A stretch of 60,765 bases of DNA from a virus (IMGVR_UViG_3300033148_002164:1-60765), one strand, 5' to 3'; shown: positions 1 through 60,765, counted from the first letter of the stretch. A program made the numbers and translations. The notes: a model not told the origin generated them from the sequence alone.

Positions 1-114
1 CGTCATGTAGGGGCGCTTGCAGGCGATCCGGAGTGCGTTGCGGAAGCAGGCGTCGGCGTGGACCTCCTCCCCGCCAGAGGCCAGCCACCACGGACGGCCG
101 TCTACCAGCACCTC
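1..114. repeat. 114-bp exact terminal direct repeat, copy 1 (circularisation overlap)
   Basis: 1-114 is identical to 60652-60765 by direct reading, and a gene continues in frame across the join. Confidence 0.97.
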
Positions 115-1488
115 AAGATCCAACTTGTCCCCGCCGAAGCGGAACGACACGGGGCCGGTGTCAAGGTCGGCGAGTTTCGCCTTGAGCGCAGCGCCGGGGG
201 CCTTGCGGACAGCCTCGACCAACGCCTCGGCGCGCTCGACAGCCTTGGTGGCGATGCCGACCGTGGTCTTGCTGGAGGCGGCGCCAGCCTTCGCAGCAGC
301 CAGCGACTCAGTGAGCGTCTGGACGACGGCGCCGCTTGCTGCCTTCTGTGCTGCCCGCCAGTTGTTCATGACGTTGTGCTGAGCCTGCAGGGCCTCGTGT
401 GCTGTCTCGCGGTCCGCGTGGTAGGCGGTGGCCTTCTCGTCGCGGGCCTTGGCCTCAGCGAGGGCCGCTGCTGCCGTCTCACGCTTCTCGGGTAGGGTCG
501 GGTCCTGTGCTCGGAGCCAGTCGATCACGTCGAACGGGATGCTTGTATTCATGGAGCCAAGGGCGTCGACGTACAGCTGGACTTTGTCAGCAGAGATGAC
601 CATCCCATCAGGAGTCTTGATATAGCCATCATCTTTCTCACCGTGGACTTTGCCCCACGGGGGCCGTTTCGCCTGACGTTCGATCTGCTTGTCCAACTCC
701 TCAAGAGCCCGCTCAGCCCGACCGAGCACCTTGCTCGCCTCGTCCATCTTCTTCCACGCATCCTTCAGCGCGATCCGGGTAGCGTTCACGTCGCCCTGCG
801 GAATGGGCGGGGCCTCTCCGACACTCGCAGCCGGTGCCTCCTTCGCTGCCTCTATGTCGGCCTCAATGCGGGTCACACGGCGCCCGCGCTCCGTCAGCGT
901 GGCCTTCGCCTTGGTGAGCGCCTTCTTGGCCGCCGTCCGGAGCACCGTGGCCTTCTTCTCGGTGCCGTTGAGCTCTCCGCCCTCGTAGCCCTTCGCCTTC
1001 ATCAGCGCGGTCACAGCCGCCTCGTGGTCGGCGCCGCCGAGCAGACGCAACAGCATCTCCTGCAGGGGCCGCCCACGCTCTCCGATGAGCTCGCGCCAGG
1101 CCATCGGGTTCAGGATGTAGACGAGGTCCTTGTTGCCCAGCCAGCCGAGCGCCTTGCGGAACGAGGTCTCGCTGCCGAACTTCTCCAGTTCGCCGCCGTC
1201 GCGTGCGAAGTAGCGGTTCACGCCACGGGCTTTGGTGATGGTCCGCTTGAGCTTTGAGGTTTCGCCGAGCCTGAGTTCCACGCTGGCCCGTGGGGAGCCG
1301 TCGCGGATTGCCTCAAGCGGGAAGGTGCCGCCGAGCGGGGAGCGCCCGAAGATCGCGAGGCTGAGCGCGATGGAGATCGAACTCTTCCCGCTCTTGCTGG
1401 TGGCCCGGATGCGGTTCACGCCGCTGGTGAAGTCTACGGCGTAGTCCTCGTGGGCGGCGAGGTTGGTGATGGTGAGGTGGGGGATCAT
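1..1488 (-). CDS. SMC/Rad50/SbcC-like ABC ATPase, 5' part (continues 60651-60502; about 545 aa in total)
   Basis: Hand translation from ATG 1488 (TAATG overlap): MIPHLTITNLAAHEDYAVDFTSGVNRIRATSKSGKSS (Walker A), an Ala/Lys/Glu-rich coiled coil and the signature LASGGE. Missing from the ORF track because it has no stop before base 1. Confidence 0.85.
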   Translation of the reverse strand, partial: MIPHLTITNLAAHEDYAVDFTSGVNRIRATSKSGKSSISIALSLAIFGRSPLGGTFPLEAIRDGSPRASVELRLGETSKLKRTITKARGVNRYFARDGGELEKFGSETSFRKALGWLGNKDLVYILNPMAWRELIGERGRPLQEMLLRLLGGADHEAAVTALMKAKGYEGGELNGTEKKATVLRTAAKKALTKAKATLTERGRRVTRIEADIEAAKEAPAASVGEAPPIPQGDVNATRIALKDAWKKMDEASKVLGRAERALEELDKQIERQAKRPPWGKVHGEKDDGYIKTPDGMVISADKVQLYVDALGSMNTSIPFDVIDWLRAQDPTLPEKRETAAAALAEAKARDEKATAYHADRETAHEALQAQHNVMNNWRAAQKAASGAVVQTLTESLAAAKAGAASSKTTVGIATKAVERAEALVEAVRKAPGAALKAKLADLDTGPVSFRFGGDKLDLEVLVDGRPWWLASGGEEVHADACFRNALRIACKRPYMT

Positions 1489-1916
1489 TAGCTGCCCCCC
1501 TTGCTGGTCGATTCAGGAATCCAGCCCTTGCCGTGCTTCTGTTTCCAGTTGACTCCGCCAGCCAGGATCCGTTTGGCCTCCCACAACCCACACCGCTCAC
1601 CGCCATAGCCTTTGATGCCAGTGTTGATGGCTTCAACCAAGGCGCTGCGCTCAACTTCTACACCAATCGCCTTGAGGATGTCCGCCCTGATCTCGGGATT
1701 CACCTTCGCGCCCTCAATGGCGGCCAGTACGATGTCACCCCAGTGAATGACGATGGCCTTCTTGGGGTCCGATGTGTGCTGGTACACCAAGCCGTACTTC
1801 ATGCAGTACGACCCACCGCCATCAGACGCGAGGCGCTGGCCTTCTTTTGTGAGGTCTACCTTCTGAGTGAAGGTGGACTTCTCGGGGCCAAAGTAGTTGG
1901 TCTCGGATTCACTCAT
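1488..1916 (-). CDS. hypothetical protein (142 aa)
   Basis: GGAGAACGAC-ATG start at 1916 and its own promoter; stop overlaps the ATPase start. Confidence 0.75.
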   Translation of the reverse strand: MSESETNYFGPEKSTFTQKVDLTKEGQRLASDGGGSYCMKYGLVYQHTSDPKKAIVIHWGDIVLAAIEGAKVNPEIRADILKAIGVEVERSALVEAINTGIKGYGGERCGLWEAKRILAGGVNWKQKHGKGWIPESTSKGGS

Positions 1917-1996
1917 GTCGTTCTCCGTGGTTACCCTCAAACAATAACGCCCCGCCATACATAAAGCAAGGCGAGGCGAAAGATGATCGGATTGGC

Positions 1997-2848
1997 TCAG
2001 AAGCCCGAGCCGCCCCCGCCGCCCGCACCCTCTGGTTCATCCGTGCCCTTCTCGCCCGCTGGCTCATCCTCACCAAGCCCCAGCGCCTTGAGGGGCTTCT
2101 CAGGCAGCGGGACCTCGCTGGGCTCCTTGGTCTTCGCGACCACGTCGACCACATTCAGGTCCTTGTCCTCGATGTTGCTGATCCCGTTCATGATCTCGGA
2201 GGAGAGGGGCACGAGGCCGCCGTTGAGCAGGGCACGGATCGCGCTCTTGCGGGCCATGGCGGCGAAGTCGGAGTCCCACGGGCTGAAGCGACGGTTCCCG
2301 CCCTTGGCCTTGCGCTTGAGGATGTCCGCGCGGGTGAGTACGCCCTGAACCTTGGAGCCGTCCTTGAACTCGACCACAGCGTAGGCGGCGATGATGTTCT
2401 TGGGGTCGCGGTCGATGTCGTCCAAACTGAAGGCGTGCTCGATGGTGGGGGGCTCGACACTAATCTTGACCAACCCCTTCTCGTACTCGTCGCGGTAGAC
2501 GACTTGGGCGTTGATGCGCTTGACCTGACCGGAGCGGCGGGCGAGCTCAAGCAGACCCTTGTAGCCGATGATGACGGTGCACTCGCGCTTGTAGGGGATC
2601 AGGTAGATGTGGCCCAGCGCCCCGCCAGGCTCAAGGCCCAGTTGGGAGGAGACCATGATCGCGTTGACGACGCTCTCGGGCTCGCACTCAAACAGCTTCG
2701 GGTTGCGGCGGCCCTCGCCAACAAGGAGGCGGGCCAGCCGCTCGGGGGTCAGGTGCTTCGGGATGACGCTGCTGATCTGCTTGAAGTTCGCCTTGATCAG
2801 GCTCGCGAAATTGTGCTCTTGTCGAGCCAGTTGGGTGTTGTCGGACAT
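1997..2848 (-). CDS. recT: RecT-family single-strand annealing recombinase
   Basis: Motifs LGLEP, YLIPY, IGYKGLLELARRSG and W..DF.AMARKSAIR. Confidence 0.93.
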   Translation of the reverse strand: MSDNTQLARQEHNFASLIKANFKQISSVIPKHLTPERLARLLVGEGRRNPKLFECEPESVVNAIMVSSQLGLEPGGALGHIYLIPYKRECTVIIGYKGLLELARRSGQVKRINAQVVYRDEYEKGLVKISVEPPTIEHAFSLDDIDRDPKNIIAAYAVVEFKDGSKVQGVLTRADILKRKAKGGNRRFSPWDSDFAAMARKSAIRALLNGGLVPLSSEIMNGISNIEDKDLNVVDVVAKTKEPSEVPLPEKPLKALGLGEDEPAGEKGTDEPEGAGGGGGSGF

Positions 2849-2860
2849 GGTGTCGTTCTC

Positions 2861-3898
2861 CTAATTCACGCCATACAGGCGCAGTTGTCGGCTTGATGCC
2901 TTGGTTGTGATAAGTCCAGCCTCGCGCAATGCCTCGACTAAGTCGGGCCGCGTGGCTTCAATGAGGCTCAGGGCCTCCAGTTTCTCTCCGGCCTTGCTCT
3001 TGGTCGCCAGCACGCGTGCGCCGCCGTCCAGCCGCAGGCCATAGAAGCCATCCATGCTGCCCATGATCTGGTTCCTGAGCAGGGAGATCCGGCGCTTCAT
3101 GGTCTTCTCTTCGGACTGGAGCCGCGCCAGTTCGGCTACAAGGCTCTCCTCTTCGTCGCTTGCAGATCGGCGCTCGCCGTTGTGGCCGCCCTTGCCGAGG
3201 TGACGCCTGCACGCCCCGGAGCCGTCGATGATGGGGAGTTTCTCCTCGATCAGGTGCCGCTGCCGCCATGCTCCGACTTTGCGGACGAGCGCGGCCTGGG
3301 TCTTCTCGTCGCGCATGATGCGGATCACGCGGATCTCGTAGCCGCCGAGCAGGACCACGAGATCCCACCATGGGAGGCCGGTCACAGCCAGACACCCATA
3401 CACTTGGAGCGCATAATGAGGCGGGCACACCTTGGCGCTCTCAGGCCCCCATGCCTCGATCACGGTCCCGTCCTCGCCCCACTTCGCCCCGCGCGCGTCC
3501 TGGTCGGTCTTGATCTCCAAGCCGCCCTTCTCTCCGTCGCGGATCACGTAGTGGTCGGGGCTCACCGCGAGCCACGGGAGATCGTGCCGGTAGACGATCA
3601 CATCGTCGGTCTCGTAGGGCCACGCGAGTTCAGCCCCGGTCTTCTCCGCGTAGAGCTCCCGCACGAAACCCTCCCAGCGCTGGCCCCGGGTCAGGTCCCG
3701 GTCGTTGCGCGCGGTGTTCTCGGGCACGCCTTGGGCAGCCGAGAAGACCTCCCACGGACTGCGCCAGGGTGAGACGCCGAGCACTGCTGCGACGGTCGAG
3801 GCCCCGATACGGTGCTCTCCTGCTTTGCGGCCGGCGAGCCATGAGTCGCGGTCGGGGTATACCTCGGCGGTGAGATTGCCGGCTGTGATGGTCTTCAC
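2861..3898 (-). CDS. YqaJ-like (lambda-exonuclease family) exonuclease
   Basis: WLAGRK..IGAS..AAVLGVSPW, SPD, LEIKT and YALQV motifs; adjacent to recT. Confidence 0.92.
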   Translation of the reverse strand: MKTITAGNLTAEVYPDRDSWLAGRKAGEHRIGASTVAAVLGVSPWRSPWEVFSAAQGVPENTARNDRDLTRGQRWEGFVRELYAEKTGAELAWPYETDDVIVYRHDLPWLAVSPDHYVIRDGEKGGLEIKTDQDARGAKWGEDGTVIEAWGPESAKVCPPHYALQVYGCLAVTGLPWWDLVVLLGGYEIRVIRIMRDEKTQAALVRKVGAWRQRHLIEEKLPIIDGSGACRRHLGKGGHNGERRSASDEEESLVAELARLQSEEKTMKRRISLLRNQIMGSMDGFYGLRLDGGARVLATKSKAGEKLEALSLIEATRPDLVEALREAGLITTKASSRQLRLYGVN

Positions 3899-4083
3899 GC
3901 CATCTCCTTGAGTCGAGCCATCTGGCGCTCGTGCTCAACAGCGGTCCCGATGGTTCGCCGCTGCGCCAGCATGTTGTAGAGACCGATCGGCGTATCGAGC
4001 GGGTTGCTATTGTCGGCCCACCTGTTCTTGCCTCGCTTGGCCTGTCGACGCTTCTCAGAACGCCTCTTGCTCTGCTTGCTCAT
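3895..4083 (-). CDS. small basic hypothetical protein (62 aa)
   Basis: GGAGAACGAAC-ATG start with an upstream promoter; GTGA overlap with yqaJ. Confidence 0.6.
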   Translation of the reverse strand: MSKQSKRRSEKRRQAKRGKNRWADNSNPLDTPIGLYNMLAQRRTIGTAVEHERQMARLKEMA

Positions 4084-4104
4084 GTTCGTTCTCCTTGCCA
4101 ACAA

Positions 4105-4175
4105 TCTATAGCACAGCGCGACAACAGGCGCAAGCAAACCCGATCGTTGCGTCATGTTCCGCCGTGTGATACGTT
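4105..4175. promoter_or_regulatory. divergent sigma70-like promoters
   Basis: Minus strand TTGCGC-N17-TATAGA (4133-4105); plus strand TTGCGT-N17-TACGTT ahead of AAGGAG and ATG 4197. Confidence 0.55.
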
Positions 4176-4196
4176 GATCACAACAAGGAGCCGAGC

Positions 4197-4676
4197 ATGT
4201 CAGCAAAACTGAAACTTCCAGCAACCAAAGATGAGTGGGCCGCTCTTATACGCAAGGCGAACTCAGAGTCGAAGACCGGTGGAGTCCTCGCGTCAGAGTT
4301 GGGTATTCCATACAGCAGACTGCTCAGCTTGAGCCGAGAATGCGGCGTGACGCTTCGGCATATGAACTCTGACTCTATAGACTTCAGGGAGTCACGAACG
4401 CGCCCGAAGAAGGAGACAAAAAACGACGCAAACCGGTATGAAGCGGGCCGCAATGCTCTGAAGGTTTGGATCGCCAGAAAAGGATTCACAGCCGCAGAGG
4501 CGAGTGATGCGCTTGAGATCACCGGCGCGTGCCTTCATGGTTGGCTGCGTTGCGGTCGGCGCCCTGGAAGCCTTGAGTCTACTGCCAAGGTCGAGCGACT
4601 GACTGGTGGAGCAGTCAAGATGGATGTCTGGATGGATAAGGAGGCCCGGAAGGACCTCCTCGCGTTCAGGGGTTAG
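4197..4676 (+). CDS. HTH transcriptional regulator with a Cro/YdaS-like C-terminal domain
   Basis: Two HTH-like segments; the C-terminal W..GRRP....AKVERLTGGAV is Cro/YdaS-like. Only well-supported plus-strand gene in the early arm. Confidence 0.65.
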   Translation: MSAKLKLPATKDEWAALIRKANSESKTGGVLASELGIPYSRLLSLSRECGVTLRHMNSDSIDFRESRTRPKKETKNDANRYEAGRNALKVWIARKGFTAAEASDALEITGACLHGWLRCGRRPGSLESTAKVERLTGGAVKMDVWMDKEARKDLLAFRG

Positions 4677-4987
4677 CCTCGGTCGATTGCTTCGATCATT
4701 GCGACCGCGACGGCCGCGACTTGGACGAGTTCCTCTCGCATCCTCGCGGGGTCGACCTCGCATGAGGCCTCGGTCACCTCTTCATCGAGGATGAGCATCC
4801 AAGTCAGGGTGCCCTCCTCGGCTGCTTTGTCGCATGCTTCTTGGACTGCCCTGCAGGAATCGCGGAGCCCGTAGCTTGCGCCCATGGGGTGGTTCTGGGT
4901 GCCCCACTTTAGGTCTTGGTTGGCGCGTTCGTTGTAGATCTCGGTGAGCACTGAATCGGTGAGCCCTGGAAAGTTCGGGTTTCTCAT
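4673..4987 (-). CDS. MazG-like all-alpha NTP pyrophosphohydrolase
   Basis: ER..QD.KWG.Q, ILDEEVTEA and REELVQVAAVAVA motifs. Confidence 0.75.
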   Translation of the reverse strand: MRNPNFPGLTDSVLTEIYNERANQDLKWGTQNHPMGASYGLRDSCRAVQEACDKAAEEGTLTWMLILDEEVTEASCEVDPARMREELVQVAAVAVAMIEAIDRG

Positions 4988-5547
4988 GCGGATCCCTTAG
5001 CCATCTTGGCGGATCGTTTATGTCGATGCATCGCGATACACGTTCTACACTGTCTTCCGCCGCTTGGATATCGGTACAGATTGTCCCCGCTGAGAGGGTG
5101 ACCCCTGTTGCAATGAGTCTTCTTGGCATTGATGGCTGTCGGGCCGATTCCGCGGAGGGCATTCTCACGAGAAGTCACGGCTTCGAGATGGGCGGGATTG
5201 ACGCAGGACGGATTTCTGCACAGATGGTCCATGACAAGCCCATCAGGGATTTTGCCGTTGACAACCTCGTACGATACGCGGTGAGCTAATTTGTGCTTCT
5301 GCCCTACGCCCATGGTTCCATACCCCTTTACGTTCCTGCCGTTCTGCCAGATCCAGCACCCATTGGCATCCTGTTTTGACCCGGCGCGGATTCTCACGTC
5401 AAGGGGAGCCCCGCGCAGCCTTAGCGGAGTGTCAGTCGGCAGCCCTTTCCTGAGTCGAAGGTAGTGCCCATTGCACATCCCTCGTACTATTGCCTGCCTA
5501 TCGCAGACTGGACTTGCGCAGATCGGTCGGGTATTCTTGTTCGGCAT
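4984..5547 (-). CDS. HNH endonuclease (homing-type)
   Basis: CWIW..GYG..AHRVSY..DHLCRNPSCVNPAHL; C-terminal THC.RGH..CRTC. Confidence 0.88.
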   Translation of the reverse strand: MPNKNTRPICASPVCDRQAIVRGMCNGHYLRLRKGLPTDTPLRLRGAPLDVRIRAGSKQDANGCWIWQNGRNVKGYGTMGVGQKHKLAHRVSYEVVNGKIPDGLVMDHLCRNPSCVNPAHLEAVTSRENALRGIGPTAINAKKTHCNRGHPLSGDNLYRYPSGGRQCRTCIAMHRHKRSAKMAKGSA

Positions 5548-5615
5548 CTCGGTCTCCGTTTTAGACCTGTCGGTGTAGAGGCCCTGCAGGATTACAGTCC
5601 TGCGGGGCCTCGCAG

Positions 5616-6509
5616 TTATACCACAGGCTTGCCGACCAAGACCACCTCTTTCACAGGCAAGCGCTGCCCGCCTTTGCAGGAGATAGTCCGCTTCACGGTG
5701 GTCTCGTGAATTTCGAATCCGGAATACAGCTTACGAATCTCGGGCGTGTCGTGGTTACTGAGTACGACGGTCGCGCCGAGTTCAACCAGTCGTCCAGCGG
5801 CTCGGGCTACAGCTACCTGATCATGGAAATCAAAGCCGCGTGAGGTGTACCCAACAAAATTGGCCGTGTCGCTGATTGGCGTGTATGGACTGTCCATATA
5901 GACGGTATCCCCAGCCTTTACTCGAGCCAGCGCAACGAGGTAGTCACCGCCGAACAGGCTCGCACCCTGGAGGGCCTCAGAAGCCGCAAGCAAGCCAGGC
6001 GCCCGCACGAGGTCCTTCCCGAGCGTGCCCTTGTCGATCGAGACGTTGAAGCCACCCGACTTGTTGACCCTGTAGAGGCCGTTGAAGCAGGTCCGAATCA
6101 AGTAGATCATCCAAGCAGCCACCTGAGCATCGGTATAACTCGGGTCGTCGATGATCTTCGACCGCATCAGCTGGTAGTAGTCCACGCTGTGATTCTCGCT
6201 GTGGATCTCCATCAGCCGGATCACCTCGCCCACGTTGTCACGCAACGCGGTGTACATGCGGATCAGGCGCTGGTTCGCGTCCGAGAGCCGCGCCCACGAG
6301 TCGCCGCGCCCGCAACTCTCACACGTCGTCGGAGTAGTTGTCCACCCCTGAGCCGCGCGCCACTCCTGCAGCGCGAAGAAGGGAGCTCCACCACCGAGGA
6401 AAGGCTCGTGGTAGGTCGAGGTCTCCGACATGCCGGCGACAAGGTGGGGAAGGAGGACGCCCATCGAGCGGCGCTTGCCGCCTGTCCATCTGATTGGTGC
6501 TTTGCTCAT
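5616..6509 (-). CDS. dam: Dam-like (D12 class) DNA adenine methyltransferase
   Basis: WTGGK, EPFLGGG, FNGLYRVNKSGGFNV and YMDSPY (DPPY variant). Confidence 0.9.
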   Translation of the reverse strand: MSKAPIRWTGGKRRSMGVLLPHLVAGMSETSTYHEPFLGGGAPFFALQEWRAAQGWTTTPTTCESCGRGDSWARLSDANQRLIRMYTALRDNVGEVIRLMEIHSENHSVDYYQLMRSKIIDDPSYTDAQVAAWMIYLIRTCFNGLYRVNKSGGFNVSIDKGTLGKDLVRAPGLLAASEALQGASLFGGDYLVALARVKAGDTVYMDSPYTPISDTANFVGYTSRGFDFHDQVAVARAAGRLVELGATVVLSNHDTPEIRKLYSGFEIHETTVKRTISCKGGQRLPVKEVVLVGKPVV

Positions 6510-6892
6510 GGTGCTGCCTCCAGTGCGGCGACGAGTGCCTCTGCTTCGGTGTCACAGGCGACAGGCTTCAGGAAATCCTCGGCACCGTCCTTGACGATCC
6601 ATCCAAGTACGGGGTGCCTCTTGGTGTTGATGCCGAGCCGTCCCCACGCCTCCCGCACCAGCGCCAGTAGACAGCCAAGCGTGGCAGGGTCGGTGAGGTC
6701 TGGCGTAAGTCCGTCAAGCAGAATCCGCCGCCCACCACCGTAGTACAGCCACCCTCCTTCGATAGCAATAGCACGGAGCCAAGATGTGATTCCGCCGCCA
6801 AGAGGTCGCATAGCCAACATCCCAGGCATCCACCGCCAGTGCTTGGCGGAACTCGCGCGCTTGTCGACTTTGATCATCGCATTGCTCATCAC
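6506..6892 (-). CDS. 'LEAAP' family paralog 1 (possible phage ABA-sandwich-like domain)
   Basis: WMPGM..PDLTDPATLGCLLALVR..EAEALVAALEAAP, shared with 14538 and 14930. Confidence 0.75.
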   Translation of the reverse strand: MMSNAMIKVDKRASSAKHWRWMPGMLAMRPLGGGITSWLRAIAIEGGWLYYGGGRRILLDGLTPDLTDPATLGCLLALVREAWGRLGINTKRHPVLGWIVKDGAEDFLKPVACDTEAEALVAALEAAP

Positions 6893-7392
6893 GCACCCCC
6901 GAGAGGACCCATCACGTCCTCAATGGTCTTCTCGTTCTGCTCCTGAATCCCGACGGCGACGGCCCAGCAGTCGGGGCACACCCCAGAAGGGGCGGGCCCG
7001 ACCCAATCGACCTGCGGGGGCGCCGTTGCGTCATCGACCCATCGACCACAGGCGGCCTTGTGTTCGACCGTGACATACCCGCCAATCCCGAAACTCCCGT
7101 CCACCTTTAGCGCGACGTGGTCGATCTTCCTACTCACCACTCGGCGCTCGCCGAAGGTGAAGCACCGCTCGCCCATCAGCGCCGATACATTCTCGTGAGG
7201 CGTCCAAGCCTTGACGGCGGTCCCGAGTTTCTGCGAGAGCACACTGGCGTACTGTTTGGAGATGCCGAGGATTTCCCCGGCCTCGGTCAGGGTCTTCTGA
7301 TTCCGGAGCGCCACGATGAACTCGCGGGTCTTCTCCAGTCCGTGTTGCTCGATCAGGTTCCGCACCGTGTGCTCCCTGCTTGCTTCGCTCAT
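6889..7392 (-). CDS. hypothetical protein with an N-terminal HTH-like segment and Cys pairs
   Basis: GGAGAACGAC-ATG at 7392; TLTEAGEILGISKQYAS. Confidence 0.65.
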   Translation of the reverse strand: MSEASREHTVRNLIEQHGLEKTREFIVALRNQKTLTEAGEILGISKQYASVLSQKLGTAVKAWTPHENVSALMGERCFTFGERRVVSRKIDHVALKVDGSFGIGGYVTVEHKAACGRWVDDATAPPQVDWVGPAPSGVCPDCWAVAVGIQEQNEKTIEDVMGPLGGA

Positions 7393-7838
7393 GTCGTTCT
7401 CCTCGCCTTTCGGCGTTGGTCGTAGTCTCGGCGGACTGCTGCCCGCTGCTTTGTCTTGCAGTCGTCGCTGCAAGCGTTCTCGATGCCGCTCTTCTGCTCG
7501 TAGGTGAAAGGCTTGTCGCAGAACACGCAAAGCCGCGTGACCGTGATCACCTCCGGGCCGTGCTTGGTTCTGACTTGAGAGATCACCGCCCGGCTTGTCC
7601 CGAGTTCATCGGCGATCTCCTGGTAGGTCCAGCCCTGCTCAATCCTGCTGAGCACTCGGCGGATCTTCGGGTAGGTCCACGGCGTGTAGGTCCTCGCGAG
7701 GCCTCGGCTCCGGAGGGCGTCATAGGCCGCCTTGGGCTTCATCCCGAGTTCACGCGCAACGGCTGCGACGGATTGGCCCTTGGTCTCCCGTGCTTCGATC
7801 AGCCGAGCGATCACGGCGTCTGGATGTGGATGGCTCAT
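7389..7838 (-). CDS. double-HTH protein with a C4 zinc finger
   Basis: SVAAVARELG, TYQEIADELGTSRAVISQ and CVFC..CSDDC. Confidence 0.7.
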   Translation of the reverse strand: MSHPHPDAVIARLIEARETKGQSVAAVARELGMKPKAAYDALRSRGLARTYTPWTYPKIRRVLSRIEQGWTYQEIADELGTSRAVISQVRTKHGPEVITVTRLCVFCDKPFTYEQKSGIENACSDDCKTKQRAAVRRDYDQRRKARRTT

Positions 7839-8230
7839 TTCAGCCCCCTGAACATCTGCAGACGGCGCGGGCCCTTGGTGGACACAATCGCCTTGCCTTT
7901 CTCGGCTGGCCCACGGTTCTCGGGATGGCGCGCGAGCTTCTTGCGCCGGTCCTGCATTGCGAAGGTCGCCCACGCTCGAGCAGTCCGAAGCATCCACCCA
8001 GCAGGGTCAAGAGCACCAGGCGGGCGCACGTCGGTCGCGTGCCGTGCCGCACTGGCGAGCAGTGTCCCGCCGCGTCGGAGTTCAAGGCGGCGCCCCGGGC
8101 GGTCCACGAGGTAGATGCCGGCGCTCCACTTGGCTACGCAGGCGGCCCGGCGTGCCTTGACGGTGGCGCGGGCGATGTCCACGAGATCGGCGGGGCGGGA
8201 CGGGACGGTGAGTAGGGCGAGTTGGGTCAT
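7835..8230 (-). CDS. hypothetical protein
   Basis: ATGA-coupled on both sides. Confidence 0.55.
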   Translation of the reverse strand: MTQLALLTVPSRPADLVDIARATVKARRAACVAKWSAGIYLVDRPGRRLELRRGGTLLASAARHATDVRPPGALDPAGWMLRTARAWATFAMQDRRKKLARHPENRGPAEKGKAIVSTKGPRRLQMFRGLK

Positions 8231-9636
8231 TGGTCGAACCTCAGCCCGAACATTGGGACCTGAGCCCTCTTGGAGAAGTCCACAGCGTCAGGGCAGCCCT
8301 TGCCGCCGAAGTTCGCCCGGACAAGCGCATCGACCACGGGAGGGGAGACGCTGTTGCCAATGCGGGCCACCTTGTCCTTCTTGGTCCCGGTGAGGATGTA
8401 CGAGTCTGGGAAGCCTTGGGCTCGCGCCAGTTCACGCGGACTCAGCATCCTCATTCCAATGTCGGTGATGATGTAGCGCTCGCCGTCGATGTTGACGGTG
8501 ATGAGCCCGAAGCGGTCCTTGCTCACGATGGTGTGCATTGGCTCGTTCAAGCCGGACCAGCCGTCATTGCCATAATATTTAATTAGGAAGCTGGATACCA
8601 TGCTGGCGTTTCCGAGGTTGTGCTTCGACAGCCCCGCCACAACGACGGCCTTGGTGTCAGTCCCGGTCACCGTGTGCATCGGACCAGACAGCGGTTGCCC
8701 CGTGGTCTTCCCATTATGTTTCGCCAGGAATGCAGCCACCAGCGCGTGCTTGTTGCCGCCAGCCACGATGGTCCCAAGCGGCGCTTCGAGGTTCAGGCAG
8801 CGCGGACGCTGACCCTTGCGCTCGCCGTAGCCCGTCTGAACCATGGAAGGCGCATAGGGCTTTCCGTCGACGTTCACAATGTAGGGATCACCGGATAGGA
8901 CGTAGCGACGAATGCCCTCAGCGATCCGGCGTTGGGTGGCTTCTGCGAGGTCCTTCTTCCGGGTGAAGATGCTCGGAACTGGAATGCTCCAGTCGATGCA
9001 CTCGGCAGCAATCCGGTACGGCGCCGCGCGTCCTGGCCCATGAGTCGGCTCAGGCCATACGATCGGCTTGCCGTCTCGCCGGCACACAAGAAACAGCCTC
9101 TTGCGCGTCGTCGGCGCGCCGTAGTCGCACGCCTTGAGCACCCGGTTCTCGACCACGTAGCCAAGTGCCTCAAGAGCACCGATGAACTCGCGATAGGTCT
9201 CGCCGGCCCGCTCCTTGATGGGCTTGTTGTTCTCATCCAGTGGCCCCCAAGTCTTGAACTCGGCGACGTTCTCCAGCATCAGCACCTCGGGAGCGACCTG
9301 CTTGGCCCACTTCTCCACCACCCACGCGAGCGAGCGGATGCCCTGCGACCGAGGCTTGCCGCCGCGCGCCTTCGAGAAGTGAGTGCAGTCAGGGGAGGCC
9401 CACAGGAGGTGGATCATCCGGCCAGCAGCAGCCTCGCCAGGAACAACCTCATAGACCGACTCGCATCGGTGCACAGTCATCGGGTGATTCGCCTCGTGCA
9501 TAGCGATGGCTGCAGGGCTGTGGTTGACGGCGAGAACGGGAGAGCATCCGCTGGCGAGGTCGATGCCGTGAGACGCTCCGCCGCCACCGGCGAACAGGTC
9601 GATCGAGATGAAAGTGCCTCTGGCGTTCACAGCCAA
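8227..9636 (-). CDS. C5-cytosine DNA methyltransferase
   Basis: DLFAGGGG, ASPDC, LENV, R.RLF, AQGFP and IGNSV motifs. Confidence 0.95.
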   Translation of the reverse strand: MAVNARGTFISIDLFAGGGGASHGIDLASGCSPVLAVNHSPAAIAMHEANHPMTVHRCESVYEVVPGEAAAGRMIHLLWASPDCTHFSKARGGKPRSQGIRSLAWVVEKWAKQVAPEVLMLENVAEFKTWGPLDENNKPIKERAGETYREFIGALEALGYVVENRVLKACDYGAPTTRKRLFLVCRRDGKPIVWPEPTHGPGRAAPYRIAAECIDWSIPVPSIFTRKKDLAEATQRRIAEGIRRYVLSGDPYIVNVDGKPYAPSMVQTGYGERKGQRPRCLNLEAPLGTIVAGGNKHALVAAFLAKHNGKTTGQPLSGPMHTVTGTDTKAVVVAGLSKHNLGNASMVSSFLIKYYGNDGWSGLNEPMHTIVSKDRFGLITVNIDGERYIITDIGMRMLSPRELARAQGFPDSYILTGTKKDKVARIGNSVSPPVVDALVRANFGGKGCPDAVDFSKRAQVPMFGLRFDQ

Positions 9637-9809
9637 CTCACGGTTACGGGCTGACCATCGTGGAGAAACACGACGCCAGCAAGTTCATCCGTGTCTCGGT
9701 CGACGAGGCTGGCGCTCCACCCGAAGTCCTGCTTCGCCACGTCGAGAATCAGCAGGCCCTCGGTGTGGGCGGATGCTCGGAAGGCTTGGGCTGCTTGAAG
9801 TAGGCTCAT
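9627..9809 (-). CDS. small hypothetical protein
   Basis: GGAGAACGAG-ATG, with promoter TTGACG-N18-TACTCT (9863-9834). Confidence 0.6.
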   Translation of the reverse strand: MSLLQAAQAFRASAHTEGLLILDVAKQDFGWSASLVDRDTDELAGVVFLHDGQPVTVSWL

Positions 9810-9873
9810 CTCGTTCTCCCTGTTTGCTCAATTAGAGTAACAGGCCAGAACACGCCACGTCAACAACAAACCC

Positions 9874-10404
9874 CTAAACGATCGCCGAGTCTCGAATCTC
9901 CATCAACTCAAGCAGCCCGTCGATCCACCCGAGCCGCCCGAACGGTACGCCCATCTTCTCAATCTGCTTCAGAGTCAGGCTCGCAGTACCCGGCCGAGCT
10001 CGGCGCCCCGCCTCTTTGTTGTCGTGCCACGCCTTCCAGATCGGCCACACCCGTGAGATCGGCAGCGACCACGCCCCTTGTCCACGAACCCGCAGCGCCA
10101 CGAACCCAACGCCGCCCGCCGCCTCCATCCTCAGTATGTCCTCGGCCTGGTGCTTTTTGAGATTGGCCAGACTCCACGGGGCCTTGGTCGAATCCTTGGC
10201 GTCAAAGCAGACCGCCACCGAATCGCATGAGCCCATGAAGTCGGGCTTCCCCTTCGCCGTGATGATCACCTTGTCGCCCACCCGTTTGTGGGGCGGGTCA
10301 GTCGGGACAACCCAGCAGCGCGGGCCGGCGAGGGCGTGCCAGTCCTCGAGGACTCGTTGCCAGTCGAGGCCCGTGTTGTTGACGTTGGTGCGGCGGCGTC
10401 TCAG
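9874..10404 (-). CDS. RecU-like Holliday junction resolvase (start uncertain; possibly CTG 10404)
   Basis: KPDFMG..FDAK..HQ...L....AGG..F; the frame stays open upstream of 10281 through NNTGLDWQ. Confidence 0.7.
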   Translation of the reverse strand: MRRRRTNVNNTGLDWQRVLEDWHALAGPRCWVVPTDPPHKRVGDKVIITAKGKPDFMGSCDSVAVCFDAKDSTKAPWSLANLKKHQAEDILRMEAAGGVGFVALRVRGQGAWSLPISRVWPIWKAWHDNKEAGRRARPGTASLTLKQIEKMGVPFGRLGWIDGLLELMEIRDSAIV

Positions 10405-12437
10405 ATGATCCAGCGGCTGCGAGAGGCCTTGACAGCAACGATTCTCACCGAGCCGCCGTAACTCCCTGCAGCGGTGTGGGAGATCACGGCCGACAGGGCT
10501 TGGACGGGACTCAACGCGGACACATCAAGCTCAAGCGTAGTGGTGAAGACCACATCGTTGGACGCGATCGACAGGGTAGTCGTGTCGGTCACCGGGGTGT
10601 TGTCGGCGACAGATGAACCGTCGAAGACGTCTCCGTTCTGCCAGGTGGCAGTGTTCAGTGCCAGCACGACAGTGCCAGTCCCGGTCGTCGTTGGCGTCCA
10701 GTCGACATCAAACTTCACGGGCCGGCTGGTGTCGTCTCCGAGTTCGCCTGGAATCTCAGGCCAGCCAAGCCCGTCGCCCTGGCCAAGCAGGTTGCCGGAG
10801 GCGCTGAACTGGATGTTCGGAGAGACGAGGATGTTGCTGTTGCCAGGCGCAGCAGATCCGGTGAGCGGGATCGCGTTTCCGAGGGTGACGCCCGGAAGCA
10901 CCTCCTCTTGCACCGCGTTGCCGTAGCCCTCAAGCACAGCAGTCTCGGTGACGCTCACCCGATTCGTGCCAAGCTTTACCCGCTCAGCTTCTGGAATCGT
11001 TCCGATTACGCTGGTGATGCGGACGCGCAAGCCGTAGCCAGTGACTCCGTTGATCGTGTCGGTGACCCACGTCCCGGCGATGGCTGGCGAGTTGTAGCGG
11101 ATGTGTTGCTTCTCGACGTTCTGGAGGACGCCTTGATTCGGATACTGTGTGTCCGCTGCATCGTTGCTGCCCATGACTGGAACGGCTGTCCACGCTCCAG
11201 CGCCAGTCGTGTACTCGAAGACGAGCGCGCCGCCACCGAGGACTGCTGCCGTTGTGACGTCGATTACGATGTCTGGGAACTTGCGCGGAGTTTGGCTGAT
11301 CATGATCAGGCTGTTATCCACGCCGGTGCCTTGGAAGATCGGCGTCGTGCTCCCGGCTCTCGACGCCAGGATTGAGGTCAGATCGACGTATGTCGCGGTG
11401 CCGTCAAAGCTGAGCGTCTTCATGCCGAGCGTGGTGCTGTTGCCTTCCCCGAAGTTTGACTCAAACCCTCGAAGGCTGTTGCCGACATTGAACGCTCCGA
11501 GCACGCTGACGCCCGGATCGTCGTTGACGCCAGTATCCACTTGAAGAATCGCCGCATCGACAGCCAAGGCCCAGGCGAGGCCCCCGCTAAACCGTTCGAT
11601 CCTGAACTCGAACGATCCACTCAGGGTGGTCCCGACGCCAGTCAGGGCAGGGTCGACCAGAATGTCGAATGCTGAGGCGTGCAGATGCGTGCTCTCTATC
11701 GAGATGTCCAGGCCATCAGCCGCGATGTGCAGCCCGTTGACGACTGACGGGCTGTTCTCGGGCAGTGAGACCAGATCGAGGACTGCAGTGCCGCCTGATA
11801 TGTGCAGGTAGTCGGTGCATGCGTAGAAGGTGCTGTTCTGAATGAGCGACTTCCGAACGATGAGATCGCCGCCAGTCTGCAGAATGAAGTCATCGCAGGA
11901 GCCGAACGAACCGAAGGACTCCTCAAGAATCAGGTTCCCGCTCGTGAGATTGAAGACCGAGGAGAAGTTGCCCGAGATGTGGTAGAAGCCGATCAGAACG
12001 GTGACGGTTCCAGCACCGCCGCAAAGGACAGCTGGACCAGTGCCGCCCTGGCCAACGACCGCGATCTGAGCCAGAGCGGCGATGCCTGCGCCAGTCACAG
12101 CAGACGTGTCGATCACTGGATTAGCACCACTGACAGGACCGTGGACGGTGATGTTCTCCAGCGTCGTGATGTCGCTCATGGTCACGCGGGTGGACGTTGC
12201 GTCGGCGCCGCTGATGATCACGGTCTGCTGGGTCGAGGCGCTGATGACCGGCACCGCAAACTTCAGTGTGATCGACTCGGCGTAGTTGCCGGTATGGACC
12301 ATGACCGTCTGGCCTGGAGAGGCGTCGTCGATCGCGTCCTGAATGACGGTGTACTTCCGGCCGCTCTTGGCGACGTGGAGTTCTCCGCCTGCTGGGACAA
12401 AAGCCCCTGCTCCTCCGGGTGGGATTGATACACGCAT
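10401..12437 (-). CDS. putative virion appendage / tailspike with a pectin-lyase-like beta-helix
   Basis: HVAKSG..YT.IQDAID.A..G.TV.V..G.Y.ESI beta-helix entry motif; 678 aa, rich in G/T/S/V. Confidence 0.65.
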   Translation of the reverse strand: MRVSIPPGGAGAFVPAGGELHVAKSGRKYTVIQDAIDDASPGQTVMVHTGNYAESITLKFAVPVISASTQQTVIISGADATSTRVTMSDITTLENITVHGPVSGANPVIDTSAVTGAGIAALAQIAVVGQGGTGPAVLCGGAGTVTVLIGFYHISGNFSSVFNLTSGNLILEESFGSFGSCDDFILQTGGDLIVRKSLIQNSTFYACTDYLHISGGTAVLDLVSLPENSPSVVNGLHIAADGLDISIESTHLHASAFDILVDPALTGVGTTLSGSFEFRIERFSGGLAWALAVDAAILQVDTGVNDDPGVSVLGAFNVGNSLRGFESNFGEGNSTTLGMKTLSFDGTATYVDLTSILASRAGSTTPIFQGTGVDNSLIMISQTPRKFPDIVIDVTTAAVLGGGALVFEYTTGAGAWTAVPVMGSNDAADTQYPNQGVLQNVEKQHIRYNSPAIAGTWVTDTINGVTGYGLRVRITSVIGTIPEAERVKLGTNRVSVTETAVLEGYGNAVQEEVLPGVTLGNAIPLTGSAAPGNSNILVSPNIQFSASGNLLGQGDGLGWPEIPGELGDDTSRPVKFDVDWTPTTTGTGTVVLALNTATWQNGDVFDGSSVADNTPVTDTTTLSIASNDVVFTTTLELDVSALSPVQALSAVISHTAAGSYGGSVRIVAVKASRSRWII

Positions 12438-12805
12438 CAGAGCACCTGCAGGCGCTTGAGGACCACAGTCACCGAGATAGCCGCGCCATCACCAGCGATG
12501 AACAGGCTCTTCGGCAGCAACTCCGGAAGCTGTCGCTCGTTCGCCGGCTGCTGTGGCCAGAAGTCCCCGTAGACCCCATTGGCTACGACTGGGAACCGGT
12601 TTGTTCCGACCGCCGCGCCATCCGTTGGTGCCTCAAGCGACCCAGTGACCCCCGCCTCTGAGAACGACATGAAGCCATCCCCCTCGGGGATCACGTCGGC
12701 ATCTGCCCAATCCGGGATCTTGACTTCCTGCCAAACCCCGTCCGAGGCCGTGAATGTGTGAGGCCAAGGAGCCTTGGTGATGTCGCTGAGGTCTATGGCG
12801 GCCAC
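12437..12805 (-). CDS. hypothetical beta-rich protein coupled to the tailspike-like gene
   Basis: AAGGAG RBS, GTG start, TGATG overlap. Confidence 0.65.
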   Translation of the reverse strand: MAAIDLSDITKAPWPHTFTASDGVWQEVKIPDWADADVIPEGDGFMSFSEAGVTGSLEAPTDGAAVGTNRFPVVANGVYGDFWPQQPANERQLPELLPKSLFIAGDGAAISVTVVLKRLQVL

Positions 12806-12864
12806 GGGCTCTCCTTGTCGGACCCCTCTGACGCCCAGAGTCTACCACGCCCGCGCCGTAGCGG

Positions 12865-13176
12865 CTACGTCATCTCGAATGGCTCCGACAGCCTGCGCAG
12901 CGCCTCTTGCACGCTGCTGCTCTTGGCGATCGCGTCGAGCACGATCTTGTCGGCTCCGAAGTGATTGGCCCCGTAGGCGACCCGCTTGGCGCAGTGGTCG
13001 CAGGCGAGCCCGTTCTTGGCCCCGTAGTGCCGCGCGGCCCCGCCTTTCCCGCACCAGGTGCAGCGCGGGATGCGCGCGAGCTCTTCCTGTAGGGCGGTGA
13101 TCAGGTCGCGCTCCAGGCCATTGCAGTCCGGAGTCCCGCCAGGTGTGAAGGCGTCATTGTCGCTCAGAACTGACAC
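12865..13176 (-). CDS. hypothetical protein with CxxC..CxxC
   Basis: ORF in operon context. Confidence 0.55.
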   Translation of the reverse strand: MSVLSDNDAFTPGGTPDCNGLERDLITALQEELARIPRCTWCGKGGAARHYGAKNGLACDHCAKRVAYGANHFGADKIVLDAIAKSSSVQEALRRLSEPFEMT

Positions 13177-13394
13177 GAGTCGGCCTCATTGAGGTCGAGG
13201 TACTCGGCCCCGCCGTATCCAGCGTGAGCCCTGCGGAGCCCCGGGCGGCTGGCGATCATCTCCTCGATCGAGGCGCGGTTCGCGGCCTCCTGCTCCTCGG
13301 TGAGGTTGACCTTCATCGGGACATGGGCATCAGAACCCCGTCCGCTGATGTCGAGGCCGTGGTCGATGCTGCTGCTGAAATCGTCTTGGGTCAT
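13164..13394 (-). CDS. hypothetical protein
   Basis: GGAGAACGAC-ATG, with promoter TTGACG-N17-CATAGT (13440-13412). Confidence 0.65.
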   Translation of the reverse strand: MTQDDFSSSIDHGLDISGRGSDAHVPMKVNLTEEQEAANRASIEEMIASRPGLRRAHAGYGGAEYLDLNEADSCQF

Positions 13395-13436
13395 GTCGTT
13401 CTCCTGCACTCACTATGACACGGCGCTATAGTCACG

Positions 13437-13790
13437 TCAAGTATGCGATCGCCCGAGGTGCCGATCAGTGTGCCCGCGAGAGCAGAGCCACTCCACATCG
13501 AGCGGCTTGCCGTGATCGTGGTGGTGCGCCTGGACTTTGAGCGACCCGCACGAGCAGGGCTTGCGGTGGATCTTCCCGTCTCTCAGGGCATTGTTCAGGG
13601 TGTACCGAGCTCGGTACTTGACCCGCTCATCGGGGGAGAGGTCGGCCATGCGCTGGCTTTGGCCGGGGCGTTGACGCCAGGCTCGACGGGCGATCCTTCG
13701 GCGCTCGGTGTAGCAGGCGTTGCAGGTGGCTTGGTTGTTCCGGTAGGCGTCGGCCGGCTTGGGTTCGCCGCAGGTCTTGCAGGCCTTCAT
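13437..13790 (-). CDS. HNH-like zinc-binding protein
   Basis: CKTC..CNAC and PCSCG..AHHHDHGKPLDVEWLC..H. Confidence 0.7.
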   Translation of the reverse strand: MKACKTCGEPKPADAYRNNQATCNACYTERRRIARRAWRQRPGQSQRMADLSPDERVKYRARYTLNNALRDGKIHRKPCSCGSLKVQAHHHDHGKPLDVEWLCSRGHTDRHLGRSHT

Positions 13791-14275
13791 GCTTGCACCT
13801 TCGCCAGAAACTCAATCGCCTCGACGAGGTCGCGGTGATGTGCACTCAGTCCACCAGAGCCTTCCTCGCTCCAGTTGTCGACCCACCAAACCACAGGCAG
13901 CCGCACCCGAGTAGTCCGCCCAGCCATCCGCACCACATCAGCCGGCGTCAGCACATCACTCACATGCGCGTGGGTCTCCCACCACTCCAGCGGCTCCTCG
14001 TCCAACTGGAAGCACGCCGTAGTCCGCTCCTCGGCTCCGGTGGTGAGGTCGACGGTCACCCCAACGGTGAGCGGGTGGAGTTCGGCGAGGGCTCGGCGGG
14101 TGGTGGGGGAGAGGGCGAGCAGGGCGGTGTGGAGGGCGTTCATTGGTGCCTCGGTTAGGCTGGCCCGCCCCGTGGCGTCGGCGAGATATGCGATCGCGCA
14201 TGGATTGCCTTCGAGCGCGGCGGCCTCGATCTTCGCGATCTCAGCGGGCGTCAAGTTGCGGTATGCGCGAGTCAT
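13787..14275 (-). CDS. hypothetical protein
   Basis: ATGA-coupled ORF. Confidence 0.6.
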   Translation of the reverse strand: MTRAYRNLTPAEIAKIEAAALEGNPCAIAYLADATGRASLTEAPMNALHTALLALSPTTRRALAELHPLTVGVTVDLTTGAEERTTACFQLDEEPLEWWETHAHVSDVLTPADVVRMAGRTTRVRLPVVWWVDNWSEEGSGGLSAHHRDLVEAIEFLAKVQA

Positions 14276-14541
14276 GTTCGCCTCGGTGGGTTCGGGTCGC
14301 AGCAGGAGTTGGTGTCAAGCGGGCACCTGCTACAACTGATGGCAACAGCGTAGTTGTTATCCACCTTCGGGCAACTGTCCATGTACCCGTTTGGGTCGTA
14401 CTCAACAGTCTCAGCCAGAGCATCAAACCCCGCCCTCCACTGGCCATCCGCCAGCGTGCCGTCCTTGAACGGCCCCATGGTGTCCCCTCGCTTCTCTCCG
14501 TTGCGGCCCATCCGCCAGGCGATTGTGGTGGTGATGTTCAT
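14272..14541 (-). CDS. hypothetical protein
   Basis: ATG lies within the conserved GGAGGCAGCACCATGA junction. Confidence 0.55.
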   Translation of the reverse strand: MNITTTIAWRMGRNGEKRGDTMGPFKDGTLADGQWRAGFDALAETVEYDPNGYMDSCPKVDNNYAVAISCSRCPLDTNSCCDPNPPRRT

Positions 14542-14933
14542 GGTGCTGCCTCCAAAGCTGCCACCAATGCGGCGGCCTCGGTTTTGCCGTATGCGATGGG
14601 GTCGCCCGGCATCCAGACGCGCCACTGCGGACGCTGACCTGGGATCATCTGCTGCGTGTTGACCGGACTACACCAAGCCACCCTCACCAGCGCCAACAGG
14701 CACCCGAGGGTCGCAGCGTCGGAGAGGTCTGGGATTTGCTCCGTGTCTCCAGTCCGAATCTCAGAAGCTGAACAGGCTCCGTGCTTGTCGAAGAACTCGA
14801 CATACCAGCGCCCTGCCTCTCCCTCCTTGGCCGAGAGGACTCGGTCGCCTTCGTCGTCCAGCATGCCCGGCATCCACTTGAATCCCTTGAGGCTTGCAAC
14901 AAGCTTGCCGAGTTCGATCATATCCTGAGTCAT
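14538..14933 (-). CDS. 'LEAAP' family paralog 2
   Basis: WMPGM..PDLSDAATLGCLLALVR..EAAALVAALEAAP. Confidence 0.75.
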   Translation of the reverse strand: MTQDMIELGKLVASLKGFKWMPGMLDDEGDRVLSAKEGEAGRWYVEFFDKHGACSASEIRTGDTEQIPDLSDAATLGCLLALVRVAWCSPVNTQQMIPGQRPQWRVWMPGDPIAYGKTEAAALVAALEAAP

Positions 14934-15322
14934 GGTGCTGCCTCCAGCGCCGAGACAATCACCTCGGCCTTACGGTTTGCCTTCCACGACCCAACGCCAG
15001 GCACGTCGAGATACCACCCGTTGGCCCGACCGAGGTCAGTCACAAGGCAGGGGTTCAGGTCGTGCCGGTCGTGCGCGATCATCACGAGGTCGAACACCTC
15101 AGCCAAGGTGCCGGTGTGGTCGAGGTCCGGCACGGCGTTCGCTGGCTCGCTCCAGTAGGCTGCCTCGTGTCGCGTGCCCCATAGCAAGCACCCGTTCGGG
15201 AGAGCCTCAGCGAGCACCACGCGGCCGTCGAGGTCCCGCATGCCGACGGTCCAGCGGAAGTGGCGGGAGTTGCGGGCGCGGAGCCCGAGGAGTCTCATGG
15301 GGTCACCTCCAGGCATTCCCAC
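14930..15322 (-). CDS. 'LEAAP' family paralog 3 (start may be 15298)
   Basis: WTVGM..PDLDHTGTL..AEVIVSALEAAP. Confidence 0.7.
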   Translation of the reverse strand: MGMPGGDPMRLLGLRARNSRHFRWTVGMRDLDGRVVLAEALPNGCLLWGTRHEAAYWSEPANAVPDLDHTGTLAEVFDLVMIAHDRHDLNPCLVTDLGRANGWYLDVPGVGSWKANRKAEVIVSALEAAP

Positions 15323-15762
15323 GCGAGAACCCAGCCGACGGGGCGCGTGGCTTCGAGGTCCTCTGACACGGTCGCCCTGCCGACTGCGCTATCAATCGAC
15401 GTGACGACGCCGACCTTCTGACCCTCAAGCGGCAGCATGAAGACGACCTTCGAACCAACATCTGGGCGAACCTGCTTCATCACTTCGGCGTTCTGGACCA
15501 TCCAAGCATTATTGGCTGCCCGCTTAGCTGAGTGGGTGCTGAACCCGTCGAGGTGGCTGACGAGCTGAGCGTCGATCGCCCAGCCTTCGTAATCGAGTTC
15601 ACGGGCAGCCTCATAGCCATCTTTGTGGCCGTACTGGAACACCTTCTTGATATCCGCCTTCTCCCCGTCATCGAGTTTGTCGTTCCACTTCTCGTAGTTC
15701 TCGACCCACTCGGCCACTGCTGCGTCGATGTAGCCGGCCCTCTTCGGGCGGGCGGGGATCAT
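15295..15762 (-). CDS. hypothetical protein
   Basis: Coupled ORF with an SH3/KOW-like C-terminus. Confidence 0.6.
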   Translation of the reverse strand: MIPARPKRAGYIDAAVAEWVENYEKWNDKLDDGEKADIKKVFQYGHKDGYEAARELDYEGWAIDAQLVSHLDGFSTHSAKRAANNAWMVQNAEVMKQVRPDVGSKVVFMLPLEGQKVGVVTSIDSAVGRATVSEDLEATRPVGWVLAWECLEVTP

Positions 15763-16184
15763 CCCTCACCCCCGCAGTCCGTAGCCAGGTCACCGTGCGC
15801 GCCGTCGTCGTTGTCGCTGGTCAGGTGCTCGTGGACCGCGCCTGCTCCGGTGCTGTCCTCGGCCCTCGCAAGGTCCGCTCCCCACTCGTCAATGGTGGCG
15901 TTGCAGTCATCGCAGTTCACGCGAGACAGGCTGTCAGTCAGCCCTTCGTTGGGGCCGTAGGCGCCGCACACCGCAGCGCCGAGGATTCCGTAGTGAAGTT
16001 TCATTCTGTTCTCCTGTGCTACTACAACCTTATCCGATTTGGATAACACGCGGTAGCACTTTCTCGGACAATCTCCCCCGCCCTCCACCACCCACCCCAC
16101 CACCACGGGATCTGCGGGGTGTTCGAGCTTGGCGCAGCGATCGTCGGGCAGGGCGTGATCGCAGGTGGCGCAGGTCATCACCAC
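15759..16184 (-). CDS. Cys-rich hypothetical protein with a probable internal start at 16004
   Basis: GGAGAACAGA-ATG at 16004 is in frame with the upstream start. Confidence 0.5.
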   Translation of the reverse strand: MVMTCATCDHALPDDRCAKLEHPADPVVVGWVVEGGGDCPRKCYRVLSKSDKVVVAQENRMKLHYGILGAAVCGAYGPNEGLTDSLSRVNCDDCNATIDEWGADLARAEDSTGAGAVHEHLTSDNDDGAHGDLATDCGGEG

Positions 16185-16597
16185 TCCCTCGCCAGCCGGT
16201 CATCCTCACGCCTCACACAAGCCTCGTCGTCCTCCATCAGCGGCTCCCCCACCGGCTCTGGCTCGTAGCCTGCTGGCTGCTCCTGCTGCATCGCCCGGAT
16301 GTCCATCGCGCTCGGGTCCACCGAGTAGCCAGACCCGAACACCAGCCCGTTGCCCTCACACCACGCCACGACCTTCCTGCTCGCCAGCACCTTGCCCGCC
16401 TCGACCACCCGACCGCTGGCGCAGTTGCACGCGGCCTTGACGGTGATTACGGGCTGATAGCTGCTCCCGTCCAGGCGGGTCACTCGGGGCGCGCGGAAGA
16501 ACTGGCCGCGGCCCTCGCGGGTGAGTTGGGTGTGGGCGATCGTGGTTAGGCCCTCGGAGCAGTGGCGGCATCCTTCGCGGCTCATGAGAGCCACCAC
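16178..16597 (-). CDS. zinc-binding hypothetical protein
   Basis: CRHC..G and ACNC..G. Confidence 0.55.
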   Translation of the reverse strand: MVALMSREGCRHCSEGLTTIAHTQLTREGRGQFFRAPRVTRLDGSSYQPVITVKAACNCASGRVVEAGKVLASRKVVAWCEGNGLVFGSGYSVDPSAMDIRAMQQEQPAGYEPEPVGEPLMEDDEACVRREDDRLAREW

Positions 16598-17073
16598 CCA
16601 GCAGCGTGGGCGGCCTCATCGGCAAGGCGTTGTGCGTCTTCAAATGATGCACAGCCGATACGTGCGCCGCCCATGTACCACCACACACCGCCCGCGCCGT
16701 CCTCGACCACCTCCGACCAGCCAGTTCCGTTGTCGTCGTGACGCACTGCGCGCTTGTAGGAGGTCCAGTCCATCGCCCATGTTGCCAGCGCTCCACGAAG
16801 CGGCTTCTCACCCCGGCCAACCCTCCGACAGCACTCTGCCAGCGCCGCAGGAATGCGCCTCGCCCACTCGCAGGGGTGGCCCTGCTTCTCCAGCCAGTAG
16901 CAGGCGAGATCTTGGGCCATGGGCTGGTCGAGGGGGAGTGTGTCGTGGTGCCCAGGCTCCGACCAACCGCCGACCTGCTCCCACAGCCCGAGGTCTTCGC
17001 CCACCCCGCGCCAGTTGGCCCACGCCTCATGTATTCCAGGCAGGTCGCTCGCATTCAGAATCAGATCGCTCAT
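16582..17073 (-). CDS. hypothetical protein
   Basis: Coupled ORF. Confidence 0.55.
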   Translation of the reverse strand: MSDLILNASDLPGIHEAWANWRGVGEDLGLWEQVGGWSEPGHHDTLPLDQPMAQDLACYWLEKQGHPCEWARRIPAALAECCRRVGRGEKPLRGALATWAMDWTSYKRAVRHDDNGTGWSEVVEDGAGGVWWYMGGARIGCASFEDAQRLADEAAHAAGWWLS

Positions 17074-17690
17074 CGCTTCACCTCCAACAGCCCAGAGTTC
17101 CGCCCCTGCTCGAGCGCGTTCTTCGCCCCCTCAATCACCCGCTTAGCCTCCGCGCGCCCCGTAGCGCCGTCGTAGGCCTTGCGGAAGCTGGCCCGATTCG
17201 CCACCTCATCGAAGGACGACATCACCCCAACCTTGCGAAAGCCGCCCAACGCCTTCACCCCAGCAACGATACCCACCGCCGTAGCGTGGTGCTCGTGGGC
17301 GAGGAATGGACACAGGCCCCTCACCTCGGGGTCGTAGGCGTCCACCTCCGCTTGGGTCGCCACAGGCGTGTGGGTGCGCGTGTCCTTGTGGCTGGCTGAC
17401 TTCCGCATCACGCCCCACGCCTCGTCGGCGGTGAGTTTGAGGCTGGCGCCGAGCTCACGGCCGTACTTGATCACCGAGCCAGGCACGGGCCACTGGCGAT
17501 ACTCGTCGTCACGCATCCACGCCATTCCGGCGCCGAGGAACTTTTGAGGACTGAGATCGAAGGTCAGGTTGTCCCATAGAACGAGCGCTCGCTGATAGGC
17601 CGCCGGGTCAGACCAGCGCTTTGGCTTCGTGTAGCCTGCGTCCTCAAGTGCGTCGAAGAATGCCAGGATGGTGTCGTGCTTGGCGGTCAT
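17070..17690 (-). CDS. putative helicase loader/inhibitor (G39P/DUF6475-like)
   Basis: W...L.D, WP.PG, TADEAW and LGG..RASFRKAY motifs; directly downstream of the initiator. Confidence 0.65.
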   Translation of the reverse strand: MTAKHDTILAFFDALEDAGYTKPKRWSDPAAYQRALVLWDNLTFDLSPQKFLGAGMAWMRDDEYRQWPVPGSVIKYGRELGASLKLTADEAWGVMRKSASHKDTRTHTPVATQAEVDAYDPEVRGLCPFLAHEHHATAVGIVAGVKALGGFRKVGVMSSFDEVANRASFRKAYDGATGRAEAKRVIEGAKNALEQGRNSGLLEVKR

Positions 17691-17700
17691 TGCTACTCCC

Positions 17701-18696
17701 TTAGAATGGATAGGTGTCGTCGTAGAGGTTTGGCTCTTGGATTGCTGGCAGCTGCATCTCGTTCGGATCTGCTGGCGTTATGTCGCGGACCACTCTCTGG
17801 TTGCCGCCGAATCCGCGCCCAGATCTGATTCGGTCGTTCATCTCGCGGATCGACATGTCTTGGCCCATGTCCACCTTCTCGCCAGCGTCACTCCACCGGC
17901 GAGCCTTGGACAACTTGTCGGCCAACTTGGTGGTGCGGTAGATGTTCACCGGGAAGAGGTACTCGTTCTCGGTCCCGCCCTCTTTGTCGCCTCTGAGGTG
18001 CTGGGCTGAGAACTCAGGAGATTGGAAGGCCCAGCGGGCGATGAGGCACAGGTCCTCGGGGGTCTGCTTGTGCTTGCCCTTGAGGACCTTGGTGATGGCT
18101 CCTCGGCATGCCTTGGTCATCTGCTGGCTTCTGGGAGCTCCGGCTTTCTTGCCGGCGTCTTTGCGGTCACGCCAGAGGAGGAACCACTCGTCGAGGACTT
18201 GGTTGAGTTGAGCGGTCACTGGGTCCTGCTTGGCAGGGGCCGACGTGGCGTCAGCCACTATGGATGGTTCCTTGAATAGTTCTATGGATGGTTCTTTAAT
18301 AGTTCGTCGGTCCCTGGGTCCGGGGTTGGTGCACTCAGGGTCCGGGGTAGTGGCTTCAATGTCCGGGGTTGTGCACTCAAGGTCCGGGGTGACAGAGGGA
18401 CCGGAGTCAGACACTGAGGGTCCGGGGTTGTCCTCCTTTGGCAGATCTCCAATGATGATCTGCAGCAGCGCGACACGCCCGTGCCTTGCTGTGATTGACA
18501 GCCCCCGGCCCTCAAGACGTTTGAGGATGCGCCGCACTGACCGTTCGTTCATCTTGGTGTTCTGGGCGATCCGATTGACAGACGGCCAGCACTGGCCAGC
18601 GTCGTTGGCATATCGCCCGATGGCGAGGAGCACGATTACCTCTGATGTCGTCAGCCCAGAATCGAAGATCAGCGCATTGCGCTCGTACGTCTTCAC
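17701..18696 (-). CDS. replication initiator protein (N-terminal wHTH)
   Basis: LLAI..YAND.G.CWPSV.RIA....ERSVRR.LKRLE..G; GTG start 18696 overlaps the upstream stop; internal iterons. Confidence 0.82.
   Translation of the reverse strand: MKTYERNALIFDSGLTTSEVIVLLAIGRYANDAGQCWPSVNRIAQNTKMNERSVRRILKRLEGRGLSITARHGRVALLQIIIGDLPKEDNPGPSVSDSGPSVTPDLECTTPDIEATTPDPECTNPGPRDRRTIKEPSIELFKEPSIVADATSAPAKQDPVTAQLNQVLDEWFLLWRDRKDAGKKAGAPRSQQMTKACRGAITKVLKGKHKQTPEDLCLIARWAFQSPEFSAQHLRGDKEGGTENEYLFPVNIYRTTKLADKLSKARRWSDAGEKVDMGQDMSIREMNDRIRSGRGFGGNQRVVRDITPADPNEMQLPAIQEPNLYDDTYPF
18258..18430. repeat. putative replication origin: iterons plus an AT-richer 24-bp duplication
   Basis: GTCCGGGGT at 18318, 18340, 18361, 18382 and 18420 (variant at 18399); CTATGGATGGTTCYTKAATAGTT twice at 18258-18305. 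Confidence 0.75.
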
Positions 18697-19148
18697 GATT
18701 CCGCCCTGATTTCTGCATGACGTTTCGTGTGGTGCTTCTTGCAGAGGAATACGACATCGAGCGGCTTCGAGTAGTCTTCGTGATGCGCCTCGGTTGGCGT
18801 TGCAGCGCACACTTCGCAAGGTAGCCGCTGCATGCGTCCTGCCTTGATAGCTCGCTGCACCTCTCCCCTTGCCTTTTCCTGCACTCTCCAGCCAGGAACC
18901 ATCATCCGGACCTTGTAGTCGGTGACCCCCCACCGCTTCGCGAGGTTGACCCGGCCTGGATACGGAGTCCCGTCGTGCAGTCTTTTGGCCTTGAGGTACC
19001 GAAGATCGCTTCTGATGGCGTCATCGCACCAAGGCTTTAGCAGTTCTCTTGCGACGGCTTCCCACATCCAGAACTCAACCCTGAAGGTGGATTCGTCGGT
19101 TTCTTGTACGTCGATGCCAGGCGCAAATGCGTCAGTCTTGGAGGTCAT
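18693..19148 (-). CDS. HTH plus HNH-like zinc-binding protein
   Basis: PGRVNLAKRWG and PCEVC..EAHHEDYSKPLDVVFLCKKHH (similar to 13437). Confidence 0.7.
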   Translation of the reverse strand: MTSKTDAFAPGIDVQETDESTFRVEFWMWEAVARELLKPWCDDAIRSDLRYLKAKRLHDGTPYPGRVNLAKRWGVTDYKVRMMVPGWRVQEKARGEVQRAIKAGRMQRLPCEVCAATPTEAHHEDYSKPLDVVFLCKKHHTKRHAEIRAES

Positions 19149-19289
19149 TGATTTTCTCGATTTTCAGTGTTCTCCAGGCCCGCCACCGAGCCGCCTTGCA
19201 AAGCGGCTTCGGTGACTGCTCGTCCGTCGTGGTGAGCGTGGGCTGAAAAGAGAACGATGTGACCCGAAGGCTAACTACTTCATAGCACG

Positions 19290-19667
19290 TTATCGCCCAG
19301 CCGGCCACCACACCGCCACCCCATGCTCCTCACACCGCCTCGCCATATCCGCCGTGCCCCGACCTCCGTGGAAGCCGACCGCGCCGTCGAGTTTGCTGGC
19401 GGCCATCTCCGCGTTGCGGCGTGGGCCTGCGCTGTTGCCGTGCTTCTCCCAGTCGGCTGGGTGGGGCTCCTCAGTGAGGTTTAGCGCGGACTGGCTGAGG
19501 GCGAGCATGTAGCCGCACCACTCAGCGGCGAAGCGGTCGGCGCCGGTGGGGCACGCGCCGTGGACCAGGGTGAACTCCCCGTGTTTGGCGAGGAGGGCGT
19601 AGAGCGCGTCTTCTACGGCGCGGCGGTTGGGGTAGTCTCGGCCGCCGAAGATTAGGATGCGTTTCAA
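19290..19667 (-). CDS. SLOG (YspA/DUF2493-like) protein
   Basis: ILIFGGRDY, VHGA..GAD, ADW..HG..AGP.RN..M and GRGTADM; TTGA overlap start. Confidence 0.85.
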   Translation of the reverse strand: MKRILIFGGRDYPNRRAVEDALYALLAKHGEFTLVHGACPTGADRFAAEWCGYMLALSQSALNLTEEPHPADWEKHGNSAGPRRNAEMAASKLDGAVGFHGGRGTADMARRCEEHGVAVWWPAGR

Positions 19668-20773
19668 AACATCGACGACTGAACGCCGCTCCTCAAGTCC
19701 TTCACCACCATGTCGACATAGGCGGGGTCTGGCTCTATGCAGATCGCGCGCCTCGCCTCGCTTGCTGGCAACTCCTCGCAAGCCATGGCGGCCCTGCATG
19801 TCCCGCCGAACGGCTCAAGCACCACGTCGCCAACGCGGGAGGATGAGCGAATCAGCCTATCGTAGAAACTCAGCGGCTTCTGGCATGGGTGACTCTCACC
19901 GGCGCCAGTCTTCAGACGCGCAAGCCCAGCGACGGTTGGAGAACGCCACACGTTGCCGATTCCGGTTGGGTGGAAGAATGGCGAGCGGGCTGCCTCGTAC
20001 TCAGCGCGGAGGTGGTCGTACTCAGCGCGGAGGTGGTCGTACTCAGCGCGGAGGTGGTCGTACGAGGCGCGGAGATCTCCGCCAGGCCAGACGCTTGGGT
20101 GGACGAGGTAGGGTCGGTCTCTGTGTTGCCCATGCTCCGTCATTGCCTTGGCGCAGGTTTGATAGTGCTCCCAGATAGGAAATGACCCACCTTCCCAGTT
20201 GCTGACACAGCCAGTCAGACCACCAGTCCTGCTCGGAAAGTAGGCAGCCAAGCCCTTGACGTTGAGTCTGGCGGCGAGCCGCTCGGACTTAAAGAAGGCT
20301 GGCATCGGGTTGCGCTCGTCGGCGCCAGCCACGTCGGCGATCTCCGCGCCAGCCCCGCCGTCGAGGTTCCACTCGTCGCGCTGGTAGTGGTCGCATACTT
20401 CGGTGTAGTCCAGCCATTCCCGCATTCCCGCCGCTCCTATGTCCGCCTTCGATCCCCCCTTGTCCCAGATGATTCGCGTCTTCCTTCGCCACCCCATCGA
20501 CTCCACCAACTCCCGCAGCGCGCTTGCGCTGTCATCGGTGCCCCAGACGTACAGGTTCGCCGATGGCTTGCAGATGCGCCCAACCTGCTCCAGGTGCGGC
20601 CGATACCACTCGCGGAAGTGGTCCCACGACTGGAAGCAGTCCCAGTCGGCCTTGCGCATGTTGTACGGGCCGTCGAGTATCGCGAGGCTGCATAGGCCGT
20701 CTGGCAGTGACGGCGCTATCTTGTCGAAGGTGCCTTGGTGGATGGTCGACCTGCTGCTCTTGTATGCTTCCAT
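19664..20773 (-). CDS. N6-adenine/N4-cytosine DNA methyltransferase (beta class) with an inserted HTH and heptad repeat
   Basis: DGPY motif IV, HPCQKP and VLEPFGG motif I. Confidence 0.85.
   Translation of the reverse strand: MEAYKSSRSTIHQGTFDKIAPSLPDGLCSLAILDGPYNMRKADWDCFQSWDHFREWYRPHLEQVGRICKPSANLYVWGTDDSASALRELVESMGWRRKTRIIWDKGGSKADIGAAGMREWLDYTEVCDHYQRDEWNLDGGAGAEIADVAGADERNPMPAFFKSERLAARLNVKGLAAYFPSRTGGLTGCVSNWEGGSFPIWEHYQTCAKAMTEHGQHRDRPYLVHPSVWPGGDLRASYDHLRAEYDHLRAEYDHLRAEYEAARSPFFHPTGIGNVWRSPTVAGLARLKTGAGESHPCQKPLSFYDRLIRSSSRVGDVVLEPFGGTCRAAMACEELPASEARRAICIEPDPAYVDMVVKDLRSGVQSSMF
19995..20063. repeat. perfect 21-bp tandem repeat x3.3 encoding YDHLRAE
   Basis: TCGTACTCAGCGCGGAGGTGG at 19995, 20016 and 20037. 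Confidence 0.95.
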
Positions 20774-21559
20774 GCTTGCTCCTCTCCGTTTCCTGTAACG
20801 CAAAGCGGCTCGCCTGCTCTTTCAACAGACGAGCCGCTATCGCTCGGGTGACGGCTGCTCGGTTGCCCGCCAAGGCTGTCAGCCGTCACCACCTCACTCT
20901 GGTTGGCCAGAGAACAGCCCGTACTGTCTGGGCTTGTTTGATGTTGGGACCTCTCTACAGCCTGGCGCGGCGCCACGAGCTCCCGCGAAGGCTTCTGCTC
21001 GAGTCTGCACCTCGACGCGGCGACCTTGCGTGCTGCGGGCCCACCAACTCCATGGGAGTCTGAGGCCGGGTCCGGCGCCTGCCTCGAGGCCGGTGGGGCT
21101 GTAGAGGAGGAGGGTCATGTCGCGTCTCCAAACAGCAGGCAAAGCATCCGCCTGACCCTGGGGCGTTGCCGCTCTCGCTTCTTCGGCCAAGCGCGATGCC
21201 TGACTTCGGCGCCGACTGTCTCCTCGACGTAGCGGCGAATCTCGTACTCGGCCAGATTGCCGGATGCGCGAGCCCTGCAGGCCTTGGCGAAGGAGCCGGG
21301 GTGTGGGTCGGTTAGGTCTGAGGTGACGATGTTGATGAAGGTGGCGAGGGTCATGTGATGCCGACTGCGATGACCACGTCGGTGATGCACTTGCGGGCAA
21401 GCTGCTTGCCGTGCTTGCGATGGTCTTCAGTGAGTTGATCTGGTGAGATGCTGAGCAGCCACGCGAGTTCTCGCAGGTTGTCGGCGATGGCGAGGTTCAG
21501 TTTGTGGATTCTCGCGTGCTCGTCGGCGACGATGTCGCGGTCTGCTTTGGCTGGGGCGC

Positions 21560-21787
21560 TCATGTCTCGCCTCCACTGAACGGCGACCCGTTGATGTTGT
21601 CGGGATGCAGCGCGATTCGCACCTGCTCGACACAGGCAGGGCAAGCCGTCAGACTGCCTCCAGCCTTGGCGTTGTAGGCCGCGTGGTCGATGCTGATGAA
21701 TGTGGAGCCGATGGCTCGGCGCCCGCACCATGTGCGCTTGTCGTGCTCGGCGTGGGTGTGGCGGATGCAGGTACTGGTGTCGCTCAT
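21560..21787 (-). CDS. small Cys/His-rich hypothetical protein
   Basis: GGAGAAAGC-ATG; WCG..CPAC. Confidence 0.5.
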   Translation of the reverse strand: MSDTSTCIRHTHAEHDKRTWCGRRAIGSTFISIDHAAYNAKAGGSLTACPACVEQVRIALHPDNINGSPFSGGET

Positions 21788-22068
21788 GCTTTCTCCGAGT
21801 AGTCCGAGAGGCAGATGATGTGAGAAGTGCATGCATTAATCACGCCCTTGCGCGGCCTGCGGCTGGCCTTCTCCTGCTTCAGCATGGCCATCACCAGCAG
21901 CAGGTCGTACTCTGGATCGTGGTCGGCCTCGTCGCCAGTCAGCGGCACTACTCGCGGAAGTCTGGCGATGATTTGTTTCGTCGCGCCTCGCAGGCGGCCC
22001 ATGGCGTCTGCTCGGATATCGTCAGCGCTGAATCCGCTTGCCGTGATGCTGTCGTCTTCTGGTGTCAT
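21784..22068 (-). CDS. hypothetical protein
   Basis: GAGGA RBS and ATGA coupling. Confidence 0.55.
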   Translation of the reverse strand: MTPEDDSITASGFSADDIRADAMGRLRGATKQIIARLPRVVPLTGDEADHDPEYDLLLVMAMLKQEKASRRPRKGVINACTSHIICLSDYSEKA

Positions 22069-22239
22069 GCTGTCCTCGGGTGCTGCCCGGTGCGACGCAG
22101 CCACGACCAAACGTCGTGGGCGGTGCCGGTGTAAACGGTCTCTTCGGCGATGATCGTGGTGACGATAATCTCCTTGCGGTAGTTGCCTGCTGGTCGGGTG
22201 GTGTAGTTGAGGGAGGCGAGGACTTGGTGGAGGGTGGGG

Positions 22240-22494
22240 TTAGTCACCGTCCACCTCCACCGCGTCCAAGTCTTCAAGAGGAGCCCACAACTCCACCGTC
22301 ACAGCACACACGCACTGCTCCCCCACCAGCGCGATCGGCTTCATGCCGGCCACCCCGCCAGGCCCGCCTACGTCGGCGCAGGGCTGGTTGCAGGCGGTGA
22401 GGTCGGGCTGCTCTTGCGGCGCTGGTGTGTCGAGGGACCACGCGGCGAAGAGGATGAAGGCGGGGATTGCGGCGAGTCGGAAGAGGTCGCTCAC
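22240..22494 (-). CDS. small secreted or membrane Cys-rich protein
   Basis: N-terminal hydrophobic stretch, CNQPC..CVC. Confidence 0.5.
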   Translation of the reverse strand: MSDLFRLAAIPAFILFAAWSLDTPAPQEQPDLTACNQPCADVGGPGGVAGMKPIALVGEQCVCAVTVELWAPLEDLDAVEVDGD

Positions 22495-22781
22495 GACTGC
22501 TCCTGTTTGCGCTTCCAGTCGACCAACTCGAAGAGGATCGGCCAAGGGAGGGTGACCATCTCAGCGGTGTAGCCCATGTGGCCGTGGCTTTTCTCGCCCT
22601 TGGTGGTGAGTCCGCCGCTGTCAGTGACGGCGCCGAGGTCGCTGTCGTCGAAGTAGATCTCTGGCTCGTCACTCTCGGTGTTCGGGTAGACGACCAACTC
22701 AGCGCTGGTGTGTAGATCCCGAATGGTATCGCCATGCTTGGCAGCGAAGTCAGCCTGGAGAGTGTTGAAGTATTCGTTCAT
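22491..22781 (-). CDS. hypothetical protein
   Basis: GGAG RBS, with promoter TTGTCG-N16-TATAGT (22852-22825). Confidence 0.65.
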   Translation of the reverse strand: MNEYFNTLQADFAAKHGDTIRDLHTSAELVVYPNTESDEPEIYFDDSDLGAVTDSGGLTTKGEKSHGHMGYTAEMVTLPWPILFELVDWKRKQEQS

Positions 22782-22884
22782 GCTGTGCTCCGTTGCGGTG
22801 GGCTTGTCCCCTCCCGACACACTAACTATAGCACGGCGAAACATGGCGACAAGTAAATAACCGAGATGATCGCGGAAAGGATCC

Positions 22885-23616
22885 TCAGTCGATCCGCCCA
22901 TCACAGTCATTGTCGGCCCCGTCCATCACTTCAAGCCCCAGCGGATGCGCCGAAGCATCCCCGTCGTCGCAGTCGCCCGGCTCATCAGCCCAAGCGTCGA
23001 GATTGCCCACGAGTTCCCACGGGGCACAGGCGGTCACCGCGATCCGGCTGTCGCCCCACCCATCCCGATCGAGGTCGGCGTACCAGGTGAAGGTGTCGGC
23101 CGGGGTCTCGTCCACCATGCCGTCGCAGTCGTTGTCGATGTGGTCGCACCACTCAACCGAGGTTCCAGGGTGGGTGTCCGCGTCCTCGTCGTCGCAGTCG
23201 TCGCCGCGCGCTGAGGAGTCCTCAGGAGGAGCGCAGGAGACCAGCGCAGCGCCAGTCCCGTAGCCATCGCCGTCCGCATCGAGGTAGTAGGTCAGCCCCG
23301 CGCCCTCGTCGATGAGCCCGTCGCAGTCATTGTCCAGGCCGTCGCAGAACTCCTCGGCGCCCGGGTAGGTCCACCCGCTGGAGTCGTTGCAGTCGCCGCC
23401 GACATCGGTCATCGCCGGGAGGAGTTCGCAGGCCACCATCCAGCGCTCGGGGTCTCCGTGGCCGTCTCCGTCGGTGTCGGCCCACTGGAGGACCGGGGTG
23501 CTGCTGGCGTCGAAGTCGTTGCAGTCGATGCTCGCGGGCCAGCCGTCTCCGTCCGCGTCGAGATCTGGGGTGAGAGGGGCAGTGGTGGTGCAGGCGAGTA
23601 GCAGGAAGAGGGTCAT
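22885..23616 (-). CDS. lipoprotein with MopE-related 'putative metal-binding' Asp/Cys repeats
   Basis: MTLFLLLAC lipobox-like start; repeated D.DGDG.G and DC.D.....PGA.E.CDG.DNDCDG..DE. Confidence 0.85.
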   Translation of the reverse strand: MTLFLLLACTTTAPLTPDLDADGDGWPASIDCNDFDASSTPVLQWADTDGDGHGDPERWMVACELLPAMTDVGGDCNDSSGWTYPGAEEFCDGLDNDCDGLIDEGAGLTYYLDADGDGYGTGAALVSCAPPEDSSARGDDCDDEDADTHPGTSVEWCDHIDNDCDGMVDETPADTFTWYADLDRDGWGDSRIAVTACAPWELVGNLDAWADEPGDCDDGDASAHPLGLEVMDGADNDCDGRID

Positions 23617-23972
23617 TCGTTCTCCAGGGGTTGTGCAAGTCGTTGGACGCGGGCTGCGATGATCTTGTTCATGGTGTCGGCGGACCGGACGGGGGAGAAG
23701 GGTAGGGTCTCCTCATCCTCGGATTCGGCCTGCCTGAGTCTCATGTGCTGCTGGTTGTGGCAGGGGCGGCAGAGCGTGATCCCGTTGTCGACGTCAAGCG
23801 CCACCTCGGGGTGCCTGTCCTTGAGGAGGATGTGGTGCGCCACGAGGTCCTCTTTGGTCTGGCAATGCTGGCAGGTGTGGCCGTCGCGTTCTCGGACCTT
23901 GTCCGACCACTGAGCCAGGGCGTAGGCGGTCGGGATCTTCACCAGCCTCAAGGGTGGGCGTTCGTCGCTCAT
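23613..23972 (-). CDS. HNH endonuclease
   Basis: RD.HTCQHC..AHHI..DVDNGITLCRPCH. Confidence 0.85.
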   Translation of the reverse strand: MSDERPPLRLVKIPTAYALAQWSDKVRERDGHTCQHCQTKEDLVAHHILLKDRHPEVALDVDNGITLCRPCHNQQHMRLRQAESEDEETLPFSPVRSADTMNKIIAARVQRLAQPLENE

Positions 23973-24307
23973 CGCATGCTCTCCAGTAGTTCGGCCAGCT
24001 GGGTCGCCTGCTTGTGGTGGAGTTCGTCCCACGCGCCAGCGATAGCTCGCAGCAGCCGCCCGCGTGGTGAGTCTGGCTCCTCATTGAAGAGGATCAGCTT
24101 TCCAGACCGCTCAAAGAGTTCGATCCGAAGCCTGGAAGGGTCAACAAAGTAGGCATCAGCTACCAAGACGATTTTGCTCGGAGTGATTGGCCTGTCCCTA
24201 ACTTCGATATCGCGGATATGCGGGGCTGACATCCCCAGCGCTTCGCCCATTTCACCAGCAGTCAGGCCGAGTCCTTTTCGGGCTTTTCTGAGATCAACCA
24301 GGTCCAT
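23969..24307 (-). CDS. XRE-family HTH regulator (possible repressor)
   Basis: LRKARKGLGLT..EMGEALGMS..HIRDIE; divergent from the packaging genes. Confidence 0.75.
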   Translation of the reverse strand: MDLVDLRKARKGLGLTAGEMGEALGMSAPHIRDIEVRDRPITPSKIVLVADAYFVDPSRLRIELFERSGKLILFNEEPDSPRGRLLRAIAGAWDELHHKQATQLAELLESMR

Positions 24308-24360
24308 TTTTCGTCCGAGGCGGTGAGGCGTCGTTGCCTCATTCTGTTATAGTCTATCCC

Positions 24361-25200
24361 ATGACCGGACCACAAACGCCAGCGCTGACACCAGAGATGA
24401 AGTCCTGGCTCGACGGCCAACTCAAGGCGGGCGTCTCTGACTTCAGAGATCTCGCGCGAGGTCTGGCGAAGGCCAAACTCATCTCGAAGAAGTTGCCGGT
24501 CATGAGGTCCTATGTGCCACTCATCCGTCAGTACCTCATCGCGCACGAGGGACAGCGAGGCGTGACTCCAGGCTCGACAGCCAACGAAGTCCCGCCGCCC
24601 GTAAGCAACAGGGACATCAGATCGGGGCCCCGCGAGACGCCGAACATAGACCGACAGCAGCGCCGAGCAGCAGCGGACGCAGAGAAGCGCCAGAACGAGA
24701 CCAACAAGGCGGCCAGGCGCGCCCACGTCGAAGCCGTGATCATGCGGGGCGGCCTGACTCGGATGGCCGTGCTCGAGCTATGCGCCAAGTGGGGGTGCAA
24801 GCCAACCGACATCAAGGCCGACGAGCGGATCGTGCTGGACTCGATGACCGAGCAGATGTCCTCGGAGTCAGTCCTTAGCTACACCGCCCGCTGGTTCAAG
24901 GGTATGGACCTCTTGATCGCCGAGTCCGCCGATCGGGGCGACATGAAGACAGCGATGCGCGGCCAGATCGCGATGGGGGAGGCGCTGGGCATCCTCGGCG
25001 GGGCTGAGAACGCGGTGACCGTGGTGATCGGGGCCGAGCAGGACGCGGGGGTGTACGTCTCGCGCGACCCTGAGGCGCTGAGGCTGGCCCGGGTGAACCG
25101 ACGGGCTCGGCTGATTGAGTTGAGGCAGGAGAGGGCGGTGCTGGCTGAGGAGCGGGGTGGGCTCGTTCTTGAGGCTGTGCACCCGGTGATTGAAGATTGA
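24361..25200 (+). CDS. putative terminase small subunit
   Basis: Position upstream of terL and helical HTH-like content; ATG 24361 follows TGTTATAGT with no SD. Confidence 0.55.
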   Translation: MTGPQTPALTPEMKSWLDGQLKAGVSDFRDLARGLAKAKLISKKLPVMRSYVPLIRQYLIAHEGQRGVTPGSTANEVPPPVSNRDIRSGPRETPNIDRQQRRAAADAEKRQNETNKAARRAHVEAVIMRGGLTRMAVLELCAKWGCKPTDIKADERIVLDSMTEQMSSESVLSYTARWFKGMDLLIAESADRGDMKTAMRGQIAMGEALGILGGAENAVTVVIGAEQDAGVYVSRDPEALRLARVNRRARLIELRQERAVLAEERGGLVLEAVHPVIED

Positions 25201-25441
25201 AGGAGCATGAGATGAGCGAGTACATGGAAAACAAAGGCGGGTCGCTCTATATATATGACGAGGGCTTCAGGCACGGAGTGGTTGAGAGCGATCTCGGACC
25301 GGGAGAATACGAACTCGTCTATGACGAGCGAGAGAAAGGCCAATGAATCAGAAAGTCAACCATCGGCCCAATAAGCGTCAAGCGATTGGAGGACCTTTTG
25401 CGTGGAGCTCGGCTACTTGGAAAGTGGGAGGCTAAGGAAGG

Positions 25442-27034
25442 GTGACCACCGAACACCTCGACCTCCTCGAAGCCCAACTCCTCGACGTAGACGCCGAACT
25501 CCGGCTGCTCGAAATCGAGGAGCGGGCCGACAACGCCGAACTCGCAATCCAGGGCGGGCGCGGAGCTCTCGCCGCGTTCGTGCGGTGGGCGTGGCCGATC
25601 GTGGAGCCGGGGGTCGTGCTCGAATGGTCGTGGTTCCTCGACCTGCTGTGCGAGGAGTGGGAACTCTTCATCAGCGGGAAGACTCAGGACCTCCTGATCA
25701 ACATGCCGCCCGGGATGATGAAGAGTTTGATCGGGTCGGTATTCGTGCCGGCGTTCGACTGGCTGCACCAACCATATCGGCGCTCCCTGTACTGCTCAGG
25801 TACGGCCAGCGTCAACAAGCGAGACAGCCGGCGCTGTAGGGATGTCATCCGGTCTGATGACTACATCGTGCTTGCAGCCGAGGCCGCGCGGCGCAGGGGT
25901 GAGGAGCCCTGGACACTCAAGAAGGACCAGTCTGAGAAACTGGATTATGCGAATACGATACAGGGCCAGCGCCTGTCTGTACCGCTGGGCGGTAGGATCG
26001 TTGGACAGCGCGGCAACATGCTGGTCGTCGATGACCCGCACGACGTGAAGGAGATCGTCCTGGGTGGACCCGACCAGGTCCGAAAGAGGCTCGCGGATCG
26101 CGTCCACATCTTCGACAAGGTGCTCCCCACCCGACTCAACGACCAGCGCAGGGACGGGCGCGCCGTGGTCATGCAGCGGCTGCACACCGACGACGTGTCG
26201 GGCCACTGCATCCGAGAGGGCGGCTGGCGTGTGGTGGTGTTCGCCATGCGCTTCAACCCGGACAACCCTCACAACCACCCGAAGGACCCGAGGACCGAGC
26301 GCGGCGAGCTGCTGGACCCGGTGCGGTTCCCCGAGGAGGTGCTGCGGAAGCTGGAGAAGCGCCTTGGCCCGTCACAGGCTGCCGCCCAACTCCAGCAGGA
26401 GCCCCGCATAGTCGAGGGTCTGAGGTTCAAGCGCGAGTGGTTCCGAGTCTACAAAGGCCTCCCGACCGCGATCGCCATGGCTTGCCAGATGCTGGTGCTC
26501 TCGGTGGACTGTGCCGCGTCGAAGAATAAGGAGGCGGACTGGACTGTGATGGTGCTCTGGGGGTTCATGCGTGGGCGGCGGTATCTGCTTGACCAGATCC
26601 GAGTAAAGAGCAACTACCCCGAGCAGAAGCGGGCTTTGCTTCTGATGTGGAACAAGTGGCGCAACGCTGGGGTCCGCAAGCTGCTGATCGAGAACAAGAG
26701 CAACGGGCTCCCGCTGATTGACGAGGCCTTGGTCGCAGGGATGCCCGCGATCGCCTTCAATCCGGGCTCCATCGGCTCCAAGGTGGACCGCGCCAGCTAC
26801 ACCGAAGGATGTGCTGAGGCCGGGCTAATCTACATCCCCGACGAGAAAGACGAGGCGTGGGTAGCTGATTGGGTGGATGAGCATTTGGCTTTTGGGCCTG
26901 GCTGCACGCACGACGACATGGTGGACGCGACCTCGCAGGTGATGTGCCACTGGGGGAAGGACTCGGGCACGGGGGATCAGGGGCTGGTTGGGGCGGACTT
27001 GGTCAAGCAGCAGTTTGCGTTTTTGCTTGGCTGA
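25442..27034 (+). CDS. terL: terminase large subunit
   Basis: INMPPGMMKS, VVDDP, VMQRLH..D, LQQEP, SVD, IENKSNG and HDDMVDA motifs. Confidence 0.95.
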   Translation: MTTEHLDLLEAQLLDVDAELRLLEIEERADNAELAIQGGRGALAAFVRWAWPIVEPGVVLEWSWFLDLLCEEWELFISGKTQDLLINMPPGMMKSLIGSVFVPAFDWLHQPYRRSLYCSGTASVNKRDSRRCRDVIRSDDYIVLAAEAARRRGEEPWTLKKDQSEKLDYANTIQGQRLSVPLGGRIVGQRGNMLVVDDPHDVKEIVLGGPDQVRKRLADRVHIFDKVLPTRLNDQRRDGRAVVMQRLHTDDVSGHCIREGGWRVVVFAMRFNPDNPHNHPKDPRTERGELLDPVRFPEEVLRKLEKRLGPSQAAAQLQQEPRIVEGLRFKREWFRVYKGLPTAIAMACQMLVLSVDCAASKNKEADWTVMVLWGFMRGRRYLLDQIRVKSNYPEQKRALLLMWNKWRNAGVRKLLIENKSNGLPLIDEALVAGMPAIAFNPGSIGSKVDRASYTEGCAEAGLIYIPDEKDEAWVADWVDEHLAFGPGCTHDDMVDATSQVMCHWGKDSGTGDQGLVGADLVKQQFAFLLG

Positions 27035-27079
27035 CCTGTTTCTCTGTGTTACGGTATTGGAGTAACAACGGAGAGCGAG

Positions 27080-27394
27080 ATGGGAGACAAGCACGAGGAC
27101 GAAGCCAAGGCTTTCAGAGATTATGTCGAGAAGGCGATGGGCGAGTTCGTCGGTGAACGACTGGATGACCCGACTCTGGCCAAGCGCGTGGCCAAGAAGC
27201 TTGGGGAGATTGTCGAGTCAATCGACATGCCGCCAAGCATCACGCTGGCCATGCTCGTCGACGTGTTCGAGATGGAATCTTCGACCATTCCGGAGTTCGG
27301 CGCAGCCTACCTCGCCAAGAGGGCGGTCGATGCGCTGGATTTGGCACTGGTGCAGCACATGGCGCTTGACCTTAAGGAGGCCGACAATGACTGA
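27080..27394 (+). CDS. hypothetical protein
   Basis: GGAGAG RBS; first gene of the insert between terL and portal. Confidence 0.65.
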   Translation: MGDKHEDEAKAFRDYVEKAMGEFVGERLDDPTLAKRVAKKLGEIVESIDMPPSITLAMLVDVFEMESSTIPEFGAAYLAKRAVDALDLALVQHMALDLKEADND

Positions 27395-27788
27395 CATCAA
27401 ACGAACCGAGCGCGGCTGGGCGGGGCACTACATTCTCGCCAACCGCTGCCTCTTCCGGCGCAACACCCTGCTCCAGTACGCCGGACTCAGCGTGGTGGTG
27501 TCTACGGTTGGGCTTCAGGTGCGGCGAGAGAGTTTGATCGATCCTGGGGTTGAGGCCTCGCCGGAGGAGCATTTCGAGACGGTCGGCTCAGGGCGTTACT
27601 TCGAGACTCAGGCTTTCCACGCCATGGAGGGCGACCGCTGGCTTGATGCCGACGTGTGTCAGCCGATCAGTCTGAACTCGCCGCACACCATCTCTGAGAT
27701 CGACGCTGACGACAGAGCCAACAACATGCACGAGGCTGTTGTGGCTGAGCTCAGTGAGCGCCTTCTGGCTGGCGAGGTGTTGACATGA
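27387..27788 (+). CDS. hypothetical phage protein
   Basis: AAGGAGG RBS; ERGWAGH..C.FRRNTLL, RYFET. Confidence 0.7.
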   Translation: MTDIKRTERGWAGHYILANRCLFRRNTLLQYAGLSVVVSTVGLQVRRESLIDPGVEASPEEHFETVGSGRYFETQAFHAMEGDRWLDADVCQPISLNSPHTISEIDADDRANNMHEAVVAELSERLLAGEVLT

Positions 27789-28357
27789 CCAAACCAACCC
27801 TACTCGTCACCGGCTTCAACCGCTGCGGCTCCTCCCTGATGATGAAGATGCTCGACAAAGGCGGGGCCGAAGTCATCGCCGAGAACACCGACACCTACGA
27901 GGTCTCGTGGCTCGCCGACCTGACCACGCCTCAAACCAAGGTGGTCCTGAGCCAGGCGCCCGGCCGTGCGATCAAGATCCTCGACCCGCACCTGAACTTC
28001 AAGCACCTGCCCGAGGGCGACTACATCGCGATCGTGGTGGAGCGCGACCACGGAGAGCAGGCCAAGAGCATCGTGCGGGTCATGCGGCTGGTTGGGGTGT
28101 TGGATGGCTCGGTAGACGAGGAGGAGGAGCGCCGGGTGCTGCGCAAGGTGAAGTCGGGGCTGAAGCAGGACCAGCCGAGGATGCTGGAGGAGGTCCGACG
28201 GGTGACTGGGGGGCGGTTCATTCGAGTCCGGTTTGAGAGTCTGCTTTCTGGCGAGTACCAGCCATTCTTCACCATGGGATTCGTCAGCAGCGTTTGTGCT
28301 GGCCTTGATCCAGAAGCCATGATGGACTGCATTCAGAAGCGCGGAGGTGACTCATGA
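27785..28357 (+). CDS. sulfotransferase-like P-loop protein
   Basis: LLVTGFNRCGSSLMMKML (5'-PSB-like), R..EQA.S (3'-PB-like) and VRFE.LL. Confidence 0.65.
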   Translation: MTKPTLLVTGFNRCGSSLMMKMLDKGGAEVIAENTDTYEVSWLADLTTPQTKVVLSQAPGRAIKILDPHLNFKHLPEGDYIAIVVERDHGEQAKSIVRVMRLVGVLDGSVDEEEERRVLRKVKSGLKQDQPRMLEEVRRVTGGRFIRVRFESLLSGEYQPFFTMGFVSSVCAGLDPEAMMDCIQKRGGDS

Positions 28358-28587
28358 AGCGCTTCATCCTGTTCACCACCGAGGACTACTACCCAGCGGG
28401 CGGCGTCAAAGACATCGCTGGGTCGTTTGACTCATTCGAAGAACTCGACCTCGCGCTGGTGTCGTCCAGTGACCGCTACGCCGACGAGGCGCAGTGTCTC
28501 GACACCCAAGACGACCGGAAGCGCATCAGGCGGAGGGTGGAGTACAGCAGCAAGTGGGAAGCGTGGCGCGACTGGGAGGAGGCATGA
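28354..28587 (+). CDS. hypothetical protein
   Basis: Coupled ORF with YYPAGG. Confidence 0.6.
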   Translation: MKRFILFTTEDYYPAGGVKDIAGSFDSFEELDLALVSSSDRYADEAQCLDTQDDRKRIRRRVEYSSKWEAWRDWEEA

Positions 28588-28859
28588 GCGCCGGGATCAC
28601 CAAGTGCGGGAAGCGCGCCTACCCCGGCCAGGCTGAGGCGAAGCGCGAGGCCAAGCAGATCCGCTACCGGTCGGGGATGCCGTTCCGCGCCTACCCGTGC
28701 CCCGACTGCAAGGACTGGCACATCTCGAAGACGCCGCCCCGCAACGGGAAGATCGGCGGGAACAAGAAGCGGAAGCGTGGGCGCCGGCCTGTTCGGGGTC
28801 AGACGTTCGAGGAACTGGCGAAGAAGATGCGCGAGGAGCGCGTGGGAGGTGAGGTATGA
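28584..28859 (+). CDS. small basic zinc-ribbon protein
   Basis: CGKRAY..AYPCPDCKDWH. Confidence 0.65.
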   Translation: MSAGITKCGKRAYPGQAEAKREAKQIRYRSGMPFRAYPCPDCKDWHISKTPPRNGKIGGNKKRKRGRRPVRGQTFEELAKKMREERVGGEV

Positions 28860-29452
28860 GTGAGTGGACCAAAGAACGCGAGGACGAGATCCGCGCGCGG
28901 TGTGAGGCGGCGACTGATGGGCCGTGGATCCGCTACAGCCATAGGACCGGCATCGTGCTTGGTTGCGGCGGAGCGAGCGCCATCTGTAATGCCAGAAACT
29001 CAACTCAAGATGCATCATTCATCGCTAATTCTCGCCAAGATCTACCCGACTCCCTGGCCGAACTCGACCGCCGCGCCGAAGCGCTCACCACCGAGCATAA
29101 CCTCGGCTACCGCAAGGGCTACTCCAACGGCCACTACGACGCCACGGAGGGCGAGGAGTTCAGCGACAGCCCCGGCGATTCGGCCGAGATCGAGCGGACC
29201 ACGGAGGCGGCGTATCTGGAGGAGATCGCGGCGCTGCGGACTCAGGTGCAGCGGGCTCTGAGGGTCGTCAATCGCTATCGCGGTGTCATCAGCGGCCGAC
29301 AGTCAGCCCACCCTGACGAGGTGGTGGCTGAGTTCTGCGCGGAGACCGAGAAGGACTACGCCGATGTGTTCAAGGCTGCGGACGAGGAGCGGACTCGGTG
29401 GCGCCGTCGCGGGATACCCTATCTGATGCCTGGGCGGAAGACTGATGCGTAA
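28856..29452 (+). CDS. Ead/Ea22-like N-terminal domain protein
   Basis: I.AR.EAAT.GPW..DA.FIA.SRQD.P..L.E. Confidence 0.65.
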   Translation: MSEWTKEREDEIRARCEAATDGPWIRYSHRTGIVLGCGGASAICNARNSTQDASFIANSRQDLPDSLAELDRRAEALTTEHNLGYRKGYSNGHYDATEGEEFSDSPGDSAEIERTTEAAYLEEIAALRTQVQRALRVVNRYRGVISGRQSAHPDEVVAEFCAETEKDYADVFKAADEERTRWRRRGIPYLMPGRKTDA

Positions 29453-29879
29453 GGTCTTTCAGACGATCATCGACCGCGAGCGAGGCGACTGCGAACGGGC
29501 CTGCGTTGCGACCATCTTGGGGCTCCCCATCGAGGACGTGCCCAACTTCGCTGACCCAGAGATGCGGACCCACCTGCACTTGTGGATGCGCGAATGGCTC
29601 CACACGCAGGGCTATGGCATCATCGAGACCAAGCGGGATCTGGGGCCGGTCGATTACACCTGCACCGGGCTGTACCGGCTTGCGGCCATCGCCACCGTGC
29701 CGTCGCAGGTGTTCAAGGACGGCAAGCACGCCATCGTCGTAGGCTGGCGCGTCCACCCCGAATACGAGGGCGCGTTGGAATGCTACGTTGTCCACGACCC
29801 CAACCACAGCAACGCGCCCTATGGGGACGTCACGGAGTTGGTGGAGCGGCTGCGCTGGATTGTTCCCCACATGCTGTAG
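29445..29879 (+). CDS. papain-like (C39-related) peptidase-fold protein
   Basis: Q......GDC..AC.A.ILG..HAIV..VHDP. Confidence 0.6.
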   Translation: MRKVFQTIIDRERGDCERACVATILGLPIEDVPNFADPEMRTHLHLWMREWLHTQGYGIIETKRDLGPVDYTCTGLYRLAAIATVPSQVFKDGKHAIVVGWRVHPEYEGALECYVVHDPNHSNAPYGDVTELVERLRWIVPHML

Positions 29880-29925
29880 AGCGAGTCATCCATACTCGTT
29901 GACTTCCAGCAACGAGTCTCGCCCC

Positions 29926-29958
29926 GCAAGACCCCTCACCTCGGTGGGGGTCTTCTGC
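29926..29958 (+). terminator. hairpin after the accessory block
   Basis: AAGACCCCTCACC-TC-GGTGGGGGTCTT. Confidence 0.55.
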
Positions 29959-30008
29959 ATTCGCCTTTCCAGCCGCGCGGCGCTATTCTATGCATCAGGA
30001 GGTAGCCC

Positions 30009-31568
30009 ATGGGTCTACGCGAAGATCTTCAGGACTTGCAGGACCGGGCCGCCAGTGGCTTTACGGGGCCAACATTTGAGCCGCTGCAACTCCCGGCGCC
30101 AGTTGAGAGGGTGGACACCGCGCAAGTAGAGGTGCTGCCGGCGCCGGAGCCATACCGGTCGGACTCGATCGCGAACTTCCAGACTGCGCTCGGGACTACG
30201 AGGGACAAGGGGCAGGCCGCGCGGCCGAGCCGGAACCTGCTGCCGCTCAGCTTCGCCGAACTCTACATCCTCTACCGGCACAATGGGTACGCCAAGCGCT
30301 TCGTCGACGTGGTGCCCGACAACGCCACCAAGAAGAACTGGCGGCTCCTGCTCCAGCAAGAGAAGGACGCCGACCCCGGCGAGAAGGTCAAGGTCCAAGC
30401 CGAGTTCCAGCAGGAGATCCTGAACGAGAACAAGCGGCTCTCTCTGGTGAGCAAGACGGCGGACGCAAACCGCTGGGGCCGGCTATTCGGCGGCGCTCTG
30501 ATGCTGATGATCACCGAGGACGATATCCCCGGTGACTTCGACGGGAACGCTCAGCAGTGGCTTGCACAGCCGCTGGACCTCGACAAGGTGAAGCGCCTGC
30601 AGAACCTCGTGGTGCTCGACGCGGTGGAGTTCACCGCCCAGTCCTACAACGACGACCTCACCTCCCCACGCTTTGGCCGGGTCGAGACATGGAGCATCAA
30701 CGCCAGCACGGGCGGGCACTCGGTGGTCGGGACCATCCACGCGACCCGCGCGCTGTACTGGCCAGGCGCCAAACTCCCGCCTAGCCGGTCGGTGGCGAAG
30801 GGCGGCATTGACGACAGCGTGCTGCAGGCTGCTTGGGACCAGCTGCGCAACAAGACCTCGGTTGACCAAGGTGGCGCCGTTCAGGCTCAGCAACTCACGC
30901 GGGACATCCTGACGATCAAGGACGTCAGCACGATGACCCTGAGCGATCAGGCAGCGACCTTCGCCATGCGGATGAAGGCGCTCGCGATGGGGCTCAGCGC
31001 CAACAACATGGCGATCATGAACGAGGGCGAGGACTTCAAGAGCCACGTCGCCAACGTCACGGGCTTCGACAAGCTGGACAACGCCGCCCGTAGCGCACTC
31101 GCTGCTGCAACCGGCATGTCTCAGGTGCGCCTGTTCGGGGAGACCCCCGGAGGCCTCAACAGCGACGGGGAGAGCAGCCAGCGCCACGACGCGAACATGG
31201 TGGCCGGCGTGCAGGAGACTATCTATCGGCCGAACCTTGAGCCGCTGTACACGGTGATGCTCGCCGCGAGCGAGGGGCCGTTTGCTGGCCTCGAGGCCGA
31301 CTGGAACCTTGAGTTTGTGCCCCTCGGCGAGCTCACGAAGAAGGAAGAGGCCGAGATCGGGGAGATCAACTCGCGCACTGACAAGAACTACACCGACGCC
31401 GGCGTGCTGCCTGCTGACCACGTAGCCGCCTCCCGATTCGGGCCTGGCGGGGATCAGGGCATTCTCCCGATCGACGCTGAGGCCGAGGATGCAGCCGACC
31501 TTGAGCGCACGCGGTTGGCGATGGAGGAGGAGAAGAAGCGGATCGCTGAGGAGCAGGCCGCAGAGTAG
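30009..31568 (+). CDS. portal protein (DUF1073/HI1409-like)
   Basis: WGRLFGGA, SPRFG, IHATR, RLFGETPGGLNS.GE and F.PL motifs; position. Confidence 0.92.
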   Translation: MGLREDLQDLQDRAASGFTGPTFEPLQLPAPVERVDTAQVEVLPAPEPYRSDSIANFQTALGTTRDKGQAARPSRNLLPLSFAELYILYRHNGYAKRFVDVVPDNATKKNWRLLLQQEKDADPGEKVKVQAEFQQEILNENKRLSLVSKTADANRWGRLFGGALMLMITEDDIPGDFDGNAQQWLAQPLDLDKVKRLQNLVVLDAVEFTAQSYNDDLTSPRFGRVETWSINASTGGHSVVGTIHATRALYWPGAKLPPSRSVAKGGIDDSVLQAAWDQLRNKTSVDQGGAVQAQQLTRDILTIKDVSTMTLSDQAATFAMRMKALAMGLSANNMAIMNEGEDFKSHVANVTGFDKLDNAARSALAAATGMSQVRLFGETPGGLNSDGESSQRHDANMVAGVQETIYRPNLEPLYTVMLAASEGPFAGLEADWNLEFVPLGELTKKEEAEIGEINSRTDKNYTDAGVLPADHVAASRFGPGGDQGILPIDAEAEDAADLERTRLAMEEEKKRIAEEQAAE

Positions 31569-31617
31569 AAAACCCGCCACCGATTGCTCGGGGCGGGCGC
31601 CTTGTCGGGGGCTTGGC

Positions 31618-31860
31618 TTAGTCTACCACGGGAGCAGTCAAGTCGAGCCACTCTCCAGCCACCGGCTCGCGGTAGACGCGCTCTCCATTCACCACCCTCA
31701 CCTCAGTCATGCCGAGAGATACGGCTGTCGCGTTGACAGCGGCGATAAGGTCGGGAGTCCACTCCAAGGGTGGAGCACTGCGTGAGACTGGACCATCGTG
31801 AAAGAGTAGCGCCTTCATGTCCTTGTCCGAGAGGAGGATCGATATTCTCACGTTCATCAT
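31618..31860 (-). CDS. hypothetical protein (accessory island 1)
   Basis: GAGG RBS; convergent with the portal gene. Confidence 0.5.
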   Translation of the reverse strand: MMNVRISILLSDKDMKALLFHDGPVSRSAPPLEWTPDLIAAVNATAVSLGMTEVRVVNGERVYREPVAGEWLDLTAPVVD

Positions 31861-31965
31861 CCTTCACCTCGTAGCGTCCACGGCGTGAAGTCGGTCCGCC
31901 CTTCACGCGGGTCAGGACCAAGCCCCAGCGCGTGCTGCTCCATCGCCTCCCAGAACTTCCGCTTC

Positions 31966-32097
31966 TCAGCGTCGCCGGCTGGGTCGCCCGCACAGGGCGT
32001 CCAGCATGTCGAGGGTGCTCAGGGTCTTCTCGTTGGTTCGGATGATTCCCTCGATACCGAGGCGGGTGAAGTTCTTGGCCAATTGCGTTGCGTTCAT
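31966..32097 (-). CDS. short ORF (43 aa), possibly truncated
   Basis: GGAGAACGAC-ATG and promoter TTGACG-N16-TATAGT (32146-32119). Confidence 0.5.
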   Translation of the reverse strand: MNATQLAKNFTRLGIEGIIRTNEKTLSTLDMLDALCGRPSRRR

Positions 32098-32223
32098 GTC
32101 GTTCTCCGTTCTGCTTCTACTATAGCACGCTGTAACGACGCGTCAAGGAACACGATCACACGATCCCGCCCCGCGATTGACCGCCGCCCCGCTCGGCGAT
32201 AGCCTGAGACAGAGGAGGAACTC

Positions 32224-32709
32224 ATGACCGAACAACTGCGCCGAGCTCTCGCCCGATACAAGAAGCACTTCATCATCGGCTTCACCAAGCCCGTGGACCG
32301 TGACGCGGTGGCCCGCCTTGCGAGCCTGGACCACCTGAGTGATGAGGAGTTCGCCGTCCGCCTGGACTCCGCGCGCCGCGCCTGCAAGACCGTCTTCGGT
32401 AGGGGCTGCGAGGACTTCCTGATTGCTCAGGTCATGATCGCCGAGGTTGAGACCGTCGAGGTTGAGCGGTTGGTTGGGGTCGCGCCTGAGCTTGAGCCAA
32501 AGGTCGAGCCGCCCAAAAAGGAAGAGCCCGCCCCTACGAAGCCCGGCAAGCGACTCGCCTCGTGGATGGAGGTCAACAAGGTGCCCGACCTCTCCTTCCT
32601 CGCTGACTACACCGAGAAGGACCTGCTCGACTCCGATGGTATCGGCCCCGCCGTGCTCAAGGAGATCAAGGTACTGCTCAAGGCTAAAGGCCTCTCCCTC
32701 AAGGAGTAG
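32224..32709 (+). CDS. protein with a C-terminal RNA polymerase alpha-CTD-like helix-hairpin-helix
   Basis: LADYTEKDLLDSDGIGPAVLKEIKVLLKAKGLSLKE. Confidence 0.65.
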   Translation: MTEQLRRALARYKKHFIIGFTKPVDRDAVARLASLDHLSDEEFAVRLDSARRACKTVFGRGCEDFLIAQVMIAEVETVEVERLVGVAPELEPKVEPPKKEEPAPTKPGKRLASWMEVNKVPDLSFLADYTEKDLLDSDGIGPAVLKEIKVLLKAKGLSLKE

Positions 32710-32712
32710 CCC

Positions 32713-33501
32713 GTGGCGGCCATAACCACAGCACCTGGATCTGAGGCGACCACCAAGCGCGCCAAATACTACCCCCGCCAGTGGGAGGGCCAGTATGCGC
32801 GGTTCCTGCGTCGTAGGGTGAAGATCCTGACGGCGCTCGTTGCGGACCAGGTAGCCGAGTTGCTCGAGGACGCCCAAGAACGGGAAGACCTCGATGCCAT
32901 GTTCCGCGCTGACTCGGACTCCGTCTTCGTGCGTGCCTTCGACGTGATGATTGAGGCCCTGCGCCGCGTGCTGCCGTCCATCGCGCTGATTCGCCCCAAG
33001 AGGCTGCTGCCCTTCGGCAAGGGCGTGGACCGGCACGCAGAGCGCACACTCGGGATTCAGGTCAAGGTCCCAGTGCGTGATGCCTTCACCGGCGACATCA
33101 TCAACAACTGGGCCCGGACGAACGCCGATCTCATCACCAACATGGGCCACACCTATCTGGACGACGTAGCCAAGCAGGTCTCAAAGGCCGTCATCGAGGG
33201 GACCACGACGAAGGACCTCGCCAAGATCATCAGGGAGCGGACTGGCGTCGGGCTTCGGCGGGCTGACCTGCTCGCGCGAGACCAGATCTCAACGCTCAAC
33301 AGCCAGATCACCCGAGCACGCCAAGAGGCGGCCGGGATCACTGAGTTCGTTTGGGTGGACAGCGGGGACAGCCGGGTCAGGACGAGTCATGAGCAGTTGC
33401 ACAATCAGACGTTCAGTTGGGTCACAGGCGCCCCCGGAGAGGGCCGGCCCGGCGAGCCGATAAACTGCCGGTGCACCGCTGAGCCCGTGATTCCTGACTG
33501 A
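32713..33501 (+). CDS. minor head protein (MuF/SPP1 gp7 family)
   Basis: RA.L.ARDQ, W..SGD.RVR.SH and PGEPINCRC. Confidence 0.92.
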   Translation: MAAITTAPGSEATTKRAKYYPRQWEGQYARFLRRRVKILTALVADQVAELLEDAQEREDLDAMFRADSDSVFVRAFDVMIEALRRVLPSIALIRPKRLLPFGKGVDRHAERTLGIQVKVPVRDAFTGDIINNWARTNADLITNMGHTYLDDVAKQVSKAVIEGTTTKDLAKIIRERTGVGLRRADLLARDQISTLNSQITRARQEAAGITEFVWVDSGDSRVRTSHEQLHNQTFSWVTGAPGEGRPGEPINCRCTAEPVIPD

Positions 33502-33612
33502 ACTCAGGGGCCCAGGTTGCTTGCGCGTCGAGACCAAGGCGCTCGGCGAGCGGTCGGGGCTTTGGGTGGTGGGGTCGCTTCAGGCCTTGGAAGGTGAAGC
33601 GGGGGTCGAGCA

Positions 33613-33978
33613 TCACCACTCACCCCGCAGAAGCACGCACCGGATCACGGCCTCGCCCATCGTCTGGCTTGCCGGTGTCCCGCTCATGCGCCCGAACTCG
33701 TCGCGCCATCGAAGCATGGGCTGCCGGTCCTCGCGCATCACGTTGAGGATGTAGCGGTGCCGGAGCATCGAGAGCAGGATGTAGCCGGTGCGCTCGTCGT
33801 AGGCGTCGACGATTCGAAGACCGAGATCGTGCGGCCAGTCGTATTCGCCATGGGGGTTCTCGTTCCTGCTGAGCCGGTGCCCGAAGTACTTCAGGGTCGG
33901 CAGTTGCGTGTTCATGCCGGGCTCCCAATGGAAGCCGGGCAGCCGCATTGCCTCTTGGACTTGCTCGACGGTCAGCAT
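33613..33978 (-). CDS. hypothetical protein, distant relative of the 'LEAAP' family
   Basis: F.WEPGM..D..TG..LL..LR..T.GEAVI. Confidence 0.6.
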   Translation of the reverse strand: MLTVEQVQEAMRLPGFHWEPGMNTQLPTLKYFGHRLSRNENPHGEYDWPHDLGLRIVDAYDERTGYILLSMLRHRYILNVMREDRQPMLRWRDEFGRMSGTPASQTMGEAVIRCVLLRGEW

Positions 33979-34481
33979 GACTCGACCCCGAGCAGCGCCT
34001 TCAGCTGAGGCTCAAGACGCTCAACAGCATCTCGACCACTCTCGCCTTGCTCCAGATCGATGCCGCCGATGTAGGAGTAGACGCCGTGTGGGTCGTCCTC
34101 AATCTGCTGTTCATCGGTCCCGCACAACTCCCACACGGCGGCAACGGCGCGGTGGTAGTTCTCTGGACATGTGTGCTCGTCATAGAAATAGCTTTGGTCC
34201 TTCCCTTGTTCTCCGTGGCTCTCGAAGCGCATCCCTTCAACGATAAGCACGAGCGTCCCGCCCTCCAACTGGAGCACCTCAAGCGTCTTGATGCGGCGCT
34301 CGGCGCGAGCCTTCACGGTGACAGCCTGGCCATCCACGGTCCCCTCGTAGGCCCCGCCGCAATGGTCGCAGTACCACGAGCCCCATTGGCGCTTACTGTC
34401 GAGTAGATGGTCGATGCGCCCGGCTGGCTTGAAGCAGTGTGGGCAGATCACTCTTGTGATGGTTTCTGTTGTGGTGCTCAT
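33972..34481 (-). CDS. zinc-ribbon hypothetical protein
   Basis: CPHC..WYCDHCG; YFYDEHTCPENY. Confidence 0.7.
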   Translation of the reverse strand: MSTTTETITRVICPHCFKPAGRIDHLLDSKRQWGSWYCDHCGGAYEGTVDGQAVTVKARAERRIKTLEVLQLEGGTLVLIVEGMRFESHGEQGKDQSYFYDEHTCPENYHRAVAAVWELCGTDEQQIEDDPHGVYSYIGGIDLEQGESGRDAVERLEPQLKALLGVESC

Positions 34482-34807
34482 GGCCGGCCTCCCTTGCCCG
34501 GAGTTCCGCGCAGCACGCCGGGGCCCTGCTTGAGATTCCCGATCATCTTGCCAGCCATTGGCACACGGACGGACTCGCCGAGAATCGTGAGATTGAGCAT
34601 CGGATGGAACTGCCTCACCGGATAGTCGTGGCCTTGGTCGGAGTAGTGGATGGTCCTGAAGGTTGCCGTGTACTTGACGTTGGAAATGACGCCATCCGGG
34701 AACCTCACATCACAGCGCCCGTCGACTTCAACGAGTTTCACGCCGTTGACGGTGTAGGTGAGATGTTCCCACGAGTTCGTCACTTCCACCTTGTAGAAGT
34801 CAATCAT
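34478..34807 (-). CDS. hypothetical protein (first gene of island 2)
   Basis: GGAGAACGAT-ATG, with promoter TTGACT-N16-TATAGT (34860-34833). Confidence 0.65.
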   Translation of the reverse strand: MIDFYKVEVTNSWEHLTYTVNGVKLVEVDGRCDVRFPDGVISNVKYTATFRTIHYSDQGHDYPVRQFHPMLNLTILGESVRVPMAGKMIGNLKQGPGVLRGTPGKGGRP

Positions 34808-34938
34808 ATCGTTCTCCATTCGATTCACCAGAACTATAACGCAACGCCATGACAAGTCAATCAACGATCGCCGCCCGTGTTGCCCGTGCCCCGAACCCGT
34901 GGTATTTCTTGGGTATCTCTTGCGCGCGCGAGGCCCGT

Positions 34939-36153
34939 GTGACCGTCCTACAGTACCGCACCGACTCCGATGAAGACGCGCCCACGTCGTACCGCTACGA
35001 TCGGGGACAACTCGGGCCACCCCGCAAAACCAAAGAGGGCTACCTGATCCTTGAGGGCTACGCGGCCAAGCCGGGGATCCTTGAGTACCGGACTCCGAAC
35101 GGGATTCGTCGGGAGCTCGTGCTGCCGGATGAGTTGGCTCGGCCCTCCTCGATGGATTCGTTGAAGCACAAGCCGGCGACCTTCAAGCACCCGAAACCCG
35201 CAGACAGGCCGGTCGGGCCGCACAATGTGAAACGGCTTGGTGTTGGCGACGTGCCCAAGGTCTGGGTCGATGAGCACGGCTTCCTTCAAGTCAAGGTCAT
35301 CGTTCGGGACGCCGAGGCTATCCAGGCCATCGAGTCGCTGAAGTCCGTCGAACTCAGCCCCGGTTACATCGTCATGGTCGAAATGACCTCCGGCGAGCAC
35401 GACGAGTTTGGCCCCTACGATGCCATCCAGCGGGGCCGGTTGTATGACCACCTCGCCATTGTTGATAGGGCTCGCGGTGGCTCCGAAGTCCGCTTGCGGG
35501 TAGACTCTGACGACAACCAAGTAGACTCACCACCTGATGGCGCTCCTGCGCTGGAGGAACCAAAGATGAACCCCACTCTTCTGGCCGTCGCGATGCTTCT
35601 CAGCGTCCGAGTAGATGCCGCCGACACTGATGAGACCCTCGGGCCCAAGGTGACCGCTGCCGCACAAGACATCAAGGACAAGGCTGAGCGTGTTGACGCT
35701 GCCGAGGTCGAGGTCACCAGCGCCACTGAGCGCGCTGATGCCGCCGATGCTGCCAAGACCAAGGCAGAGGCCGACCTGGCCACCGAGCAGGAAGCGCACC
35801 GCGCCGACTCCATGGACCTGCCCGCCCTGCAGGATTGGCACGCCAAGCGCTCGGTCCTCGAAGCCCGCGCCAAGGTCGCCAAGGTCGAGAAGGTTGACGA
35901 GATGGACAACGAGGCCCTCACCAAGGCCGTCGTCGTCGCCGTCGTCACCGATGCCAAGACCGACGCTGAGCCCGCCTACTACTCTGCCGCCTTCGACATG
36001 CTCCCCGAGATCAAGGTCGACGGCGCTGGTTCGTGGTCCGGTCTCCGCAAGGAGCGCCGCAAGGACAGCGACGACAAGCCCGCCAAGCCGATCCAGACTT
36101 CCACCGCGAAGACCTGGAACAAGTCCTTCGAAGCCAATCGCCCTACCAAGTAA
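34939..36153 (+). CDS. prohead protease/scaffold (DUF2213-like)
   Basis: EGYL, G...Y, T..HP, ELS.GY and HLAIV..ARGG; acidic coiled C-terminus; start inferred at GTG 34939. Confidence 0.88.
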   Translation: MTVLQYRTDSDEDAPTSYRYDRGQLGPPRKTKEGYLILEGYAAKPGILEYRTPNGIRRELVLPDELARPSSMDSLKHKPATFKHPKPADRPVGPHNVKRLGVGDVPKVWVDEHGFLQVKVIVRDAEAIQAIESLKSVELSPGYIVMVEMTSGEHDEFGPYDAIQRGRLYDHLAIVDRARGGSEVRLRVDSDDNQVDSPPDGAPALEEPKMNPTLLAVAMLLSVRVDAADTDETLGPKVTAAAQDIKDKAERVDAAEVEVTSATERADAADAAKTKAEADLATEQEAHRADSMDLPALQDWHAKRSVLEARAKVAKVEKVDEMDNEALTKAVVVAVVTDAKTDAEPAYYSAAFDMLPEIKVDGAGSWSGLRKERRKDSDDKPAKPIQTSTAKTWNKSFEANRPTK

Positions 36154-36184
36154 ACCCACCGGGCTTCGGCCCTTAGAATAGGAG

Positions 36185-37375
36185 ATGGCCATGACCATCA
36201 GCCAGCAGGCCACCGATGTCCGGGGAGATCGTTTTCTCCAGGGTCGTCCCGGTGAGCCTTCCCAGTACAGCCCGTTCAACAGCGTTCGGGACTTCATCAA
36301 CAGCGCGCCCCAGGCGAAGCAGACCGCGACCGTCGTGGTTGACACCGCCACCAACAGCACCATCTACACCTACACGGTGAACGGTGTGGACATCACCACC
36401 ACCTCGGACGCCTCGGCTACCAAGATCGAGATCGCTGACGCTCTCGCGGTAGCCCACAACTCCGAGCCCGCCGTTCGCGGTCAGGTCGTGGCCGTCTCCG
36501 ATGGCGTCGACACCGTGACCCTGACCAGCACCGTCTCCGGTCTGGCCTTCACTGCCTCCGATTCAGACTCCCGCCTGACCACCAGCGCCGGCACCTCCAA
36601 CGCCGCTGCTGACTCCATCGGGTTCGGCCTGATCCTGGTCGCCCTGGCCCTGTCCGCCTCCGACCGCATGCCGCCCTGCGCCCTGCCCAAGTCGAGCCTG
36701 TACACCGCTCAGGTGATGACCGGCGCCTTCACCTACCAGGTCGGCAAGATCATCCGCTGCCAGGTCATCGACAAGCACAGCGGAGCCGTCATCGCTGACG
36801 CCGAGCACGTGCAGGCCGCTGACCTCGCGACCTCCATCACCGCTCTCGTGGCTCAGCTGAATGCTCAGCTGCCCGCGAACACCGTGGTCGCGGTTGCCGG
36901 CGCTACCAGTTGGACCCTGACCGCCGAGAAGGCTGGCCTCGAGTTCGATGCCAACGTCTCCTCAGACGACAGCGTCAACGTTCTGGAGACCATCGCCTAC
37001 ACCACCGGCCCTTCTCCAGTCACCAGCCTCATCCGGTCCTTCATCGGGCTGTCCAAGGCTACCCTGGACGAGGAGACCACCACCATCGGCGGCGACACTG
37101 TGGCGTACCCCGCTAACGCTGGCGTCAAGGTCGGTCAGGAAGGTCACTACTGGGTCAGTCGCGACTCCAGCGAGACCATCTCCTTCGGTGACGGCGTCTA
37201 CGTCGAGATGGACGCCACCAGCGATGACATCGGCAAGTGCTTCCAGGCCACCTCTTCCACGCGGCTGCTTCTGCCCTCCGTGATCTGGGAGCGGACCGAC
37301 ACCGGTGATGTCGCCACCGACCTGATCGGTGAGATCTCCTTCAACTGGCGCTCCACCCGCGCCGCTGCCCAGTAG
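36185..37375 (+). CDS. head decoration/cement-like protein with inserted beta-rich domains
   Basis: Lies between scaffold and capsid genes; IGFG..V and V..EG.YWV..V..GD.VY motifs. Confidence 0.65.
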   Translation: MAMTISQQATDVRGDRFLQGRPGEPSQYSPFNSVRDFINSAPQAKQTATVVVDTATNSTIYTYTVNGVDITTTSDASATKIEIADALAVAHNSEPAVRGQVVAVSDGVDTVTLTSTVSGLAFTASDSDSRLTTSAGTSNAAADSIGFGLILVALALSASDRMPPCALPKSSLYTAQVMTGAFTYQVGKIIRCQVIDKHSGAVIADAEHVQAADLATSITALVAQLNAQLPANTVVAVAGATSWTLTAEKAGLEFDANVSSDDSVNVLETIAYTTGPSPVTSLIRSFIGLSKATLDEETTTIGGDTVAYPANAGVKVGQEGHYWVSRDSSETISFGDGVYVEMDATSDDIGKCFQATSSTRLLLPSVIWERTDTGDVATDLIGEISFNWRSTRAAAQ

Positions 37376-37383
37376 GATTCCCC

Positions 37384-38508
37384 ATGACTGTCCTCCACAT
37401 TGACGGCCGGGGAAACTCGCGCCCCTTCGCCCACGGCGATGCCCTCCTGAGTCGGCTTGAGGCAATCAAGCTCTCGGGTGATAGCTTCTCCACCTGGGCC
37501 CAGCACCAGAACGCTGACGCCTTCGACACCCTGCTGGCCAAGGACTCCGGTCTCGCGGCTCGCATCAAGGGCGTGCGCGTCGACGGCTACGAGGAGGTGT
37601 ACAACGCTGACGCCTTCTCCGACGCTGGCGGCCTGGCCCTTGCTCGTGACCTCGACTTCGTTCACCAGAAGGTGCTCGAGGAGGCCTCGCCTGCCAACAA
37701 CGCGCTGAACATGTTCGCCACCGGCACCGGGATCCCACAGGGCGCCCGCACCCACTCCGTCCGTCGTCTCCTGTACGATGGCGAGGCCGCTTGGCACCGT
37801 GGCGGCAACAACGCTCCTCGCGTCGGCGTTCGTCAGAAGGAAGAGCAGTTCCCCGTCCGTCACATCGTGACCTCGGTGGAGATGAACCTCTTCGAGATGA
37901 TGAGCAGCAACTTCGCCAACCTGAACGCCTACCAGCGCAAGCTGCGCGGCGCCCGCAAGGTGATGGAGAAGTTCCTGAACCACGCCCTGTGGAACGGAGA
38001 CGAGGACCAAGGCTACAAGGGAGTTCTGAACTACCCGTACCTGGCCAAGAAGACCGCCGCGACCGCGTTCGACGGGTCCGCTACCGCTGCTGCGATGCTG
38101 GCTGAGCTCAACTCTGCCGCCAACTACCCCGGTGAGCAGTCTGGCGCCGTGTTCATGCCCAACCGCATGGTCACCAGCCCCCGCGTGAAGAACCTCCTCA
38201 TGCAGACGCAGAACAGCACCGCCAGCGACACCACGCTCGGCGAGTACTTCCTGCGGAACAACGACGAGATCGCCCGCATCGAGGCCGCCCGCGAGCTCAA
38301 GGACTTCAACGGCGTCTCCGGCGTCGATGCGATCCTGTTCTACAACGACGAGCCCGACAGCATCAGCCACGAGACCGTGGCCGGCATCCAGATCCTGCCC
38401 CGTCAGGTCTTCGGATTCGATGAGGTCACCTACATGTACATGAGCACTGGCGGTATCGTCATGCGTGATGCTGGCAACAACATCCTGCTCCTCGTGACCG
38501 CCGCTTAG
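37384..38508 (+). CDS. major capsid protein (DUF2184-like)
   Basis: Position, strong codon bias, LWNGD..G..G.LNYP, and a TGG near the C-terminus. Confidence 0.88.
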   Translation: MTVLHIDGRGNSRPFAHGDALLSRLEAIKLSGDSFSTWAQHQNADAFDTLLAKDSGLAARIKGVRVDGYEEVYNADAFSDAGGLALARDLDFVHQKVLEEASPANNALNMFATGTGIPQGARTHSVRRLLYDGEAAWHRGGNNAPRVGVRQKEEQFPVRHIVTSVEMNLFEMMSSNFANLNAYQRKLRGARKVMEKFLNHALWNGDEDQGYKGVLNYPYLAKKTAATAFDGSATAAAMLAELNSAANYPGEQSGAVFMPNRMVTSPRVKNLLMQTQNSTASDTTLGEYFLRNNDEIARIEAARELKDFNGVSGVDAILFYNDEPDSISHETVAGIQILPRQVFGFDEVTYMYMSTGGIVMRDAGNNILLLVTAA

Positions 38509-38525
38509 TCAGCGACTTCGCGTCA

Positions 38526-38562
38526 ACCGCCCCGGCTGCCTTCGTGGTAGTCGGGGCGATTT
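38526..38562. terminator. terminator between the capsid gene and convergent island 3
   Basis: CGCCCCGGCTGCC-TTCGT-GGTAGTCGGGGCG followed by ATTT. Confidence 0.65.
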
Positions 38563-38565
38563 GCG

Positions 38566-38922
38566 TCAGTCTTTGCGGCCCTTCGCTGCGTCGATCCAGC
38601 GCTCTTTGTTCTCCGCCCACTCCTCCAGAACAACAATGAGTTGCTTCTGGCAGTCCTCCGGATCCCACCAGCCCGGATAGCCGATGCCGGCGTAGACATC
38701 GAGAACAACGCTGTAGCCGTCGACTTGCTGCCCAAGCACGGCTGACACTGGGTCAAGCCCTGCTTCAACGATTGCCACCCTTGAGACGCCTCTGGCTCGG
38801 AAGTAGAACGGGTAGCCGTCGACAGTTCCGGTCGCCTGGACTGGACACTGGCCGCCGCACTCTTCGGTGAAGTGGATGATTGCTGGCGGTGTTGGCGTTG
38901 CTGTCGGTAGCCTGAAGGTCAT
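38566..38922 (-). CDS. hypothetical phage protein
   Basis: CPVQA.GTVDG.PFYFRARG. Confidence 0.7.
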   Translation of the reverse strand: MTFRLPTATPTPPAIIHFTEECGGQCPVQATGTVDGYPFYFRARGVSRVAIVEAGLDPVSAVLGQQVDGYSVVLDVYAGIGYPGWWDPEDCQKQLIVVLEEWAENKERWIDAAKGRKD

Positions 38923-39374
38923 TGGTCTCCCCCGTCAACGGCTGGCGGCTCCATCTTGGCGATCGCTCTCGCGAATGCAGCAGCGGCCTTGCACCGTTGA
39001 CCGCAGTAGAGGAGGGGTCTGCCGGACGCTTTCCGCCCCGCTTCATCGTGTCCACCAGTTTTGCAGACGAACTCGGTGCTGCACACCCTGCATTTGCGAA
39101 GCTTCCAGCCTGCCCATCGGACGAACTCGGAACCGACTTTTGTCGCCTTGATCAAGTCCGTTGACTCAACGTAGACAAGCCCCCTACGGACTAACTCCCA
39201 GATCGTCTTGGAGTGATACTCGGAAATGTCCAGCCCGTTTTTACGTGAAGCGATGTCCTTGAGCGCCTTCACCATGTACTGGGTTGGCTTGTTGATTGCG
39301 TTCAGGATTCTCGCGGTCTCAATATCTGGCTTGGTCGCGTTCTTGTCCGGCCACTTGTGTTCGGCTGTCGCCAT
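38919..39374 (-). CDS. winged-helix plus C4 zinc-finger protein
   Basis: T..ELVRRGLV..T..G and CRVC..GRP..YCGQRC; promoter TTGACT-N16-TATCGT (39426-39399). Confidence 0.65.
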   Translation of the reverse strand: MATAEHKWPDKNATKPDIETARILNAINKPTQYMVKALKDIASRKNGLDISEYHSKTIWELVRRGLVYVESTDLIKATKVGSEFVRWAGWKLRKCRVCSTEFVCKTGGHDEAGRKASGRPLLYCGQRCKAAAAFARAIAKMEPPAVDGGDQ

Positions 39375-39493
39375 ATCGGTCTCCCTGTTCGTGCTTAGAC
39401 GATAGCACGGTGCTACAACAAGTCAAGCCACAACCCCAACACGATCGGCTTTTCCTCCCGAATCGCGCTACACTACAAGCGAGGAGGCTATCC

Positions 39494-39802
39494 ATGCAGA
39501 TCATCAACACAACCAACAGCCCGATATCCCTTTGCCCCGCCCTACCCCTTGAGCAGATCAAGAAGTTGGACGAGGCCTTCCTGTCGGACTCCACCCCGCG
39601 CATCGACTCCGAGGGCAACCACACCCCCGGCCCTGGCGTCCTGGTCCATCTCGGCTGTGACGCTGACAAGAACGTCGTCGGTGCCGTCAAGCCCCGGGTC
39701 GAGGTCTCCGAGGACTTCCTTCGGAGCATCATGCAGGACAAGACCTGCCGGGCTCTCTTCGAGCGTGGCGACCTGCGCCACGACAACCCCATCGCCATCT
39801 GA
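39494..39802 (+). CDS. hypothetical virion-region protein
   Basis: GAGGAGG RBS before ATG 39494. Confidence 0.6.
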   Translation: MQIINTTNSPISLCPALPLEQIKKLDEAFLSDSTPRIDSEGNHTPGPGVLVHLGCDADKNVVGAVKPRVEVSEDFLRSIMQDKTCRALFERGDLRHDNPIAI

Positions 39803-39812
39803 GGGATAGGCC

Positions 39813-40256
39813 GTGTCCACAAGTACCGATCTCCTCGACAAGGTTGCTCCTGAACTCGAATCTGTTGATTCGGATATCAAGGACCTATTCATTGAGACGG
39901 CCACGACTGCGCACACGGCCACCCCTTGGGGCAACATTTACCTGTTCGCCATGGTGAACTACGCGGCGCACCTGATGACCCTCAGCGGCTACGGGTCCTC
40001 CGACCCTGCTGCTGCATCTGGCGCGGCTGCGGGCAACGCTGGGGCCGCCACAAGCAAGAAGGAGGGCGACCTTGCCCTTGGCTTCGCTTCGGCCTCAAGC
40101 GTGGCCTCTACGGTCGAGCAGGCCTGGCTGATGGAGACCAAGTACGGGCGCACCTACCTGGCCCTGCGCAAGACGCGCGCCGTTGCTGCCCCGGGCCTGA
40201 TCTACATCCTTGAGGGCAGCACCCCAAGCACCTTCGTCACCAGCGAGACGACATGA
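39813..40256 (+). CDS. head-tail adaptor (DUF4054-like)
   Basis: PE, AAHL and T.YG..YL.L motifs. Confidence 0.8.
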   Translation: MSTSTDLLDKVAPELESVDSDIKDLFIETATTAHTATPWGNIYLFAMVNYAAHLMTLSGYGSSDPAAASGAAAGNAGAATSKKEGDLALGFASASSVASTVEQAWLMETKYGRTYLALRKTRAVAAPGLIYILEGSTPSTFVTSETT

Positions 40257-40714
40257 GCGAGGTCATTGACCGGGACATGGGCATGGCCCAACTCATGCGC
40301 GACTTCGCCGACATCGACCGCGCCGAGGTCTACGTCGGGATCCGTGGTGTGCGCGGCGCCCAGAAGGACCCGAGCGAGAATCTGAACCTCGCCGAGATCG
40401 CTGCGGTCAACGAGTTCGGCGGCGGCAACGTGCCCGAGCGCTCGTTCCTGCGGTCCACCGTGGACGAGAACGAGAAGAAGTACACCAAGCGGATCGAAGG
40501 CATTATCACCGGTGTCATCGACGGCAAGCGCGGGCTTGACCAAGGGCTCGACCTGCTCGGGCTCAAGGTGGTGGGCGATGTGCAGCGCAAGATTCGCGAC
40601 TTGAAGACGCCGGTAAATGCCCCGTTGACCATTGCGCTCAAGGGCTCGGCGAACCCGCTGATCGACACCGGCCGCCTTCGCCAGTCCATCGACTATGAAG
40701 TGGTGAAGTCATGA
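40253..40714 (+). CDS. neck/tail morphogenesis protein (HK97 gp10-like)
   Basis: NEFG..VPERSFLR and NAP.TI..KG...PLIDTG.L..SI. Confidence 0.85.
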   Translation: MSEVIDRDMGMAQLMRDFADIDRAEVYVGIRGVRGAQKDPSENLNLAEIAAVNEFGGGNVPERSFLRSTVDENEKKYTKRIEGIITGVIDGKRGLDQGLDLLGLKVVGDVQRKIRDLKTPVNAPLTIALKGSANPLIDTGRLRQSIDYEVVKS

Positions 40715-40881
40715 AGACCTACGGCGGCGAGAAGGCTGCTGCATGGGCTTGGCACGACTGGTGCGGCTGCCCGCGTTGTGAACGGAAGGCGCTGGCGCCC
40801 AACGAGAAGCGCCGCCTGAAGACTATCGCCCGCCGTCAGGGTCGACGTGAAATCGCCGCCCAACTCAGGGGTGCGTCATGA
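40711..40881 (+). CDS. small basic CxCxxC protein (56 aa)
   Basis: ATGA-coupled at both ends; hand translation MKTYGGEK..WCGCPRCERK. Confidence 0.5.
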   Translation: MKTYGGEKAAAWAWHDWCGCPRCERKALAPNEKRRLKTIARRQGRREIAAQLRGAS

Positions 40882-41240
40882 TCGGCGGCCCCATGCTCGG
40901 CGCCCAGGACATCACCTTGCGCCGTTACGCAGTTGGCTCTGTCGGCTCCGACGGGCGCCGCTCCGAGGGCTCCTCTGCGGACACCACCATCAGCGCGGAC
41001 GTGCAGGACATCCCGGGCCGCGACCGCCAACTGCTCCCCGAGGGCAAGCGCCAATCCCAAGGGCTCCGGCTCTACGTCCCAAGCGCCAACCCGCTTAGGA
41101 CTGCGAACCAGTACACCGGCACGCGCGCCGATCAGGTCATCGTGGATAGCCGGGTCTACGACATCATCGTGGTCCAGACGCGCACCGCCATTATCCCGCA
41201 CTGCAAGGCGCTGGCGATTCTCGTGCAGGAGTCCGAGTAA
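40878..41240 (+). CDS. head closure/joining protein
   Basis: LPEG.R..AD motif; position. Confidence 0.7.
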   Translation: MIGGPMLGAQDITLRRYAVGSVGSDGRRSEGSSADTTISADVQDIPGRDRQLLPEGKRQSQGLRLYVPSANPLRTANQYTGTRADQVIVDSRVYDIIVVQTRTAIIPHCKALAILVQESE

Positions 41241-41812
41241 TGGCTTCGACTGTCGAGCAGGTCACCCAAGCCGTGCGCGAATGGCTCAAGGCTGCTGGCG
41301 CAAGCGGTGGTCTCACAGACGCTCAGGTCATCATCCCCGAGGGCGACAACACCCGTCCTCCGCTGCCCTACCTCACGGTCAAGCGCCTCAGCGATGCAGG
41401 CGTGGCCGAGCCCTCCGATGTCTACAGCACCAGCGGCGGGGACCCGACGGTCTACTTCACCCAAGACCGGGCCGCGACCTACAGCGTCCAGGGCTACGGC
41501 CGCACCACCGAGGAATGGCTCGAGCGAGTCGACGCCATCAAGCGCGACCCGACCATTCAGGCCCTCCTGCTCTCCAGCGGGATCACCGTTCGGCCTGGCC
41601 CTGTCGTGGACATCTCCGACATAGTCGCGAGCGGGTGGGAGACGCGCTATTCCATGGATGTTGCGGTAGACTATCGACGGTCCTCCGCCACCGATACGGC
41701 CACAGAGGTCGGTCTCGGCGAAGTCTCCGTCGACTACACCCAGAACTCCCACCTGCCCATCTCGGAGACAGATCCGGATGAGCTCCAGCAAACTGTCACC
41801 ATCACCGTGTAG
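41240..41812 (+). CDS. tail terminator protein
   Basis: RPP.PY.TV, WETR..MD; precedes the sheath gene. Confidence 0.7.
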   Translation: MASTVEQVTQAVREWLKAAGASGGLTDAQVIIPEGDNTRPPLPYLTVKRLSDAGVAEPSDVYSTSGGDPTVYFTQDRAATYSVQGYGRTTEEWLERVDAIKRDPTIQALLLSSGITVRPGPVVDISDIVASGWETRYSMDVAVDYRRSSATDTATEVGLGEVSVDYTQNSHLPISETDPDELQQTVTITV

Positions 41813-41820
41813 GAGGGCCC

Positions 41821-42897
41821 GTGACCACCACGCACGACCCGAACATTACAGTCAACGTCTACCTGTCGGCCTCGCCGGTACAGCGGGCGTCCTTCTCCAT
41901 CCCCATGTACATCGTGCCGCTCGCCACCAACTCCCTGGACGGCAATCGGACGGTCACGTATGCCAACGTCACCGACGCTGCAGCTGATGAGACCTCGGGC
42001 TTCATCTCGAGCCAGACGCTTGCGGTGATCACTCGGGCGTTCACGCAGAACCCGAAGCCCGCGTCCTTCAAGGTTGGCTACATCGACCTGGTCGGCGTCG
42101 AGACCTACTCGGCCGCGCTGATTGCCATCATCGCCGACGATCCTGACTTCTACATCCCACTCAGTGAGACCCGTGTGGCGGCTGACATCGTGGACATCTC
42201 GGCGGCTGTCGAGGCTCAGGCCAAGAAGATGCTCTACATCTCCCAGTCCGCAGATGCTGACTGGATCACCTCAGGCGTGCCTGCTGGGTTCAGTACCATC
42301 GTGACCAACGAGCGCACTGGCGTGCTCTACCACGACACCGACGCCAACCCGAACGCCGAGGGTTGGGCCTCTGCTGTGGCTGTCTTTGACTCGGATATCC
42401 AGTCTGCTCCATGGACCCGTACCGTCAAGAGCGGGGACGTGCTGGCGACCCAGATCACTGAGGCAGAGCGCCAGATCATTTTCGCGAACTTCGCGAACGT
42501 GGGTCTGCCCTACGGCGCCTCAAACTACTTCGTGGACTCCGGCCAGAGCATCACCGGCCGGCCTATCTACGAGCAGGTTACCGCAGACTGGTTCGCCACT
42601 CGAATCGCCGAAGATGTGGCCGAACTCGTCCAGGCCACCAACGACCTCGGTCAGAAGATCCCCGTCAGCGCTGCCGGTCAGGTTCGGATTCTGGCCATCC
42701 TCAAGAGCCGACTCGCACAGGGTCAACAGGCTGGCCACTTCGACCCAGACCCGGACGAGGTGAGCGCCGTCGCTGAAGACATCACCGCAACAGACGAGAC
42801 GAATCAGCGCATGCGGTTCACCGTCCGCGCAAAGAGTTCGATCAGCGCGCGTATCTTCACGTTCGATGTGTACTCTTCCACCACCTCCATCCAGTAG
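41821..42897 (+). CDS. tail sheath protein (DUF3383-like)
   Basis: F.QNPKP, DWF and KIP..AG motifs; size and position. Confidence 0.82.
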   Translation: MTTTHDPNITVNVYLSASPVQRASFSIPMYIVPLATNSLDGNRTVTYANVTDAAADETSGFISSQTLAVITRAFTQNPKPASFKVGYIDLVGVETYSAALIAIIADDPDFYIPLSETRVAADIVDISAAVEAQAKKMLYISQSADADWITSGVPAGFSTIVTNERTGVLYHDTDANPNAEGWASAVAVFDSDIQSAPWTRTVKSGDVLATQITEAERQIIFANFANVGLPYGASNYFVDSGQSITGRPIYEQVTADWFATRIAEDVAELVQATNDLGQKIPVSAAGQVRILAILKSRLAQGQQAGHFDPDPDEVSAVAEDITATDETNQRMRFTVRAKSSISARIFTFDVYSSTTSIQ

Positions 42898-42906
42898 GAG
42901 TAGGCC

Positions 42907-43350
42907 ATGTCCTCAGCACCCATCAAAACCTACGACCTGGATCGGGTGATCCTCGTCGTCGGAGGCCTACCGGTCAACGGCTTCGGCGAGACCGATGCAG
43001 TCTCCATCGAGCCCGTGGAGCAGCGCACGGTCGTCAGCTACACCGCAGACGGCCAGGCTACTGCAAGCCGCAGCGGCGTCCGTGGCTACCGCGCCACCAT
43101 CACCGTCAGCGAGACCAGCCTTGGCTACAAGACCCTGGCCGGCCTGCAGGCTGTTCAGCGCGCACAGAACCCGATCGTGCAGATGCCGTTCGCCTTGGAG
43201 GACCTGAACAACGGGGACTCCGTGATCGACCAGTACGCGGTATTCACCGACGCCCCGACCATCTCCAAGGGCAAGACCGTCGGGGAGCGCGTGTTCGTGA
43301 TCGAACTCACCGCCCCCGTCGTTCTCGAAGGCGCCCTGATCTCGGCGTAG
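42907..43350 (+). CDS. tail tube protein (DUF3277-like)
   Basis: TYD..V...G....GF..ADG..D.N.G motifs. Confidence 0.8.
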   Translation: MSSAPIKTYDLDRVILVVGGLPVNGFGETDAVSIEPVEQRTVVSYTADGQATASRSGVRGYRATITVSETSLGYKTLAGLQAVQRAQNPIVQMPFALEDLNNGDSVIDQYAVFTDAPTISKGKTVGERVFVIELTAPVVLEGALISA

Positions 43351-43372
43351 TTCCGCCCCCTCGGCTACGCCT

Positions 43373-43406
43373 GGGCCCCGTCTGTGTTCTGCAGGCGGGG
43401 CCCTTT
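43373..43406 (+). terminator. intrinsic terminator after the tube gene
   Basis: GGGCCCCGTCTG..CAGGCGGGGCCC-TTT. Confidence 0.65.
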
Positions 43407-43524
43407 GGTGTCGGGACCGTGGCCATTTTGGTTGTAGAATTGTACTGCCCAGTACACTGTCCGTAACATCCAGCCCGTTACGATCCTCTCGCCGTGTTAC
43501 GATACCCCCACACGAGGAGGTCAA

Positions 43525-43989
43525 ATGTCCGAGAGTTTCGTCCTGAAGGACGCCAACGGTGAAGAGCACGCTTACGAGGTCATCCTGCACGGCGCCCGCG
43601 CTGGTCGGCCCATTCACTTCGCCCTGATGCGCATGAGCGCCCGCCCGCTGCTTGAGGCGCTGGAGCAGGTGGCCAAGTCGGGTGAACTGATGGACGCGCT
43701 CTTCAGCGACAAGGGGGATGCCGCCGCCGCGCTGATGGGCGACCCGCAGGCGATGATTGAGAAGCTGAACCTCGGCGGTCTCGGCTCCAAGATCTCCACC
43801 GCGCTGGCCTCCGAGGACCTTGAGAACCTGAGCGATCTCATCTTCGCCCACACCAGGCGTGACAAGACCGCGCTCTCCGATGGGGTGGTCTTCGACCTCG
43901 CCTATCAGGCCAACTACGGAGAGATGCTGCTGGCGCTCATCAAGGTCATCAGGCTCAACCGTTTTCTGCCGCTGCCCGGTATCTCCTAA
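43525..43989 (+). CDS. tail assembly chaperone
   Basis: Between tube and tape-measure genes; GAGGAGG RBS. Confidence 0.75.
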   Translation: MSESFVLKDANGEEHAYEVILHGARAGRPIHFALMRMSARPLLEALEQVAKSGELMDALFSDKGDAAAALMGDPQAMIEKLNLGGLGSKISTALASEDLENLSDLIFAHTRRDKTALSDGVVFDLAYQANYGEMLLALIKVIRLNRFLPLPGIS

Positions 43990-44204
43990 ACAAAGAGGAC
44001 GGAGCAGGGGCATCGCGACTCGTCCAGCGGGCCTTTGACCGAGCAGCAAAGGGCGGCGTTGACATGTGGATCTGGCGGCTCGTCGGGGACTCTCGTATCC
44101 CCGATGGGATGGCCCAGATCAAGCGCGAGTGGTCGTTTGCTGATACATTAGAGGCGCATCTGTTCCTCGACGCCTTGGATACCTTGAAGCCAACCCCGGA
44201 GTAG
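43959..44204 (+). CDS. -1-frame extension of the tail chaperone (G/GT-type)
   Basis: The -1 frame is open from CCGTTTT to TAG 44204: ..DMWIWRLV..IKREWS..D..EAHLFLD. Confidence 0.6.
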   Translation, partial: PFSAAARYLLNKEDGAGASRLVQRAFDRAAKGGVDMWIWRLVGDSRIPDGMAQIKREWSFADTLEAHLFLDALDTLKPTPE

Positions 44205-44207
44205 CCC

Positions 44208-45989
44208 TTGGCTCAGCGCCGCACCATCCGAGAGTTGCTGGTCAAACTCGGCATTGACGCCGACACCAAGGCGGTCAACGACTTCGACAAGTCGCTTGGC
44301 AGCGTCAAGAGCACGATGGTTGGGGTCGCCAAGGTGGCCGCCGCTGTTGCTGGTGCGTTTATCGCGGTGGGCACTGCTGCCTTCGGGATGGCGGTAGCCA
44401 CAGCTACAGCGGGCGACGAGGCGAGCAAGGCGGCCAAGCGAATCGGGGTCACTGCCGAGGAAATGCAGGAGCTCACCTTCGCGGCTGGCCAGTCTGGCGC
44501 GGCGATGGCTGATGTTGAGGTGGGGTTCAGGACCCTGGCCCGAAACGCGCTGATGGCATCGCAGGGCACAGGGGAGGCGGCCAAGGCCTTCAAGCGGCTT
44601 GAGGTGGACGCGACAGACAGCAACGGGGAACTCAAGGGCTCGCTCGACTTGTTCACCGAGTTGGCGGGAGCTCTCGGCGGGCTAACAAACGAACAGGAGC
44701 GCTCGGCTCTCGCTCAACAGTTGTTCGGCAGGGGCGGCGCCAAGCTGCTCCCACTGCTAACGGCCGGCGCCGGTGGCATCGAAGAACTCCGCAAGCAGGC
44801 CCAAGCCCTCGGCCTGGTCATGTCCAACGAGGCAGCCAAGGCATCCGAGGACTTCGTTGATCGCATGGGCGAGGTCAGGGGCATCATGACCGGCCTCAGG
44901 AATGAGATCGGCGCTGAGTTCATGCCGGTCTTCTCCGACATGATGATCGCGTTTCGGGAGTGGTTCCTCTCGAACAAGGACCTGATCAACCAGAAGATCG
45001 ACAAGTGGGCGGGCCGTGTGGCTGACGCCTTCCGAGAGGTCGGCGTCTGGCTCCAGAAGGTCGACAAGTTCGTCCGCGAGAACCTCGGCGGCTGGGATCG
45101 GGTCATCCGGACCACGGCTATCGTCGGGAGCATCGCCGCGATCACTGCCGGCCTGATTGCCTTCGGTCCCGCCATCCTCGCCGCCGCTGAGGGCGTGTTC
45201 ATCTTCACCGCCGCACTGGCCACCCTCTTGCTCACCCAGCCCGAGATCTTGATCGTCGTCGCAGCGCTGGGGCTCCTGGCTTTGATTGTTGAGGACATCG
45301 TGACCTTCATGCAGGGCGGCGACTCGGTGATTGGCCGATTCTTCGACGCATGGGAGCGCGGCGGTCCAGTCCTGAATCAGGTAAAGCGCATCTTCGAGGG
45401 CCTGAAAAGCATCGTCGTCACCCTCACCAGCGCCGTGCTGGCCCAATTCCGCATAGTCGGTGAGGTCTTCGGGTTGATGAAAGACATCGGCCTTGAACTC
45501 CTCGACGTGATCTTCCCCGGCATCAAGACGGCGGTCGACAACATCACCAACTCGCTCACGGGTGAGTTCGCGGACTCTCTCGGGTTCGTCGCCAGCCTGA
45601 TCGAGCGCATCGCAGCGGCTATCGCCAGCTGGCCCGCTGAGATTCAGAAGTCGGTGGACTACGCCAAGGGGCTCCGCGAAGAGTTCAGCAGCCTCACGGA
45701 CAACCCCGTGTTCAGCGCTTTGGCGTCTGGGGCCCGCGCCATTGCCGGCCCTGCTCAAGAGGCCATGGACTTCGCCACCACGCCACAGACCGCGCTTGGA
45801 GCGAGTCTCGCCAGTCAAGTCTCCAACGTCTCGACCAGCAACCGGACCACGACTATCGGCGGGGACACGAACACCTTCAACATCGGCAGCGGCGGAAACC
45901 AGTTGGCTGAGTTCCAAGAGGTCCAGCGCAAAGAGGGCGAGAAGAGGCGGCGCCACATGTCCGCAGCCATTGCCGGAGCGGAGATGTAA
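44208..45989 (+). CDS. tape measure protein
   Basis: IRELLVKLG start, AQQLFGRGG..LLPLL, hydrophobic mid-section, 593 aa. Confidence 0.9.
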   Translation: MAQRRTIRELLVKLGIDADTKAVNDFDKSLGSVKSTMVGVAKVAAAVAGAFIAVGTAAFGMAVATATAGDEASKAAKRIGVTAEEMQELTFAAGQSGAAMADVEVGFRTLARNALMASQGTGEAAKAFKRLEVDATDSNGELKGSLDLFTELAGALGGLTNEQERSALAQQLFGRGGAKLLPLLTAGAGGIEELRKQAQALGLVMSNEAAKASEDFVDRMGEVRGIMTGLRNEIGAEFMPVFSDMMIAFREWFLSNKDLINQKIDKWAGRVADAFREVGVWLQKVDKFVRENLGGWDRVIRTTAIVGSIAAITAGLIAFGPAILAAAEGVFIFTAALATLLLTQPEILIVVAALGLLALIVEDIVTFMQGGDSVIGRFFDAWERGGPVLNQVKRIFEGLKSIVVTLTSAVLAQFRIVGEVFGLMKDIGLELLDVIFPGIKTAVDNITNSLTGEFADSLGFVASLIERIAAAIASWPAEIQKSVDYAKGLREEFSSLTDNPVFSALASGARAIAGPAQEAMDFATTPQTALGASLASQVSNVSTSNRTTTIGGDTNTFNIGSGGNQLAEFQEVQRKEGEKRRRHMSAAIAGAEM

Positions 45990-46552
45990 TGCCGATCGGA
46001 ATCTACCGAGACAGCGACGGTGCGCAGATGGTCTTTGATGGCGTGCTCGGGTACAGCCTTGACCCGCGCGTCATCCTGACCGAGCACCCGATCGAGGATG
46101 GCTCGTCGGTATCAGATCACGCTATCAAGATGCCTCTCCGGCTCACCATGCGAATCCAGGTGAGTGAGTCGCCCATGGTTGCGAATGAGTCCACCGAGAC
46201 CATCACGGGCCCCGCACGGCTTCAGGAGGCCATGCGCTTCCTGTCTGAGTCAGTGGGCGAGTTGATGACCATCACGGACACGAAGGAGGGCACCTTCGAG
46301 AGCATGGCAATCGAGTCCTACCCGCACTCCTACGGCACGCATGAGTCCATCCAGCCAGTGATCACCTTCAAGCAGATCGAGATCCCGACTTCGATTACCA
46401 CTGAGATCCCGGCGACCGTACCGCGCGCTGATGTGGCTGCTGGGGCGGCGACGGAGAAGCAGCTCGGGCGACAGGCAACGAAGAAGATCGCCAAAGAGTC
46501 AGCCGCAGCGCAGGCCGACTCCTCAATCCTCGTCTCAATCCTGGGGTTGTAG
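45989..46552 (+). CDS. baseplate/tail-tube initiator protein
   Basis: TEHPIEDGS..SDHA motif. Confidence 0.75.
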   Translation: MPIGIYRDSDGAQMVFDGVLGYSLDPRVILTEHPIEDGSSVSDHAIKMPLRLTMRIQVSESPMVANESTETITGPARLQEAMRFLSESVGELMTITDTKEGTFESMAIESYPHSYGTHESIQPVITFKQIEIPTSITTEIPATVPRADVAAGAATEKQLGRQATKKIAKESAAAQADSSILVSILGL

Positions 46553-46900
46553 ATGCCGCTTCAACTGCCCAACTCTCCCAATGAGCCGAGCCACCGGATG
46601 GACATCACGCTCGGGGTCGATGACTTCGAGTTCCGGTTCACCTGGCGGACTCGCATGTCGTCCTGGTACTTCGACCTGTTCGACGCCAGTGGGGCTCTCC
46701 TGCTTGGTGGGTGTCGCGTATCTACCTCATGGGCCCCGATTCAACTCTACCACCTTGAGAACGGACCCAACGGGACGCTCTACATCAGCGGTCCAGACGA
46801 CTACCTGCAGGGCGACATCGGCGACTCGGTGAATGTGCGCTTCTACGAGGAAGACGAGATCACCATCCCAGACGCTGACGACGCGGTCATCATCACCTGA
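46553..46900 (+). CDS. baseplate plug-like protein
   Basis: F.W..R...WY.D...G motif. Confidence 0.7.
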   Translation: MPLQLPNSPNEPSHRMDITLGVDDFEFRFTWRTRMSSWYFDLFDASGALLLGGCRVSTSWAPIQLYHLENGPNGTLYISGPDDYLQGDIGDSVNVRFYEEDEITIPDADDAVIIT

Positions 46901-47685
46901 TGGCGAACTTCGGCCGGCGCGTGCAAATCCAACTCGGAACCGAGGGCCTGCCCGGCCGGACCATCGAGGGGCTACGGGTTCGCTTCCAGGTCGAGCACAC
47001 CCGCACCGGAGCTCCAAGCACTGCCGTCATCGAGATCAACAACCTCGCGCCGGAGTCTCTTGGGCTACTCGAGGGCGACGGTGCGCTGATCCGCCTGTCC
47101 GCTGGTTATGACTCCCCGCTGCTCGTCTTCAGGGGCAACCCCTCCAAGGTGGTCACCGAGAACCACGTCACCCGCGTGGAAGCCGAGGACGGCGGCGAGA
47201 CCTATCGGGAGGCCCGCCTGAGCATCAGCCTGGCCACTGCGGTCACCATGCAGGACGTGCTGGACGAAGCCGTGAGTCAGCTCGGGGTCACCAAGGGCAC
47301 GATTCGGTCGGACCTCACCGCCGAGATCAGCAACGGGATCTCCTTCTCCGGGCCAGCGCGCGACATGCTCGACCGGCTCGCGGAGACCACCGGCAGCGAT
47401 TGGATGATCCAAGACGGCGCGCTGCAGTTCATCGAGCGCGGCGGCCAGACCACCCAGACCGTGGTCGTCTTCTCCGTCGAGGGCCGCAGCATGGTCGGCA
47501 CCGCCTCAAAGACAGACACCGGGGTCGAGGCCAAGGGCTTCATTGCTCCTCAACTCCGCCCCGGTGGGCTGTTCGAGATTCGCGCCGAGCGCTACTCAGG
47601 GACCTACATCGCCGATAAGGTCACGTTCATCGGCGACACCCACGGGAACGACTTCTACACGATCGCCCGTGGTCGGCCAGTCTGA
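46900..47685 (+). CDS. baseplate hub protein
   Basis: I.NL, LSAGY, W.IQDG and GDTHG motifs. Confidence 0.8.
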   Translation: MANFGRRVQIQLGTEGLPGRTIEGLRVRFQVEHTRTGAPSTAVIEINNLAPESLGLLEGDGALIRLSAGYDSPLLVFRGNPSKVVTENHVTRVEAEDGGETYREARLSISLATAVTMQDVLDEAVSQLGVTKGTIRSDLTAEISNGISFSGPARDMLDRLAETTGSDWMIQDGALQFIERGGQTTQTVVVFSVEGRSMVGTASKTDTGVEAKGFIAPQLRPGGLFEIRAERYSGTYIADKVTFIGDTHGNDFYTIARGRPV

Positions 47686-47829
47686 CGCCTGCCGTCCTGA
47701 CTGCCGTGGACATTGCGGCGCGGCTTCCCCCGTGGGTGAGGCGTCTTGGGGGCGACCCATCCTTTTGATGGCTTCATCCTCTCGGCTTCCTTGAAGAGGA
47801 GGAGCACCTCCAGCGGCAACAGCTTGGGA

Positions 47830-48066
47830 TCAAAAGCCATCGTGGGCCAGCGCCAGCAACCGCACGTCTTCAACCACCACCATCGCGTCGGGCCCGCGCC
47901 CTGCTACGAGGTTCGGATGTTTGCCGACGTGGACGTTGTAGCAGGTGAACGTCCCGACCGTGGTGGCCCACGCATTAACAGGCTGCCCTTGGAATGTGGC
48001 AAAGAACACATCATCAGCTTGAGTCCAGCCGATCGGCCAGATGTTCGACAACAGATCGAGGGTCAT
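47830..48066 (-). CDS. hypothetical protein (island 4)
   Basis: ATGA-coupled. Confidence 0.45.
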   Translation of the reverse strand: MTLDLLSNIWPIGWTQADDVFFATFQGQPVNAWATTVGTFTCYNVHVGKHPNLVAGRGPDAMVVVEDVRLLALAHDGF

Positions 48067-48311
48067 AGCCCAGCCTTCACGGCGCGCATGCCGTCAGGGG
48101 TGAGGGCGAACAGGTTTGCATGCCTGCCCGCTGTTGGGGCGGCGCCGACGATCTCGACCAATCCCTTGATCACGAGAGCGGTCATCGACTGACTCAAGCT
48201 GCTGGCGCCGTGGCCCATCTCCTCCTGGTCTGTGACCTGCCGGATCGTTGTGGTCCGGTGCTTGCGGAGGTGGTGCAGCAGCCAGCGCTGGCGTGAGCCG
48301 AGGTAGGTCAT
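48063..48311 (-). CDS. winged-helix protein
   Basis: LSQSMTALVIKGLVE..FALTPDG. Confidence 0.6.
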   Translation of the reverse strand: MTYLGSRQRWLLHHLRKHRTTTIRQVTDQEEMGHGASSLSQSMTALVIKGLVEIVGAAPTAGRHANLFALTPDGMRAVKAGL

Positions 48312-48913
48312 GCCTTGAACTTCGGGTCGGATGGGTGGCGGCCTGCGGCTTCGACCTCGGCGTCGGTTGCTGGGCGGTAGTGCTTTGGCTCGACCAGACC
48401 GATTACCCCGAAGCCATACTCGGACCATTCACCAAAGAGCATGCCGTGGGTCTTGTCCTCAGTGAGGTATCTGAGCGAACTATCTGAGTTCTCATCTGGG
48501 ATATGCACGACATACCCGTCCGGGTTTACGCGGTATCCGTCGATTACTCGCTCGCCCTTCTCAGCAAGCAGGCTTGCCACCTCCTGCCGCGCCAGCGCCA
48601 ACTCGGTGCTGAGGCGCTCGATCTCCTCGTTCTTGGTGAGGATGATCCCGGTCTGGTGGTTGGCAGCATCCTCGGCGTCCTTGCGGTGTCCCTCGTGGTC
48701 GAAGACTGCAGCAGCGAGTTGGTCGGCGAGCCGGGCCACCTTGCTGCGCATGCTGATGTTCTCTTTGCTGATGGAGGCCCGTTGTGTAGCCGATGCGGCC
48801 ATATCCAACTCGAGCGCCTCCGCTCGGTCGGTCATCGCCGCCAAGTCGCGGCGGGCCTCGGCCAGTTCGAGGGCTCGGTCTTCGATGTGGTTCAGCAGTT
48901 CTGCGGTGTTCAT
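48308..48913 (-). CDS. coiled-coil hypothetical protein
   Basis: GGGAGAACGAC-ATG; heptad pattern. Confidence 0.7.
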   Translation of the reverse strand: MNTAELLNHIEDRALELAEARRDLAAMTDRAEALELDMAASATQRASISKENISMRSKVARLADQLAAAVFDHEGHRKDAEDAANHQTGIILTKNEEIERLSTELALARQEVASLLAEKGERVIDGYRVNPDGYVVHIPDENSDSSLRYLTEDKTHGMLFGEWSEYGFGVIGLVEPKHYRPATDAEVEAAGRHPSDPKFKA

Positions 48914-48930
48914 GTCGTTCTCCCGTTGAA

Positions 48931-49365
48931 TTAAAGTGCTTCCACCCAAGCGATCCCCGTAAGCAGGAAGCACCGGGGCGCGTTCTTGTCCAGATCAGCG
49001 CAGAGGATGGCCTTCCCATCATCGCGCGGGACGATTCTCCCGATGCGCCTTGGCTCCACCTTGTCCTTCTTGATGTAGCCGATCCACATCTCCTCGCGGA
49101 GACATGAGGCCTCACCAAGCGCGCGGGCGATGGCGAAGTGGGTGGTGTGGCGCCCGGGTGGTAGGCGCTTCGAGTTCAACTCAACCTCGGAGTCGTCGGC
49201 GCGGTAGACCAGCCTGGAGCGGTCGCCGTCGTTGATGGCCAGCAGGTAGCCAGTGCGGCCCTCGGCGTGGATGGCGCCTACGGTGAGGGTGGTCGGCCGT
49301 CCTGAGTCTACGCAAGGATCATCTGTGATGATGACCTCGGCGTGCTGTCCCTTGATGGCGCTCAT
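48931..49365 (-). CDS. hypothetical protein with a WYL-like C-terminus
   Basis: I.Y......R.I.P-like segment and D..KNAPR.F.L..I. Confidence 0.55.
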   Translation of the reverse strand: MSAIKGQHAEVIITDDPCVDSGRPTTLTVGAIHAEGRTGYLLAINDGDRSRLVYRADDSEVELNSKRLPPGRHTTHFAIARALGEASCLREEMWIGYIKKDKVEPRRIGRIVPRDDGKAILCADLDKNAPRCFLLTGIAWVEAL

Positions 49366-49670
49366 GACTGCTCCAGTGTGGCGGCGACGTGCTTTCTCAG
49401 ATCGGCGTCGGATGCGAGAGACAGGTCCGGATTGACGGCCTGATTCGTCAGATCGTCAAGTTGCTGATTTAGCTTGGCTGTCGCCTCCTCGAACGCCCTA
49501 CGGTGCGCAGTCCTGCTGTCTTTGGTCCATGCCTGGAACCCTATAGATGCTCGGAGGCGCGCCCGAAGAGACGGGTCACTCTCTCCTGAATACCTCGGAT
49601 AGATGCCGAAACTCTCGACCAGTCTGTCGAGGTCTTCCCCGATTGCTGTATCTACGCTGTAGAGGCTCAT
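49362..49670 (-). CDS. small protein resembling baseplate wedge segments
   Basis: DTAIGEDLDRL...G..R..GESD..LRARL; promoter TTGACG-N17-TAGGAT (49721-49693). Confidence 0.6.
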   Translation of the reverse strand: MSLYSVDTAIGEDLDRLVESFGIYPRYSGESDPSLRARLRASIGFQAWTKDSRTAHRRAFEEATAKLNQQLDDLTNQAVNPDLSLASDADLRKHVAATLEQS

Positions 49671-49770
49671 TCCGTTCTCCTTTGCTACAACCATCCTATG
49701 CCAACTGTAACGCCACGTCAACAAACAGCCCGAGAATGACCCGGAGCGCGATCGGGGGTATACTGCTTCC

Positions 49771-50424
49771 ATGTCCTCAGAAGATTCAGACGCCCAGATC
49801 GCGATCGACGTAGCCCGCGCCCAACTCGGGCCCGTGCGAATCGCCATGCCTGGCAAGATTTCCGCCTACGACCACACCACCCAGCGCGCCAAGATCAAGT
49901 TGATCGTGCAGTGGGCCTACCGGAAGAAGGACGGATCGATCGAGCAGTATGATCCGCCAATACTCGACGGCGTTCCTGTGCAGTTCATGTCAGCAGCAGG
50001 GCGGGCGGTTACGCATCCGCTCTCAGTCGGTGACGAGGTTCAGGTGTTGGTCAACGACCGCTCCATTGATGAGTACCTCTCGACTGCTGCAGACAGCACA
50101 ACGCCCCGCGACTTGCGCCGCTTCGACATCTCGGATGCCGTGTGTTGGCCGGTAAACATTGCTGCCGAGATCCCAAGCGCCGGCGTCGATTCGGTGGCTA
50201 CCGTGATCTATGCGCCCGAAGTGAAACTTGGGAGTTCAGGAGCAACCAAGACCGTCGCCCTCAGCCCAGACGTGGACAATCAGAACACCCTGCTCGCGAA
50301 CGTGTTCTCCACGTGGGTCCCGGTCCCGAACGACGGAGGCGCAGCACTCAAGGCGCTCTTGACCACGCTCATCGCGACGGGCTGGCCGTTTGCTACTGGG
50401 GCGACGAAGGTCAAGGCAGAGTAG
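49771..50424 (+). CDS. baseplate spike (Gp138 N-terminal-like)
   Basis: AMPG.I..YD, VPV.F, GDEV, DRSID and R.FD.SDA motifs. Confidence 0.85.
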   Translation: MSSEDSDAQIAIDVARAQLGPVRIAMPGKISAYDHTTQRAKIKLIVQWAYRKKDGSIEQYDPPILDGVPVQFMSAAGRAVTHPLSVGDEVQVLVNDRSIDEYLSTAADSTTPRDLRRFDISDAVCWPVNIAAEIPSAGVDSVATVIYAPEVKLGSSGATKTVALSPDVDNQNTLLANVFSTWVPVPNDGGAALKALLTTLIATGWPFATGATKVKAE

Positions 50425-50466
50425 CGGCGGCTTGCTGGTTCGGTTCCGCCGTGTTATGGTTTTTCC

Positions 50467-51252
50467 ATGGGAAACAGAACAAAGAATACGGTTTCGCCCC
50501 TTCAACAGGCCCTGCTGGATAGGCTGGTTGCTGGAGAGTTGGTTCCAATAGTTTCAGTCAGAGTCACCACATGGCGCGGGCTTGTAACCAGGGGGTATGC
50601 CAGATTAGTCGGCGATAAGATCGTGGCGGACATGCGGACTCTTACGCCGCAGGAGGGTCCATCCAAGGCAAAGTTCCGAGCCGATAGGGCCAAGGCCAGG
50701 GCTAAAGCCAGATCCGAGAATATAGCCCAGGCCAAGCGCGAAGCCCAAGCTGAGTGCGAAGCCAAGGCTAAACGTAAGGCTAAGGCTAAGGCTAAGTATA
50801 GGGATGTCTATAGGGCTATATACAGAGCTAAGGCTGAGGCTCGCGAGCCGATGATTCTGGAGTGCTCTACGTGCAGTCTTACCTTCACCTACAAGGGGAG
50901 TGGTAGGCCAGAAAAGTTCTGCTCGGACGAGTGTCGGCATCCTGCAATGTCCACAGTGAAGCCCAAAGCTCCACCCCTCAAGGTTGGCCATGGTTGCGTT
51001 GAGTGCGGCGCTTTTAGGCGCGACCCACGCAAGCGGAGGTGCTCGTCCTGTATCAGCCGGCGTCAGCTGTTCTATACCAGGATGGCCACTCGCGCTGAAA
51101 GCAGCAGCGCTCAGGATATTCGCCAGTCTATGGCCAGCAGGCTGGAATCGCTCCAGATTCTGGAAGTCTTCCACTTAGAGAAGCGCCGGTTGCCGTGTTG
51201 GCGTAAGTGGCAACCCATCTTGACCCCAGAGAGTCAACTCTTCTGCAAATAG
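50467..51252 (+). CDS. winged-helix-like, basic helix and zinc-finger protein inserted in the baseplate genes
   Basis: TWRGLVTRG, (KA)n run, CSTC..GRP.KFCSDEC and CVEC..CSSC; lower GC. Confidence 0.6.
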   Translation: MGNRTKNTVSPLQQALLDRLVAGELVPIVSVRVTTWRGLVTRGYARLVGDKIVADMRTLTPQEGPSKAKFRADRAKARAKARSENIAQAKREAQAECEAKAKRKAKAKAKYRDVYRAIYRAKAEAREPMILECSTCSLTFTYKGSGRPEKFCSDECRHPAMSTVKPKAPPLKVGHGCVECGAFRRDPRKRRCSSCISRRQLFYTRMATRAESSSAQDIRQSMASRLESLQILEVFHLEKRRLPCWRKWQPILTPESQLFCK

Positions 51253-51274
51253 AAGAGGGGCGGCAAAGTAGCGA

Positions 51275-51532
51275 CTATGCCGCGTAGAGGACTACTGCGT
51301 CGTCCGCGAAGTCGAGCCAGCCGTGGATGATTCGGTGCCAATCATTGCCGTGGAGTGGGCAGTCCGGGTTTGACTCATCCAGCGGGCTCTTGATGTCGAC
51401 CACCTTCATCAGACTGTCGCACAAAGAATCATCTGGGGTGACGTTGTGATCGGTGACGCCAACAACGACAACAGCGGTGCTACCAATCGCGAGCACGTCG
51501 CCAACCTTTGGATCGTTCTTCGGATCTCGCAT
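51275..51532 (-). CDS. hypothetical protein (85 aa) downstream of the hairpin RNA
   Basis: GGAGGG RBS; MRDPKNDPKVGDVL. Confidence 0.6.
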   Translation of the reverse strand: MRDPKNDPKVGDVLAIGSTAVVVVGVTDHNVTPDDSLCDSLMKVVDIKSPLDESNPDCPLHGNDWHRIIHGWLDFADDAVVLYAA

Positions 51533-51545
51533 GGCACCCTCCAGA

Positions 51546-51608
51546 GTAAAAGAGGAGCACGTCCGGCCAGCATGGGATGGGGAGAACGACAACCGGACGC
51601 GCCCCTGA
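51546..51608 (-). ncRNA. candidate small RNA or attenuator hairpin displaying the anti-RBS GUCGUUCUCC
   Basis: Promoter TTGCGC-N17-TATAGT (51643-51615); 17-bp stem (51606-51590 with 51569-51553) whose non-Watson-Crick pairs are all G-U on this strand; followed by CUUUUA. Confidence 0.55.
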
Positions 51609-51642
51609 TGCGTTACTATAGCGCTGTACCCCAGGAGGCGCA

Positions 51643-52068
51643 ATGCCTGCACAACGTAGCTATCAGGACATCGGGCTCACAAGCACGCTCGACCTGCCGG
51701 TGAATGCCGCGTATGTCGGGGGAGAGACGGTCATCGCGCAGCGCGTGAAACTCGGCCTGTCGCTGCATCTCGGGGAGTTCGCTTTCGATAAGCGCGTGGG
51801 CATGCCCTACGTCCAGTGGTCCGAGGTCAAGCCGGCCCCGCTGGCCACCATCGCCGCCAAGGTCCGCCAGGTCATCGACCAGACTCGGGGCGTGGTCTCC
51901 ATCCAGAACTTCTCGCAGACCTTCGAGGATCAGGAGGTCAAGATCACGGCCTACATCCTGACCGACGACGGAGAGGTGACCGTCGAACTCGTGAGGGATG
52001 CCGAGGGCCCCGCAAACATCTGGGCTGGCTGGCAAACCCTCGTTCGCTCCGGTCCAATCTCACCGTGA
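51643..52068 (+). CDS. baseplate wedge / sheath initiator
   Basis: IAQR....L....GE..FD...G.PY motif. Confidence 0.78.
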   Translation: MPAQRSYQDIGLTSTLDLPVNAAYVGGETVIAQRVKLGLSLHLGEFAFDKRVGMPYVQWSEVKPAPLATIAAKVRQVIDQTRGVVSIQNFSQTFEDQEVKITAYILTDDGEVTVELVRDAEGPANIWAGWQTLVRSGPISP

Positions 52069-52080
52069 TAGGGTAACCCC

Positions 52081-53223
52081 ATGGCTGCACTTACTGACGA
52101 GGGCTTCATTGCCCCACGCACCGCAGATTTCTCCAGCACCTTCCGCTCTACGGTGGAGAGTTCTGGGGTCGCTCCTGACTGGGAGTCCAACGAGGTCTGG
52201 GGCAATCTCGATGCGTGGATCACCCCGCTGCTCGGTGAACTCGGAGAGGCCTCGCAGGCCTCGTACGACGCTCGCGACGTGAACAACGCGACCGGCATCC
52301 ACCTGGACAACGCGGCCAACCTCGTTGGAGTCGAGCGGCATGATGCATCCCTATCCACTGTGACGCTCCTACTGCAGGCCACCAAGGCTGTGACCATCTT
52401 CCTCGGCGACAAGGTCCAGGACGTGGTGACTCTGGCGTTCTGGGTTGCGACCGAGGAGGTGGTGTTCACTGCTGCTGGCGCTAAGGAGTCTGTGTTCCAG
52501 GCGGACACTGCTGGCGCTGTATCGGCAATCGCGGGCGACATCACCAAGATCGTCACCCCTCGCGACGGCTGGGGCGCTGTCGCTAACGCAGCAGACGCCA
52601 ACCAAGGTGTGGACCGAGAGAGTGACACCAGCCTCCGCAGGCGCCGCGCTGAGTCCGTACAGGCGGCCGGCAGCACCAGTCAGAACTCAATCCGAGCGCG
52701 GATGCTCGCTGTTGACGGCGTGCTCGCTGGGTTGGTTCTCCAGAACGACCTCGGAGTCTCCCAGACCATTGAGGGGAAGACGCTGGACCCTCACAGCATC
52801 TTCGTGATCGCGTACCCGTCGACCATGAATGGCGACCAACAGGACGCGCTGGCTCAGGTGCTTTACGACCACAGCAGCGCCGGGATCAAGATGATGGGCA
52901 CCGACGTCACCAAGACCGTGACGGACATTGCTGGCGGCTCGAGGCCTATCGCGTGGGACTGGGCCACCGCCAATCCGGTCACGCTTGGCGTCGTAGTCAC
53001 GCTCGATCCGCGCTACGACCTCGCCACGGTCACCCCGCAGATTGAGGCCAACGTGCAAGCGTACTTCGACAGCCTGCTTGTGGGTGAGGATGTGCGTCAG
53101 CTGCAACTCTGCATCGCGGCCGGCACCGTTGACGGCGTGCTCTCGGCGGTCTTCACGCCGGGCACCGACATCCCGATTCTCGCCACCGAGGTCGCTACCC
53201 TGTCCAGCCTCACGGTGACCTGA
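52081..53223 (+). CDS. baseplate J/gp47-like protein
   Basis: ATG..LD....G..R, G.D.ESD..LR.R and PHS motifs. Confidence 0.9.
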   Translation: MAALTDEGFIAPRTADFSSTFRSTVESSGVAPDWESNEVWGNLDAWITPLLGELGEASQASYDARDVNNATGIHLDNAANLVGVERHDASLSTVTLLLQATKAVTIFLGDKVQDVVTLAFWVATEEVVFTAAGAKESVFQADTAGAVSAIAGDITKIVTPRDGWGAVANAADANQGVDRESDTSLRRRRAESVQAAGSTSQNSIRARMLAVDGVLAGLVLQNDLGVSQTIEGKTLDPHSIFVIAYPSTMNGDQQDALAQVLYDHSSAGIKMMGTDVTKTVTDIAGGSRPIAWDWATANPVTLGVVVTLDPRYDLATVTPQIEANVQAYFDSLLVGEDVRQLQLCIAAGTVDGVLSAVFTPGTDIPILATEVATLSSLTVT

Positions 53224-53825
53224 TGGCAACAGACGACATCACCCTCTCCTACATCCAGGACTGGGAGAGCAAGGCGATCGCCGCCCTCCCGACGATGTTC
53301 AGGAATCAGCCTGGCTGGATTGCGCTGGCGCGGGGCTTCGGGGCCGCTGCCCAACTCCAAGAGGACGCGAACTTCGACCTGCTCAGCGGGACGACCCTGG
53401 AACTCGCGACCGGTGTTCACCTTGACCGGTGGGGTGACATCGTTGGACAGCAGCGCTTGGACTTCTCGGACACCGAGTATCGCGGGTTCATCCGCGCCCG
53501 CATCATCGCCAACACCAGCAAGGGCCACCCCGACGAGCTCCTGGCGATCCTGAACCTGACCATGGACCCGCTGGGCCTCCAGATTGTCGACATGCACCCC
53601 GCCGGCCTCAAGATCTACGTGCTCCGCGCCTCGTTCGTGCGCGACACCGTAGCCAGCGCAGTCGGCCGCATCATGGACGACGCCAAGCCCGCTGGAGTCA
53701 CGCTCTACCTCGTAGAGGCTCTGACCGGGTTCTTCGGCACCGCTGGCGACTACTCCGAATCCTTCACACCTTACGGCCCGCTCGGCGTTGATGTCGGCGT
53801 GCTGGCCCGAGAGATCATCACATGA
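53223..53825 (+). CDS. baseplate wedge protein (DUF2612-like)
   Basis: ATG.HLD.WG.IVG..R..D..YR..I.A.I..N and KPAGV. Confidence 0.82.
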   Translation: MATDDITLSYIQDWESKAIAALPTMFRNQPGWIALARGFGAAAQLQEDANFDLLSGTTLELATGVHLDRWGDIVGQQRLDFSDTEYRGFIRARIIANTSKGHPDELLAILNLTMDPLGLQIVDMHPAGLKIYVLRASFVRDTVASAVGRIMDDAKPAGVTLYLVEALTGFFGTAGDYSESFTPYGPLGVDVGVLAREIIT

Positions 53826-55039
53826 CCACGCCTGTCCTGAACTTCGCCAACGGCGCAGCGTCTACTCGCATCAACAAGCCGCCCGATCAGGTGATTGACC
53901 AAGGCTTCAACGCTGGCGAGGTCGTCCCCCAGCAGACGTTGAACTGGCTGATGCAGAAGGTCGGCGGAAGCATGGCGTTTGCTGGTGTGGCTGGTGCAGT
54001 ACAGGAGTTGCTTCCAGGCATGACCGCCGTGGTGAATGAGGCTGACACCTCGGCATCACCACTGGATCTCGTCGCCACTTCATCGGTCGGAAGCATCTTC
54101 CAGATCATCACGAATTCCAGATACATCATCCTGTGGATTGGGACGGATCTTGTTGTCTTGAACCGGGATACGCTGGCCATCGTTCGGACGCTGGTTGCGG
54201 CTGGTACTGCCGGCCAGATCGCAACTGATGGGAAGTACGTATACAGGTCTGATGGTACCGATATTGAGGGCTACGAGATCGAGAGCGGCGTCTTGAGGTT
54301 CACTGTCGCGAATACTCAGAACGTCGAAACGTCTGATGGTCGGTATATCTACACAAGATCAGGCAGCAACGCCTACGCCATCGACGCCACGACCGGTGCA
54401 GCAGTGTGGGGGCCATACAGCCACAACGCGACAATCAGAAACCTCCGAAGCAACGGGCAGCAGTTGTTCCTGATCGGCTCTGCGTCTGGACACGCCTCCA
54501 CCGCCACCGTGCGAGCTATCGAGGCCGCCACCGGCAAAGACGCAGCAAACGAGGGGACCCTTGGGGCAAGTACCGAGCCATGGGTCTGGGACTCAGCTCC
54601 AGCAGGTCTGCCTCCATCGGCAATCTCGCGGGTGCGTTTTGACGGGAGCCATGTATATGTCACTGGCTCAGACCGAATCCAGGCCCTCAACGCAATCACG
54701 GGCGCGCTCATCCGGGAGCACACTGGCCTCGCATCGCCTGGGTTTATGACAGTGGACCACCGGTACATCTACCACTCAGACGGAACAGCGGTCCACGTCT
54801 ACAGCAAGGGGCTTGATTCACTGGCTTATGCTGGATCCGTCAGCGCCACTGCGGCGTCAATGATAGATGTAGCCTCTGATGGGTCTGGCTTGTACATCGC
54901 CGATCAGCCTGGCTCTGGTCCGCGTGTAGTGAAGATCAACATGCCGAACCCTCAGCCGACTCGCTACCTGCTCACCGATCCAGAGGTCGACTTCTACCGA
55001 GTCTTCCCGAATCTCCTGCTTCAGCCTTTGGGGGCATGA
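53822..55039 (+). CDS. tail fibre / receptor-binding protein with PQQ-like beta-propeller repeats
   Basis: N-terminal P....GF..GE.P..Q.LNW; repeated DG.Y.Y and A.DA.TG..W. Confidence 0.7.
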   Translation: MTTPVLNFANGAASTRINKPPDQVIDQGFNAGEVVPQQTLNWLMQKVGGSMAFAGVAGAVQELLPGMTAVVNEADTSASPLDLVATSSVGSIFQIITNSRYIILWIGTDLVVLNRDTLAIVRTLVAAGTAGQIATDGKYVYRSDGTDIEGYEIESGVLRFTVANTQNVETSDGRYIYTRSGSNAYAIDATTGAAVWGPYSHNATIRNLRSNGQQLFLIGSASGHASTATVRAIEAATGKDAANEGTLGASTEPWVWDSAPAGLPPSAISRVRFDGSHVYVTGSDRIQALNAITGALIREHTGLASPGFMTVDHRYIYHSDGTAVHVYSKGLDSLAYAGSVSATAASMIDVASDGSGLYIADQPGSGPRVVKINMPNPQPTRYLLTDPEVDFYRVFPNLLLQPLGA

Positions 55040-55491
55040 TGGACATCACCTCACACTTCACTCTCGCCGAGATGACCCGGACCAATCACCGGAGCCTGGC
55101 CGAGGCGAATCGCACCAACGCAGAGGCTCACCTGCAGCCGCTCACGCTCGTCTGCACCATGCTCGAACGCATCAGGGCCCACTTCGGGAGAGCCGTCATC
55201 ATCCACAGCGGCTACCGCTCCAGCGCGCTCAACGCGGAGATCGGTGGCAGTCGGACCAGTCAGCACGTCAAGGGCGAGGCGGCCGACTTCCACGTCTCAG
55301 GGGTTGACCTGCGCGAGGTCTTCGACTGGATTCGCAACGAGTCGGGCTTGGAGTGGGGTCAACTGATCCTTGAGGGCAACGTGAAGGGCATGCCGTCGTG
55401 GATTCACATGAGCCTCGGCCACCCATGGCGCCCACTGGCGAAGTCTCAGCAGGTGCTGGTGATGGATGCCGGCAAGTGGACCCGCCTCTAA
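55036..55491 (+). CDS. peptidase M15A (probable endolysin)
   Basis: HF.L.E, SGYR...N..GG...SQH..GEAAD and WIH. Confidence 0.88.
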   Translation: MMDITSHFTLAEMTRTNHRSLAEANRTNAEAHLQPLTLVCTMLERIRAHFGRAVIIHSGYRSSALNAEIGGSRTSQHVKGEAADFHVSGVDLREVFDWIRNESGLEWGQLILEGNVKGMPSWIHMSLGHPWRPLAKSQQVLVMDAGKWTRL

Positions 55492-55545
55492 GTAGGCAGA
55501 ACCCAGCGCGCGGGCTACTATGGACCCGTACCACGAGGAGGTCAC

Positions 55546-55842
55546 ATGAAGCCCTTGAGAATCCGCCACATCGTCTCCAGCATCAAGCGAGACCAGGACG
55601 CCATCGACCTGATCGAACTGCTTCTGAAAGGCGGTTACAGCCGCAATGAAGTGATCAGCGTGGTCGCCGAGTTCCTGGATGAGAAGGTCGACTTCGTGGC
55701 CGTCGTGCCCGGCCCTGCTGGTGCGACCCTTGAGATCGTGGACGGCCCTCTCTTCCGCGCTGCCCTGATGCTGGTGGTCCCCGCCATTCAGCGCGGCATC
55801 GAGAAGGCTCGACTCAAGGCTGAAGAGATCGCCAACAGTTAG
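55546..55842 (+). CDS. hypothetical protein
   Basis: GAGGAGG RBS. Confidence 0.65.
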   Translation: MKPLRIRHIVSSIKRDQDAIDLIELLLKGGYSRNEVISVVAEFLDEKVDFVAVVPGPAGATLEIVDGPLFRAALMLVVPAIQRGIEKARLKAEEIANS

Positions 55843-55851
55843 GAGTTCCCG

Positions 55852-56646
55852 ATGAGCACAGCCACCACCGCCAATGAGCTCGCCGTCCTCTTCGGGGGAC
55901 GCAAACCCGAGTGGTCGCAGCAGGCGAACATCTTCCAGATCCCGATCAACCCTTCGGCGGGCGTGGATACTGGTAACTCTGTCGTCACCATGTTGGCTGT
56001 CGCTCTTCGGCGGGTCGCGCATTACCGCTCGGCCCGCGTCACGATCACGACCTTCGATGGCACGGCCAACTGGACCGTCACCATCAACGGAACCGGCATC
56101 ACGGCGACCAATCCATACGCCGATGTGGACGCTGCGCTGAAGGGGCTCTTCGACGCAATCGCCGCAGATGCGACGGTGGGTGGCGCTGCTGGAGCGAACC
56201 AGGTGGTGAGTTCTCAGCTGTTGGACTCGAATGGAGCCGTCACCCTTGGTTCGGCTGCTGCTGGCAATCCTGCGGTGACCCTGGAAGTCTTCGGCAGCAA
56301 TGTCGACATCACCCTTGCGGACATCGATTACTCGATCGACAAGTCGGCCAGCGCCACAGGCGTTCTGGCTGTCGACGCCGACGCGCTCACCGCCGACATG
56401 CGGGTGTACTTCTCGGCGCGCGGCTCCGGTCAGAACCTCCCGATCCCCGGCCCTGAGTGGTGGTCGGTTCAACCCACCTACTCCATCGAGACCCGTGGGT
56501 TCATCGAGCGCCTTGACGTTGGTGGTCTGCAGAAGGGCGCCGCCGCACTGTCGAATCTTGTCGGGCACGCCACAGACGGGGTCACCGTCACCTACACCGA
56601 CTCAGCCACCGTCTGGTGGGGGCCTGCTGCACTTGAGGGCGGCTGA
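55852..56646 (+). CDS. putative virion structural protein
   Basis: Beta-rich; shares a T..V.I.G......L..AI module with 36185. Confidence 0.6.
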   Translation: MSTATTANELAVLFGGRKPEWSQQANIFQIPINPSAGVDTGNSVVTMLAVALRRVAHYRSARVTITTFDGTANWTVTINGTGITATNPYADVDAALKGLFDAIAADATVGGAAGANQVVSSQLLDSNGAVTLGSAAAGNPAVTLEVFGSNVDITLADIDYSIDKSASATGVLAVDADALTADMRVYFSARGSGQNLPIPGPEWWSVQPTYSIETRGFIERLDVGGLQKGAAALSNLVGHATDGVTVTYTDSATVWWGPAALEGG

Positions 56647-57290
56647 TGTCTGGCATCACCAGCGCGATTGCTCCGCCGCCCCCTCCGACCCCGCCTGCTC
56701 CGCCTCCAGTTGGAGCCGAGAGCGCCATCGATCTATCCAGTGGCGACTGGACGCTGAGCGCAGACCCGAACAATCTGATCAACTCAGTAGGCAAGAATCA
56801 GGTCGTGGTCAACGCCGTCTCAGCTGATGCCGGCGCCGCGTCTTACGCCTGGTTCACCGGCCCCGTAATCACAGCAGGTAAGAAGTACGTCTTCAGGCAG
56901 AAGATCACCCAAAGTCAGTCGCGGATCGAACTCTTCATTGGTGTGCTCACTGCAGCAGGGGAATGCTGTCAGGGCATTCTCGACGACACCAGCACCGTGA
57001 GCCATCACACCCTGCTGGCGGGCAACGTGGCCACCGTGTCAAACAACGCCGCCTCAATCTACATGCACGTCGACGTGCTGATCGAGGGGGACGGAGACGT
57101 TGCAGCCTACATCGACGCTTATGTGCTGGACGTGAACTATGAGCGAACCAGCGACAAGCACGGCTTGAACGGCGAGAGCGCCGCATCGAACTTCATCGTA
57201 GGTGTGCGCCACCTCGGCACGAACGTGGGCACGCTGGACTTCTGGCTGACCATGGAAGAAGACGAGATCGGCCCGGATGAGTCGCTATGA
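56646..57290 (+). CDS. putative virion protein with a Pro-rich N-terminal linker
   Basis: APPPPPTPPAPPP followed by a beta-rich domain. Confidence 0.6.
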   Translation: MSGITSAIAPPPPPTPPAPPPVGAESAIDLSSGDWTLSADPNNLINSVGKNQVVVNAVSADAGAASYAWFTGPVITAGKKYVFRQKITQSQSRIELFIGVLTAAGECCQGILDDTSTVSHHTLLAGNVATVSNNAASIYMHVDVLIEGDGDVAAYIDAYVLDVNYERTSDKHGLNGESAASNFIVGVRHLGTNVGTLDFWLTMEEDEIGPDESL

Positions 57291-57763
57291 CCACTACCGA
57301 TGCCGGGGAATCTGCCGCCGTTATCTTCGACCACCTGAAGAACGGAGACACGCACCCAGACGAGGTGATGGAACTCCAAGCCATCCACAAGGACCTTCGG
57401 GCTGAGTTGGCTGGACTCAAGGAGCGGGTCGATGCTCAGGACGCATTCGGCGACCTCATCACCGCGCTGGATGACACGCTCTCCAACCTGAGTGGAGACG
57501 TGGCGACCACAACCGCTATCGCCGCTCAGGTGCAGCCGCTGCTGGTGGAGTTCATGGCCTTGAAGGGGAGAGGGCAGGAACTCAAGGCCGAAGAGCTCCG
57601 CGTGCGTACATTAGAGGCAGAGGCCCTCAAAGAATCGGCAGCGAACAACATCAGCCTGCTTGAGATCATGAAACGAAGGGACGTATGGGCAGCTATGGGG
57701 GCCCTCATTCCAACAGCGGGCGGCGTTGGTGGGTTGCTTACGTTCCTGTTTGGAGGCTCCTGA
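57287..57763 (+). CDS. coiled-coil protein with a C-terminal membrane segment (holin-like candidate)
   Basis: VWAAMGALIPTAGGVGGLLTFLFG. Confidence 0.55.
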   Translation: MTTTDAGESAAVIFDHLKNGDTHPDEVMELQAIHKDLRAELAGLKERVDAQDAFGDLITALDDTLSNLSGDVATTTAIAAQVQPLLVEFMALKGRGQELKAEELRVRTLEAEALKESAANNISLLEIMKRRDVWAAMGALIPTAGGVGGLLTFLFGGS

Positions 57764-57939
57764 TGACACGCACAATCCTCATGCTTGAAGAGGTACGAGT
57801 GGAAGTCCCGTCCTCCGAGAAGGACCGCCAGGCCGTGACCACCCTCACCGCCAAATTGAGGGCGCGCCTGAAGGACCGGCAGGATAGGGTAGAGGCGCAG
57901 CGGCGCCGGATCAACGAGCCGCTGAGACACTGAGGTTCC

Positions 57940-58227
57940 ATGGGTCACGACGTCGCCAACATGTCCAACGGTCTCCACATCCAGCCTGGCGGTAGCATCG
58001 GCTACCGATATCAGATCGGATCTCAAGCGCCGTGCTTTCACGGCTTCTCGCCAAACATGACGAAGGCGCAGTTTGAGTCGATCCTGTCAGATGCTGACGT
58101 CAACAAGACTGACTGGCTGAACTCTATGCCGGGCAACGTGAAGATTTGGATGAACAACCGACTCACTGCCGAGCAGGATGCATTCCGCCTCCTCGACATT
58201 GAGGAGGCTTCAGTCAGAGGGCTCTAA
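57940..58227 (+). CDS. hypothetical protein
   Basis: GAGG RBS; last plus-strand gene. Confidence 0.55.
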   Translation: MGHDVANMSNGLHIQPGGSIGYRYQIGSQAPCFHGFSPNMTKAQFESILSDADVNKTDWLNSMPGNVKIWMNNRLTAEQDAFRLLDIEEASVRGL

Positions 58228-58631
58228 GTCCTCCAGAAGCACCACCATCTCTGTTGGTGCTCAAGTCGCCTCTCAAGAAGCGTCACCCTCCCCATCAGGT
58301 GGCGCTCTCTTTGCTCTGATCTACTCTCCATTTCACGAGCGAAGAGCAGCATGTTGTCGAGGTAGTCGCGCAGCATGAGCACGCGGCGGTCCCTCAATTC
58401 CATGGCTGTCATCTCTTCGATTGGCATCTCGCGCAATCGATCTTGCATGGTCTGGTCTATCTGCATGTCGACCAACGCCAGCCGTTCCCGTTGCATCTGC
58501 AAATCAGCCGATAGTCCGGACATTTTACGCCTCCAGTAGTCTCCTCCTGACTGCAGGTCTTGTGCCATCCTCTGACCCCGATAGTTGGCGTTGCTTCGTT
58601 CGACGATTGCGAGGCGATGGCGAAAATGCAA
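58224..58631 (-). CDS. coiled-coil hypothetical protein
   Basis: Convergent ORF ending in RWW..W. Confidence 0.5.
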   Translation of the reverse strand: MHFRHRLAIVERSNANYRGQRMAQDLQSGGDYWRRKMSGLSADLQMQRERLALVDMQIDQTMQDRLREMPIEEMTAMELRDRRVLMLRDYLDNMLLFAREMESRSEQRERHLMGRVTLLERRLEHQQRWWCFWRT

Positions 58632-58674
58632 TCAGCCCGCCACTCGTCGCGATATCGCCATCAGAGTAGCACGC

Positions 58675-58938
58675 TCAAGGCACGCCCGACCGCCACAAAG
58701 CATGGTCATCACACCAAGCGATGGTCGGCAAAGCGAGCACATACCCGGGGGCCTTCCACACACAACAGAACCCGGTAAGGCGCCGCTGCGGTTCCCCACA
58801 CCGCTCAGATAGCGCCAGCGTCCTCTCGGCCACACCAGAAGCCTCGAACTGCTCCACGAGCGTCTGGAGGCCGACGTGCACCACTTGGCCCGGCGTTGTA
58901 GCGGCCCGATGGATGCGCCGCTGTAGTCCGTTGCTCAT
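58675..58938 (-). CDS. hypothetical protein
   Basis: CGE..LTG..VW....CRPS. Confidence 0.45.
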   Translation of the reverse strand: MSNGLQRRIHRAATTPGQVVHVGLQTLVEQFEASGVAERTLALSERCGEPQRRLTGFCCVWKAPGYVLALPTIAWCDDHALWRSGVP

Positions 58939-58999
58939 GATGCTGCCTTCTCGTTGTACTTCTCACGCAGTAGGTCGAACTGGATCGGCGTGTCGGCGC

Positions 59000-59326
59000 T
59001 CATGCGTCCACCTGCTGAGCCATCGCGATACTAACGGACGCTGCGTACTGCCGGAGTTCACTGATATCGAGAACGATGGTGTCGGAGTCAGACGCGCGCA
59101 TCAGCCTGACGGTCTCGGTCAGGAGACTCGATATGTTCGCGAGTACAGACACCGTTGTCGGGTCGCTGCTGTAGATGGCGTTGACGAAGAACACCTTCCC
59201 GTCAGCCAGGGCTGTCCATGCTCCTTGTCTGCGGTCCTCTACGCACTTACCGACGAGTGCGCCTGCCAGTTGATCAAGAGATAGATCGCCGACGACCATG
59301 GTGCTGAGGTCTTTATTCGTTTCCAC
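59000..59326 (-). CDS. hypothetical protein
   Basis: GAAGG RBS, GTG start. Confidence 0.55.
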   Translation of the reverse strand: METNKDLSTMVVGDLSLDQLAGALVGKCVEDRRQGAWTALADGKVFFVNAIYSSDPTTVSVLANISSLLTETVRLMRASDSDTIVLDISELRQYAASVSIAMAQQVDA

Positions 59327-59329
59327 TGT

Positions 59330-59623
59330 TCACCTTCCTCGCGGGACGAACCCGCCTTCTTTGCTGCTGACCTTCATGGCCAAAATTAGATGCCACCCGC
59401 GACCACCGAAAGGGCCGACCGATGTGATGCGATGGAGTTCTCCATTCTTGTCGCGCATGATGTCGAAGACGCGATTGTCTTTCATGCACGCCACAAGGCT
59501 GCCTCGGCGGTAGGCCGGGAGGCCTCGTTGTGAGTTGCCGCGATCAAGTTCGAAGTTGAGGCCGATCAGAATCTCCCCGATCTTCTTCTTGTCTGCTGGA
59601 GTGAACTTGTACGGATGACTCAT
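59330..59623 (-). CDS. hypothetical protein
   Basis: ATGA-coupled. Confidence 0.55.
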   Translation of the reverse strand: MSHPYKFTPADKKKIGEILIGLNFELDRGNSQRGLPAYRRGSLVACMKDNRVFDIMRDKNGELHRITSVGPFGGRGWHLILAMKVSSKEGGFVPRGR

Positions 59624-60315
59624 GCCGCCACCCCAACAGGAGCAACCCCAAGAGCCGCGCACGCCTCCAGGTACTTGTCCCGATCAGCGATCCAAGCCCT
59701 GTGCCCTCTCGCCACCTGGCCGATCATCGTCCGCGCGTCGGCGATGTGCCTGAGGTAGCCCTTCGCCCCACGAGGCCGGACTCTCCAGTGGTTCTTTCCG
59801 GCGAGCAGGTTCAGGTCCTCGTTGCACTTGTCGATCACCTCGCCGATCCGTGAGGTCGGATTCCTCGCCATGATGCGGGCGAACACCTCGATCACTCGGT
59901 CGCGTGGAATGCCGGCCGGCCTCGATGGCTTCGCCCGCTTGCGGACTTGCCTCGACTTGAAGGGCATCTCCTTCACCTTGACCGCCTTCCCGGTCAGAAT
60001 CTCGGACCAGCGGATCAGCGCCTCGTCGCCGTCTTGGTGGAGTTCGATGAACAGGCGCCGGAGCTCGCGCCGGCCCTCAACGATGGGCTGGAACGAGTCC
60101 ATCTCGATCGCCGTCTTGATCTCCTCGTCGGTGCTGCCCTTGACGTAGAACATGATCATCGCGGTCTTGACGTGCTCGGGGAGGTGAGCGGCCTTGATGA
60201 TGGCCTTGAGTTGCTTTGGGTGGAGCACGTAGTAGGCGAGCGTTGCGGGCACGTGGGCCTTGGTGATGAGCAGGTGGAAGTCGTGGCGCCGGTGGAGCGC
60301 GGTCTGCTTACTCAC
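59620..60315 (-). CDS. putative DNA-binding protein (sigma region-4-like segment)
   Basis: LPEHVKTAMIMFYVKGSTDEEI. Confidence 0.55.
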   Translation of the reverse strand: MSKQTALHRRHDFHLLITKAHVPATLAYYVLHPKQLKAIIKAAHLPEHVKTAMIMFYVKGSTDEEIKTAIEMDSFQPIVEGRRELRRLFIELHQDGDEALIRWSEILTGKAVKVKEMPFKSRQVRKRAKPSRPAGIPRDRVIEVFARIMARNPTSRIGEVIDKCNEDLNLLAGKNHWRVRPRGAKGYLRHIADARTMIGQVARGHRAWIADRDKYLEACAALGVAPVGVAA

Positions 60316-60505
60316 GGTTTGCCTCCAGCCACGCCCGCCCCGAATCCGTGATCAATGCGCGGTCCTTCCGGTACTTCGCGAACTTCCGATCGACCAGCCC
60401 ACGAATGGTGGCGATCGGAAACTCGATGATGAGCACCCCGTTGGAGTTCTGGCTCAGGCGGTAGAGCGCGCCTGCTTGCTTCGGTGTAGGTGGTGCGGTC
60501 TTCAT
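60308..60505 (-). CDS. small winged-helix protein
   Basis: T.KQ..AL..ATIRGLVDRK..ITDSG. Confidence 0.6.
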   Translation of the reverse strand: MKTAPPTPKQAGALYRLSQNSNGVLIIEFPIATIRGLVDRKFAKYRKDRALITDSGRAWLEANRE

Positions 60506-60651
60506 GTTCCCTCTGTGGTTGCGGCCTTGGCCAGTTCTTCGAGTTCAGCCAACTTGGCCAACTCCTCCTCGGTGTAGGTCTCAAGCAGGATCGTCTGGCC
60601 CGACCACTTGGGCCAAGCGCCAGTCCACGCCCGCGCGTCGTCGACGATCAT
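60502..60651 (-). CDS. C-terminus of the SMC/Rad50-like ATPase across the circular join
   Basis: Walker B-like MIVDD follows LASGGE in the same frame. Confidence 0.85.
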   Translation of the reverse strand: MIVDDARAWTGAWPKWSGQTILLETYTEEELAKLAELEELAKAATTEGT

Positions 60652-60765
60652 CGTCATGTAGGGGCGCTTGCAGGCGATCCGGAGTGCGTTGCGGAAGCAG
60701 GCGTCGGCGTGGACCTCCTCCCCGCCAGAGGCCAGCCACCACGGACGGCCGTCTACCAGCACCTC
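60652..60765. repeat. 114-bp exact terminal direct repeat, copy 2
   Basis: Identical to 1-114. Confidence 0.97.

Follow-up and report, generated by a model that had tools for sequence, protein, structure and literature searches.

The locus described here lies in the baseplate module of a phage whose whole contig, a stretch of 60,765 bp with a G+C content of 62.4%, is the window of this analysis. A short leftward unit is inserted there antisense to its neighbours, between the plus-strand spike gene and the wedge and J genes (51643-53223), and its predicted transcript would open with a hairpin whose loop is antisense to a ribosome-binding motif found before other genes of the phage. The question is therefore whether this loop acts on those genes, serves only the unit in which it lies, or carries the motif for some other reason.

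Promoter, hairpin and downstream gene at the baseplate locus

Genes were called with a crude codon-score caller. A leftward arm of about 1-24.3 kb carries RecT-like and RecE-like recombination genes, three DNA methyltransferases, an O-like replication initiator and a Cro/CI-type HTH protein. The structural genes are on the plus strand from about 25 kb, and several small minus-strand islands break into them. The baseplate module has the spike (49771-50424, plus) first in order. The variable gap behind it is filled by a 261-aa ORF of atypical composition (50467-51252, plus) and an 85-aa ORF (51275-51532, minus). The gp25-like baseplate wedge gene (51643-52068, plus; phrog_120, E 7.7e-16) is divergent from the hairpin promoter, and baseplate J (52081-53223, plus) comes directly after it in the module. 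Homologues of the wedge were found in G006-G009, four IMG/VR contigs reached via capsid alignment (capsid identity 41-52%, wedge identity 30-39%). Between spike and wedge these contigs have unrelated genes or none, and no minus-strand insert was present at that place in any of the four. By this comparison, the spike-wedge gap is a replacement hotspot and the hairpin unit is specific to this phage. A capsid homologue with a higher identity (65%) is encoded on a contig of 54,886 bp.

The 85-aa ORF has a coding score of 0.31-0.39 per codon and a GC3 of 0.70. Its protein had no family match, and an exhaustive HMMER search of 1.84 billion representatives returned only the protein itself. When the wedge and 85-aa proteins were compared with an index of 5.8 billion proteins, only they themselves were returned, with three contigs on record for the identical proteins, and a protein atlas gave for the 85-aa protein only leads below the bar for naming. 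Searches of viral, metagenome and genome contigs with the wedge, 85-aa and J proteins found no close relative, nor did blastn of the locus against phages.

The initial annotation had placed a promoter, a stem, a loop and a CUUUUA tract on the minus strand, and all positions given there match the sequence. The -35 hexamer TTGCGC (51643-51638) lies partly over the ATG that starts the wedge gene on the other strand and is separated by a 17-nt spacer from the -10 element TATAGT (51620-51615), which forms part of the extended -10 GCTATAGT (51615-51622). The extended element occurs four times in the genome against 0.17 expected. TATAGT itself is found only six times, mostly before minus-strand genes and with a TTGNNN hexamer 16-17 nt upstream. 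Moreover, the pattern TTG(C/A)CG-N-GCTAYWRT has four sites here (51643, 39426, 32146 and 22852), all leftward and before minus-strand genes, and 12 occurrences in the distant relative G006. Given this recurrence, TTGCGC-N17-GCTATAGT is a credible promoter of a lineage-wide, host-type (sigma-70-like) class, as judged from its consensus match, with a predicted start.

The 5' arm of the 17-bp stem, AGGGGCGCGTCCGGTTG (51606-51590, minus), begins 8 nt past the last base of the -10 element, about 2-4 nt past the predicted transcription start, or about 1-3 nt from a start at the typical distance. It is followed by the 20-nt loop UCGUUCUCCCCAUCCCAUGC (51589-51570, minus) and the 3' arm TGGCCGGACGTGCTCCT (51569-51553, minus), which was placed by sequence and folding. 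The stem consists of 12 Watson-Crick and five G-U pairs, and on the plus strand all five G-U pairs turn into C-A mismatches. The minus-strand 63 nt had a minimum free energy (MFE) of -30.1 kcal/mol (z -4.52), and 0 of 200 shuffles were equally good, compared to -21.6 kcal/mol (z -1.91) and 12 of 200 shuffles for the plus strand. The G-U pairs favour a hairpin of the minus strand, as had been argued before. In an 82-nt segment with flanks the hairpin signal was diluted to z -1.68, and a DNA inverted-repeat search omits the hairpin because it scores G-T as a mismatch.

Within the loop, UCUCCCCAUCCC was predicted to be at least 98% unpaired. The anti-motif UGUCGUUCUCCCC (51579-51591, minus), which is the reverse complement of GGGGAGAACGACA, extends from the loop into the stem. 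The initial annotation had read the antisense stretch from the weak top of the stem plus the loop. Of this stretch, just UCUCCCC is predicted to be fully unpaired, together with the rest of the loop, and UGUCGU sits in the weak, G-U-rich top of the stem and in an inner helix of 3 bp. As long as the RNA is free, six of the 13 complementary bases would thus be partly paired, and about 4.7 kcal/mol is needed to open them. The loop has 20 nt, or 12 nt with the inner helix formed.

Behind the stem, a CUUUUAC tract (51552-51546, minus) may be a weak terminator or an attenuator. The Shine-Dalgarno (SD) sequence of the 85-aa gene, GGAGGG (51542-51537, minus), is without the shared motif, and the gene starts at the ATG at 51532-51530. 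A discrete sRNA of about 60 nt had been proposed for this place. The anatomy does not fit it well: the loop is 20 nt long, the tract has four U, the hairpin is absent from the output of the terminator scan, and a ribosome-binding site (RBS) with a coding-like ORF begins 10 nt past CUUUUAC. The clearer terminators of this phage likewise have short U runs, and weak or partial termination at the CUUUUA tract is possible. Because an SD sequence and a coding-like 85-aa frame come directly 3' of it, the hairpin would, at a minimum, serve as the 5' leader of this small gene without homologues, and not be an isolated sRNA gene. No Rfam family reached its gathering score in the window, phage antisense RNA families included, and at E ≤ 10 the sole match in 51200-51900 was to an unrelated sRNA at chance level (E 3.1).

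The shared start motif and its antisense copy

The 10-mer GGAGAACGAC has seven copies in the genome against 0.26 expected, and together with its one-base-shifted neighbour it is the most over-represented 10-mer. The 11-mer GGAGAACGACA also has seven copies, against 0.04 expected on both strands. Six of the exact copies are on the minus strand, and five of these adjoin an ATG with zero spacing. The exact motif GGAGAACGACATG stands at 1914-1926 before a 142-aa gene (1488-1916), at 7390-7402 before the gene at 6889-7392, at 13392-13404 before the gene at 13164-13394 and just 3' of TTGACG-N17-CATAGT, at 32095-32107 before a 43-aa ORF (31966-32097) and downstream of a TTGACG...GCTATAGT promoter, and at 48911-48923 before the gene at 48308-48913, where a preceding G makes it the longest loop match (12 nt). 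The sixth copy, before the recT-like gene (1997-2848), has CC before the ATG and reads GGAGAACGACACC followed by ATG (2849-2861). A search for GGAGAACGACATG that allowed two mismatches at most gave 15 matches against 2.16 expected, 12 of them on the minus strand, and at least six further minus-strand starts bear variants with one or two mismatches. One of these, GGAGAACGATATG (34805-34817, minus; one mismatch), lies downstream of a TTGACT...TATAGT promoter. The form GGAGAACGACAUG is seen at starts such as 48913, 32097 and recT.

Followed by AUG, the motif GGAGAACGAC takes in the SD sequence and the spacer and reaches the initial base of the start codon. It is over-represented, asymmetric, SD-containing and start-adjacent, stands in one orientation on non-structural genes, and has a lone reverse copy. 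Four of the six exact sense copies lie in the recombination and replication arm, and we infer that the genes bearing the motif are early genes.

The seventh exact copy is on the plus strand (51581-51591), inverted relative to the others, inside the hairpin loop, in a short stretch of non-coding sequence and with no start codon 3' of it. That the loop is antisense to a shared RBS, as first noticed, is borne out by these counts, with six of the seven copies before minus-strand ATGs. The accompanying remark that this is the lone copy lacking a start codon is right for the exact 10-mer and needs one addition: a second wrong-strand near-copy, TGAGAACGACATG (12659-12671, plus), lies inside the minus-strand gene at 12437-12805 and is by itself weakly significant. 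The probability of a wrong-strand copy of the 11-mer anywhere in the genome is about 0.02, and it is far less for a copy landing in a hairpin loop. Chance is a poor explanation for an inverted copy, 11-13 nt long, of the top motif of the genome, centred in a hairpin that is strand-specific and adjoins a promoter of the family type.

G006 has 12 cassettes of the form TTGCGC-N-GCTACTAT-N5-GTAGCAAGGAG-N5-ATG. One of them, GGAGAACGACATGAGCGAAGCA, is identical to the start of the gene at 7392 (at position 6864 of G006 the same motif is followed by the same first codons), and the motif is therefore older than this phage. In G006, which has these 12 promoter-leader-RBS cassettes, the start motif that it uses itself was not found in antisense. 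A scan of viral contigs with a 14-mer of the motif gave at least 118 matches, mostly single and at chance level, and the sole informative contig was the unrelated G001. There, three tandem small genes are each preceded by GCCCGCTACAGGAGAACGAC(A/G)TG, which gives three copies of GGAGAACGAC in sense orientation, and GGAGAACGA was not found there in antisense. An exact 18-mer from the loop had no match in viral contigs.

Possible roles of the hairpin loop

The loop is a perfect match of 11-12 nt to six starts, and the net ΔG at the six exact sites was -2.4 to -13.7 kcal/mol. Duplexes were ranked over 100 predicted starts, with the interaction limited to the loop and the opening energies of both partners added. 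A ranking with the whole RNA was discarded because of spurious long duplexes that unfold the stem. In the loop-restricted version, the 14 motif-like starts took ranks 2, 3, 4, 6, 7, 8, 9, 11, 14, 18, 22, 23, 29 and 42, with a median ΔG of -8.2 kcal/mol compared to +3.0 kcal/mol for the others (Mann-Whitney p 2e-7). The initial annotation had proposed a comparison with other starts that have strong SD sequences, and the motif-like starts do rank above the 27 of these without the motif (p 3e-5). Both results are largely circular, since the motif itself defined the finding. Rank 1 went to a late gene on the plus strand (28856) that lacks the motif, and the exact-motif start 13394 ranked just 23 because its site is poorly accessible.

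From these observations, the following sequence of events can be proposed. The leftward promoter (51643-51615) would fire, and the transcript would open almost at once with the 17-bp hairpin. The loop would expose UCUCCCC, and the full UGUCGUUCUCCCC would become available once the stem has melted at its weak G-U top. The transcript would be the leader of the 85-aa gene, and a fraction may end at CUUUUA as an RNA of about 60 nt. The loop could then pair in trans with the initiation regions of the six minus-strand genes bearing the exact motif and roughly 6-8 bearing variants, and this pairing would lower or tune the translation of the motif-bearing genes as a set. In a sub-variant, the pairing would work the other way, with the target mRNAs titrating the leader and thereby governing the 85-aa gene. 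The feature is real and non-random and the mechanism is plausible on the sequence evidence. Pairing of the loop in trans with the motif-bearing starts, in an anti-RBS role, is the reading that we put forward, tentatively and with a little less than even confidence. As to timing, an early-to-late or latency switch had been suggested. The promoter of the hairpin RNA is of the same class as those at the proposed targets 13394 and 32097, and a simple early-to-late switch does not follow because of this shared class. If the loop does pair with the motif, one short RNA would control the translation of a dispersed phage regulon.

A role of the hairpin confined to its own mRNA is somewhat unlikely. 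It would then be a 5'-terminal stem-loop that stabilises the 85-aa mRNA or sets its translation, and the match to the motif would be incidental or left over. The position of the hairpin, about 2-4 nt past the predicted start and with an SD sequence and a coding-like ORF within 10-20 nt, agrees with such a role, as does the lack of a canonical terminator call, and in the MFE fold a small downstream hairpin partly covers the SD sequence of the gene. To our knowledge, most leader hairpins have no role in trans. However, a stabiliser needs no 20-nt loop, and this loop has no complementarity to the GGAGGG of its own gene, yet it matches the top motif of the genome over 11-13 nt. The probability of about 0.02 for a wrong-strand 11-mer genome-wide, and the far lower value for one in a loop, also argue against an incidental match. 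A leftover match could be the fossil RBS of a lost gene. This candidate was rejected: tblastn of the gap genes of the relatives against the window gave nothing in 50400-51700, and no decayed plus-strand ORF was found that would explain such a fossil.

It is quite unlikely that the unit acts in cis as an antisense element on the late baseplate transcript of the plus strand, through loop-loop kissing with the mirror hairpin, dsRNA formation or transcriptional interference, or that the plus-strand GGGGAGAACGACA is itself functional, for example as a protein-binding or ribosome standby site before the wedge gene. The placement of a minus-strand unit between the plus-strand spike and the wedge and J genes, with its -35 hexamer over the wedge ATG, would suit this. 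Furthermore, the motif lies in a predicted loop on the plus strand as well, and GCGCCCCUG can pair with the SD region of the wedge gene, CAGGAGGCGC. On the other hand, the predicted plus-strand fold is a weak one, with z -1.91 over the hairpin and z -0.07 over a 115-nt span, all the wobble pairs favour the minus strand, the plus-strand motif has no start codon behind it, and read-through on the plus strand would have to be assumed.

Slightly less likely still is a DNA-level or accidental origin, in which GGAGAACGAC would be an asymmetric protein-binding site (operator-like or stoperator-like) that is used in both orientations, or the inverted copy a recombination scar or coincidence: the motif does lie 7-23 nt 3' of a -10 element at four promoter-like sites (13394, 32097, 34807 and 51581), and the inverted copy is oriented like the surrounding plus-strand operon in a gap that is a gene-replacement hotspot, but five of the six sense copies contain an SD sequence and adjoin ATG with zero spacing, which points to translation, several copies have no promoter nearby, a scar is not expected to be centred in a 17-bp inverted repeat in which every mismatch is a wobble pair on one strand, and only 0.04 copies are expected by chance.

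Chance explains the inverted copy poorly, the locking of the sense copies to ATG makes a DNA-level site unlikely, and a fossil RBS left no trace of a lost gene. This leaves a role at the RNA level, which may be repression of the motif-bearing starts in trans, sensing of their mRNAs by the leader, or cis-antisense action on the late baseplate transcript. Even without a role in trans, the locus documents family-wide promoter-leader-RBS cassettes and a gene-replacement hotspot in a baseplate operon.

Comparison with known systems

Among the small RNAs of phages, C4 of P1, CI of P4 and sar of P22 use exposed loops to pair with repeated sites, including ribosome-binding regions, and in this way block the expression of lytic functions. 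They act on one or two sites in one operon and are processed from longer transcripts, whereas 6-14 dispersed starts are the candidate targets here. The curated Rfam models of the P1 C4 and P4 CI families had no match in the window. In Staphylococcus aureus, RNAIII and RsaE pair through a C-rich hairpin loop with a UCCC or CUCC core with the SD sequences of many mRNAs and block initiation. These RNAs are chromosomal, have canonical terminators and gain specificity from short seeds. Unlike in these RNAs, the complementarity here covers the spacer as far as the start codon of a motif specific to the phage, and the RNA would double as the leader of an mRNA. RegA of T4 is a single phage factor that acts at the initiation regions of numerous early mRNAs, which it recognises, and turns off their translation; it is a protein, and the candidate factor here is an RNA. 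A regulon-wide phage RNA of this kind was not found in the literature, as far as the accessible text of the papers goes.

The closest likeness is to the start-associated sequence (SAS) of the Cluster K mycobacteriophages. In the accessible sections of its description, the SAS is a 13-bp sequence located 3-7 bp before the starts of non-structural genes, with 11-19 copies in one orientation, and a factor interacting with it, "either RNA or protein", was proposed (Pope et al., 2011; PMC3203893). The excerpts available from papers of 2024 and 2025 still call its role unknown (PMC11373665; PMC12699233). Like the SAS, the present motif is an asymmetric repeat in which the SD core is embedded and which reaches beyond it, and both stand within a few bases of mostly ATG starts of non-structural genes in one orientation. 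In addition, promoter cassettes precede some of the copies, namely the ESAS there and TTGCGC...GCTAYWRT here and in G006. On the other hand, motif sequence, host and phage lineage are unrelated, with no homology to GGGATAGGAGCCC, and the nearest phage-database matches of the baseplate J protein were below 30% identity, none of them a mycobacteriophage. The SAS has 13 bp and 11-19 copies, compared to 10-11 nt and six exact copies plus variants here, and its extension flanks the SD core on both sides, while the extension here is the spacer 3' of the SD.

The single reverse SAS copy also lies in the apical loop of a hairpin, and this hairpin is supported by covariation. In Anaya, gp96 and gp97 are separated by a gap of 385 bp that contains the reverse copy, and on the transcribed strand this copy forms the apical loop CCUCCUAUCC of a GCGCGG/CCGCGC stem that is nested in a second helix. 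When 13 of the 138 Cluster K phages with a match were aligned, the paired cells made up 95.5%, compared to 36-45% in slid controls, with eight compensatory pairs, and 0 of 500 shuffles were as good. In Adephagia, the element is in the gap between genes 92 and 93 (58447-58878), and late transcription apparently initiates between these two genes, according to the available part of a recent paper (PMC11373665). A near-perfect anti-SAS loop is kept in 8 of the 13 sampled phages. Three others (Amginevirus) have the anti-SD core alone in the loop, although DarthP still has 13 exact SAS copies, and the remaining two have unrelated loops. The initial annotation had asked whether relatives keep the motif and lose the loop. 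The evidence comes from distant systems only and is mixed: G006, with its own start motif, and G001 have sense copies without an antisense copy, and the loop is kept in 8 of the 13 Cluster K phages sampled.

A second, unrelated group of phages thus has the same layout, in which a start motif of non-structural genes is accompanied by one antisense copy that a hairpin displays in its loop, within another transcript's leader, and the support for this is not clean. Since the function of the SAS is itself described as unknown, it serves as an analogy and not as an established mechanism, and the phage studied here may be called SAS-like but not a member of that group. If the proposed pairing is true, the SAS of Cluster K would gain a concrete and testable partner. 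A general rule would be that phages which tag a class of genes with an SD-embedded motif also encode one hairpin-borne antisense copy of it, in a separately controlled leader, as the missing trans factor, by which the tagged class would be switched off or tuned at translation initiation, and that this arrangement arose independently here and in Cluster K. We consider this rule rather unlikely. If it were true, it would answer what the SAS is for, a question that the accessible sections of these papers describe as open since 2011.

Plus-strand surroundings of the hairpin

A 261-aa ORF (50467-51252, plus strand) had a low codon score of 0.04 per codon and a GC3 of 0.62. Its product contains a repeat rich in Lys and Ala, and the motifs at its C-terminus are Cys-rich; the sole PHROG match was a weak one to an HNH-endonuclease (E = 1.1e-5). 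This ORF is probably a recently acquired gene. In a plus-strand RNA spanning 51591-51642, the segment GCGCCCCUG, belonging to an arm of the mirror hairpin, was predicted to be able to pair with CAGGAGGCGC and would thereby cover the SD of the gp25-like baseplate wedge gene; the plus-strand fold with this pairing was not significant overall (z = -0.07).

Further motif copies and stems in the window

Besides the loop of the hairpin, a near-copy of the start motif, TGAGAACGACATG, was found on the wrong strand. It lies on the plus strand at 12659-12671, inside the minus-strand gene 12437-12805, and the early mRNA, in which the motif precedes the start at 13394, therefore carries UCAUGUCGUUCUCA some 720 nt downstream of that start. 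This UCAUGUCGUUCUCA could engage in long-range pairing, or its presence could be due to chance. A shortened motif, GGAGAACGA-ATG, heads the minus-strand gene 22885-23616, whose 243-aa product matches the Pfam 'putative metal-binding motif' MopE three times (E = 2.1e-29).

The window phage has a further large-loop stem, GGUGCUUCC / GGAAGCAC (48924-48975, minus strand), with a 22-nt loop followed by UUUAAUU. It is located upstream of the start at 48913, which is the best-matching proposed target. Separately, the k-mer table revealed three tandem repeats of 21 bp each at 20001-20060, within the methyltransferase gene 19664-20773.

Motif genes and repeats in other contigs

In contig G001 (L119 1490-1915), three small genes are arranged in tandem with GCCCGCTACAGGAGAACGAC(A/G)TG ahead of each; otherwise only a methyltransferase-like gene is shared with the window phage. 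Among the distant relatives reached via capsid alignment, G007 carries 27-bp tandem repeats at both ends (1-290 and 64908-64988), within its terminal repeats. Another, G006, has a long array with a 15-bp periodicity at 55620-56370, probably a Gly-X-Y-type repeat within a fibre gene.

Cluster K structured region and promoter cassettes

The last large intergenic gap of the Cluster K phages contains a conserved structured region (Anaya 59789-59959; Adephagia 58600-58800, L161 2100-2300), which is labelled as a hypothetical protein in some records (Angelica gp92, Validus gp103). It forms at least three helices with compensatory changes, and the reverse SAS, the lone inverted copy of the start-associated sequence, is in its apical loop.

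Twelve near-identical cassettes, each composed of a promoter, a short leader and an RBS (TTGCGC...GCTACTAT...GTAGCAAGGAG...ATG), were found in G006 (L140-L142). They occur on both strands, for example at 6865 and 11935 (minus) and at 12652, 26532 and 26820 (plus); two of them, at 26498 and 26786, form a duplicated pair. This arrangement resembles that of the ESAS promoter cassette plus SAS in Cluster K.
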